From positions 3,204,147-3,268,146 of the forward strand of contig OZ199838.1 of assembly GCA_964304625.1 (NCBI GenBank): 64,000 bases of DNA, given 5' to 3'. The translations under genes were made by a program, and so were the position numbers. Below, one piece after another: positions 1 to 64,000 of this stretch. The notes under the pieces are model-generated. The model saw only the letters and a program-made list of their open reading frames with translations. It searched no databases and was not told the DNA's origin. How positions within the stretch are numbered: the first letter of the stretch is position 1; each line of letters begins with the position of its first letter. Origin of the DNA: Kudoa neothunni. Its lineage: Eukaryota > Animalia > Cnidaria.

Positions 1-3000
1 TGAGGTTATGTAGTTTTGATAATTTAGATGTTATCATACACAAGAAAAAGTAATTAATAATTACATATAAATATCAATTTTAAAATAAATCCCAATTACA
101 CAATATTTAAAAGTGGTAATAAAATTAATAATTACATAGAAATTTTATCGTTGGGTAGAGATATTTTCGTGGTAAATTTTACTTCTAAACAGAATGCGCA
201 CCTGCGTAATGACCATTTTTATTCCTATCAGCCCTCATTCACAAGATGTACACGAATTAAATTTAATAGAAACAGTCGAATTTAATTATTTATGACCGGT
301 TTTTTCGCACTTAATTTCCGATAATCATTCAATACATTTGAAGCTAGTGACACCTGAATATTATTTACCATGCAAACAGCTGCTTTCTTTACATTGTATC
401 AACTATGCGCGTGCGCGACAATTTTTTAACGTAATTAATTTTTCTGCAACATTTATTTGTAGAATATAAAAGATTAAAAATTTTTAAACTGAAATTTTTT
501 TAAATATGATTTTAAAATAAACCATGAATTTATTATTACCTTGTAACTTGAATTAATCCGTTATTAAAAAGATTAATCGGAGAGTTGCAAAGAGATTATC
601 AGTAAATTATATCTTAAACTATGTAGACTGAATCCGATAAATTTTCGTCATAATAAATTAAATATTAGTTATTTTTATTTCCACAAATTATAAAGTGGCA
701 AACTTGTGGTTAAATCGGAGTAGAATAAACCCTCGATACTCTTTGTGATGGTATTTTTTAGATAATTTAATATCGCAAAGATGAGTGAATTTTGTGAATA
801 AAACTATACCTTTTTACTATAAATTTACACTTTAATATAGTTAAAAAATGGAAATATATTTCATTAACGATACGATGAAGTTAACATTATGAGATTCATT
901 CTTCCGACTTTTCTACTTTAATTTTCATTTCACGCATTAGATCAATTAAAATTGATAACGCCCTTAGATGCAACATAATAAAATTTTAATCAATAATTAT
1001 TCATTAATTTTAAAACTTTTCAAAAAAACTACGTCATCGTATTTATTGTATAAAGTTATTATTCCAATAAACAACAATAATGTTTGTTTTCTCGATATAT
1101 ATCTATTTATATAAAATCCTTTGTCTGTTTGTGTGTACCCACAAGTACTCATTTGAACCAGAGATTGTGCAGTCGGTCCCATATATTGATGTTTGTTTAC
1201 TACAGAATGATACTCAATTGGAATAAACTTTTACTCATTGTATACAAAGAGAATCTGCTAATCATGATGTATAATGTTTCAAAAATGTTACATATGTCTA
1301 TTTGGAGTAATTTTAAGACAGATAATGTCGCTAGAGTCATATTTACAAGAGATGTTGCATTTTCCTTAAAATTTGAAGCATAATCAAATTATTTATGATG
1401 CGTTTTCATTTTTCAAGCGTTATGGATATAGTTGAGTGAAAATGATTATGATCATTTTAAATATAACACATAATTTGAGATTATAAGTTGTTGTCATGTT
1501 GGAATAATTTGGGTCTCTATATGCATTCTAAAAACTATGTAGGATGTGTGGAGAGTTTTAAAATAATTAAATTTTTGTGATAACTTAAATGAAAATTATG
1601 CTCCATTGGAATTCCTGAGATGTGAACATTCATTTTTATCAAATATGTCGATTGAGATTGAAATTATATTCGTCTTTTCGATAATTTTTTACTCATTTTT
1701 TGTTTTTCCTAAACTTTCTTGCAAAACAGCGGGCATAAATAATTCGATAAGTTTCTATATTTGATGAGACAATTTTTTAAATAATGTTTAAGTTCTTAAT
1801 AACTTAATTATTCCCTATCCCCAAACCTTAAGATTAATATTCAGATCAATATATTGTTTTCTTTAGGCTCGCATTAATTCACTATGATATAAAAGCTGCA
1901 TAAAATACATGCCTTCTCACTCAATACGTGACATGTAAGTTAATAAGAAATTATTGGGCTATTCGATCTAACAGATATTTTTGCAAAGTTTACGTTAATC
2001 TAAGAAAAATTCAATATGAATAAATTTATTTAGAACAATCAAACAGTACGTTTATTTTTAAAAGTGTGCACTCCTTCGAGAAAACCGGTTGATATTTAAG
2101 CATTACTGTAATTTTTCAAACCAATAACACCTTTACATTTTAGATTTAATCGTATTTTAGATAAAAAGCAAGGTTGGATTTATTTAAAAATAGGGAAATT
2201 ACGTTAAAATAGTGAATACACAAGTTACCACTCACAGCTTATTAAAACCTCATTAACATCCTTTAAAAAATTGCAAAAAAGGAGTAACAATTAATATTTT
2301 TATTTTTTTTCCTTATCTTTTGTAGAATAATAATAAATTTTATAATTAGAAGGATTAATTTTCATCGTATGATTTTCAAAAGAACTGAAAGTCCTATTTA
2401 AGTTACGTCATGAATTTATTTGTTAAATAAATAAACTTTAATCGTTAATTAAATTTCTCATAAAATTAAGGTCGTTATATTTTTGGTCAATCCTTTATAT
2501 ATATAAAAGAGGACTGTCGGTATGTTTGTTTGTGTGTGTATGCCCCTAAGTACGCATGTGCGGATAATTTTTTCCTTATAGAGAGCCATATAGAAAATTT
2601 TTATAAATTTGTGATATTTAAAAAAATCGTTTAATTGTTGTCGGACTACGAAAGTTTCCAAAAAGTATTTATGAAATAGTGATTTTGTCGATTTAAAGTT
2701 TGTTTTTCGGATTAAATGAGTTCAACGATAGGATTAGCACTTGCTTATTTCATGGTTATGGTCGGTTGAAGTTAACTATCTTCTTTATATGCACCATCAT
2801 ATGTTCATTAACTGCTTCTATCTATCTTTATATATAAGGTTGGCGTTTCTATTTGGGTGTCTGTTTAAACACACTCCTTATTTGCGGAGTTTTAACGTAT
2901 ATGACTTGATAAGTATATTTTATAAGTTCTATTAATGGTTTTAAATGTGGTAAAAAATCTATATATGTTTCATAAATAACGAATTCGTGGAGAACGTTAA

Positions 3001-3422
3001 AGTTATGTTGATTGAAGCGTTATAATGGAAATACTGCGTTCATAGGTTTCATTAAATTGTCCGCTAAGTTTTACTTTATGTGATTAAATTCAATGCGGAT
3101 GGTTGTACTTTTATTTCACCAAATTATTTAAATTGTTTATGATAAAAGCGCATGTATGTTTATGCCGAGTTAAACAATGCTAATTTTAACAATATCGATT
3201 AATTTTCATAAGTTTTCTTCTATCTCTTTTATTTTTTCTATTTTTAAATGGACGCCGGGATTGATACTTTCCTTCACAGAAATTATAATAATTTAAACTA
3301 CATAATCCAAATCGTTATAGTAAGTTGATTAAAAATTTTTAGTTATTTTGTTTTTATGGGTTAATTCGAGATTTCAATACATTTTTTGAATGCTATTAAA
3401 AAATGCCTCTAGGTGAAATCTT

Positions 3423-3452
3423 CCCCAAGCAACGCTGGGCAGTTCCAGCTAG
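3423..3452 (+). mobile_element. Probable Helitron 3' terminus
   Basis: GC-rich hairpin CCCA(A)GC-AAC-GCTGGG followed ~10 nt later by CTAG and then T, the canonical Helitron 3' end. No Rep/Hel ORF or 5' end identified. Confidence 0.5.
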
Positions 3453-3725
3453 TAATTTATAAAATAAACTTAAAAATACTCATTAATTTCCCCCAATACG
3501 TCTATTTATATTTGAATAGAGAATGCTTGCGTAATTTTGTTTATCTAAATTATCACATTGCAAAAGTAATGACAAGTTTTAAAATGTAACAATTATAATA
3601 AAAAAATAAAATTTACAAGGTTTAACGTGTTATTTAGGTTAAATCTTATGTAGAATTTCTCCATTCAAAAATTGAACTAAAAGTTAAAATTCTCCATCAC
3701 ACAGTACCATCAAAGCTGGGCAAGG

Positions 3726-3756
3726 AAGCCTTCGCGAAGCAAGGCTTTTGCGCTAG
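3726..3756 (+). mobile_element. Second probable Helitron 3' terminus
   Basis: Hairpin AAGCCTT-CGCGAAGC-AAGGCTT followed by TTGCG-CTAG and then T. Confidence 0.45.
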
Positions 3757-3758
3757 TT

Positions 3759-3783
<25 letters not shown>
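3759..3783. repeat. (TA)n microsatellite
   Basis: About 12 TA units, read directly. Confidence 0.9.
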
Positions 3784-3789
<6 letters not shown>

Positions 3790-5439
3790 ATAAGATTTCA
3801 AATTAAAAAACTTTGATAATTTAATCGAAATTTACGGGAAGAAATTTGTTGTTAACACGAAATAACGAGTTGAATGTCTTATTACTCATTCCAAGAAAAA
3901 GATTATTTTTAAAAAAATTAGAACTATTCAATAAAATAATTTGGTTAATTTGCAGAAAATTGGAGGTAATCCAAATCAGCGACAACGGATAAAAACGAAC
4001 CTGTTCATTATTTTAATTTTTGTCTTTATCAGTGTTGCATCATCTTTAGGTTTATCTTGGCATTTTTTTGTTATCGATAATAGTTATTTCAACAGGATAT
4101 ATCATTTAATCGATCTAGTAAATCATACTTTATGTAGGGTAAAATTTGAAAGTGACAACTGTGATTTTTTATCGATTGTCCAAATTTCCCCTTGACAATT
4201 ATCTGCCATTAATTCTTTGTCTATAAGAAATAGAATATCGCATTTTCTGAAAGCATTGGATGTTAAATTGTATCAAAAATAATTTTATTGGATGAAATGC
4301 AGAGAATCCTAATGCAAATTGATCAACAAATTTCAAACTAATTATAATCTTTAATCGTAAAATGAGACTATTATTATTCAGCAATTTAACCCTTATTTAT
4401 TTTGAAACAGAATTTGTATATCCTTCTTTTGATCGTTTAATGAATTAATAATTCAAATTCTTCAGTATACATTAAAATAAATTAAATTTCTTTCTAGAGC
4501 AAAATAAACTTTAACCCAATTATTTGATTGTTATCAATACGTATTTGAGTTATTATTGCTGTTTGTAATACAGCTTATACTTTCAGAATGGACAGCGTCA
4601 ATCGAATTATTTTTCTCAGATCATCTATGTTTACTTTAAAGTTATAAAAATTGGAATATAAATTTATCTTTTCTATTTATTTTTATAAGTCACATAATTG
4701 AGTCATATCTAGTTTATAGAATGATATTTTTAAAGATATGTGTAACATGTGGATTATAAATGTGGTAATCCATCAATCACAGATGCACAATCGAGAGAAG
4801 AGTAGTCCGACACCACCGCCTTTTAATGCAAATAACGCATATTTGAATCCCAATTTGGACCTTTTTTTACAATACAAAACAATACCAAGTTGAAATATAT
4901 CTAAAAATAATAATAAAAATAACGAATTTACTAACATCACAATCCTTTAGAATGACGCATGCGTACTCGCCGTATTTAGAATGTCTGATAGTGAATCTGC
5001 CAGTGGCGTAGATAGTGATACAATGGTATTTTAGTGGAGTCGAGTGTATTTTTGAATGTTTCTATAGCGCCTGATTAAACAGTTACCAGATACTGCTATT
5101 CATCAGTACAAAAAAAGGTTCAAACTTCAAATTGATGGTCCATCTAATATGACCACATTAAGAAACGTAGCATTTAGAATCACACATTACGTTGTGCATA
5201 TCATTTTTATTATGTAGGCAGTGTATAATCATTTCGTGGATTGTGAAGTTGATGAGAAAACTGTGTTGAATGATTTTGTTAATAAATTCTCATAGATTTT
5301 GTTTTTGTAAATAATGTTGGTTTATTTGTTTTTTAAGTTTTATAGTATTATTGCATAATGTAAAAGTATTTTTTCTCAAAGCTGTTTACGTAAAATTGAC
5401 ATGCGCTCCTTTTTATAAAATAAAAAATAATTATTTTAA

Positions 5440-6460
5440 CCCTTTAACGATCTCCAAAACAGCATCCTTGCGTCGGTACAAAATTTCGTATTTCGTCTTG
5501 TTTTTTTTGCGCGAAAGAAACACGGTTCGGCGGTTTTTTAAAACCTCTTTCCGCTCGCGCGGATTAATAATGATTAATTGGGGAATACACAGTATCGCTA
5601 TATTTAAACCAATAGAATCATTGGGATATAATGACGTTCACCGTAAATGTATATAAAATAAAAGTAATGTTATCAGGTAGTAAAAAACTCCAAAAATAAA
5701 CAATAACAAAAAAACCTAAGTATAAGCAAAAATTAGTTTGGGCAATTGAAACAAAATTTCAAGGCATGAATTGGGAAATAAAACTTATAGCAGTTTAAGC
5801 ACCATTTAGAGGTTTTCTTATCTTGATTTCTTTCACAATAACTGCAGCTAGATGATTTCCAATTGAAATTTGGTTCTTTTTTGGATCACTAGATATGCAT
5901 GATTTTCTCTGATTTAAATATGTCACTGAATAATGAAAACGCATTAATCAACGAGATATCAATTATATTGTAAAAGAAGATAAATGGCCATCTTCTTGTA
6001 AATCTCCTCGTAGAAATTGATACCAACATTCTGTTCGCATTATCAACCCACCTTTGGTTGCATTGTAATGAATTATAGTATGAGGTTTAAAATTTGTAGA
6101 CGCATCGGTGACAATATGACATCATCATACATTCCCCATAAAAAGCAAATATATTGGTGTAATAATGTAGAGTGATCTTTTTTTCCAATAATTTTTGAGC
6201 CAGTGAAAAGGACGAATAAAGTTATCGGCCACAACATCTCTACCAGAATGAAATAGGTTTTGATAAGGAGAGAACAACGCTTTCCCAACGTTATATTTGC
6301 TCGGTCCCTCAAAATTATTTTTGCCCAGATACACGCTGATATTTGAAATGTAATTGGAAGTAGGATCCACCAATAAAAAAAACTCAATTCCATACTTCGT
6401 CGGTTTCAGGGGTTTATACTAACGGAGGGGACATCATAGAAGCTTAGAGGACGGCATTGT
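5440..6460 (-). mobile_element. Degenerate piggyBac (PGBD-like) element
   Basis: Minus ORF 6125-6373 (VDPTSNYISNISVYLGK...SGRDVVADNF) resembles the piggyBac transposase core and the copy at 8136. A TTAA|CCC terminus lies at ~5436-5442. The coding region has frameshifts and deletions. Confidence 0.7.
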
Positions 6461-7759
6461 TGACTACGTGTTTTTTTGATAATTTAAATACCTGTTGGTA
6501 CAATAAAAAAAGTAATTATATAAATTAATTTAAAAATGCTTCCAATTAGTAAAACTTAATAAGGAATTAAATAGATTTTTAAAATACAGAAATTTTGTGG
6601 TTGGCATACTTTTGTAAGTTACGATTGAAATAATAGGCTTTATACTTAATAAACTTTAATTTTAACTGAAGTTATGAAAATGTAATAATACTCATTAAGT
6701 AAACATGGAATATATAAACAATAACTCTGATAAAATTATTTCATATTTATTTTAAACATAGCATTCAATTTAACATTTTACAACCTAAAAGAAGCCTAAG
6801 TTATAAATATGAGTACAATAAAGTTAGCCAAAAAATTACATTTATGACCTAAATATCACCAACGCATACAAGTAATTTCCTTAAAATTTACTACGAAATA
6901 TTTCAATTCCAAATTATAATATAAACAACTTGAAATTATAAAAATCGTAATTTTTGGTAATTATCTATTTAATATTCATATCTTTTAAGGTTTTGTAAAA
7001 TGATTTTTCAGAATGAAAATTCCACCCGACAAAGTCGTCATAAATTATTTCTTTATATTTCACCTATTTATATAAATAAAATAAATATTTATCATTAATT
7101 GTACAAATACGCGATGTCAACAAACGATAATTAATAGGGGAAGTTTGAGCACATTATCACTTGAAAAAATTAAGAAGATAAATATTGATATACCTCTATC
7201 ACAAACATTTATATTTAAAAATCTAAGGATATCTAAAAAATGATACAGTTTACATCGACGTTATGCCTTATAAAATATAATAATAAATAATTTGTTTGTT
7301 AATGCATCTTTTGTAATGAAAGATATGATAATGGTTTCTATTTCGTTAAACTTATAATTTAGATATGGATATCACATGTTCATGGTTTTAAACATTTAGT
7401 TAATTTTAGATTCCTTTGTCGTAAATTGAACTTCACGTATCCATTTTGGATCACATTTAGTATAGGCCCTCCTAATCCGCCAATGCACAATGATGATAAT
7501 TGTGTTTACTATTCCGTCATGTATGAGTATGAGATTAGGTGAAAAATGTGTTTTTACATTTTTAGAATAATTTTGATTCACCACAAAGGAGAAGAGCAAA
7601 AAAGATTTTCGTCTCAATTCACCGCTTACTGAAAACATTAAATCGGCTAGATCCAATCATTATTCTTTTTAAAGTCTATATATATATATATTTATAGAAA
7701 CATTTATAAAATTATAAAAAATAAAATATTTTAATCTTGAAAGATTACATTAACTAAAT

Positions 7760-8600
7760 AATGAGAAAAATCAAGGTTTGACGGCATTTGCAACATCCCG
7801 AATTTGAAATATACAGGACTGTTTTACTATTCTTTGATGATGAGTTTTTCAATTCAGTCATTATTCACGCTAACAAAATTTGGTGCATTTCATTACGGGA
7901 AAAAATGGAATCTCTTAAGCAGCTATGGAGTTTGAATAAAGGGCGTGGTGACATATTTCGTAGAATTAATGTCATTATATAGATTCACCCAAATAAATTG
8001 AAGGCGCCATTTTGATGATTATGAGGCAAGAAAATGATAAGTTTTCCCCTGTGACCGATGTTTTCAGTAGATGGAAAAATATTTGGCTGATGTGTGTAAT
8101 TCCTTCTGCTGATCTTACTGTCGATGAACAGTTAGTTGCATTTAGGGGCAGGTGTCCCTTTAGGTAAGTACATGCCCTCTAAACCTGCAGTTTATGGCAT
8201 TAAGTTCTTTCTTTTAACTGACCCTCGTACAAACTATACACACAATATTTCCGTTTATCCTGGAAGAACCAATATCGAAATTAACAAATGTGTCGATGAA
8301 AAGGCCGTCCTAGAGCTCTCGTCGCATTTAAAAAGATCTGGACGAAACGTTGTTTGTGACAATTTTTTTACCTCCGTTCTGTTGGCAAACAAACTTCATA
8401 ACCTTGGCTTCACCCTTTTGGGGACTATCCGCCATAATAAACGAGATATTCCATTAATTCTTAAAGCTAGGAAATCGAGAGAGGTTCTTAGTTATATATT
8501 CATTTTATTGACTACATCTTCAAATAATGTCAATTTATGCCAAGGCAATACAAAAACAATGAATCAATGTTACAGCTGCTCCCAATTCTGTTGCAACAAA
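7760..8600 (+). pseudogene. piggyBac transposase fragment
   Basis: LTVDEQLV is followed, after a frameshift, by YMPSKPAVYGIKF...RNVVCDNFFTS...LLGTIRHNK. These are typical DDE_Tnp_1_7 motifs. The 3' end is truncated. Confidence 0.85.
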
Positions 8601-10529
8601 CATTCGAGAATTATATTTAGTTCTTTATTATATACTTCATCATTAATTTTGATTCGTTTTTTCGCTTAGTTAAGGATCATATTAATTATATGATAAATAA
8701 TTACTAATCCGTATTTTATCATAAATGATTTGCCTAATTCATTCATATTTTAAAAAATACTAGTTAAACAATATTTTACAATTATTCGAAAAATTTCATT
8801 GAATAACTTTTAGAATCGGTAAAATCGCAATCATGTTGCCAAAAGAGAATATATGTGTTGTTAAGATATTAGTGCAATTTAATAAGTTCTATTATTTTTT
8901 TAATTATATAGATAACATTGTAAAAAAAAACACAAGGTATACTTTAAAAAGACTTATATTAATATTTAAATATTTAAAAAATAATAAATAAATGTTCGGC
9001 TGTCCTCGGTCCACACATTAATTATGATTATTTCGTTATCGTGCCAATAAAAAATTTTTTAGAGTGAAATTGTATAGTCCATATATGGCACTTTGAATAA
9101 TTTTATTTTCATATTTCCCGCAAAATATTACATTTACTCAAATAGATTAATCTGGAATTGTGTACGATACTTTTACATCTTTACTAGAACTATCTACATA
9201 ACCTTAAAAATCGTCTATTTCATATTTTAATAACTGCTATATTATAGGAATAGTTTTATGACAAACATAACAGTTTATAATTTTTTTACAGCATAATGGA
9301 CATATTAAAAGACCAACTTTTAAAATCAAATAATATTAAAAATTTTTCACGATCGCATTTTCCATCAAATTCAGTCATATAACTTTATCCAGTAAAGATA
9401 AAGATACGAAAAAAAAATTAAAAACTAAAAATCATATTTTAGCATAATAAATCGCAAAGAGGTTTATATTTCACCGATTGGGGTATGAAAAAATTGATTT
9501 GTTCAGTTTGTAAAATGTAACACCATTATAATGAGCATTTAAACTATCTCTTTGGTCAAATAATTATCTCACAAAATGATTTAAGTGATTTAATATAACG
9601 AATATGTTAAAATGTGTGACAAAAAATGGAATTGGCAATTTTTTGTAAACAAAAAAGGGAGATTACATGTGGGAGCGATTTTGCTCGAAGTGGGATTTGG
9701 TTTAAAATTTAGAAGTTATTTCTTAGGGCTGAATTTTTACTCTCCATCTTTATTAATTTTATTAATAAAAAATAGTAGAAAAATACGTCACAAAAAATGT
9801 GCGAAAAGTGGTGTTATTCAAGTGTCACGGGATTTATGATTACCATCGTATTTTACAGTTGAACTCTGACTTATGCTAATATTTAAGGTTAATATCCAAC
9901 TAGATTAGATTTTCATTAGAAACAATATTATGCTTGGTTTGTTTTTTTAAGCTACAGAGTAGACTACTTTCTTTCTGTTATCCTATGGAAATATTTATCA
10001 TCGGCAAAAAAGACCGATTAAACCATGAAACTATGCATTAATCGTATGTATAGGAAAAAATTCGGTTCAACTGACTATTTAAAAAGCCACCCAGAATAAT
10101 GACACACCTATTAAGTCATATTTGCTCTCAGATAGTTCGGAATGAATGAAACAGAGTTTTTGAGATTAGTTGACACTAATCGCGTTACATTATCTTAGTT
10201 TTGTTACAAGGCCGTTTAAAAATTCATCAATTTAAGTACATAAGTGATTATGGTCAATCAATTTGAATATCAAATATATGCGGGGCGTCAATCTCAAGTA
10301 GTTTTGCAGATTTTTTTGATATGAGTTTTGTCTTGTTGGCTATATTTTTGCCGACACGAGGCAAAAATGTCTCGCCGTTGACTAATTCAAAGATCAAAGC
10401 ATGCGCCCCGCAGCCGAAGCATAACAGCGGTGTTTTTGACTCGTTGGTTGTTCGGAAAATTTCCCAGTCCTATAAAATTTAAGTTTGAACTATCCCCTTT
10501 TTTAAATATTACTATATTCTTCCTTCATA

Positions 10530-11656
10530 ATGGGTCAAATATTATGTGGATTTAAAAAGCCAAAAACCTACACTATCAACAATATAATTTACAAAAAGGA
10601 GAAATACATTGGAGAAGGAGGTGCAATAAATATATTGGTTGTTATGGTTTATTGTAATATCTATCTCTATAGCATATTCTTATGTGTATTTGGTCAAAAG
10701 AAACGGTCAGAACTATGCATTGGTAAGATTTCCCAATTTTTCATTTGTTTAACAATTTAATTTTTTCGTTCACATAGAAACTTATTCCATTATTAAATTC
10801 AGAAATTGAAAAAAGTAACTGTCCATGATTAGATAATTATGGGATTGTTATTTTAAATAATAGATGGCAAAAAACTGAAGTTTATATCTCCAAAACCATC
10901 CAGCATGATTCTATCTGTTACTTGATTGATCATGAGATGATCACTCAAAATAATGGTTTGAGTACTGCACTATTATTGTTGGTTATTGTAATGTGAGTTG
11001 AATATCATAACGTTAATACGAATAACTGAAAATTTCTGTTGGTCTAGGGACCTAATTTGGAGAATTTCTGCGGGAAACTAGATAGAGAACTTCTCTCGGA
11101 TTATTTTTATCAGATGCTGCAAGCTATTCAGGTGCTACATTGTAAGTATGAAGTGGCCTTTCTCCACAACGATATCAAGTAGTTTCAGTTGATTCAGTTA
11201 GTATTTATCACACATTCAAAGGAATCCAATTTTATGCTGACTAGTGATGATGGTGGTCGAACCTACCGTGTGGTTTTGATTGATCTTGGCAGTTGTAAAG
11301 CTACCCCAATACACATCACCTCGAGATTGGACGCTATGCGATATGAAGAATTATTCCAAATGGAATGCACATCATTTTATCGTGCGCCAGAACTATTTCA
11401 AGTGCCCAATCCTTGCATATTGGGATTGGAGAGTGATATTTGGTCATTAGGCTGCACATTATTTTCGTTAGCATACGGAATTCTACCATTCAATGGAACT
11501 GCTCTTTCGGCAGTTACTGCTGACATCAAGTTTCCAACCAACCATCCGTATCAATATTATCCCCTCATTCAAGAATTAATTTTGGCAATGTGCACTCCTG
11601 AGCCCTCAAAACGACCTACAATAAAATCTCTCATCGCACAATGCTCATCATTCTAG
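10530..11656 (+). CDS. STK16: STK16/MPSK1-like (NAK family) Ser/Thr kinase, 6 exons
   Basis: Motifs: MGQILC N-terminus (Gly2 myristoylation plus Cys), IGEGAYSYV, YALK, HNDIKESN, DLGS, CTSFYRAPELF, DIWSLGCTLF, KRP. Introns: 10621-10672, 10723-10777, 10815-10863, 10993-11047, 11179-11221. Three 1-nt frame corrections are needed (~10814, ~10981, ~11179/11221), all at homopolymers. Confidence 0.85.
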
Positions 11657-12045
11657 TAGATTATGGTGAGTTCCTAGTGTTTAGGACCACCTAATTTTGT
11701 TTATACGATGTATGTACTTTTGCCTGTGATTTTGGATAATTATTCTTGTTGTGCATATCTCCGCGTCCTTTTATTTTCTTAGCATAAGTGCTTGTATTTA
11801 TAAATTTTTTTATTGATTTAAATATATAATTCTTATAAAAATCTTTCATGCAAGTGATATCGCTTTAATCCCACCGTTTGGTTACTTTATATTATCCAAT
11901 AATGATATACTGTTACTGTATAGAGGCTATTCCAATTTTACACTAACAACTAAGTGGTTTAAGCATTTCTTTGGAATATTTCCGTTTTTCGATGGAATAG
12001 CTGATATTATGCTTTAGATTCTTTTTTTAATTTGCTGCCCTATTC

Positions 12046-12567
12046 CAGTGGTTCTCAAAGTGGGTTCCACACGGCTACAATGACAAACAAAATTTAATCG
12101 TAACATAAGGAATTGATACATATCGTATCTTATGTGGTCAGTGAATTTTCGCTAATAGCAGGCTTTTGTCATTAAGCTACGTACCAACGTACGTGCGGGG
12201 AAATGCACTGCTTTTCTGTTAATACGAGTATTACTTTTATGTGACAAATTATTTTAACTATTTTTTAAACTTTGCAATGGATCGATGGTTAGAAAAGATA
12301 AGTACAACGTCATCTAAAGAAGACGCAAAAATAGGTCAACTCGCAAATGAACGATCTGCAAGCTCTAATTAAAAAAACACGGAATATGTTCCAATTTATT
12401 ATGTATTTTAAATAATTTTCTTTATTAAAATATTTATTTGCTATTACAATTTGGTTAAATGTGTAACAAATAAAGTATTTTTTTTATTAAAACAAGTACT
12501 AATCCATTATATATATTACAGGGAATGTAAAAAGGCTCCCGTTGCAAAATAAGCTTGGGAACCACTT
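12046..12567 (+). mobile_element. Non-autonomous hAT (Buster/Charlie-type) element
   Basis: TIRs CAGTGGTTCTCAA ... TTGGGAACCACTT. 8-bp TSD CCCTATTC/CCTTATTC (7/8). Internal ATGGATCGATGGTTA (MDRWL) is a remnant of a transposase N-terminus. Confidence 0.8.
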
Positions 12568-13238
12568 CCTTATTCTAACGATCTCAGTAGTCGGAATAGT
12601 TATTTCAATGTTTCCATACATATTTCACCTCCCTTCTTAATGTGAAAATCAAGGCTCAACTTTACTTTTTATATAAATGCAAAAATAATAATCCCAATGA
12701 AAAACGAATCCAAATTATACCTTTTATTATTTTAGTCGATATTTTAACTTATGGATTTTCTTAATTATGTCTTAAATGGATACATTAAAAATTCTTTTGG
12801 TTAACTTAAATTACGGGTAGTAAATTGAGAAGAACGAAGATTATTTTTTCCATCATGACTTCAACACTCAACGATTATAGCAATTATTTGTCTCGGTTTA
12901 AATATGCCATTTTTAAGTAAAGTAATAAATAATTCAAATCAAAAAATTTAAATATAAAATTTGGCGCGTATAGAAACTCCTCGTTCAAATTACACCAAAC
13001 ATTCCACTTATTAACTGACTGCTGTCATTTAAGTTAGTACTCTACAAAAATGCTATTATAATTACTGTAAAATATTTATATACCGGTTTTTCACATCCAA
13101 ACTCGGAATACCATAGATTGTGGTTAATGGAATTTTTTATTTATTTAATAGCGCTAGACTAAACAACAGAAATGAGTTATAAATAAAAATAAATTCAAAA
13201 TATATCATGTTCGACCCTTTTCGGATATCATCGTCATC

Positions 13239-16200
13239 ATGGGGAGTGAAAAGTGATATTTTTTACTTCCCACTTTAACATATTTATTAATTATGCTAAG
13301 TAGAGATCATAAAGAAGGCAAAACAAAGTCATCTAAACAATCTAAAACCAATCCAAAAGAAGTACCTTCCAAAAGTAGCAAAAGTTCTCGCAGTAAGTCT
13401 AAAAACAGCTCTTCCACTGGTGGAAACAGAAAAAGAAAATATACTGATGAAGAAAAAAATTTAACCAAAGAAACAAATGAATTAGATCTAAGCAAAACCG
13501 AGTAATTTAGTTTTGGGTGCCAATTACAGTCCTCTCATTGCTTATTGGTGGTTGATTAGTGGAGTCGATGATAGAGAGAAAATTGAGCAGGAATTGATCG
13601 ATGTTATGGAACAACGCCGTAAAAGATTGGAGGAATGGAAAGAACAGCTAGGAAACAAACAAGAGCCAGTCGAGCCCGACAATAGCGAACCCATTAAAAC
13701 GTGGACTTTGGACAATGAGGAGGAAGAGGATGAAGAGCCTGTTGAATCGGTCGCTATAGATACAAATTCCATAAGTATTATTTATTAATATGCAGTCGTG
13801 CCCAACTGTAATAAAATTGTTTTATTAGTGCCTGAAGTGGATCCCTTGGATGCGTATATGGTTGAGATTTCAAAAGAAGTCAATTAACTAGTTTTATTAT
13901 ATTATTATTTTAATTTATCACAATAGATTAAAAATATTGACAAAAACGATAACTCAAACAATGTATCTGATCACACCACGAAAATGTGTATTCATGGGAG
14001 TTTTGTATAGTTGAGATCGAAGAATTTTGTACCAGAAATAATTGAACAGCATCAAGATAACGCTCAAGTTGGCATCTACTATTGATTTGGTTGTGGATGG
14101 TTTGTTTAGTTTGCAGCAAGTGATGACGAAGATGATCCTTTCAGTAAGATGGATCTTCTTGAGTTGTCAAAGAGGAAAAATAAAAAGATGCTCGAAGCGC
14201 CCGATCATTCTATGATTTATTATATAAATTTTAGAAAGGACTTTTATCGGGAAGTGCCAGAAATTACGAATATGACCGCTGGAGGTAAATTTACATGTTA
14301 AATTTGAATCTTCAGATGTTGTTTTAATTCCATTAACTTTACGAAAAATTCTTATTTAATTTATTATTAACCCACGAATACCTGAAGATGGCCATTGCGA
14401 CCACACGATAAAATGTATTAAAATAATAAATTTAATAAAAATAAACCAATGATGCATTTCTGGGTCGGTTATTTGCGCACGTGAGAAGCACAGGAATAAT
14501 TATGCCTGTACATACTTTGAATAGCGTGAAAAATTAGAAATAAATTTTTCATAATTGCTTTATATTTCACATTTTTTTTCTTATTATTATATTAACAGCC
14601 GAGGTTTTGTTTTATTATGAAACTTCTTCTCCTACTGACAGAAATATGTTAATTAGATAAATTCGTACTTTATAAATTGAAATTTGACATTACAAATTAA
14701 ATTATGAATAAGAATATATATTTAATCTACGGGTTTTTAGATTTTAAATTATTAATTATGACATGAAGGTCTAAATTAAACTTTAAACAATTATTTTAAG
14801 TAAATACTTTTTGTTGATGTGTAATTTAACAAATTTATTATTGTATGCTTGATTCATATGCCAGATTAAATTAATTAACAGAATCAAGTTGTTATAGAAA
14901 CTAAAAATGAATCTAAAAAAATCCCTGCTTAAAAACACATTTATAATTTTTATTTTACACGGAAAAGCTTTTTTATATATTTGAGCTATTTTAACGTTAT
15001 TATATGTTAAGGTATGTGTGTAACCTTTTTTCTTCATTTGATTTTAAGTGAAAAAATTAAACTTCAAACTCCATTTCTTGAGTATTTTTGTCAAAAGCAC
15101 CATTTTTCTATAAAATACACGCAGGGAAAAATGGAAATAAAATATTTTGTAACGGTTGTTAATATAATAAACGCTGATTGGCCATCTCCAGGTATTCGAG
15201 GGTTAATAGTTATTATTAATGATCATCAGTGATGTCAGATATTGTAGTTACGTCTCGTTTGAACATTCATAAAAACAAATTGGTTAATAATTGGCTAATT
15301 TGTTGAATATAGAGGTGATTGCATATCGTAAACAATTAGAAAATATTCAATTTAGAGGAAAGGGATGTCCTAGACCTGTTAAAAAATGGTCCCAGGTTAG
15401 CAGAATTTTTATTCTATATTTTATCAAATTATAAAAATTACATAAATTTTACGTATGTAGATGGGTCTTAGCGTTAGAGTGTTGGATACATTAAAAAGGT
15501 AATTGATAAGAATAAAAAAACAGTGTGCGTCATTAATATTTGCATTGAAGGAACAATTTCCTTCAACCCACTCCAATCCAAGCACAAGCGATCCCATGCG
15601 TTATGTCTGGTAGAGATGTGATTGGTATTGCCAAAACAGGAAGTGGAAAGACATTAGCTTTTTTGATACCGATGTTTCGGCACATCTTGGACCAACCTCC
15701 TTTAGAGATTGGTGATGGCCCTATTGGTATGTCCACCTATTTGTTAGATGCTCTATAAAATCTGTTTGTAAAATTATCGATGATTAAACGCATTTGTAGC
15801 TTTGATTATGACTCCTACTCGTGAGCTAGCCCTTCAAATTTATAAGGATTGTCGTCTGTTTGCCAAGTCACTTCATCTAAATGTGACAGCTGTCTATGGT
15901 GGCAATACTATAAGTGAACAGGTTTATTTTATTGCCTATCATGCACCAACCAACGTGTCTGTTGTATTTATTCTCGAACTACTGTATTAGATAAGCGCGT
16001 TAAAAAAAGGATCTGAGATTATTGTGTGTACTCCAGGTCGAATGATAGATATGTTGACAGCTAACAATGGTATCTGTTGTGGTCGTTTCATTTTTAACTC
16101 GGCATATTACTGTTACCTAGGAAAGATAGTCAACTGTAGACGAGTTACTTATTTGGTGTTGGATGAAGCTGACAGAATGTTTGATATGGGTTTCGAACCT

Positions 16201-18458
16201 CAGGCAATTAGATTTATGTGCCAGTTAAATTTGATTATCATTGTAAAGGTTACCAAAATTATTGAGCAAACACGCCCAGATCGTCAAACAATTTTATTTT
16301 CAGCCACTTTTCCACGTATCATGGAGTCTTTGGCTCGAAGAATTCTATCAAAACCTATAGAAGTAAATTGAGTGTCTGGGTTATTGATTCAGCTATGTTG
16401 ATGTGAAAAGATTCAAGTTGGAGGTAGAAGTGTGGTTTGTAATGATGTCGATCAACGCTTGGTATGCTTTGATTTTTGGAGCTGAATTTATTGGTGGAAT
16501 AGATTTACATTGATGAGGATTTCAAATTTTTCAAATTGTTAGAGTTGCTAGGAATTTACAATCAACAAGGTTAATAATCAATAAAGACAAATGAATTTAT
16601 ATTAATTGTAAAAATAAAAGGTTCCAAGTTGGTATTTGTTGAGAAACAAGACAGTGCAGACATGCTTTTGAGAGATCTACTCAAAAAGGGCTATCCATGT
16701 TTATCACTTCATGGCGGTAGATATGTGGATGTATTGAATAAAATCATATTTTTATTTAAGGAATGGATCAGTACGATAGGGACAGCACTATCAATGATTT
16801 TAAAAATGGCGTTTCTGACCTTTTGATTGCCACATCTGTTGCTGCTAGAGGTTTAGACGTGAAAAATTTAAACCTGGTTGTTAATTACGATTGTCCTAAC
16901 CATTACGAAGACTATGTACATCGTTTGCGGGTAAATCATTGTTTTCTGTAGTCATGATACAATTGTTTTCTAATCATTGTATTCTGGTGGTTAGGCGTAC
17001 TGGTAGAGCAGGAAATAAAGGTGTAGCTGTGACATTTATCACGTCTGACGATATGGAGTAATATGGAATGTTTTGATAATAGTTTAATTGATTTTTAAAA
17101 TTTCTAGCAATGCTAGCGATATAATAAAATCAGTGGTTTCGATGAACATTGAGGTTCCTAACGATTTATTCTCAGCATGGTTGGAATACATTGATAAATT
17201 AAAAGAGGTACTGTTTCAAAATCCACTTATTACTGATTAGATCCGCATTTTTTTGAAGGATGGCAAACTTCCTACAAAACGTACTGGGTTTGGTGGTAAA
17301 GGGTTCACATTTACTGAAGAAGAACAGAATAAAGTTAATGAAGCTAAAAAGATGCTTGCATGGGTATTATTCTTTAACTATCGACTAAAGAACGGATCAG
17401 TGCAATGAATGCATTATTATATTTCATATTATATAGACACATGGTTTACAAGATTCTGATGACGAAGCTGAAGAAGAGGAAAAAAACCCTAAACAAAGTC
17501 TATTTTGTTTTTGTTCAGAATATATAAAAATAATTTATATGGTTAGATTCAAGCTGATATTGATCGTGCTTTTGGAAATAAAATGCAAAAGACCACCTTA
17601 AAAGAAGCGGTAGCCAGAAATAATGTGACATCAGTCGATCAATGTACATATATAATTTGATTCACATACCTAACAGTTATCATCATCATCATCATCATCA
17701 TCCAATATAGCTAAGTTGTCGTTGGCTCAAAGTCTCGCTTCAAAATTAAACGATAAACTAAATCCGGCCAACAAACCTGCTGAAAATGTGAATTCATTTT
17801 ATATGATTTATTTTATTAGTAACTACAACCTAGGCTGTTTCATTTAAAGATGCAGCTTCAACTCTGTTGGAAGGCGGGGAGGTTGGCAAGATTACTCTCA
17901 CAGTAATCATTCGTTTGGGGTTGTTTTACAAAAATTAAACGAATTATTATTAAAATAGCCCATGAATCTTGCGAAACAAATTGCCGACAAAATTAACGCC
18001 AAAATCAACTATACTGCATCTGAAAATCCAGAAAATGAAGAGGAAATACAAGGTGACTACTTTATGGAAGAGATCGATATCAATGATTTCCCTCAACAAG
18101 CTCGTTGGAAAATCACTTCGAAAGTATACAGTGTGTACTTTTATAACTCTCATATATCATATTAGGAAACAATCGCGTCGGTTATTGAACTCACCGAATG
18201 TGCCATCACAGTCAAAGGTCAATACGTACCTCCAGGTAAAACCCCAGAACAAATGGGCACTGATAGGCGCTTGTATCTCATGATCGAATCGACAGTGGAA
18301 ATGAATCTTCAACTGGCTAAATCCGAACTCAAACGTATCCTAAAGGAAGAGCTACTAAAATTGGTATCTATGTGTCCGATAAAACTTCTCTTAATATTGG
18401 TTTCTAGGATACCTCTTATTTGAGACAGTCAACATCAAACCGTTACCGCGTAGTTTAG
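13239..18458 (+). CDS. DDX46: DEAD-box RNA helicase DDX46/PRP5, 28 exons
   Basis: Spliced product has [79 protein letters not shown](C)[21 protein letters not shown] and ends NRYRVV*. There are 27 introns, 26 of them 41-73 nt. One-nt corrections are needed at ~16925 (extra T) and ~17483 (extra A). Confidence 0.95.
14371..15202. mobile_element. piggyBac-type MITE in DDX46 intron 7
   Basis: TTAA|CCCACGAATACCTGAAGATGGCCA ... TGGCCATCTCCAGGTATTCGAGGG|TTAA: 24-bp TIR with 2 mismatches, TTAA TSD, no coding capacity. Confidence 0.9.
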
Positions 18459-19146
18459 CGAATGATAAATTTTTGACATAACTCAAAATAACTATTTTAT
18501 TATTGTATATTAAAATTAATGCAATAAATTTTTCTTGTTTTAAAAAAATATTAAATAATTTAAGAAAAGTATGATAATTTTCCTGATTCTTATAAAGGAG
18601 TTTAAGATAGTACACTGGGACCTTGATTATCTGGAAATCGCGCAATCCGAAAGATATTTTATATTTTAATTGGACGTTATTGAAGTTACCTGTCGACATA
18701 TACAATGTAGCATGTATACTAAGGCAATATTTAAAGTAAAAATATTTCTAGGTTTATTATTTATAAATTTTTCTTTTAAACATAAGTTATTCATCCAATT
18801 CTTATATAAATTTGTACTATATCCGAACATATGCCTGTATGTATATTAAACCAACATTAAGTACCGATTATTTAAAAAAGTAGAGTACTCCGATGTAGAC
18901 GAGTTCTTCTACCCTAAATATGTACTGTTTTTTCTTTGAAGTCTCCATATTTGTAGTTAACAGATTTTTCAATATTTTTAATTTAAGTTTCAGAAGTTAA
19001 ATTATTGGATAAAATTTAAAATACGCCCCCCTAAAAATTATAATGAATTGCAACATGTCAGATTAACGTGATAACAATTCCACTACACATAAAAGTAATT
19101 ACACAACATATATTAATCAAATAATAATGATATAAATAAATTTAAT

Positions 19147-19500
19147 TTAATAAACGATTTCTAATTCATCAATATCAGCAAATTCATTTATAGATGAGGT
19201 CCGCTTTCTCGGTGATATTTTATATTTAACCACATCCCATGTCCTCTCGATTGTATTTATATGTGCGCCTGTGGTTGCATTCAGATATTTTATATTGTGG
19301 TTAACCTGTAAATGATCGTAAAATTCATGTAGTTGATTGTAACTGGAAAAACAATCTGTGTATATCGTAGGTCCTTCTAAAACTTGGGTTTTTATTAGTG
19401 ACAATAATGTTTGAGCAGTTCGATTAGGAGCGTCCTTCTTTCCTCGGTACGATCAAATCCGCCATGGACCCAAGCGCCATTAACCCTTTGTAGATGATTA
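19147..19500 (-). pseudogene. Merlin/IS1595(ISXO2)-like transposase fragment
   Basis: TIYTDCFSSY...VNHNIKY...GAHINTIERTW motifs. Confidence 0.8.
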
Positions 19501-19648
19501 TCGGAAAGTCACGTAAAGGTTGAACCGAGCTCCAAGAGCCCAGTTGAAATAGTTTAATCACTTCAGAGCTCAACAATTGGTCAGGTTGATGTTTCAGGCT
19601 AATTACTTTTAAACTAAAATCAATTATTTGTTAAAATTCACTCTAATA

Positions 19649-21159
19649 TAGGGTTTTCCGAGCTTTAACAACACGTGTCTAAATTTGGAATCTAATTAAG
19701 TAGAGAATTCATATTTATAATTCAGAAAATATCAAATGAGTGGTAATTATGTATAACATAGTTGATTTGTATAATATTTATGAAATAAATAAGATACCAG
19801 TAACGATTCTCAAATTACAGCCCCCAAAAAAACGAGACGGACAATCTCAAATGTCACAAGGTCAATGATTATTAACCAATGTGAAAAAAAATATAGCAAC
19901 TCTATAATTGCAGAAAACGTCGGTGTACATCGATGCACCGTTGCTTCAATTGTAAAAGCCTACCTAGTTGACGGAAAGGTAGAATCTTTAAAGCGGGGTG
20001 GCGATTATTCCACAAAGCTAACTGATGAACAAAAGTTGTTTATTAGAAATTGGGTGGACGAAGACGCAACAATTACTCTCAAAGCCCTTCGCCTGAAATT
20101 AATTGACGAATGTGGAGTAAGCGTAAGTGCAAGCACTATTAACAGATGCTTGAAACAATTCCACTATTCGTTAAAAATAGTTACAATTGTCCCCGAGCGA
20201 AGGAATTGTGAGAATACTTTAGAACAGCGCCTTGTGTATGCTCAAAACTTTAACTCAAAAATTCTTGAGATTGAAGATAAAAATTTTATTTTTATCGATG
20301 AAGTTGGGTTCAGCGTATCTACGCGAACTAGAAAAGGTCGTTCCCTTGCTGGTACATCAGCTTACGTTCCTGTTGGAGGCGTTAGAACAAGGAACATATC
20401 CGTTATAGCCTCAATGAGTAAATACGGTATGGTATTTTATAAAGTTAATCGGCGACCAGTGAATGGAGAGGATTTTAAGGAATATCTTATTGAGCTAGTA
20501 GATTTTTGTCACTCGATCGAAATAGATAATCCATGCTTCATATTGGACAACGCGAGAATTCATCATTATCGTGGACTTACAGATGTGCTGAACTCTATGC
20601 AATTGATATTGATGTACCTGCCTCCATATTCGCCATTTTTGAACCCGATCGAAAATGTGTTCAGTAAATGGAAGAACCATGTTATACGGGGCTCAGCAAG
20701 GGATGAACCTGATCTTTTAAACCTAATAGATGATGGGTTTAAAATTATCACTCCTGATGATTGTTCCGGATACTATCGAAAGATGCTTCGATATGTTTCC
20801 AGATGTCTCAACAGAGAAATTATTATGGAATAAATATAAATTTTATCATCTTTAAGAAGATTATATATTATATCCTCCCAATTTGACATTATTATTTTAT
20901 ACGCGCATAAAAACTGCGGAATTTGTAATTAATCTTGAGTTACATCTAGTGCTGTGTTAATTTAGTAAAGTTTATTTCATTTAAGCTTAATCACGTTTAT
21001 CGTTGTGTATAAAAATTTTGTTTTTAATCTCGACTTGTTAAAAAAGTTCAAATTATTTCTTTTATTAGTTAATGCAGCAAACCCTGGAATCGTGTTGTTA
21101 AAGCTTGACACAATGTTGCTAATGCTTGACACAGTGTTGTTAAAGCTCGGAAAACCCTA
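19649..21159 (+). mobile_element. Complete Tc1/mariner-IS630 superfamily DD34E transposon (1511 bp)
   Basis: TA|TAGGGTTTTCCGAGCTTTAACAACAC ... GTGTTGTTAAAGCTCGGAAAACCCTA|TA: perfect 26-bp TIR with TA TSD. ~21-bp tandem repeats lie inside the right end. Confidence 0.95.
19736..20833 (+). CDS. Intact DD34E transposase
   Basis: HTH domains, FIDEVG, ILDNARIH, and LPPYSPFLNPIE with 34 residues between D and E. Probable first exon ATGAGTG (19736-19742) and a 51-nt GT-AG intron (19743-19793) join in frame to the ORF at 19865. Confidence 0.9.
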
Positions 21160-22896
21160 TAAATTCGTCACCAATTGTAAAAAATATAAGTTCAGTATCA
21201 GGTAGCATGCCGAATATGAAAGTAAATATGATTCTAACAGATTTTTTAACTTCTATTTCAATCATATATTATTTAAAATAAAACCCGAAAAATCACTATA
21301 TGATGTTTTATTCTTATTCCTACATCATAATCAGTAACATATGTTAATTGATTTTTATATATACTTGATTCTATTGAAAACCGGACAAATTTTTCAATAA
21401 ATGTTTGTACATTTTAGGATAATTTGTAATTTTACATGAATATATATATATATATATCAGATTTTTATGTATGAACAGTAAATGTCTAAAAAATAGTAAC
21501 AGATACATAACGATTAAATCAAATAAAAATCTTCTTCAGATTCATTTAATTCATTAGATGCAATGCTTTCAGTGTCGGACGTACAAAAATCATTGGAACC
21601 AATAAAATCTATCAGTGTAACAAGAAATTAAACGTAAGAGATTAGTTGAGCATAATATTAAAATTATTGGATACAACAATAATCCACTTTAATGAAAGCT
21701 TGACTTAAAATCAGAAGAAAAATAATATTCATTAATAATAACAACCATTAGAAAACACAATATAATGAATTTAAATGAACTTCCGGTTTAAAGTGAGGTT
21801 TTATTCGAGATTGAAACGCCAATTTAATGAGCGAATGGGCTCGTGGAGCCCATGATTATCTACAACAATTTATCAGGGTGTTTCCTATGATATCTTCATA
21901 ATTCAAACTACCTATTACTAAATGACTGGGGCATTTACAACATGTAAAAATTGTGAGAATGGGGGAGAGTGTGGTACCTGAGAATCACCATCTTGAAAAT
22001 TCTTTTACTTCCTAATTTTTCCACGATTGTTTATAATAAAATAAAATAATACCGAGAACAAGGATACAGCAAAAAATGTCAGCTCCTAAATTTTAGCAAT
22101 TCTTAACCCGAACAGTGTCGGATGCACATGCAATCTCCATCGTGTGACAATAAACATTGAATTTTCTCTTTCACACTCCTCTTATTAACTCGACTGTTAC
22201 ATATTATCAATATTAAAATTTTTTTTTATTTTAATATAACAACATTAAATTGATAAACTTAACAACAGGCCTTTCGCATTTTTCACACAAAACATCATAT
22301 TTTCTATTACATAAATATGTTGTATTAACTACAAATATGTATAAACAAGTTTGCTATAGGTATTTTTAGTTTATGATTTTTTTGGACGATTTTATATTTA
22401 CATATAGAATGGTTATACTTGCATTTTTATTAACATTTATCAACTGCAAAAATTATATATGTTAATATCATCAGTTCTTGTTGATAATTAAAATGGAAAC
22501 CAGAATCAAATTTGATTATAAATGTTCACGACGATTATTATAGTAATTGCAATAATTTCTATGCAACATGTTTAGAATAACACATTTGTCAATTTATTAC
22601 TATATTAACACAATTTATGAGCAATCTAACACATTTTGTTATAATAATCGCATAATTCTCAATTAAGTTATAAAAACGGCGACAATAATTTAATAATTTT
22701 AAAGCGTTATTTTTTAATTTACATGTTTACTTCATTATGAAAAAGATCTTAGAGAAAATTTTAATATTATATTATATTTTTCAGGTAAATAAATCTTTTC
22801 GAAATAATAAATGAATTATATAGTAATGGAATCTTCACTGAGATATTATGTTTATTAGGCAAACAATTTTTTATTGTTAATCTCATTTCAATAAAT

Positions 22897-23484
22897 CAGG
22901 GGTTCTCAACCAGGGATAAATTAAGTAACATCAAAATTGGATGTGGAATTTTTTGCTTTATGTGCTTGTGATGTATTGCAGGATTTCTAAGGAATTATAT
23001 TATGTGGGGCTATTAAAATCAATATGAATTAAGGAGAAATTTTTGTTAAATTTTTTAGGAATAAATATTTAACAGTTATTTTTAAAACTATTATCAATCT
23101 CTATCTTTTATACCTCTTTTATTTTTTGATGATGCATCCCCTAATAATAATACTTATACTTAACATGACTATTTTCATGGTAATTAATATTTATGGGTCA
23201 ATAGTTGTGACTACTTTAAATATGTCTAGGCCGTAAGAGCGAAGAAATTGGCAAGAAATAATTTAATTTGGAAAATCTGAAAAATTAAATCTATGTACTG
23301 CTTGTAAAAGTTGATGGAATAAAAATTTTCATTTTGCGAACGTAAGTGTCTTTTAGGACAAAAATTAACCCCTTCAACCTCAAATAATTTCTGCTATAAC
23401 TAAACCAGTACAAAACCTTACAGTAAAAGTGAATTTTGCTTCCAAGTTAAGGGGGTAAATTTGAAAAACCAGTTGAAAACCCTG
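22897..23484. mobile_element. hAT-type MITE
   Basis: CAGGGGTTCTCAAC ... GTTGAAAACCCTG termini. Degenerate 8-bp TSD CAATAAAT/CATTATAC (5/8). Confidence 0.6.
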
Positions 23485-23626
23485 CATTATACGATTATAT
23501 TCGATTTATTTTATTTTTAATAGAACACATCTAATATTTAACTCAGCATGGATTGTATATATTTTATTATATTATTATTTTTATAATCGTATTAGGGTCG
23601 GATTTTAAATGTATATATCTTATAAT

Positions 23627-23695
23627 TAGGGAATAGCGTTTTCGACGTTTATTTTCAAGAAATTCGATGGCTAAAATCGAAGACAGCATTCCCTA
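23627..23695. mobile_element. 69-bp minimal hAT-type element
   Basis: TAGGGAATAGCGTTTTCGA ... TCGAAGACAGCATTCCCTA flanked by a perfect 8-bp TSD CTTATAAT. Confidence 0.8.
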
Positions 23696-23819
23696 CTTAT
23701 AATATACCACATATATTCTCTATGCATTAAAAAAGCTGTAATATCGTTAATTTCATAATTTTTGCATATTCATAGATAGAAATGTATTTGTTTATTCATT
23801 CAGTAGTATAATTAATCAT

Positions 23820-24270
23820 ACTAAAAACGTTATTTAAACGTTCAAATTTTTTTTCCATAAATTGATCTGAACCATTCCTCAGGTAAATATGTTTCTAAGT
23901 TTTCAAAAGAAACTACTCTTTTTATTCATAGGAATTTTGTTTTCAGTCTTCCCCAACAGGCCTCTATGGTATTAGTGTGAAACCCATCGCGACCATATTC
24001 TATAGAATGATTAATTTGTATATGATTATAACCAAGTGATGATAAACTATTGTAAGCTGACCACTCATCAATAAAAATGGTCGACCCAGAAATGACTTAA
24101 TTCTTGATAATTTCGGTCAAGGTTTCGGAATTTCCTTTTTCGACGTAGAAGTATCGAACCTCCTTTAGTCATCTTTTGTTATTGTCGTCGACTTGACAAA
24201 GTGTCAAACCAAACATCCACGGCCCGTCAATACGGTTATCGTATCTTTCTCTTCTTGCTGAATTTATATA
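23820..24270 (-). pseudogene. Merlin/IS1595-like transposase fragment
   Basis: Minus strand reads SGSTIFIDEWSAY...INHSIEYGRDGFHTNTIEACWG, with stops. Confidence 0.75.
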
Positions 24271-27200
24271 CTTAAATAAATTGAACAAGGTAATCATATA
24301 TTAATTTAGGAATTATCCGATACTACGTTCTCTGATGGCTCATATTGACTTCCGCTCATATCATCGATTGCTATAAGATCAAGAGTACAACAAGCCAAAA
24401 TGAAGAAATATAATGCATTAAATAATAGGGATAACCACCTAGGTCAACAAATTCTTTGTTCGGAGACATTTTCCAAACATCACCTTTTAAATAACGGCCA
24501 CGATTATTTTTTCGTTTATTTCTATTACGAAACCTTCTCCGCCAAATTTGGATTGTTAATTAAAGTTCTGAGAGAAAATATCTCGAAGCTTCGTAAACAT
24601 AGCATCTATTTTCTTGCCAGAATGAGTCATTTCGGAGGCGGATAAAATAGAATTATCCACGGACCAGTAATAAATAATTTTACAAATTTTTTTGACCGTC
24701 AGGTTATGAGATGGACCATGACAACTTGAAATAGAAAAGAATGTCCCATTCCTCGGAGATACCTTGGTTTTTCATCTGAATCCCGTTAAGGTGGCTTTTA
24801 GAGACAACGTTATTACTTTTTACAAAAATGGCAAAACATATTCATAATCATTCCGTTCGTACGATGTCATTTTTGACATAGGTCTTCTGACATTTAATTT
24901 TCGGTTTGTTAATGAAAAACATTGAAAATTATAACATTTCAAGCACCTATAATGATGAGAACGAAGATACCCTTTATGTAGCAATGCATTAAATATTTTC
25001 CTTGGATCATTAATTAATGAAAAAAAGCGACATCTCCTAGGAAACTTGACGAATTCATTTCCTTTACACGTGCTAAGCTAACCCATTATTTTTTTAACGA
25101 AGTTTACATGTTGTTCAAATAAAGGAGTTAAATTATTATGTTCAATAATAAATCATGAAATTAATAGTTAATTGTAAAAATAAGAAAAAGAAATTAGGTC
25201 TAAAGTTTAAAAATCGCAAAGTATGAATAACTGTGCAATCTTACGTTTATGGCACATTATATAACTGTAATTTTATTTTCGTCGTATCTCTATTTTGCAA
25301 TATTATATTTCCTAAAAGATATGTATAGAAAAATTACTTAATGAAAATTTTTTATTAATAATGTTTATCATAGTGAAATGAGGAATTTGACCATATGGTT
25401 ACATTAAACCTTTAATTATATAAATTATAATAATAAAATGGTTCTAACTTTTTTTGAGTTCAATTAAATTGAGCCACAAAAATATATAAACTAAAAAATC
25501 GTTCATTAATTGTATTATTTAAAAAAATATAGTCATTATATAAAAAATTAAAGGGAAGATTATTTATAATTAATTTGTGAAGCTTATTAAAATGGTTGAG
25601 CCAAACAAAATTTTAAATTAAACATTGATAAAAATGATTCTAAGACATATATCGGATTTAGAAGTTATTTTATTGTCAATATAATGATTTCGCCTTATTT
25701 TTGAGGAATTTAACTAAGATATCACATGTGCCGGCGATATTGTGTTCGGGATTTAGTAACAAAATTAGGAGTAATTATAATTAGTTGAATTATTGCTTTC
25801 GTCATCCTTTATTTTGTTATGAGAAATAGCTAAAAAATAAACAGAAAAATGAGGCGTAAAAATGTGTTTTAGATGCTTAATACTCATCTAGTCTAATTAT
25901 AATAAACATCTGCGCATTTAAATTTCCACACTTTAACCCTCTAATGAATTTGGGGTAAATTTTTACTCTAGCGAGAAGTTAATAGTTGTATACGTGGTTT
26001 GTTTGCTCTTCGTAGGATTTGAGTGTTTTTCTAATCATCTAAAAAAATTAGTAATATGTGATTTTGAAATATTATGACTAGAAATATAAAATGAGTAAAA
26101 TTATATTAAGTTTACATTAAAATGAATTTTTTTACATAAATTGATAGATACAATAATAATTATTGCATAAATCAGATTTTAGATTTATCTGTTGGAAACA
26201 TTTGAAGTTATATGGTTATTACCAATGTTAATGATCACGTGAGTTTCTTTTTTATTTTTATCATTGCGATAATTGAGATGGATTTAACCGATAATAATTA
26301 GAATTGTGAATGAAATTCTCTTAAAATGATTATGAATACTTTAGAACTGATATGTCGTAAGAATCTGACAAGATTGAAAATTTCCAGAATTCGGGTCAAT
26401 CCATAATCCCATAATCAGTAATGACGGCCTATGATGCTGTTTTTCTATTTAATGGATTTATTATTTTTAAATTTGTGTTTCATTTATGATTAAAATTCGC
26501 CATAAGAAATGCTCATGCTTGCTTTATTAATACCTCAATTTTCTAATTAAAAAAAAGGATAGAATTTTTCAAGAAAACTAAAATAAGTTAAAAATACTAT
26601 TTTTTTCATTTAGGTGCAGCAATAGTTTAAAAACTTATAAATATTGATTCATTTCCTTTAAGTTGTACAATAACAACTCACACAATGGGAACGTACTTTT
26701 CCCAGAACTAATAATAATAATTAATTATAATAATGTTTAATTACTAATAACAGTTTTATAATCATTTTCACCAAGTGAAAATATTAAATGATCTAATGTG
26801 ACGTAATCACCCAACAATCGAAGCTTCACGTTGCTGCAATATTATCTTGTTTTTCGAATGACCAAATCCACATTAACTCTTCACCCATAAATAATTCGAG
26901 ACATTATTTCGCAAGATTAATGTTAGATTGGTGGAATTAGACATCTATACCATCCCACGGTGTACACAATCAGAGGTAACTGTGGTAATGTGTCCTATAG
27001 GTCACACTAGGGAACTGAAAATGGTTTGATCATTTTATTTTTTCGGTAACGAATAGATTTTCGGTAAAATCTTAAGTTGTTTTTTTTCGAATTAATTAAC
27101 CCTCAATAAGTGACCTTGGGCTTGACGAGCCACCGGATTAATTTCTTTCCTTGAATGGTTTATATTTTAAACGGCATTTACTTGCTTTACTACGTTATAG

Positions 27201-27564
27201 CGCCGTAAAAAATTAGATATATAATAAATAACTTATTTTTGGGAACATTCAAACGATTAAAATTTTTAATGAATGCTCGTTGCAAATAATATTGTTACAC
27301 ACTTCGTTTACTTATCTGCTCCGTCTTATGATGCTCGCAGGACATAAAATACATCGTTTCGGATAATTTATTAGCTTCCGTAAATGACGTATTATTCTCA
27401 TTGAATTTCAACCTAACTGCTTCAAGAGAACGCATAAAAGCGGAGTGACATCCAATTTTTTGTGACTTGACATGAAAACTCGCCGTTGTCGCGTAAGCGC
27501 TGATTCAACGCGCCTAACAAAAACTCAACATGTCTGGTGAATCTAATTCTAATAAACACAATTA

Positions 27565-29012
27565 TAGGGTTTTCCGATTAAAGTGATAATTTTTGCAATT
27601 AATGAGACTCATTTTAATTAACTTAGACTTAAATTGCGCATAAAAACTATTCATCAATATAACAGCAACAAATATATTATTGGTTTGTTATTTCCCTATT
27701 TTTAGACTTTTGGAGATATCTTGATATTTTTCTGAAGAAGCCATCACAATGAGAAGCAGTAATTTCGTCAAATTTATTAGAGATTAACTCTTTCAATTAA
27801 TTAAATTAAATTAAATTCCATTCCATTTTTTTGGTTTCTCCTCTTATTACCAAATTCTTCCTAACAGAAAATATATTTTCTATTGGGTTCCGAAATGGGG
27901 AGTTTGGCGGCAAGAAGAATAAATTGAGTCCGAGCATGTTTATAGTGTCTTTTAGTCCTTTATAATGGTGAATACGCGCATTTTCCATAATAAAGATTGG
28001 ATCGTTAATGTTTTTTAAAGGACATACCTCCTTTATTTCAATCAGACAACTTTTAAAATCCTCTCCGTTTACCGCCTTATCGTGAATCTTATGAAATATC
28101 ATTCCGTATTTATTCATGGCTGCCATTTCTGAAAGGTTTCTGCTTCTTGCGACAGAAACAGAACCATTTCAGAAGTGGCAGCCCGTCCTCTTTTTGGTCG
28201 CGCAACAACAGCAAACCCTGCTTCATCCATAAAGATAAATGTTTTATCCTCCATGTCCAGCTCGAATTTTCTAAAATCCGTTGCGTAGGTATATCTAGTT
28301 TCGATTGTAGACGCAACTTATCCGCTCAGGAATCTGTGCAGTACATTTTATGGTATAATGAAAATTTTGAAGTATTGTGCCAACCGTGCTTTTGCTCACA
28401 GAAATATTAAATTTTTCCTGAATCATTCTTTTCATATCATTTAGCCTCAATAAACAGTCAGAGTCAACCCATGATAAAATTTCAAATTTTTGATCATGAG
28501 ACAACTTTGACTTTTTATCGCCACTACGGTTCTGGATACGTATGCAACCATTCTTGTTATAATTTTTTATGATTCTTCAAACGGACTTATAATTAATGGA
28601 AAGATCTTCGGATATTTGTTTCGTAGATTTTCTTTCGAGTGATTTGTTGATAATTTTAACTCTCTCTTCATCAGGGACAGTGGAAATCATTTTTGTATTT
28701 TGGATATTTTCGGAATTTAGTTCCATCCTAATATCAAAAGATTACGGCGAAATAAATATAAATAATATATTTTAAAATAAGCTCGTTATAATTATAATTT
28801 AAATATAGTTATTTTATGAACCAAAAAACGTTAAACCTTGACTTGATCAGGAAATCCCCCTTTTTAATTTATACCGTGGAGGTTAAGGATGGAAGCTAAT
28901 GTTACGTTAGTTAAACAATAAACGAAATACAAATTATTATCTATTATGACCAATTTAATCGAAACCTTCTTGCAATGATTGCAACAGTTCTCACATTAAT
29001 CTGGAAACCCTA
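27565..29012 (-). mobile_element. Degenerate Tc1/mariner DD34E element related to the 19649 element
   Basis: TA|TAGGGTTTTCCGATTAAAGTGA ... TCACATTAATCTGGAAACCCTA|TA. Frameshifted ORFs (WVDSDCLLRL; KYGMIFHK...VNGEDFK...NARIHHY...LPPNSPFRNPIE) resemble the 19865 transposase. Confidence 0.9.
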
Positions 29013-29197
29013 TATTTGCTATTCAAAACCATAAGAAATGGAAACCAAGATCATGTTCAATAAGTTTTATTATGTGAAAGATTGTTCTAACGGCAACAAT
29101 CAATATTGCTGATGTCAGTACAGAACATGTAAAGGCCGAGAACTTCACCATTGGATAATATCTTGCAAATTGAAGAAAAGGAACTCAATTAATGTTA

Positions 29198-30189
29198 CCG
29201 GGGTTTGCATCCAAATCCGGACATTATCACAATTAACTTCATTTGTTGCTCTACGTTGTTTGAATATTGTTAAAGCTATACCTGGTAGAACTGAATATAA
29301 TAAAAGCCTATGGTGTTGAAGAAAGGATTCTAAAAGCTCCCAAAGGGGGTTCTAGAAATATTACGTTGACCGAGTATCTAAAGAAATGTCTATTAGACTT
29401 AATGATGATTGTACCATAACATTGCAATAAATCATAGAAAAGTTGAACCTGAAAGTACACACATCAACTGTATGGAGGTGACTAAACGTCCTAAATACAT
29501 CGTATAAAATGACGCGTCCTATACCCAAAGGCAGAAATAGCGTCGAAGTTAAATCAGGACGCAACATTTATGCCAATTGATACACGAGCCTGTCACTTGA
29601 CGTGTGCTATAAAAGTTTGGTTTTTGTGGATGAGAGCCCGTTCTCGTTACATTTATTACGCTCTCATGGACGTTCACATGTTGGAACAACACCTAACCCG
29701 GTGATGCAAAATAGCAGGGGGAGAAACGTCATCATGGTACTTGCTGTTAACGCAATAAACGTGGTAAGCTGTGAGGCTGTATTCGTCCTTTTAAAACCCC
29801 TCACTGCGAGGAGGTATTCTCACAAACAAAAAATAACGTGAGAAGAACTGGAACCAACGAATTACTGGAAAGAATGAAAAATCCCACAAATAATGTAACG
29901 GAACGAAATTTAAAAAATTATTTCCAACACGCCGAAACATTCTTAGGAAGATGCCATACATACCAAGATAATGGACTCGGTTAAATCAATGAATTTATTT
30001 ATTGTTCAATTGAAATATTGTTTTATTTCTATTTTTGTATTTTAACATTGGATGACGCCCGTTTTTCAATTGATATAATTATCAAACCTTTTATACTTAA
30101 TCATGCGTTAGAATTATCAAAAGAAGACATTAATACATTAGATATCCAAAAACAAAAAAATAATGTCCGGATTTAAATGCTAAACCCGG
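29198..30189 (+). mobile_element. Internally deleted Tc1/mariner element
   Basis: TA|CCGGGGTTTGCATCCAAATCCGGACATT ... AATGTCCGGATTTAAATGCTAAACCCGG|TA. Remnant LVFVDESPF...SHGRS...GRN. Confidence 0.85.
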
Positions 30190-30477
30190 TAACTACGAGT
30201 CTAATTTATATGGCTTAAAAATTGAATCACTAAGAAATCGATATTTAGTCCTACACGATTCCGGTTCCAAGGATGATGAGCGTGTCATCTTTTTTCTACT
30301 TCCCAAAACCTTGTACATTTGAATAATGCCGAACTTTGGATATCTGGTTGGAACGTTCAAAGCGGTGCCAAGAGAGTTCACCAAATTATACGTTATTCGC
30401 GGGAAGATGTTGGGTAAGGATTTTCCACTCATTTATGTGTCAATGACAACTAGAACAGAAGCCATGTATACCAAAGT

Positions 30478-31499
30478 TGACTAAATTACAGTATCTGTGC
30501 AAACTTCGGACATTATTTTTAAAGTGAATAAAACGTCAAAATATATACAAGAGTATTAATTTCCCGTTCGACCAACTTTTTTCAAAACAGAAAATCGTCT
30601 ATATACCCAGGCAAATTCTCGGTATTTATATTTGTGGCGTTTCTATACTACCTTTTAAAAGCATCCCAAGTCGCCTCTATTTTGTTTGTGTGAACTCCAT
30701 CACTCGAAATAAACCTTCTTTAGTGGATAAAGGTTCCATGAATAAAATCTAAAATTTTCTAAATAATTGTATCCGCTCCATCCATCCGTATTTTTGAACC
30801 GTCTTCCATGTCATCGATTATTATTCTCTCAAGAACATCTCTGTTTCTGTATTGAGAAATCTTTAGGAAGGAGTTTCCTTCATCGTCAATTCCACCCACC
30901 ATCCAATGTTGCTGATTTTTCAGAACACGGCCAACATTATATTTCCTCTTCGAGATCGCGGTCTCGTCAATTTGAAGAGTTATTTCATCACCTCCAATTT
31001 TCGTGAATTTATCATTCAATTTGGAAGCCATGAAATATCTCATAATAGTCTTCCAATCCATTATTGTTGAATTCGATGCGATATCAAGGTGTTGTTGAAG
31101 CTGATCAAATGTCATGGTTGGATGTTGGATAAAACAGACCACAAATATGAATGATTTCCACAAAGGGAACTTTGACATTTCGAAAATGGTCCCAGATCTC
31201 AATGAGCGCCTTTTACGGTAATTGCTATATCTAAACTGGTAACCATCGTCCCCATCTTTACGCCGAACCACACTCATACTATCTCCGCATGTACATTTGC
31301 AAAAGCTATGTAACCAATTAAAAATTTACAAAATTTTTAATTGTGTAATCGATATCGTCACGAAAGTAACCATAATCAAGAATAGTTATTTCAATAATGG
31401 TGTCAAATGTGAATAATCTCTTGTGACACCATTTGCGCTAAAATTTCGCGGGAATTTCAGATCAGAACCGAAGTTTGCACAAATACTGTAACTTGGTCC
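30478..31499 (-). mobile_element. Merlin/IS1595-like element (deleted)
   Basis: ~32-bp TIR (T)GACTAAATTACAGTATCTGTGCAAACTTCGG / CCGAAGTTTGCACAAATACTGTAACTTGGTCC. ORF 30759-31277 has KIGG...QIDETAISKRKYNVGR...WMVGGID. Confidence 0.85.
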
Positions 31500-31825
31500 A
31501 GAAGTTTTGCCCATTCTCAAAGATAATAAAGTGAGTTTCCTAAATTTTTGGTAATTGACTTTGAGTTTCAATTATTCAATGTTTTTAAAAAAGCATTAAA
31601 ATAAACATCCATAAAATTCTGCCTTTTCAATAATGGACAATTTATTTGGAGACGAATACAAAAAGGATTTACGAAATTACATAAAGAAAACCTTGATTTC
31701 TAAATATATATCAAATGTTTCCTATCTCTAGCCTTCGTTCCAATAGAATCTGTTCACTAGGAGTTTACCAAACAGAACAAGAAAAGAAATAAGTTCAGCG
31801 ATGTCAATTTAGCATCGTTTATAAC

Positions 31826-33605
31826 TAGGGCATGCAATTTTCAATTTAAACCGTCTAGTTTATCATGCTGGCTTGGATGTATTTTTTCAGAGCGTTTCAG
31901 AAAGGGCGCCCTAATAAGAATGGGGGTATGGCGGTGTTTTGCCGGAGAAGTGTAATGCGCGCGTAGATGTGAAAAATGGGCAATGACTTAGCGAGTACGT
32001 ATACAATCCTTAAAACTAAAAAGAATAAGGACCTTATTATATTACAATGAATATTTTTATGTAAGTGATTACAAAAATAGTAAATATAGATATTGGGGGG
32101 GGTGTCAAGTTAGAATGTGTCAGGGTAGATTATGAACATCCCCTGTATACAACATAGAGCAGATTGAAGAATTAAAATTTCATAATCACGTTGTCGACGA
32201 TGAAGGAAAAAAATAGAAAGTTGATGTGGGGCAGAATTAAGGAAATATCGGAAAACACTGTGTACCCTACCTCTAAAGTTTACAGCTTAGCATCCAGTAA
32301 TGAAAATATCAATAATATTCCAATTGTTTCTAAAAAACAGTATATAAACGATTCCAAAGTGTTAGAAAAAGGAAGAATAGCGAAAAAAATTCGGATGAAT
32401 GATGTTTATACTGATTTAAATATCTTAAGAGATGAACCATTCTATTTGCATGGCTCGGGATCTGATGACAGGAATAGAATCATAATTTTCACACCAGGGA
32501 GAAATCTAATACACCTACGGAATTCTAATTATTGGATCGCCGAAGGTACATTTAGCGTGGTTCCTAAGGAATTTTTTCAACTTTACACTGTCCACGGTTC
32601 AGTTTTTAATAGAGTTTTCCCTCTTGTTCATGTACTAATGTCCGATAAATCGCAAAAAAGTTACGAAAAAATACTTCAAATTCTCAAGGAAAAAGGAAAT
32701 TTAGATCTTCCAGAAAATGTCGTAATAGATTTTGAAATGGCAGCATATAATTCTTTTAAAAAAGAATCAAAATATTCTGTGTATTTCTGTTTATTTCGCC
32801 TAGGTCAATGTGTATATAGAAAATTGCACAAATTATGTTGCTCCAATGAGTATGACTCTGACGATAATTTTAAATTATTCGTAAAATGTGTAACATCGCT
32901 CGCTTTTGTTCCACCTTATTATTTATGTGCGAAAAGAATTTGAAAAGTTACGAATAAAATCTAAAAATTTCCAATACAATCGTGGAATGCTTTCGACAGA
33001 ATATTGCAAAATATCAAATTGACATCAAATTCCGCTGATATTTTCAAAAGGCATTTTTACAGTCGATTCGAACAATCTCATTCTGGGATACACACCTGTA
33101 TTCAAAAATTAAAAGAGCATCAAAGCATTGTGGAGCAAGATGTTTGTTTTCAAATATGCAACCCAAATATGGAACTTTATGGCAAAAAAATAAGCGAGAA
33201 GTACGAAAAATTGAAACAAATATGTCTAAACTACGATAAATACTACCACATATTATAATTGGAAGGTAAAATGGATTTTAATTAACAAAAATATCATAGT
33301 TTTCACTAAATTTAATAGCTATATATATTTGATTAATTGTGTTTTCCTTAAGCAATATTAAGCATGTGCATCACACAAATTCCGGAGAAAGTTCGCCTTA
33401 TAGTCTTCTTTCGCAATTAAAATATTTTAGGGTATTAGGCATGTTCATTCAGAAGGAAAATTTCTATGGTATTATATTTATATTAAAATATAATTTCGAT
33501 ATATTATAAAACTGTTAATTTTTGTTTTTTGCGTCAAAGATATGTTTGCTCAGATCTGTGTATAATCTCCTTTATGCTTAAAAACGTCGAAAATTGCATG
33601 CCCTA
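31826..33605. mobile_element. hAT-type element carrying a MULE transposase internally
   Basis: Perfect 17-bp TIR TAGGGCATGCAATTTTC ... GAAAATTGCATGCCCTA and a perfect 8-bp TSD TTTATAAC. Confidence 0.9.
31930..33397 (+). mobile_element. Degenerate MULE (MULE-B) nested in the hAT element
   Basis: ORFs 32191-32943 and 33004-33258 have WIAEGTFSVVPKEFFQLYTVHG...FPLVHVLM...VIDFEMAA...CLFRLGQ...TSNSAD. Weak TIR-like ends GGCG...CCGGA...ATGC. Confidence 0.75.
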
Positions 33606-34225
33606 TTTATAACCTATTTCGAAAAAAACTTTGTAATTTGTTCAAGATTCTTAATAGAAAATTGGAATGTTTTCGATCGCGTTATAGAGGGAATAAACCT
33701 TACTTCAAATTCAACAGAAGCATTCAACTGTCATTTTCATAATCGATTTGATCAGTCATGTCGGATTGCAAACATTTATTGAGGTGTTGAAAAAAACGCA
33801 AAGAAATGCTGAACAAAACATTTAATTTCGCATGTGCAATCCGAATTCTATTTTATCTGAAAAACATCAGATTTTGAAGATGGACAAAATTAAAGACATG
33901 TCTTAATTATGAGAAATATTACGAAACCTATTATTTGGAAGCTATTCCCTTAATATATAATTGGAAACTATGTTAGGATTATATTTTATAACTAAATTAA
34001 TGTCGTCTACAAATATGTTCTTAGTTTGTTTTATATATTCGTGTATTTATAGTAAAACGCCAATTTTGCGGTCTCAGCCACACCAATAATTTGTCAGTAG
34101 AGAATTGATTTAAGGAATTAGATCCTGACATTGATACACTTATGGCGCAATTGTGAGACCAACTTTTAAATAAAATAATGCTCATTCCACCTGTCATAAT
34201 CCCTTTTGGCTGAGAATTGGCTTAA

Positions 34226-35412
34226 CCCCCTAACGATCATTTGTGGTCGAATCGACCTCACATTTTTATGTTATTTTTATTTACTAAAAAATATTTTGTT
34301 TCAGATTATAAAATATGGAAGAAATCTATCGAGGAAGTTTAGAGTAAATTAAAATTTACCAACCCATTAATCTTCGATAATCCGTTAATGTACAGATTCA
34401 GACAACTTCGCTACATATAGTTAATATTACATACTGAGGAAAAGGCGGCTACATTGTGAAATGAGATTCATCTATAAAAACTAATTGAATGATGTTAGTT
34501 TTTACAATTTTAGAGAAATTTTACTGAAATTAAAACAAGTATTAAAAGTAGCGTTATGACTTGGTGTGCTTAAAAAAATAACGCATTCGAACGTTCAACC
34601 ATGACATAACACTGCCCATGTAATGTGTTATTTCTCGTGGTTTATTTTCTTTCAATTTTGAAACGCTTAATAAAACGTCTACCCAACTGGTCAATGCAAA
34701 AATGGCGATTTTACTCTCTAAGTCGTATAGATTAGATTGTTGAGCGTGGTGGAGGGTTCAAAAAAATATTTTCTGCGCTTGTTCTTGATGTAGATCATTT
34801 TGTAAGATTCTAAAGCAACTCATATTTGCTAATAAATAAATAAATAAATTGTCGTATATGCTCAGGCTACCCTACCATCATCAGTTTCTTGAAAGACATC
34901 TTCAATTATAAATCCTCATATTCACTCCCAGAAAACTCATCGTTATAGAATAAAAAATTAAATTCAGAATCCATAGACATTATCCTGATAATAGACTAAT
35001 ACTGAAGAGACAAATTGTATATTATCCAGTGCAATCGATTACCAAAATTTCACATGAGCGATGTTCGATTAGGTTGAGTAGGATTAGTTCAAGGAATAAT
35101 TTTGATTTTCCTTAGAATTCTGTCGTTAAAATTATTTGATATCTCACATAAGAAATTTAATCAAATTTATGTACAAAATGATGGAATGAAAAGATGGGAT
35201 CGAATCGACCTCATATGATCTATGAAGGGTATCCTTCAAATTTTGGCCACATAAAAAACCTAAATTATCCAATTTTCCTCTGTTACATAGAAGAATATAT
35301 ATATAAAGAATATGTTGAATTAAAGAACATTAGAACTAAGGGAGAAAAAGTTATATGTTATTTAATTCTATTTTGAGGTCGATTCGACCCCAATATCAAT
35401 ATAAATAGAGGG
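34226..35412. mobile_element. piggyBac-type non-autonomous element(s)
   Basis: TTAA|CCC left end and GGG|TTAA right end, each with the palindromic subterminal motif GGTCGAWTCGACC. A second right-end-like copy ends at ~35229. Confidence 0.65.
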
Positions 35413-35733
35413 TTAAAATAAGAAATTTCGAATTCATTGAAAATTTACAACTAGATGTAAAATAAAATTATAACAATTTACTTGAAAACGAATTTTAAAA
35501 TTTATTTTTTTAAATGAATTATGTTTAATTTACTACTCAATGGGCTCGTGGAGCTCAAGGTCACCTATTAAGGGTTAAATAAATGACCTAAAAAAATCCG
35601 TCCTCTGTATTTCATAAAAATTTTATTAAATTTTTGAGATAATAGACAGTTGATGCAGAAGTTTTCAGGAATAACACATCTTAGGTAAAAACAATGTCGG
35701 AAGAGTTCGGTTGTGAAACCACATTTTTGTAAT

Positions 35734-36857
35734 ATGATGGGGAGTTCGGCTAGTGATGAATGTTTTGGAAAAATAATTGACAATTGGTTTTACGAAAAGA
35801 ATTCTTTTTTTAATGGTCAAACTCAAGCTATTAAAGTTTCGAAAGTTTTGTACGAAGGAAGGTCGAAATATCAAGAAATACTCTGTTTTGAAAGGTTTAA
35901 TTCGTGATTTTAAAGCCTGATTATAAACTGCCGTCATAGTGAATTGCATGGTATTGTTCTGGTTTTGGACGGAGCAGTTCAATGTACCTCATTCGATGAA
36001 TTCGCATATCAGGAAATGATTTCGTTTTTACCCGTTAACACTCATCCAAATCCCCGAAATGTAATTAACGTTAGGTTGGTTTAAATCATTTTTGTTAATT
36101 GGAATAATTTTTAGGTACTTGTGATAGGGGGTGGAGATGGCGGAGTTTTGAGAGAACTATCCAAACATCCACTTGTTGAAAATGTTGTTTTGTGTGAATT
36201 GGATGAGGTTGGTTTGTTTGAAAATTCTACCGATCATTAATTATTGTTTTAGGAAGTGATAAACGTAGCCAAAAAGTATATTCCAGAAATGGCGGAAGGT
36301 TTCTCAAGCGAAAAGGTCACTGTTAAAATTGGAGATGGTTACAAATTTTTAACTGAAAACAAATTTTCATTCGATATAATTATTTGTGACCTGTCTGACC
36401 CTGATGGTATGGCTTAATATCGGAATAATTTGAAGCACGCTAAGCAACTGTGAAATTAGGTCCTTCTGAGCTTTTGTTCAGCAAAGAAGCGTTTCAAAAA
36501 ATGTACGATGCCTTAAAAGATGATGGTATTGCGTGCCTTCAAGGAGAATCCATTTGGCTTATGCCAACCCTAATCAAGAAATGGATGGATCAAGCCCGTG
36601 AAATATTCCCCGTTGTTTCTTACGCATGCATCTATGTTCCGTCGTATCCAGGTGGTCACATTGGTTTTATACTCCTCTCAAAAAATAAAGACACCAAATT
36701 CGACCAACCCATTCATGAACTTGATCCCAAAAAGTTCAACCTGAAGTATTATTCAACCAAAATTCACAGTAGTAGTTTTGTGCTTCCTTACAGATTCCAG
36801 AAGGTTTTTTTGGTTATATTGGGGCAGAAATTAATTTTGTTTTAGGCACTGGAATAA
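35734..36857 (+). CDS. SRM: Spermidine synthase, 6 exons
   Basis: [82 protein letters not shown]. All five GT-AG introns splice in frame without correction. Confidence 0.95.
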
Positions 36858-39242
36858 AGTTTTGGCGTTAGTAATGGTGGTTGTGCATAATTTAAAGTCG
36901 TTTCCAACTGACTATTATTCTTATGAGCCATATCTTAAAAAGAAAACACGTTCTACTGTTTATTTTTGACAAATGGAGTTTATTTTGACAAATTAGCTTA
37001 GCTTAGCTACTTGACTTTTTCCTTTTAAGTGATGAGTGTTTAGACTCTCCTTTAATCGTTTTGTACTTAGTTAACAACACATACGTGTGCCTGAATTTGA
37101 ACAAAATTGAATGATATAATCCATGGAGAAATGTTAGATTAACAAAAGGGATCCAAAATATAAATAGCTTGACTCTGTTAGGTGGATTGATTTCGACCTA
37201 TTCAATTTTAACGTGCAATTTAAATTTAACCAAATTTTTTTGTAATAGATTTTTTTCAATTTAAAATTCTGATAAAGTGATGGATTATAACTAGATCTTA
37301 ATACATTAGAAAATTTATTTACGTTAATGGGTACTTAAAACAAGACTTTAAATTATTATTTATTATTATTATTATTATTATACTATTGAATAATGATTCT
37401 TATCGATATATTTTAAAAATATTATTTTGGATGTCCATATATTTTTAGAAATGAAAGCATAATTATTTTTCTCATTAAATAATTATTTTTATTGATACCC
37501 AATCATTGCCAGCTTATGTAACTGAAATTATGTTGGATTTATAAATAAAACAAATATATCATGTTAAAAAGGTTGTAAAAAAATTGATAGAAATAGTTTA
37601 GAATGAAACACAATTATGACAAGATCGACATAAAACTGTATCAGATAATCTACAACTTCCATATTACTAGAGTAAAAATCAATATGGCCGATTACACCAA
37701 CTAGTTCGGTGATTTAGAAAACAGAATTAAACTAATAAATAGAAAAATCTATGCCAATGATCTAAGCTATTATACAAAAAATAATTTAAACGACTACGAA
37801 ACATTGAGACTAACTAACAACAATTGGATCTATGTGAGGATTTATGACGATGGGATTGGTTATTTTTACGATCGAATTTGATGTGCGTTGGTTCATACTT
37901 CATGAACTCTTCTTCCTAAATATTATAGTTGTTCAAGATTATGGACAGTTTACAACTTACAACTTTTTCATTCATTCTAGATTTAATTGATTTTGCTAGG
38001 TAAGAAAATGCGGCTGTTACGTTTTCCCCAGTAAGAGCGCTCACATCGAAGTAATGATACCCATAAGATTCCACCATCTAAATAAATTTTTGATCAGTAG
38101 AGATAGACGTATTATTGCAATTAAAATTATTTGGGTAAGGAAAAGTTGATTATATTTTAACATGGGTCATGCTCAGACAACATTGCATTGCATTGCATTG
38201 CAGGTAGGTAGGTAGGTTAAAATTCCAGAAATGTACGTTATATCGTTTCAAATATATTTTTAAATAGCGATATCAATAGAGATAATTTGAACCTACTTTA
38301 ATTGCTTATTAGACTATTAATTTATTATTAATTGTAGATAAATAAAAGGACATGTTAAATAAATTATCAAAAATACTATTAAAGAATAACTAATAATTAG
38401 AAGTCTCTTGAACAATATGACATTTTGAAATTCAAATTTAAATATTAATTCTACAAAATATTAGATATAACTATTGGTTCTTTAAATACACGACTACAAT
38501 TATTTTTGTAAGGTGCACGATAGAATATAACCAATAAGCGAGAGATTGCGATATTAAAATAAAATCAAATTCAACACAAGGATGCTAATTAATTTTGTGT
38601 CAAAATTTAGGTTAATGATCTATCCGATTGTTACTTAATGTGCATGAAGAAAAAAATTAGTTAATATATCACGCTACAAACCTGTTTTCGTCTTGATATA
38701 TAATGGATAAATGGGAATAATTAATAAACAAACAAAAATAATCATTTAGAAACAAGCATCACAATGTTATAAGTTATAACGTGACTAATTCATAATTTTT
38801 ATCCATATTACGATAAAAATTATCGCTTTATTGAAAGTGTTATTATTAAAGATATTTCTCGAATTGATTATAGATTAATAACAAAAATTTAATTATTTTT
38901 TGATTAAAATGCATAAATAAAAACGGCATTTTTTAAGAATCTAATACATCATTGAATTCTTCAAACTGATTTTTAACTTTTAAAAGTCTTTTTGAGAAAA
39001 GCTAATGATATTATTCAGTTCATCCAAATTATTGTTAATTTAAAAATACACTAAGTTCGACAATCTATCTTATTGAAATAAATTAATTTAAATTGTTAAA
39101 ACTACTAGAATAAAATAATGCGATTAGTTATCAACGATAAACAATATATTGAAGTTGTTAATAACTCGGACACAAGTTTTTCCTTATGCTCACTATATCC
39201 GTTATTTAATGTATCTAGCAGTTATTTGGATGAAGCGAGCAA

Positions 39243-39263
39243 GAGAGAGAGAGAGAGAGAGAG
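39243..39263. repeat. (GA)n microsatellite
   Basis: About 10 GA units. Confidence 0.85.
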
Positions 39264-39829
39264 TAATTCTCTTATGAAAACGTCTTTAAAAGTCGAAGGA
39301 AATGTCGTATATTCATCAATATATATGTTGGACCGCAGATGACGCGTTTCGTCACACTAACAAAATAGATTGTAGTCTTTTTTTAAATTAAAAAATCACA
39401 AGACATACGGCATAATATAAAATATTTAATGTAAAAGAATGTTATAAGAACATACTATTAAATGATAATTGTTAATAAAATTATGAAAACACATTCAATT
39501 AACTCCTAGGTTATAAAATGTAATTTAATTTTATGCAAAGAAATATATCAATGGTAAAAAATCAATAATTATTCTCATTCTCTTCCTGATAAATAGAAAA
39601 TATTAATTTCAATTTAAAATCCAATAAAATAAGCACTAGATTTTTATAAAATAGAATAAATCCTGCTTATTTGTTAAAAGAAAGCAGTTAATTGTAAAAA
39701 TACCTATGATTTAGAATGATGAATAGAAAAATATATTTATTTAAGAAATACCAAAACTATAGTTTAACTCGGATTTATTCATATAATTTTGAAGAACTGA
39801 AACAATTCTTACATCTCCACTCCTACAAT

Positions 39830-41803
39830 TTTATAAAACAAATGTAAAAAGACAGAAAAAAGCCGGGAGATTTCATTATCAATAGATACTCGTGCGCTGC
39901 AACATAATAAAGTTATTCCATGCGGACAATGAACAACTTGTACACATGGAATAGATTGTGTTATACGAATCTTTTCGAATGAATCAAGAAAAATATAATT
40001 ACTTCCTTAGCTGTCTCATAAGTCACTTCCCTTCCAGATTTCGAATCTGCTTTATTTCCAATGACAATGATATCTACATCTTTATTAGCATTCTAATAAA
40101 AATCCAAATATTACACCCGAACTATGTAAAAAATTAAATGTTACTTCTCTGACTCGTTGTAGCCAATCTCTAACATCGTGGTACGACGTCTTGTTTGTCA
40201 CATCGAATACAATAATAACACCCTATAAACGTGAAGAAGAATCGTATTAGCGTGTTCTAATGACGGTGTTTGCATCCGAAACCGGATAAGCGGCAATCAA
40301 AACCGAGTATGTAGCATGTAGCAATCACGCAATTATACTGTCAAGAAAAGTCAACTGTTTAAACACCAGAAAAGTTCATGCATGCGAACTTATGGACTAT
40401 AAAGGCAGGAATTGGAAGAAAGTTTCTTCAGATTTAGTCATTTCGAGGCCACCCTTGAATTATCCGATTGAAACATACAGCGTTACAAAAAATTCCAAAA
40501 AACAACTCGTGGCGGATATAGCAACGTTGTTTTAACACACAAACTTAAGGACACCCGTTTCAAACTGTTGGAGGATGATTGCACTCCAACCATAGAATGC
40601 ATAATTCAAAAATTGGGGATTAATGTTCACATTTCAACTGTGTGAGGATGACTCAAAAAAAATGAATTATTCTTATAGATTGTGGGCTCATTCCCTCTTA
40701 AAAGAATCGGTCTCTCTATTAAGGAAGAAAGATACAAAACACTAGCTATCTAGCTATGGAAATCTATTATTCCTTCACAAAAGTTCATTTCCATCCGCAT
40801 AACAAATAATAATGGTCATGCTTTAAATGGAGGAACTCCAAATGTGTAAAGTGCAAAACTGTGGAAAATTAAACATGACAAAGATTCTCGTTATTAGTGT
40901 AGTTAATGCTGTCTATTGTGAGGTTGTGCTTGGCAGTTTATATGGAAGCGCATTTAAAAATTTGTGTATCTACGCTCTTAGATTTTTCTAACGATGACAA
41001 AATCAAAGTTTAGAAGAAATTTTCCAACACAAAGTAGGGATAAAGAATGCATTAATGGAAATAATTACTCTAAAAACTCGCATACATTATTTAATCAACG
41101 AATTTCACTCGTTGACATTAGAGTTTCTACGTGTGCCATGTCACACGCGTGATATGGCGTGAAATGCATCACGTATCACGCCTTTTAGAAACTCTAGTAG
41201 ACACCCACCACGAATACCCCACTTAAAGTTGTCCCAATCATGTACAAAATATTTTTATCGATATAAATTTTTCCATTATTACTTAACAAAAATAATGGGC
41301 AAGCCTATGACAAACAATAGTCGATAACGCGGTTTCGATTGTCATTAGTCCGGTGTGGGATGCACAAACAGGTAGCTTTTTATTACCATAGCACCCCTAT
41401 AATACGCTGTGGTGATGGTTCGAAACCGTTCTTGTCCAGCAGTATCCCTAAGCAGTTGAATGATTGATAAATAGATTGATTGATTAATTTATATATTTAT
41501 TTATTTGTTGATAAATTGACTAATTCCACATCAAATAAAGTTACCATATTTGTAGTTTGATTGCTTTGTCATCGATACGGATGCACTTCGTCTTGAAGTC
41601 AATACCTACACAAATCACCAAGTTAGATTATAAAATTTAATAAAAATGGCCGTCAATGCTCCAGCCACACAATCTTTACCTATAGTAGAAATAAATGACG
41701 AGGAAAAATTTTCTTCGCAAAATCTGTACAAAATACACGTCTTCCCGACGTTGCTATTGCCAATAATAAGAATTTTAAATAGATAGTCATAGGTGTCCTT
41801 CAT
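39830..41803 (-). CDS. Rab8/Rab10/Rab13-like small GTPase (3' end uncertain)
   Basis: [64 protein letters not shown], and a probable G5 region [11 protein letters not shown] near 39890. The last-exon frame and prenylation motif are not resolved. Confidence 0.85.
40263..41372 (+). mobile_element. Decayed Tc1/mariner element in Rab intron 3
   Basis: Termini GTTTGCATCCGAAACCGGA... and ...TCCGGTGTGGGATGCACAAACAGG|TA resemble the 29198 element. The internal sequence also resembles it. Confidence 0.7.
41119..41196. mobile_element. 78-bp minimal hAT-type element
   Basis: Perfect 11-bp TIR TAGAGTTTCTA ... TAGAAACTCTA. 8-bp TSD GTTGACAT/GTAGACAC (6/8). Confidence 0.7.
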
Positions 41804-42457
41804 TGGAAAATCGTAACACAAACACACTCAATCAAATAGGAAAACTATCAAATAAACACAACTTCAAACTTTCCAGAGGGATTTTATCTCAACAAATAAT
41901 AAATCTACTGGTTGGTGACTGATGAGGGATCGCGAATAGTGGAATTAGTGTAAATATGCGAATAGTGTCGATAACATATTGGTTTTATCACTTCAGTCAT
42001 ACCGTCCAAGTTATTAATTTTAAATAGTTTAAGGGATCGGAGAAATTATACATTAAGTAGTTTATAGTTGGAATTAGTTAGTTTTCGGGCATTTGATCTG
42101 CCCTAAACTCTGTCGTACATTCCAAATCTGAATTAAACACCTTTTATTATATATATTTCGAATTAACACTAACATCTCAGAATATTGTATAATATTCTAT
42201 CAACTATAATGTAGTTTTATAGATGGGATTTTTGAATTTAAATCCACCCCATCTGTTGAGAGTGTTCATAAACGCACGCGCGGCACATGGATAGCCCGTC
42301 CTTCAGTAACATTAACAAATTAATCGCGCGCATCCCTTAAAACCAACAACGTGATTTGAATTTTTATTGCGGAACCATCGATTGGAATTTGTGTAATTAT
42401 ATTCAAACATACAAAATAATTAATAAAAACTAAAAACCGCACCTATCTAGTCATATA
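41804..42457. promoter_or_regulatory. Probable bidirectional promoter region (Rab / TOM40)
   Basis: Head-to-head start codons 654 bp apart, with CpG-rich motifs (CGCACGCGCGGC, CGCGCGC) in an AT-rich background. Confidence 0.4.
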
Positions 42458-43642
42458 ATGACACTAGAACCAGGAGATACCACCAGATCGGCTGCACCAG
42501 TCAATCCATATTCTATGCAACATCAACGTATACCTCCTAAAGAGGTGATTCTTGAAACCCAAAAGTTTGTTAGAGATAATCCTGGTGCTTTTGAAGACTT
42601 GCATCGATGTGTTAGGGGTGTGTTTGGCTAGAAAGCAAATATCATCGTGGAATCTATTACTATTTATGTATTTTAGATGTGTCACCATTGCATTTTGAAG
42701 GAATTAGAATAATGTTTAATCGAGGACTTAGTCAATATTTCCAGTCAACCCACACGTTACTTCTAAACGATGTTCGATCGGGGAAATACACCTTTGGTGC
42801 CACCTATGTTGGTGAGAAGGAAGTACGAGCTCAGGAAGTAGGATTTTTGATGGTACTCATCAATAATCTAATATGATTGTATCGTTAGTTGAGCCCGCTA
42901 TTGATGGCCGAAATGGATTCACAATCTAACCTCAATTTTCAAGCATTTCACAATTTTTCTAAACGATTCAAAACAAGAGCTGTACTACAAGTAGATGATG
43001 ATTTTATAAGCTGTTTATGTGAAATGGGTTGCTTAGACGCAAAAAAATGCTTGGTCCACCACTCAACTAGATGCCACTTACTACGGGGATAGATTTACTA
43101 CGCAAAATGCACTTATCAACTTCGACCCTAAAACTGCCTCCGGAATATTCGTTTCATCGTATCTACGTCGTTTACATCCAAATTTTGATGCTGGAGGTGA
43201 ATTTTTTTACCAACGAGCCCCCGGAGGCACACAACAATTTGCCTACGCTACATTGTGCGCCCGCTTAAGAGGTGGAACCAACCCCTTCGCTAAACCATCC
43301 GCTATTGGTATCGCCTATCCTTCACCCAAATGGACTGCTGCAATGAGTGCTAGTATTGTCGGCTGGCATCTATCCTATCATAGAAATTGCTCGGAACATC
43401 TTCAAGTCGGCGTCGACTATGAATTCAACCGAACAGTCGAATCCAGTGATGTGTCTTTCAACTATGCTGTCGATATACCCAAAAATGGATTCCACTTTAA
43501 AGGATCCATCAGTGCCAGTGGTGTGGCCAGCAGTGTCACTGAGGTCCGAATGCAAAATCTGCCTTTTGCGATTCTCTTCTCCGCTGTCATCAACTGTGTC
43601 ACTCATGCTACTTCGGTGGGAATTGGTATAAATTTCGGTTAG
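42458..43642 (+). CDS. TOMM40: Mitochondrial import channel TOM40, 4 exons
   Basis: NPGAFEDLHR, FEGIRIMFNRGLSQYFQSTH, YTFGATYVG, GIFVSSYL, HLSYHRNCSEHLQVGVDYE, C-terminal VGIGINFG*. Three GT-AG introns splice in frame. Confidence 0.93.
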
Positions 43643-44308
43643 GAACAGATTCTATTCTTTGTTCTATTGATATCTAGTGTCTAGTGTTTTGAATTTTGAT
43701 TTTTTTATTTAAATTTAAAATAAAATTAGCACCAGTTGATTGCAATAGAATAAACAACAGATTTATTTTTAATTCTTAATTTAGCTAGACTTATTTTTAA
43801 CATACCAAATAATTGTATTGATTATGTATTTTCGCGGTTATTGCTTGTTCTGTGCTGCTACCTAGAGAGTTTAGAATTTATTCGATTAAACATTATCAAA
43901 TTAATATTAGAATATTGTAAAAATATAGAATTATTTGCAAATAATTATTGGCTTGAAGTCTTTAGAATTTTAGGTATATAGATAATTATTAATTTTATGG
44001 TAAATTATTATATTTAATTCTTGATTTCATAAACGAATGTTTTTAATAGTTTTATTCACGTGGTTAATTCTGAGTTAAAAAATTATACTACATAATTTCG
44101 CTCAATATAATCTATTTATTGATTGTTATTATTATCGAAGTTAAATGTAAATACAAAACACTCTAGGTCTTTGGCTTGGTTCTGCGACCATTAATGATTA
44201 AGGGATATGTACCGTATTTTTAATTAACTCGCATTAGCTTTATTCTTTTTCATTATACGTTTGAATCGGTTGAATTGTTATATTGTTTATAATAAAAAAA
44301 TGTTTTAT

Positions 44309-47120
44309 CTAAAACGTGGTTATTGGATATAGTTCTGGGGGAATTATGGGTAAACTGTCGAATTCACTGTTATCCAAATAAATTATAATCAAATCCTAAT
44401 AAGATTACATTCATTTACTTGATTATTTTAAATAATTAAATTACTCAACTAGTAAAATTATTGAATAACAACATGTACTGCTGCCCAAAGAAACAGATGT
44501 TTAAAGTCAATTCCCAGTATATTTATCATTCAATTTGAAGATTTCTTTTTGATGATATAAATAAAAAAGTTGTTTTTTATATTGTGATTCGATGGAAATT
44601 TTGATTGATAATAAAATCAAAAATCGTATCATTAACATATTTTTATCTATAGGTATTGATAAAAATAAATAATCTATTGTAGTTTAACTGACTTTTTTGG
44701 ATTCAGTGCACAGAGTATAAGTATATTTTTGATAACTATATATATATATATATATATATAGTTCTCTTTGTGTTGTATCTCCATTTTATGATGATTAAGA
44801 CGTTTTCCCTGATTATGTGTTAAATTTATAAATAAATTTGTGTAAAATTACTAGTGGACCTTTTACAATCCTTCTAGCTCATTTGAAGAACAGTAATATT
44901 TAGCAAATGTAAATAAAATTTGAAAATTTATTGTAATTATTTGTGTCACGAATAATTATAACTTGGCGTCAAATTTGTAAACCAAAGTAAAAACAATATT
45001 TATGTAACTAAAAATATTTTAAAAATAGAAATTCATCAACTATTTTTAATTTTTTTATAGACAATTAGTTATCAAACATTAAGTTAATAAGCTAAGACCA
45101 ACGGTTCTTTAACTGGGCTCAATCAACCCCCACAGTTTTCGGCGAACGAGATCTGGGGGGACAATGAAGATATATTTCATCTATTTATTCTTATTTTGGA
45201 TTGTTTTATATAACTTTACATTAAAAATTTAACATGTTAGGGATTTTACAATTACAAAATTATAGGATTAGTTTTCTAATAAAATGTGTATATAATGTAT
45301 GAACAGCTCGCGCCACTAACTTACCTTTCTAAACACAGCATTATTGCTAATAAAGAAGTCAATGTACATGAATCATTTTCCGTGTTATTTTATTTTGTCA
45401 CTGTGAAATCATCGTTGGAATTATTGGGCCTTTTATATATGGATTTAAAAAGGAAATGATCGGACGAATTTAAAAATACTGATTCACGTTTCACGACCAA
45501 ATGTGGCTTAAATCAATGCTTACGATTGATAATTTTTGCTTCGATACTTCGCGATTCTAGTTTATTTCAAGCAAAACTAAAAGAATATTTTAAAAAATGC
45601 ATGAAGATTAAATATATAAGAACATTAATTTTACTGAGTTCGTTAAAACCGAGCTAAGTATGATGAAAAGTGTACCCTACTCATTTTAAACTTTATTTTA
45701 TTAACGAAAATATATTTAAAAAATATGAAGTTTCATATTTAATTACAAGACAGGGAAGTACATAACATTGGCAAAACACTTGTGAAACCTAGGGCGTTGA
45801 AAAGTTGAAGATGGCCAAAGTCATATTACGAAAATCTGAAGAAAATGAGTTACTTAAATTTTCCATGTCAAATAATACTGCAAATCCAATAAAAATTTTG
45901 TCCTCAACTGGACAAGACGACTGTTTTTCAAATATAAGCCAGCTAATTGTATTAGTTTGCCTTTTAAAAATGACGTGATCCCTGATGAATTATTATTTTT
46001 TAAACCACCAAAAAACAAATAAATTTATGAACGTTTTTTAAGCCACCAACCTTTCGTGAGATATAATTTTAGCTATTTGTGTTGACGGAACCTCAACTAT
46101 TTTGCTAATATGAAATTGTGGTCTTTCTGCACTTGTAAAATTGAACTTTTCTTATTTTACCGTTACAAATTTTATTATACGTAAGTATGGGTCGATAGAA
46201 AAGAATATACCACAAAGGTTGGCAAATTCTAAAAAAATTGTGATTAAATGTGTTAATTACGTGAGCGGAAGTGTTATTAACTACCTATTAGGTATTGGAC
46301 GCATACCTTTTCAATATATGGATTAGCGATATCCGGTAACTACATTTTACCAAGGCACAACTGGTGCGCTCTATTATTGGTCAGTTAGTGTTGGTCATTT
46401 GATAGCGCATGTTACGCCAGGCCTTCTTAGACATAACACTACCTTTATTATATAAACTATGTTGTGTAATAGGTTCTAAATTTTAAAAGCACTTATATAA
46501 TTTTAGTATACGATGACTATCCCGTGGAAAAGTGTTAAATCTTTTTTTGCAATGGAAGCGGAGTTAGCGATTATCTTGTGAGAGTACAATCATTGCAATG
46601 CGAAAAATTTCGATAAGGTCGATTTTTTTCTTATTTCAATGTACGTAACTAGTATTTTTGTTTCCTCTATTGTCTAAATTATAATGAACAAGGAGACAGA
46701 GTGACATAATTATCGATAAAAGACTGAAAGTATCACGAATAAAATTCTTTATGAAAGCTACGGATGATGATTGACAGTTATACAATCCTTCTACCATTGA
46801 GAGAAATTTGTAATGTTTCCGATAATTCAAGAACTAAATTCATATTCATACTAAATGGGCTGAAACTAACAATTCTAACGCATTTAGATGCATTACTTAA
46901 ATTTCTCGATAAGCACCATTTGTCGAAAAAGTTATACCTCGAGTGTTTAAAAAACCATTTAATTAAAATTTTTCGATGAATAATTCTAATTAAAAAAATA
47001 TTGACAAAAATCTTGAAATTCAATAAATTTTAGTGCAACGAGGACTTTTTAAAAAGACATCATTTACAATTCTCTGGTGCCACAGAAACGAATGATACTC
47101 CCTTATTTCTAGAGGCTCTG
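44309..47120 (+). repeat. Segmental duplication, copy 1 (copy 2 at 57767-64000)
   Basis: Colinear sequence starting CTAAAACGTGGTTATTGGATATAG, roughly 85-95% identical by eye. It includes non-TE flank and most of a hAT relic. Confidence 0.95.
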
Positions 47121-47475
47121 AAGGTATTTATAATTTTTGCCATTGGTTCCAACATATCCTTGCGAACATTTTTTTGAGATTAATCCGCCTCAAGTATGAG
47201 GCAAGTACAAAAATTTCCTGTGAAAGCGATATGCGAATACATTCCATGACAATGTCGCTTATTTCACATTAATCTCTAAAAACAATAACGGAAATCTCGT
47301 TGATAATAAATATTTTTAGATTTTGTATTGATATTTTATTTTGTTGACCTGCCATTTTTTCAAGAATAATTCTTTATTCTTTAAGTAACTGAAAATATTA
47401 TTTTCCAAAATTAAATTAACAAAACATTTACACAACGGTAATTTTAGATACATTTTAAAAGGTTAAGAACCAGTG
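45099..47475 (+). mobile_element. Decayed hAT (Buster/GTF2IRD2-like) transposon
   Basis: Ends CAACGGTTCTTTAAC ... GTTAAGAACCAGTG. Fragmented transposase-like segments (e.g. ICVDGT, KCVNYV). Confidence 0.65.
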
Positions 47476-48395
47476 AAATAGACTCATGCTTTTTAAGACT
47501 AAAATTTTGTCTATAATCGACGAAATTATAAATTTTAGTAGGAATTAATATGTTCACTATTTTTCTCTAATCATATAATTGAATTATGTGGTGGAAAATG
47601 AAAATTGTGAGATAAATTAAAAGTAAGAGAATCGTATAGCATCAATTTTTGTAAAATGAATTTATTTGTCCTCCCCCAAAATTCTATTATAAAAATTATC
47701 ACTAAATCAAAGAATAAATGGGGGCTAGTACTCTTTTTGAAATACAACTTACCTCATTTTTCGATAAAATTATTGTGATAATCAAGAAGAAAGGGGGTTG
47801 GAAAAAGTTAATTTTATAATAATATAGAATAAAAATTGAATTTTTCGCATTCTTTTATTTTGGACCTTTATCTAAAAGGCCAAACTAGTACAAATATATA
47901 GGAAATAAAAATAATTCAATTTTGTCAAGGTTTAAATTATATTTGTATACTTAAACTTAATTTAGTGATCATTTTGTATAAAATTTGACTTAAATTCCTA
48001 AACTGCAAAGATACAAGAGTCATTTCAGTTATAATTAAAACAGGCATTTAATAAGCAAAATATTAATTATTCAATGGGGGATTTTATGATACACATTGAT
48101 TCTTTAATGTTAATGCATTGATCGAACAATTCATCTCATATTTAATTACTGAATGGTTTACTCTACTCATTGTTATTAGTTTTGTTGTTATTATCACATC
48201 ATACTTAACTAGTACAATAAACTCATAATTTCCAAAGATTATTTAAGCAAAAATTATATCGTTAATTTCCTATTCAACTACTCTTTAATAATTAAATATT
48301 ATAATATTATTTACATAATAAACTTAAATATAATTGAATAAACCTATTTAAATAAGTGTATCGACAACTTCCGTGAGTAAATTAAACCAGCTACG

Positions 48396-51288
48396 ATGCA
48401 ACCATTACCTCACATTTTTGGAATATGTTTAGTCATTTTATGTAACTACAGGCGTAATTCTAATTGTTACGTAACCAAATTTAGCAAAATGTATTTTACT
48501 AAATGGAGAAGTTCCTGCAAGTCCTGCAGCTCCTGTCCCTGCAACACCTCAAAAAACTCTCAGCTACATTATCGTCAAAGAAAATAGTGAAAATAAGGTT
48601 AAAATAACTCTGAATGGCAATGATTTTGCTTCAAAAAAATGTAACATCCAAAAGTCCGCTAAAACTGACGAAAGTTACGAAGAAATGTATACATGCTCTG
48701 GAGATAGTGGTATTACTGTCTCTGGAAAATGCTATAAAACCTGTCCAACTGATGATAAACTGACCTTTACTCAATTTTCACCAAGGACCAAGTATGTAGC
48801 GGTTTTTACAGGTGTTGGGGTTGTTTCTGATAGTACCTTTACGAAAGATCAAGGTGGAACAGTTTTTGGGCTCGAACTACGTATATAATTAATTATAATT
48901 ATATTTATATAATATAATATTAGGTTTATTGGTTAATCCGCAAGTAACGATATCAACTACAACTGGAATGAAATTAAAATTATGCTCTATCACCTGGAAT
49001 CAAGTCGCATGTCCCATAGTTTACAAAGGTGTACAATACGCAGGAGGAACTGCTGGAACTAGTTGCACTACTGCAAGTACTACTAACGACGAGGTGGATT
49101 TCGATTTGATGTTACCTCATTATGAAATGAGATGTGTGCATTATCCCAGTTTTTTTTATAAACTGCAAAACAATTATACGTTAAATAATACGGACGTTTA
49201 TCAACCCCAATATTATGTGAAATTCAATGACACTGGTAAGACCAAATACTTAATAAAGTTCACAAATAAGTTTCCTTTTGAAATATGCCGTTTCAGTATT
49301 AAAGAAGAGTCTAATCCTGTTACATCGTCTACATCCAATGAGTATACTTCAAATTGCGGCGTAACAAATAAAGATTGTTATGCTCCTTGTAATGACGTAG
49401 AATTAAATTTTGAGGCCTCAAAAGTCCTTGTTGAAGTCATGATTCAAACGAGACATTTCTCTTTAGCAAAAAGTGGTGAAAAATACCTTGGTTATATACA
49501 AAAGAAATTTGGTAATAAATCATTATTCGTGCTTTTAAATAATCGTTGTTTAGTCGTGACTGAGACTTCTACTGCTGAAGGGACATTATTGTCTACCTAC
49601 AAAAATAACGGTGTCACTATAAATGGCTTATTATTTAAACCAGATGGCGATACTAAATTTGGAAGTTGCACGGTGACGCATTATGCAGCAGACAAACCGA
49701 CTCCTAATGACGGAGTGCAAGCCAAATGTGGAAATGCTGATACTAACTGTAACCAATGTCCATCAGTTTTAACAATAACAGAATTATCTCCTGGGAAGCC
49801 ATACATACTCCTTATTGCAGCTGATACCACAAATAATGTACCGGCTAATTTTAAGGAGAAAATATTCTTTAGAACAGGTAAACAGTTTTAGTATTAAATT
49901 TGTTGTAAAATATCTTAAGAAAATGATGGTACAACAACATTTTCTTCCGAGAAACCAACGTTAGGAGAGACAACGGCCTCAATCACAGCCTTCTCTCCAG
50001 CTGGAGAATTGACAACAAGTGACATTACATGCGCCTATTATATTAGTCCGCGCGGAAAGGATGTATATGTTTGTGCTATGTGCATCGACAGCTACCCATG
50101 TCGAGGCTTTTGCAAGGAAACTCAGAATATTGTTGGGTTGAAGCCGGGTACTGAGTACGACCTTAAGGTTGTTGCACATAAAAATAATGGATTCAAAGTA
50201 CATCAAATTACAACAGGTATATTAGCTAAGATATATGGAATGATTCAATTTATAGTAAAATCAACGTTCACACTTACACAGGAATTTGTTGAAAAAGGTT
50301 TCAAAATAGGAGCCACATTGTCTACTCCTGATACTGAGGCTAAATGCCATTACAAAGTGCAAGTTAAGAAAGGAGAACGATATGTGTTAATTCACGAATG
50401 CCCACAAGCACCAATTTCTCAAAAAGCGACTGGAACCCCCGCCAAAAAATCAAATCTTTCTAAAATTACGGTTGCTAGATCAGCAGCTGATTCAACTACC
50501 CTTCGACCCAGGAAAACTATCTCAAAAGTGCCCACCTATTGCACTGAGCCTCCGTCATGTTCAGAGATATTATTCACCACTAATTATGATCGTTCAAAGA
50601 AATATCGTGTAGTGGTGACTACGGTAGGAGCAGTGGAAGCACATATTGAAATTCCGGAGAGTACAATTTTTGATTTTAATAAAATAAAATTTTGATTATA
50701 ATATAATTATTCTAATTAGATACCCTACCAAAAAGCGAAGATATAACAAAACAAATTATTATAAGTATTGAACGTGATGGAAACAAATTAAAGGTTACAT
50801 CAGTATTACCACAGGAGGTCGCTGAAAGCATTTGTGGATGGGAATTAAGAGATACAACAAATTCTGAGAATGTTTTGGTCAAATCATGCAATGGAGAAAA
50901 CGATGGAGCTTGCGCAACCTTTCCTAAATGCAAGGAATTTGAAATCACAAATGTTGAGGATACAAACGATTACCAACTAACAGTTTATGTTAGCAATGCC
51001 CCATCAATCAATGGAAATAGCCTAATTAAGAAAGGTAAATGTGTTTGACGCTCCAATTAATAAATTTGTCTTAGGAGAAAGTTATGACACAATGAAATCA
51101 ACGTAACTTAGTATATTTAATTTTTATCACTTATAACATTTATTTAGATCAAAAAAATACCATGTAAAATTAATCTTGTTTATGTATTTATAACTCTTTA
51201 ATATTATAGAATAATAATAGTCGCAGCCGCTGTAGGTGTTGTTGTTCTAGCGGCTGTCGTTGTGGTTTTCATAAAGAAAAGGAATTAG
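48396..51288 (+). CDS. Uncharacterised type-I membrane protein (~825 aa) with ~7 Cys-containing FN3-like modules
   Basis: Exons 48396-48441, 48485-48880, 48924-49511, 49554-49877, 49920-50216, 50256-50660, 50720-51034, 51075-51102, (51148-51163), 51210-51288. Signal peptide MQPLPHIFGICLVILSKCILLNG. FN3-like motifs LSPGKPY and LKPGTEYDLKVVA. TM segment IIIVAAAVGVVVLAAVVVVFI followed by KKRN*. Confidence 0.8.
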
Positions 51289-52993
51289 CCAACTATTTAT
51301 TATTTAATAACAGATTAGACTTGTTGATTAGTAGATTATTTTAATTACTCATTTTTTAAATTTTTATTTCCGTTTCTATCGGAATATTCTTAAAATTTTC
51401 AATGTTAGTACAATTAATATAGATAATTTTTACTTAATTGACTTATCTAGCTATTTATGCTTATCGTAATATTACATATTTTATTTGTTGTCAAATCTTT
51501 TTGAGTTATTAAGTATAACAATTATTTTCGTTCATTAAAATTTTAAAAATGTTATAGAGAACCATTATGTTCGTAATAATACAAAATACGGATAGAAAAA
51601 TCTCAGCATTAAAGTAACACTTTTACATAATTTGACGCTCAAACAAATTTTGTTATCAGCCATTGAATATAATAAAGGTAATAAATATTAATTTAAAATC
51701 TTTAATATTGTTTTCATCCATTACTAAATAAGGTCAAAATGTATAATAGTGGCCACATTTTCCGATTAAAGGTTATAATTGGTTCGTAGATTAATCCTGA
51801 ATTTTTTAAACACATTGGCATGAAATATGTTGATCACTTAATGGTGGAAATGAGTGGATTAATTACAATAAAATATTTTTGATCCTAACGTTATGCATTT
51901 GATACAATGTAACACCTAATGCTTGCAGATAAGATAATGGTAATGTATGTGACTCCAGAAAAACACCATATTCCGCGCGTTTTTTTCTTTTACGATTATC
52001 AACAATAAATTAAAAGAATACGGAGTGAAAATATTGAGCTCAAATTAATTACTTCTAAATTTTTGCCTAATTCTTATTCGGAAACACTCGTAATCTACAT
52101 CGTTTGCAATAAACACCGGAAAATAGCTTATTATTTGCATATTTTATCCTGATTAATACATTATAACCATAATTTATAATTTTCTTAATCTTTAAATACC
52201 AAATTTAGCATAGTAAACCTTCTAAATAAGCTTATCTAATATTAAGAAATATTGTGTCATCTATCTTTATTTCTAAATGTCAAATTAACTTTTAAAACGT
52301 TTATTCACATCTATAATTGCTTATTTTAGTTTATAAATTTTTATTTGTACATTGTTATGAGTGAAAAAATTTTTATACACCAATTACTCGCGAAATTGGA
52401 ACTGACAATAATTATATTAATCGAATATTGATATTTTTGGCTACAAAATTGAAGAAAGACATTAATAAAAAATATTTTAGTATGTATTTAGTTTATTTTT
52501 TATGTCAACATTATTCTTTGAAACAACTACTATGTTATGAACACGCAGTTGAAGTGTTATTCAATATATTGAACTATCGAATTTATTCATTTAAAATAAA
52601 TTAGAATTAACCTGATTTATTTTCACTCGAAAAATTTAACCCAAAAAATTTATTATTTATATATTTAACTTCTAAGATAAAATTTCTAATTATACGTCCT
52701 CTGACATTTATTACATTAAATACAACAAATAAAAACACATTTATATAGTGTGATAGACTTATTAATAATTACATTAGTATAGTAATATAATTTTTGTTAG
52801 TATATTATTTAAAAGTTGAAATTTTTCTCCCGTAATTGATCGAAACCATTCTTCGCACAAATATTCGGGAAAATTATTGAATGAAACACCCCGTTTAATT
52901 CGGGAAAACCTTGTTTTAATTCTCCCCCAACAAGCTTCTATGGTGTTTGTATGGGCACCGTCCCTGACATATTCAATTGAATGATTAATTTTT

Positions 52994-55900
52994 GGCAGTG
53001 TCTATTTTGCCGGACGCGCTTTTTCTCTTAAAATAATAATTCAATCGCTACAATTTTTTCCTAAAAATATCTTTTATAAATGCAGAATATAAATTTAGTT
53101 TCATTAATTCAGTGACGAATTTTAACATAGCTAATTTGTATCCATAATATCCAAATGAAAATACAGTAAAGTAAAACTATTTGGCCAATTCGTATTTAAA
53201 ATTTTTATAATTAGGTAAATGTTTTTATCAGATGATTGATACACCACTAAAATTTAATAAAATGCTGAGTATTCTACTTTAAATAATAAATGTTTGAAAT
53301 TTTCTTGTATTGCAACGCCAAATAATTGTGACTGTTTAACTTCCACATAAAATTATATTTGAATATAATATATCGATACTGGTGTTGTTATTATTACTAC
53401 TATCATCATTACCATAATCATAATTTTCTTTTTTTTCTTAAACCAATAACTGTTTGAAATACACCTTTTGGTCTACCTCTCAATTTCACTACTGTTGGCA
53501 GCTTAATTCCTATAATTTTATGAATTTAGCAAAATGGACAAAAGATACACACCCTTCAAAGATGGATTTTTAGTTGTGGTATCATCTACAATATTCGGGA
53601 TCTCCATATCAATTATTGATGATGGAACATTATCATTAACTGCTTCTAGTATATCCTCATTCTCTAATCGTGATTCCTCAGTAACTAAACACGAAATAAA
53701 AATTCTACTAAAGACAATATCATTAATTACATGTTGGGATTGAAATCTCTTGATTGTTTATGATGACAGATTCAGACATTAACTTGAACTAAATTAAGTT
53801 GATATATGAATAGTGGAAAAAATAGTCACCTTATCCAGAGAATCCCCATTGGAAATAAGAGAGATTAATTCACCTAAAATCTTTTTTAATGAATCATATT
53901 GACTCCCTGTTTTTTCAGACCCTAGCGAAGCTATTTTCTTACAAAGAATTTCTAGCTCCCTGTATCGCTTTAAAGCAGAATTCGGAACAGGGCACTGACT
54001 CGAAATTTCTGTAATACTTGGTTGCACACAACACGAAGGATTTTGAAGATATAAATTCATGTTCATTATTTTTCTAGCGTAAATAATATGCCTACATGGT
54101 AACTCCATACTTACGTAGAAACAACATGTACAACTATTGGGATCAGGATTGGCATAGGATTCGATATGATTATTTATTTCATCTTGCATAATATTATACG
54201 CATATGAAGTCAACAATGTTTTATATTGTTCGTTAATGTCTGAATTTAATTTCTCAACAGTTTGGGTTGTCCACTCTCTAACTGCTTTATTCTCACGCTC
54301 AGTCCTCATACTTGATAAATAAATAAGCAGATCGCTGAAAAAGACTTCAATTGTTGAGAATTTTTTTATGATTTGTTTAATTTTGGAATTTATGCATTCT
54401 AATCGATTATTTGTTCTATTTAAAAAAGTACCCTTTAGGTTCATGTATGCCGGGCACCATTCATGTTTGATTGGATCCCAAGATTTATTATAATAAGTAA
54501 TGATTTTTTGTTACATGTATTATTTAACAATTCATGGTAATTTTCATAAATTTTTGGATCATTGGTATAGCAAAGCTTTTGAATCAACTCTAAGGCAGTT
54601 TTTCTTTCGGCTTTGTTTATTCCCATTCTTAATGTAGAGATTTCTCTCCCAAATGTTCTTAAGACATGGTACAGGCATAAGTTTGTACTTACGTTAGGAA
54701 ATATAGATCTTATAGAGTTTCTTTCAATCATGTCTTTATCCGTAATGAAACAAACTGTTTTGGTTGACATTTCCTCGTTATGTTTAAGTAGAGATTGACA
54801 TAACCAGGTAACAGTCACGGTACTCTCCTCAGATAAAAGAGCAATAGCTCCTATTTGACTTTGCCCAAAGGAATCGATAAACAGACATATATACAATGGC
54901 ATACGATTATTGATTAATTTATAAGTGGCATCCATAAATACTAGTTCGGGAAATTTTTTAATAACGTTTTTCATATAAAGGTCTTGGAAAAATATTCCAG
55001 TCATTTCATTGGAGTTATTGTACAATATTTCGATAGTTGCATTTGGGTGAGAATTTTTTATTGAATTAAACAATTCCGAAATATCTGACGAAACATTTTT
55101 TTTCAGTGTTTGGATATAATTATGGATTTGCTTCAACGAAACCTTTTTTTGTGATTGGTTCATGATTTCTACTTGTACTCTTTTTAAATTTCCATCATAA
55201 AAATGAACATTTTTTATAAGATCCTTGCTTTCTTCATCTAATTTTCTATTCATCGGTAAAAAATCCCTAAAATGCTCATTTCTGTTGCAGCTGTGAGTAA
55301 GATCCAATTTTCCAATAACTAACATATTCATGTTTTTAGGAACTCGCAGTGTAATGAAGAAATTGCAACCACTTTTATGGTTGTTGATTTTTTCTCCTTC
55401 CCAGCACTTTTAGATTGTATCTGAATTCAAATTAATTACATCAATTTTTATATAGATAATTACATTTTTACCACCATGAACACAACAAAAAGTGGCTTCA
55501 TAATAAACAAGATCAGAGTTCATGTCTCTATCAAATTTTTTTAGGGCAGTTGAGATTTTTCTAGAGTCTTGGATCCAGTAACAAAAGTTGTTCCGCTTTG
55601 AGTACTTATCCATGAATTCTTTAGCCTTTTCAAAGTTTGTAAATGCATTTCCGACCATAGGTTCAGATGTAATATCCTGAATTAGTAGTGTTTGATCAGA
55701 CTCTCCTTCCATAATGATTCTACTCGCGACCATCAATGTTTTAACCGTACTCAAGAAGGTATTTTACTCGTTTATGGTTCTGTAACACATTAAATTAGAT
55801 TAATTACGAAAATAATATAGATTTATAAAAAATTTAATGTCATTTATAATGAAACTTATGAATGAGTTTAAAATATCCTCAATGTATTTTGATACCTAAT

Positions 55901-56028
55901 TATTAATTAAAAGATAAATGAAACTAAATTTATATTCTGCATTTATAAAAGATATTTTTAGGAAAAAATTGTAGCGATTGAATTATTATTTTAAGAGAAA
56001 AAGCGCGTCCGGCAAAATAGACACAGCC
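52994..56028 (-). mobile_element. Full-length MULE (Mutator) element, 3035 bp
   Basis: Near-perfect ~110-bp TIRs (GGCAGTGTCTATTTTGCCGGACGCGC...) and a perfect 9-bp TSD TTAATTTTT. Confidence 0.95.
53794..55754 (-). pseudogene. MULE/SWIM (ZSWIM3-like) transposase with 1-2 frameshifts
   Basis: FMDATYKL, ITDKD..ER, CLYHVLR, TNNRLECINSKIK, SWIM CTC..........PCRH. A 43-nt intron lies at 55421-55463. The frameshifts may be assembly errors. Confidence 0.85.
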
Positions 56029-59000
56029 TTAATTTTTATGACTGTAGCCAAGTGAATTCAGGTTACTATAGGCTCTCCATTCATCACTACAAATGGCAGA
56101 TTCTTTAAGAAACTCATTTTGGATGATTGGAATAAGAGTTCCACGGTCTCTTTTCTGAACGTAGAAATAACGGACTTTCATGAGTTGCCTTTTCCCATCG
56201 TCACATATCTTGCAAAGACAAAGTCCGAAAACCCAAGGGCGTCTACACGATCTCCGTATCTCTCCCGTCTCTTTCTCGTGTCTCCTATATTCATTTAAGA
56301 GGCAAAATACTGTGATAAATAACCATCAATAGTTTCATCCGAAAATTCGACCTCGGATGGCGAATATTCGCTACCACTTATATCATCATTTCCTGTTGCA
56401 TTATAAATATAGTCAGTGGAAGTGGCAAGAATCTGAGTTGATAGAAATTACTACTCGGTACAATAAATTCAATATCTGATGAAACTTTCCACTTGTCCCC
56501 TTTTAAGTATCTCCCCCGATTATTCTTCCTCTTGCTGTGGAGAAGAGTCTCATCAATTTCAATGACGTAATCTTCTCCACCAAAGTTTTGCTGCCCCTCA
56601 AAATTCGATATGCATATTTTTCTAATCTTGTGAAACCATGAAGAAGTGGTAGGTTTGGAAATATTCATCATCTTACAGGTCGACATGATGGTATTGTCCA
56701 TCGACTAGTAATAGAGTATTTTAAATATTTTTTTTGCAGTTAATTTTGTTGTTGAGGTAACGGAACCCATAGAGAAAAACATACCATTTCGAGGGGGGAC
56801 GCTAGTTTTGCATCTTAATTACATTAAGTCGTTATTTCACAAAAGATAAGTACTTTTTACAGTTGTAAGTGAAGGAGTAATCAATGTTGTTTCTATCGTA
56901 ACACGAAGTATCGGTCATTGGTCTCCTTATATTTATTTTTCTCTTTTTTAAAACGAAAGTTTTATAATTCCAACACTTAAAACATCTTTCTAGGGCAGCT
57001 TTTAGATAGCCCTTTGATAATGTGTAAAAAAAAACTATCATGGTCATTAATTAAGCAAAAAAATTATCGTCCCCTCTAAAACTTAAAAGCTCCATTATAG
57101 CCGTTTCCACGTGACAAATAAACGCAGGAAAATTTAATACCGTTGCTAATAAAAATAATATAAAATATAAATTTTTGATAATTAATGAAATAAGCAAATA
57201 ATAAGCTATTTTCCGGTGTTGATTGCAAAACGATGTAGATGGCACGCCTATCCAACTGTGGCCGAATAGGAATTAGGAAAAAATTTATAAGTAATTAATT
57301 TGAGCTCAATATTTGCACTCGGTATTCTTTTAATTTATTATTGATAATCGTAAAAGAAAAAACGAGAAAAAACGTGCGGAAGATAGTGTTTTTCTGGAGT
57401 CACATACTTTACCGCAGATAATATTGATTTCTTATTCTTATAGATATAGAATTAATAATAGGCAATCGCTAATGACGAAATATGACAATAAATAAAAAAT
57501 CATAGTTGTCACACTCAAATTTTAGGATAAAACAAAGCATGCTTTACTCCATCGATTAAATCATATATCCTGTGGAAATAACTGCGAGGGGCTAGCAGTT
57601 ATTTAAAGGATATATTACAAAAATTATTATCGATAACAAATACAGTGCCGAAAATAACCTACTGGTGGTGAAACAATGATAAATACAAAAAATTGGAATA
57701 ATCAGCAGGTTCGATTTTTATCGTGGTCGCTGATTTGGATTACGGCGACTATCCTACATTTTAACCCTAAAACGTGGTTATTGGATATAGTTCTGGAGGA
57801 ATTATGGGTAAACTGTCGAATTAACTGTTATCCAAATAAATTATAATCAAATCCTAATAAGATTACATTCATTTACTAGATAATTTTAAATAATTAAATT
57901 ACTCAACTCGTAAAATTATTGAATAACATGTACTGCTGCTCAAAGAAACAGTTGTTTAAAGTCAGTTCCCAGTATATTTATCATTCAATTTGAAGATTTC
58001 TTTTTGATGATATAAATAAAAAAATTTTTTGTTATATTGTGATTTGATGGAAATTTTAAATGATAATAAAATCAAAAATGTGTATCATCAACATATTTTT
58101 ATTTCTAGGTATTGATAAAGATAAATAATCTATTGTGGTTTATCTGACTTTTTTGGATTCAATGCACAGATTAAACTATATATGTATATATATAGTTCTC
58201 TTTGTGTTGTATCTCCATTTTATGATGATTAAGACGTTTTCCCTGATTATGTGTTAAATTTATAAACAAATTTGTATAAAATTACTAGTGGACCTTTTAC
58301 AATCCTTCTAGCTCATTTGAAGAACAGTAATATTTAGCAAATATATATAAACATGGTTAAATGCTCCTAACTCTGTATACGCTATCAATTACGTTCATGT
58401 TTTAAGGTTATTAAAGAGTTTTAAATAGAAATTTTTTCAGTTTATAATGATCGATATGTTAAAATGACATTCTAAACAATTATTAGCTTTGAAAATTTAT
58501 TGTAATTATTTGTGTCACAAATAATTATAACTCAAACGTCAAGTTTGTAAACCAAAGTAAAAACAATATTTATGCAACTGAACATATTTTAAAAATAGAA
58601 ATTCATGAACTATTTTTAATTTTTTTTATAGACAATTAGTAATCAAACATTAAGAAATCTTTTTACCTACAAATTAAAAATTTAACATGTTAGGGATTTA
58701 CAATTACACAATTATAGGATTAGTTATCTAAAAAAAATGTATACATAATGTATGAACAACTCGCACCATTGACTTACCTTTCTGAACACAGCATTATTGC
58801 CAATAAAGAAGTCAATGTACATGAACCATTTTCCGTGTTATTTTATTGTGTCACTGTGAAATCATCGTTGGAATTATTAGGCCTTTTATATATGGATTTA
58901 AAAAGGAAATGATCGGACGAATTTAAAAATATTTTTTCACTTTCACGACCTAATATAGCGGATATTAATGCTTACATTGGATAATTTTTGCTTCGATATT

Positions 59001-59070
59001 GGGAGATTCAAGTTTATTGCCAGCGAAACTAAACGAACATTCAAAAAAAAAAGCATGGAGATTAAATATA

Positions 59071-60293
59071 CAGTATTTCACGATCAAGATGCAAAAATAG
59101 TAAACCAACAAATTTTATAGTTAAATAATAGTTTTTGTATTAATTGTTAATGGGGTTCTTAAGCAGTGATGCTGAAAAGTAAGATTTTGAATGTCTCACA
59201 TAGCTTTGACAACTGGGTTTCGGTTATTTGGGTCGGACTATTTTCCATACATTCAATCAGCTCATCATGTGTTTTTGGTGCCATCCTTTTAACAATTGAT
59301 TTCAGTTGCCCGAAAACTTCTCCAGTTGGGTTAAGGAAAGTTGAATACGGCGGTAGTAGTAAGAGCTTATGAGGACTGCTTTCTATCAAATTTCGAACAC
59401 TCTCAGTCTTATGGAAAGCTACGTTATCCATAACCAAAATAGCTTTATCGACAGAATTCGCCTCCAAATTTGCAAAAAGATCTTCTAGAAATGACGAAAA
59501 CACAGCTGGTTCACGCCCCCCTTGTGAATTTTAAAATTCAAAATTTTTTTGTCACCCATCGCCGCTATTAATGATATGTTTTGAGATCGGATGTATTTGA
59601 CCTTTAAATTTGTTCTCGTCCCAGAAAGGGATCTACCTTGGGAACGACGGGTTGATAGGGAAAATCCTGATTCATCGATATACAATATTTCCGAATACCT
59701 AGGTTCCAATCTTATGAATTCGTTTACATAACTAAGAAATATTAGATAAAATATATAGATCAATACATCACTCGAATCGTAATGAAACTCTTTCAGAACT
59801 CTATTAATAGTTTGACGAGAAGCGCGAATAGAAAATTTTTGAAAGAGCTTCTCTGATAACTGATTGAATGTCAGCGTAAAGTTATCATCTACCTCTGTAA
59901 GTAAAAATTGTTTGTGCACTTCACTCAACATTCAGCGGCGATCTCCTCCAGTTGCCAACCTTTTGAACGAGCCGGTGTCATTGAATCTCTTCACTATTCT
60001 ACTTACTGTAGATTCGGGAATGTTTAATGACTCTGAAATTTGACGATTCGTCTTTCCAATCTTAATTATTTTAATAATCATTTAAAATTTGTGCTCACTT
60101 CGACATGGTGAGCAATTTTAGCCCTATTTTTATTTTTGGCACTAACAATCTCGTATTTTCTCTTAATAGAATTATTATTTTCAATTTGCTCAGGCATGCT
60201 TTTATGGTCTTAACTGGAGGAAAACGTGAAAATGCGCGTGCAATTTGCATCTTGAACGATTGAACATGTTTGCAACTTGATCGTGAAATACTG
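59071..60293 (-). mobile_element. Tc1/mariner DD34E-type element (frameshifted)
   Basis: TA|CAGTATTTCACGATCAAG ... CTTGATCGTGAAATACTG|TA. Motifs YIDESGF, VMDNVAFH, LPPYSTFLNP. The empty site is present in duplication copy 1 (~45615). Confidence 0.92.
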
Positions 60294-61372
60294 TATAAGA
60301 ACATGATTTTTACTAAGTTTGTTAAAACCAAGCTAAATATGATGAAAAGTGTACCCTACTCATTTTAAACTTTATTTTATTAACGAAAATATATTTAAAA
60401 AATATGAAGTTTCATATTTAATTACAAGACAGGGGAAGTACATAACATTGACAAAACTCTCGTGAAACCTGTGGCGTTGAAAATTTGAAGATAACCCAAA
60501 GTCATTTTACGGAAATCTTAAAAAAATGAGTTACTTAAAGTTTCCATGTCAAATAATACTGCAAATCCAATAAAAATTTTGTCCTCAACTGGACGAGAAC
60601 GACTGTTTTTCGAATATAAGCCTGCCAATTGTATTAGTTCACCTTTTAAAAATGATGTCATCCCTGGTGAACTATTATTCCTTATATCACTAGAAAAACA
60701 ATTAAATTTGTGAATTTTTTTAAAGCCACCAACCTTTCGTGAGATATAATTTTAGTTATTTGCGTTGACGGAACCTCATCTATTTTGCTAATATGAAATT
60801 CTGGTCTTTCTGCACTTGTGAAATGAATTTTTCTTAGTTTACTGTTACACATTTTATTCTATGTAAGTAGGGGCCGATAGAAAAGAATATACCACAAAGA
60901 TTGGAAAATTCCAAAAAATTGTGATTAAATGTGTTAATTACGTGAGCGGAAGTGTTATTAACTACCTTTATTATATAAACTATGTTATGTAATAGGTTCT
61001 AAATTTTAAACGCACTTATATAATTTTAATATACAGTGGCTATATCGTGGAAGCGTTAAATCATTTTTTGCAATGAAAACGGAGTTAGCGATTGTGTTGT
61101 GAAAGTACAATCATCGCAATGCGAAACACTTCGAGAAGATCGATTTTTTTTCTTATTTTAATGTACGTAACTAGTATTTATGTTTCCTCGATTATCTAAA
61201 TTATAATGAACAAGGAGACAGAGTGACATAATCGTCGATAAAGACTGAAAGTATCAAATAAAATTCTTTATGAAAGCTACGGATGGTGATTGACAGTTAT
61301 ACAATCATTGTACTAATAAGAGATGTATGCAATGCTTCCGATAATCCGCGAACTAAACTCATATTCATACTA

Positions 61373-63729
61373 GAGTCGAGATTCGATATTGTGTAATTTT
61401 TGGGACCAAGCAAAAATTACGCAATATCGAGTCACGTACATGCGCACTTGTAAAAATATTCGATTTAAACTTGTTTTGTGCGTTTATCCTACTTTAAATC
61501 ATTGCTAATGAAATAAAATAAATATAAGGAATTTTATTTAACTCCATCAGACAAAATTATTAATTTTTATGAAAAAATGAAGTAATTTTAGTTTGATGCC
61601 ATCTTTGAGATATTTTTAAAATTCGATCCATTATCGGATGAAGATCGATGAGTCCAGATGGATCTTCCTGAATAAACACCTTCCTTAATGTACTTACGGC
61701 ATGCTTTATATCATTTATTGGAACTTTTGATTCTTCCTCATCAGATTCGATTTCATTCTGAATTGGATTCACTGTTGATATTAAGACATCGCCGTTATCA
61801 TCTTCACAAGTAGGTAAGTTATTATCATCAAAGTTGGTCTCCCATGTTTCCTCCTCGACTATAAAAATATTAAAATTTCATTGTATATTTATACTCTGTT
61901 CATCTTCGAAAATTTTATCATTTGTTTTCGTCTCTGTATCTCCTATGATAATGGATTAATTTTTGAAGTTCCTATTAGCTTTTACTTTCGCTAAATATGC
62001 CCGACTTTTTAAAACAGTTAACAATGATTTCAGATGGAATACTGTTCCATGCTTCTTGGAGTGTCAAAACTGCATTAAGTAATGTAAATTTATTATTTAA
62101 CGAATCATCACATAATGCCATATGGCTACACAATATTTGTTTGTATCTACTTTTAAGACAGTTAATCACTCCGAAATCGAGTGGCTGTAAAACACTTGTA
62201 GTATTTTTAGGGTAAGAAGAGAAACTTTACTAAAACAAGTGATATCTTTGGGATGTGCTGGACATTGGTCCAGCAAGATTAGTATTTTTCGTTGTTCTGA
62301 CTCCATTTTAAAATTTAATTTTTTCATTATCTGGAAAAACATAGCAGAGGTCATCCAAGAATTTTTTTTGGGCATAATACCCATAAGGTAAATTTTTTAC
62401 CCTCTTGAAGCGCCTGGGGTTTTGGTATTTCCCAATTACGACTAAGAGCAACTTTTCTCCCCTTAAAGAGCACGATACCTGAAATGTGGCACCAAAAATG
62501 CAAAAGAGGGAGACTCGAATAAGAAATAAGCAAGACAATAATGATACTCTAATCACGAGGTGGTTTATATAGGGTGAGGGGCTGGTGATTCCTATTTTTC
62601 CGGGTCTCCAAAATGGTCGGGGCGCGCCTCCGCCTTTGAACGAAACGGGATTCTCCTCGCCCGGTCTCCTACGTTCGGCTTAGAACCAAAAGTTCCGTAA
62701 GCAACTCGTAGGTCTAAGACTAGAGCTGTCGTGGTGGAGAACCCGGGTTCAAACAAGGTTTGGATTCAGAAGGAAATAGTTTGTAAGTGTTGACCCCGCG
62801 GCCGCCCGAATGTTTCCCGCGCTAAACTGGAGAAGTCGGAGACCCAACAATACCAAAATCGTTATTCTTTTTTTCGATAGCTTTTTATCTTTAATGTCAT
62901 TTTCTTCTTTTAATAAATAACTACTGTTCTGTAATTGCTCATAAAACAAACTAGTTTCGTCAATATTGATTATATTTTTGGGCTATATATGCTTATCAAA
63001 TTTTTATTTTCATAGATCCACGAATCAATAGACGCAACGTTAGCGCTCGCAGTTTCATTATGAAAATGCTTGAAAATGATTCCAAACCTTTTTTTAAACC
63101 CCGCTAGCCAACCCCTGCTTGCTTTAAAATTTTGAACTTCATTCTTTCTGGCAATTATGGTGGCCATTTCAAGTATTACGTCACCAAAAATAATGTGACC
63201 ATTGGTGCGTTTTTTGATAAACCATTCATAAACTTCTTCGTCGATGTTGATAAATCTTCCATTTGAATGCCTCTTCCTATTTCCTGCAACATCTGAACTT
63301 TTCAGCTTGGTTTCATGAGAAAGAATTCTGTCAAGCGTTGAATGTCCTTTAAGAAATAAATTGTTTATCGATTAAAAATAATCATACCACTAAGTTTAAA
63401 CTTTTCAACCGTCATTTTCTTTGCGCCCTTTATTGATTTTATTGAATTGTAATATTGTATCATCCTAATTTTCTCAGAAATTTCACGCTGCTCCCTGGAC
63501 GTATTGAAGATGAAATCACGCAATATCGAATCACGTTAGTAATTTACGTTACGTAATAAAAAGGTTTTAGGCAATACTAAATCAGAGGCACATAGAAAAA
63601 ATATTTTTTTATTTTTATTCTATATTATTAATTCAATAAATAAAGTAATGATATAACTCTAAAATTAAATCCTGATGTAAATATCTTCATATAGAAAATC
63701 TTAAATTACGCAATATCCAATCTCGACTG
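61373..63729 (-). mobile_element. pogo/Tigger-like (CENP-B HTH + DDE_1) element, decayed
   Basis: TIR (G/C)AGTCGAGATT.GATATTG.GTAATTT with TA TSD. Motifs FKASRGWLAGFKKRFGI, SKKRITIL, VIGK..NPR.FK, SWMT, ILLDQCPAH, QPLD. The empty site is present in copy 1 (~46852). Confidence 0.92.
62480..62849 (-). mobile_element. Solo LTR (370 bp) inserted in the pogo transposase
   Basis: TG...CA termini, perfect 5-bp TSD ATACC (GGTAT on minus), GC-rich, TATATAA on the minus strand. It splits the pogo reading KKRITILV|SCSLRGEK. Confidence 0.85.
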
Positions 63730-64000
63730 TAAATGGGCCGGAACTAACAATTCTAACGCATTTAGATGCATTACTTAATTTTCTAGATAAGCACCATTTG
63801 TCGAAAAAGTTATACCTCGAGTGTTTTAGAAAACAATTTAATTTAAATTTTTCAATGAATAGTTCTAATTAAAAACATCTTTAATGATATATTTAAATTC
63901 AATAAATTTTAGTGCAACGAGGACTTTTTAAAAAGACATCATTTACAATTCTCTGGTGCCACAGAAACGAATGATACTCCCTTATTTCTAGAGGCTCTGA

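What the first reader, a model, noticed from the sequence alone, without database searches (positions are those of the whole stretch)
48396..51288. Unrecognised modular surface protein built from disulfide-rich FN3-like domains
Seen: a spliced ~825-aa product with a signal peptide, about seven ~100-aa beta-rich modules, one TM helix and a 4-residue tail (KKRN). Most modules repeat a 4-Cys pattern, C-x(~13-22)-C-x(~6-11)-C-x(2-5)-C, followed by an FN3-type 'L.PG..Y.(L/V).V' strand (TQFSPRTKYVAV, TELSPGKPYILL, VGLKPGTEYDLKV, TNYDRSKKYRVV, TNVEDTNDYQLTV). Known: classical FN3 domains usually lack such conserved disulfides. Inference: a lineage-specific adhesin or surface antigen with no cytoplasmic signalling domain, of interest if the organism is a parasite. 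I do not recognise it as a named family.
Basis: partly seen in the sequence, partly recalled or inferred. Interest (0 to 1): 0.8.

Follow-up and report, generated by a model that had tools for sequence, protein, structure and literature searches.

The report
Kudoa FN3-like surface-protein family member
This gene encodes a membrane-anchored chain of seven cysteine-braced, fibronectin-like modules and is one of at least 150 copies of an apparently undescribed surface-protein family in a tuna muscle parasite, a family that may form the parasite's varied outer coat.

Summary
The gene has ten exons: a signal-like start, seven ~100-aa modules on phase-1 exons, two micro-exons, one TM helix and the tail KKRN. 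Twenty paralogues share this structure. Module 5 folds confidently as FN3 (pLDDT 89, Z 9.0). Six modules carry four invariant cysteines; module 2 differs.

Three corrections. (1) It is not a lone gene: at least 150 paralogues lie in a 40.3-Mb genome whose statistics match Kudoa neothunni. (2) The 825-aa product skips a conserved micro-exon, which is 16 nt here and 15 nt in all 20 paralogues. As assembled, full splicing loses the TM helix; an assembly error is likelier than a real lesion. (3) The family is not species-restricted: the same architecture occurs in unnamed, distant, AT-rich assemblies.

A tandem copy 17 kb away is ~98% identical except for a 220-bp tract in module 4, where dS exceeds dN. 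This points to gene conversion, not proven positive selection. Best reading: a non-signalling, diversified adhesin or coat family. Antigenic switching is not shown, and no RNA evidence was obtainable. This scan noted the family before on other DNA; I found no paper on it.

The parts
48396..48441 (+). Exon 1 (46 nt): ATG and hydrophobic core of a signal-peptide-like leader
   Evidence: 46 nt with GT donor in most paralogues and also 46 nt in distant homologue L054; SignalP not available
48485..48880 (+). Exon 2: end of leader, Pro/Ala-rich linker, module 1 (4 conserved Cys; most variable module, mean pairwise identity 45%)
48924..49511 (+). Exon 3: module 2 (about 48924-49207; 3 Cys, atypical) and module 3 (about 49208-49511; 4 invariant Cys)
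   Evidence: AlphaFold model all-beta but low confidence, pLDDT 50
49512..49553 (+). In-frame, stop-free 42-nt intron hidden inside the 320-aa ORF
   Evidence: GT..AG at the same place in paralogues; many paralogues carry stop codons within the match to this ORF
49554..49877 (+). Exon 4: module 4 (4 invariant Cys); holds the tract 49574-49795 that differs from the tandem copy
   Evidence: profile match to module 5, E 6.5e-6
49920..50216 (+). Exon 5: module 5, FN3 fold with 4 Cys plus a fifth
   Evidence: pLDDT 89; best structural matches are FN3 domains, Z 9.0; Pfam fn3 E 0.0015, below cut-off
50256..50660 (+). Exon 6: module 6 with a ~40-residue Pro/Ser/Thr/Lys-rich insertion between Cys2 and Cys3
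   Evidence: profile match to module 1, E 1.5e-4
50720..51034 (+). Exon 7: module 7 (4 invariant Cys), membrane-proximal
51075..51102 (+). Micro-exon (28 nt), stalk
   Evidence: 28, 22 or 19 nt in paralogues, always the same phase
51148..51163 (+). Micro-exon, stalk; 16 nt here against 15 nt in all 20 paralogues, so frameshifted as assembled (within an A run)
51210..51288 (+). Last exon: 21-residue TM helix (51211-51273), tail KKRN, stop
   Evidence: TM exon with short basic tail in all paralogues examined
44309..51731 (+). Block duplicated in tandem at 57767 onward; the second gene copy lies just beyond the window end (locus L033)

Best explanation
The gene is one member of a very large, apparently undescribed multigene family of type I membrane proteins of Kudoa and related parasites. 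Shown: exon structure, conserved cysteines, FN3 fold of module 5, TM helix with 4-residue tail, at least 150 paralogues, purifying selection overall, patchwork differences between tandem copies. Inferred mechanism: the leader sends the protein into the secretory path; the seven beta-sandwich modules, each braced by one or two disulfides, form an extended ectodomain held in the plasma membrane; the tail is too short to signal, so the protein acts passively by binding (host muscle, matrix or immune molecules, or other parasite cells) and by covering the surface. Diversity comes from tandem duplication followed by gene conversion that swaps 40-220-bp patches between copies, with modules 1 and 4 least constrained. 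The one-base surplus in the 16-nt micro-exon is more likely an assembly error (about 65%) than a real lesion or a skipped exon.
For: Exon structure and phases conserved in 20 paralogues and in a distant 17%-GC assembly. Module 5: pLDDT 89, nearly all listed structural hits are FN3 domains, best Z 9.0 with rmsd 2.4-3.1 over 83-88 residues. At least 150 scored matches per exon, out of 263-432 candidates. Mean dN/dS 0.16-0.43 per module, highest in M1 and M4. Against the tandem copy, 58 of 108 substitutions fall in one 222-nt window (random maximum 23), both dS (0.30) and dN (0.17) rise there, the flanking introns are 40/42 and 42/42 identical, and at 88 of 108 sites both bases occur in other paralogues. 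For assembly error: the tandem copy has 25 one-base surpluses, 22 of them in runs, with 443/443 identical aligned bases downstream, and the assembly is low-coverage (PMC12239612). Genome statistics match K. neothunni.
Against: Only one module has a confident model; modules 2+3 gave pLDDT 50, and most module-to-module profile scores are weak. No ligand or function is shown. No donor for the module-4 tract was found among 20 of at least 150 paralogues. dN/dS above 1 was not seen outside tiny counts. The tail fits the KKxx ER-retrieval consensus in 14 of 19 copies.
Confidence: 0.6

Rival explanations
1. True antigenic-variation system: each parasite cell expresses one or a few members and switches among them, as Giardia does with VSPs, with gene conversion creating new variants.
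For: Family size (at least 150, roughly 3% or more of the 5,316 predicted genes in PMC12239612), a very short basic tail as in VSPs, mosaic tracts, clustered copies. Antigenic variation is reported for some myxozoans without a known mechanism (bioRxiv 10.64898/2026.02.11.705288).
Against: No expression data. Diversity is under purifying selection. Copies lie in many internal clusters on all three chromosomes rather than only at ends. From my own knowledge, Kudoa plasmodia sit largely inside muscle fibres, which limits antibody exposure.
Confidence: 0.17
2. Self/non-self or cell-cell recognition code of the parasite itself (Alr- or Dscam-like homophilic binding), used in cell-in-cell development, sporogenesis or mating.
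For: Cnidarian precedent: Hydractinia Alr is a large family of type I proteins with Cys-braced Fn3-like domains and pseudogenes (PMC9546547). The architecture is conserved in distant lineages, and variation is concentrated in particular modules.
Against: No V-set or I-set Ig domains detected; no ITAM/ITIM tail; no sequence match to Alr in the 1.84-billion-protein search; copies are scattered over the genome rather than in one complex.
Confidence: 0.12
3. ER/Golgi-resident proteins retrieved by COPI through a C-terminal KKxx motif (cargo receptors or assembly factors for capsule or spore-wall proteins).
For: The tail has Lys at -4 and -3 in 14 of 19 copies.
Against: Five paralogues and the distant homologue L054 lack the motif. 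The lysines abut the membrane, where they serve as a positive-inside stop signal; di-lysine motifs work best about 17 residues or more from the TM (PMC3979892). A housekeeping receptor would not need hundreds of variants.
Confidence: 0.05
4. For this copy only: the frameshift is real, so the gene is a pseudogene, yields a secreted TM-less form, or is rescued by skipping the micro-exon.
For: The assembly reads 16 nt. Skipping restores the frame by arithmetic. About 6 of 20 sampled paralogues show some lesion as assembled.
Against: It is the only lesion in 2.5 kb of coding sequence; it lies in a homopolymer; the neighbouring copy shows the same error class 22 times; the splice sites of the micro-exon are intact.
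Confidence: 0.35

Closest known systems
Fibronectin type III domain superfamily (fibronectin, tenascin, titin, DSCAM, IFNAR1/IFNGR)
   Same: Module 5 has the FN3 sandwich (Z 9.0 to fibronectin and IFNAR1) and the L.PG.EY.L.V E-F motif; modules sit on phase-1 exons, as usual for extracellular FN3 repeats.
   Different: Below the Pfam fn3 cut-off (19 against 25 bits); only the E-F region aligns by sequence; four invariant Cys between strands C and E; 10-20% identity; no orthologue of any named FN3 protein.
Hydractinia Alr family (PMC9546547)
   Same: Cnidarian multigene family of type I proteins with a Cys-braced Fn3-like domain, low mutual identity and pseudogenes.
   Different: Alr has V-set/I-set Ig domains, one Fn3-like domain with three Cys, and mostly long tails, many with ITAM/ITIM; here there are seven FN3-like modules and a 4-residue tail, and no sequence match was found.
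Giardia/Spironucleus VSPs and VSP-like genes of Sphaerospora molnari (10.64898/2026.02.11.705288)
   Same: Signal peptide, large Cys-containing ectodomain, one TM helix, very short basic tail, multi-copy in a parasite.
   Different: VSPs have more than 10% Cys and many CXXC motifs; this protein has about 4% Cys, one or two CxxC-type spacings, and a beta-sandwich fold.
Taeniid EG95/45W antigens; apicomplexan SRS and 6-Cys families (from my own knowledge)
   Same: Expanded parasite surface families built of beta-sandwich domains, with disulfide bracing in SRS and 6-Cys.
   Different: Unrelated lineages; EG95 has 1-2 FN3 domains; SRS and 6-Cys are mostly GPI-anchored with other folds; no sequence hit beyond weak E-F strand similarity (Plasmodium CSS, E about 0.5).

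Membership tests
FN3 superfamily | Seven-stranded beta-sandwich with FN3 topology | tested here: met
   Module 5 only: pLDDT 89, Z 9.0, FN3 domains fill the hit lists
FN3 superfamily | Same fold in the other six modules | tested here: inconclusive
   M2+M3 model pLDDT 50, generic sandwich Z up to 6.3; M4-M5 profile E 6.5e-6, M1-M6 E 1.5e-4; prediction cap reached
FN3 superfamily | Pfam fn3 gathering score (25 bits) | tested here: not met
   Best 19.1 bits for the window's M5; 16 of 18 paralogues hit weakly
Hydractinia Alr | V-set and I-set Ig domains ahead of one Fn3-like domain | tested here: not met
   No Ig-family Pfam hits in any exon; seven modules of FN3 type by motif
Hydractinia Alr | Cytoplasmic tail, often with ITAM/ITIM | tested here: not met
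   Tail is 4 residues
VSP (Giardia/S. molnari definition) | More than 10% Cys and more than 5 CXC/CXXC motifs | tested here: not met
   About 30 Cys in ~825 aa; spacings
VSP (Giardia/S. molnari definition) | Signal peptide, single TM helix, short basic tail | tested here: met
   (leader judged by eye, SignalP not available)
Antigenic-variation system | Mutually exclusive expression with switching | not testable with these tools
Antigenic-variation system | Diversification by recombination or positive selection in exposed parts | tested here: inconclusive
   Conversion-like tract shown; dN/dS below 1 in all modules
KKxx ER-retrieved proteins | Conserved C-terminal di-lysine at working distance from the membrane | tested here: not met
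   Present in 14 of 19, absent in 5 and in L054; directly at the TM edge

The most novel reading that the evidence does not exclude
This family is the variant surface coat of Kudoa and its relatives: an animal-built antigenic-variation or recognition repertoire of a few hundred FN3-like genes, reshuffled by gene conversion and expressed a few at a time.
Probability: 0.2. Interest if true: 0.85.

Novelty: new variant of a known kind. Interest (0 to 1): 0.52.

Why it matters
Myxozoans have lost most of their genes, yet this one keeps at least 150 copies of a 2.9-kb surface-protein gene, about 3% or more of its predicted gene count. The host-facing proteins of Kudoa are largely unknown, and reported antigenic variation in myxozoans has no established mechanism. 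The family offers concrete candidates for adhesion and immune evasion and for diagnostics or vaccines in farmed fish, and a new four-cysteine variant of the FN3 module. This particular copy is ordinary within its family; it adds a hidden intron, a missed micro-exon and a clear module-4 conversion tract.

Tried and rejected
The word search with the 317-aa ORF was blank; that search sees only proteins of 0.55 to 1.75 times the query's length. ESM Atlas feature searches gave only weak or irrelevant leads: CRESS-virus capsids at 0.90 for M2+3 with low recognition, rejected; FN3-like clusters below 0.9 for M5. The Pfam GP40 hit (E 0.011, 1 of 18 members) was rejected as compositional. Sample accessions of the outside homologues were not found in papers, and a SNF5 neighbour gave no named relative, so their taxa are unknown. 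An alternative first donor at 48454 was rejected because paralogues conserve the donor at 48442. The idea that the neighbour is an uncollapsed allele was judged less likely, because homology ends at 51731 and the upstream flanks are only 88-93% identical with inserted elements; it is not excluded.

Full report
Observation. The gene runs from ATG 48396 to the stop at 51288 on the + strand. Aligning it with 20 paralogous loci fixes ten exons: 48396-48441, 48485-48880, 48924-49511, 49554-49877, 49920-50216, 50256-50660, 50720-51034, 51075-51102, 51148-51163 and 51210-51288. All nine introns are GT-AG and 39-59 nt long, and the same sites recur in nearly all paralogues. Every intron that bounds a module is phase 1. 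The intron 49512-49553 is in frame and stop-free here, so it hides inside the 320-aa ORF; many paralogues carry stops within the match to this ORF.

Cysteines. Module 5 has it with a fifth Cys, module 6 with a 46-residue gap, and module 2 has three Cys in another arrangement. The four core Cys are invariant or nearly so in 18-20 sequences per module. Disulfide pairing is inferred, not shown, because coordinates are not returned.

A correction to the model. That exon is real: it is flanked by AG and GT and is 15 nt in all 20 paralogues, but 16 nt here, the surplus lying in an A run. With all ten exons as assembled, the last exon is read out of frame into 44 residues with no TM helix. It is the gene's only lesion. 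The tandem copy 17 kb downstream (L033) has 25 single-base surpluses relative to this copy, 22 of them lengthening runs, while 443 of 443 aligned downstream bases are identical. That is the pattern of read error, and the assembly was made from low coverage (PMC12239612). I put assembly error at about 65% and a real frameshift or exon skipping at 35%.

Organism. The genome has 40,260,978 bases, with contigs of 17.15, 12.04 and 11.05 Mb and about 30% GC in the window. The published Kudoa neothunni assembly is 40.2 Mb with N50 12.0 Mb, GC 30.4% and introns of about 49 nt. The lead came from earlier scan notes; I tested it by these statistics only.

Family. Each exon searched alone finds at least 125-150 matches in the genome, limited by the tool's scoring cap (263-663 candidates). 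All 150 scored module-7 matches have E below 1e-28. Copies lie in clusters on all three chromosomes. Mean pairwise identity is 45% (M1), 69, 62, 53 (M4), 69, 51 and 54%. Mean dN/dS per module is 0.16-0.43, highest in M1 and M4, so the proteins are under purifying selection. About 6 of 20 sampled copies show a lesion as assembled, some probably errors.

Mosaic structure. The block 44309-51731 is duplicated from 57767 onward. The two gene copies are about 98% identical except for a tract at 49574-49795 in module 4: 58 of 108 substitutions fall in 222 nt (random maximum 23 in 2000 trials). dS is 0.30 and dN 0.17 there, against dS 0.02-0.09 elsewhere, and the flanking introns are almost identical. 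At 88 of 108 differing sites both bases occur in other paralogues. A rise of both dS and dN in one tract points to gene conversion, either import of a patch from another copy or homogenisation of everything else, and does not show positive selection. No donor was found among the 20 copies held.

Fold. Module 5, predicted with 18 paralogues, has mean pLDDT 89 and pTM 0.80. Foldseek, VIA-align and the Atlas all return FN3 domains (best Z 9.0 to IFNAR1 and fibronectin, rmsd 2.4-3.1 over 83-88 residues). Z 9 is only moderately above background, but the agreement of the lists and the weak sequence match to fn3 in 16 of 18 paralogues and to titin/fibronectin repeats make the assignment safe for this module. 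Module 4 matches module 5 by profile (E 6.5e-6) and module 1 matches module 6 (E 1.5e-4). The model of modules 2+3 is all-beta but unreliable (pLDDT 50; generic sandwiches, Z up to 6.3).

Relatives elsewhere. The word searches found one fragment. A profile of modules 2+3 against 1.84 billion proteins found 16 hits, all unnamed singletons from ENA or Logan assemblies and none from NCBI or UniRef. The eight contigs examined from that search come from five samples. One, L054 (17% GC), holds a whole homologue: a 46-nt first exon, modules 1-7 in order on phase-1 exons, micro-exons, a TM exon and a tail ending KKK. A SNF5 gene on another contig of that sample is only 41% identical to the Kudoa one, so the organism is distant. 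I infer other myxosporeans but could not establish the taxa. The family is therefore older than the species, and no free-living animal or known receptor matched.

How it probably works. Shown: architecture, conservation, family size, one FN3 fold, mosaic tract. Inferred: secretion and anchoring in the plasma membrane; an extended, disulfide-braced ectodomain; no signalling through a 4-residue tail; a role in binding and surface cover; diversity from duplication and conversion (0.6). Rivals are true antigenic switching (0.17), a parasite self-recognition code like Hydractinia Alr (0.12) and ER residence through KKxx (0.05; the motif is absent in 5 of 19 copies and in L054, and sits at the membrane edge).

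Comparison and novelty. It works like other expanded parasite surface families, but fails the defining tests for VSPs (Cys content, CXXC) and for Alr (Ig domains, signalling tail). The K. neothunni genome paper contains neither 'fibronectin' nor 'surface', and my literature searches found no description of the family; most subscription papers were not searchable. I class it as a new variant of a known kind, interest 0.52.

Noticed in passing
L033:3392-6310 (just beyond the window end): Tandem copy of the gene with 25 single-base surpluses, mostly lengthening runs, and almost no substitutions in its 3' half; looks like locally poor consensus rather than pseudogene decay.
   Followed up: partly
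window 53794-55754 (-): Fragmented MULE/SWIM transposase (Pfam MULE, ZSWIM, SWIM) between the two gene copies.
   Followed up: partly
window 19865-20833 (+) and 59159-59931 (-): Transposase-like ORFs (Tc1/IS630-like by eye); the second lies inside the duplicated upstream block.
   Followed up: no
window 48924-49207 and 49920-50216: Modules 2 and 5 each have one extra, nearly invariant Cys in this genome (M2 Cys47, M5 Cys51) that several distant homologues lack; they could pair across modules or chains.
   Followed up: no
L055:67-1068: A distant homologue encodes modules 1-3 in one ORF, so the intron between modules 1 and 2 appears to be missing there.
   Followed up: no
L056:350-5609 and G000:C3:1356584-1362736: A family member lies within about 4 kb of SNF5 in both the distant assembly and this genome, though in different order; possibly old linkage, possibly chance given the copy number.
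   Followed up: partly
L059 and L060: Distant relatives with other module orders or numbers, suggesting further architectures built from the same modules.
   Followed up: no
window 43253-43642, 36450-36845, 16024-16371, 11189-11656: Ordinary housekeeping exons: TOM40; spermidine synthase-like, DEAD-box helicase-like and kinase-like by eye.
   Followed up: no
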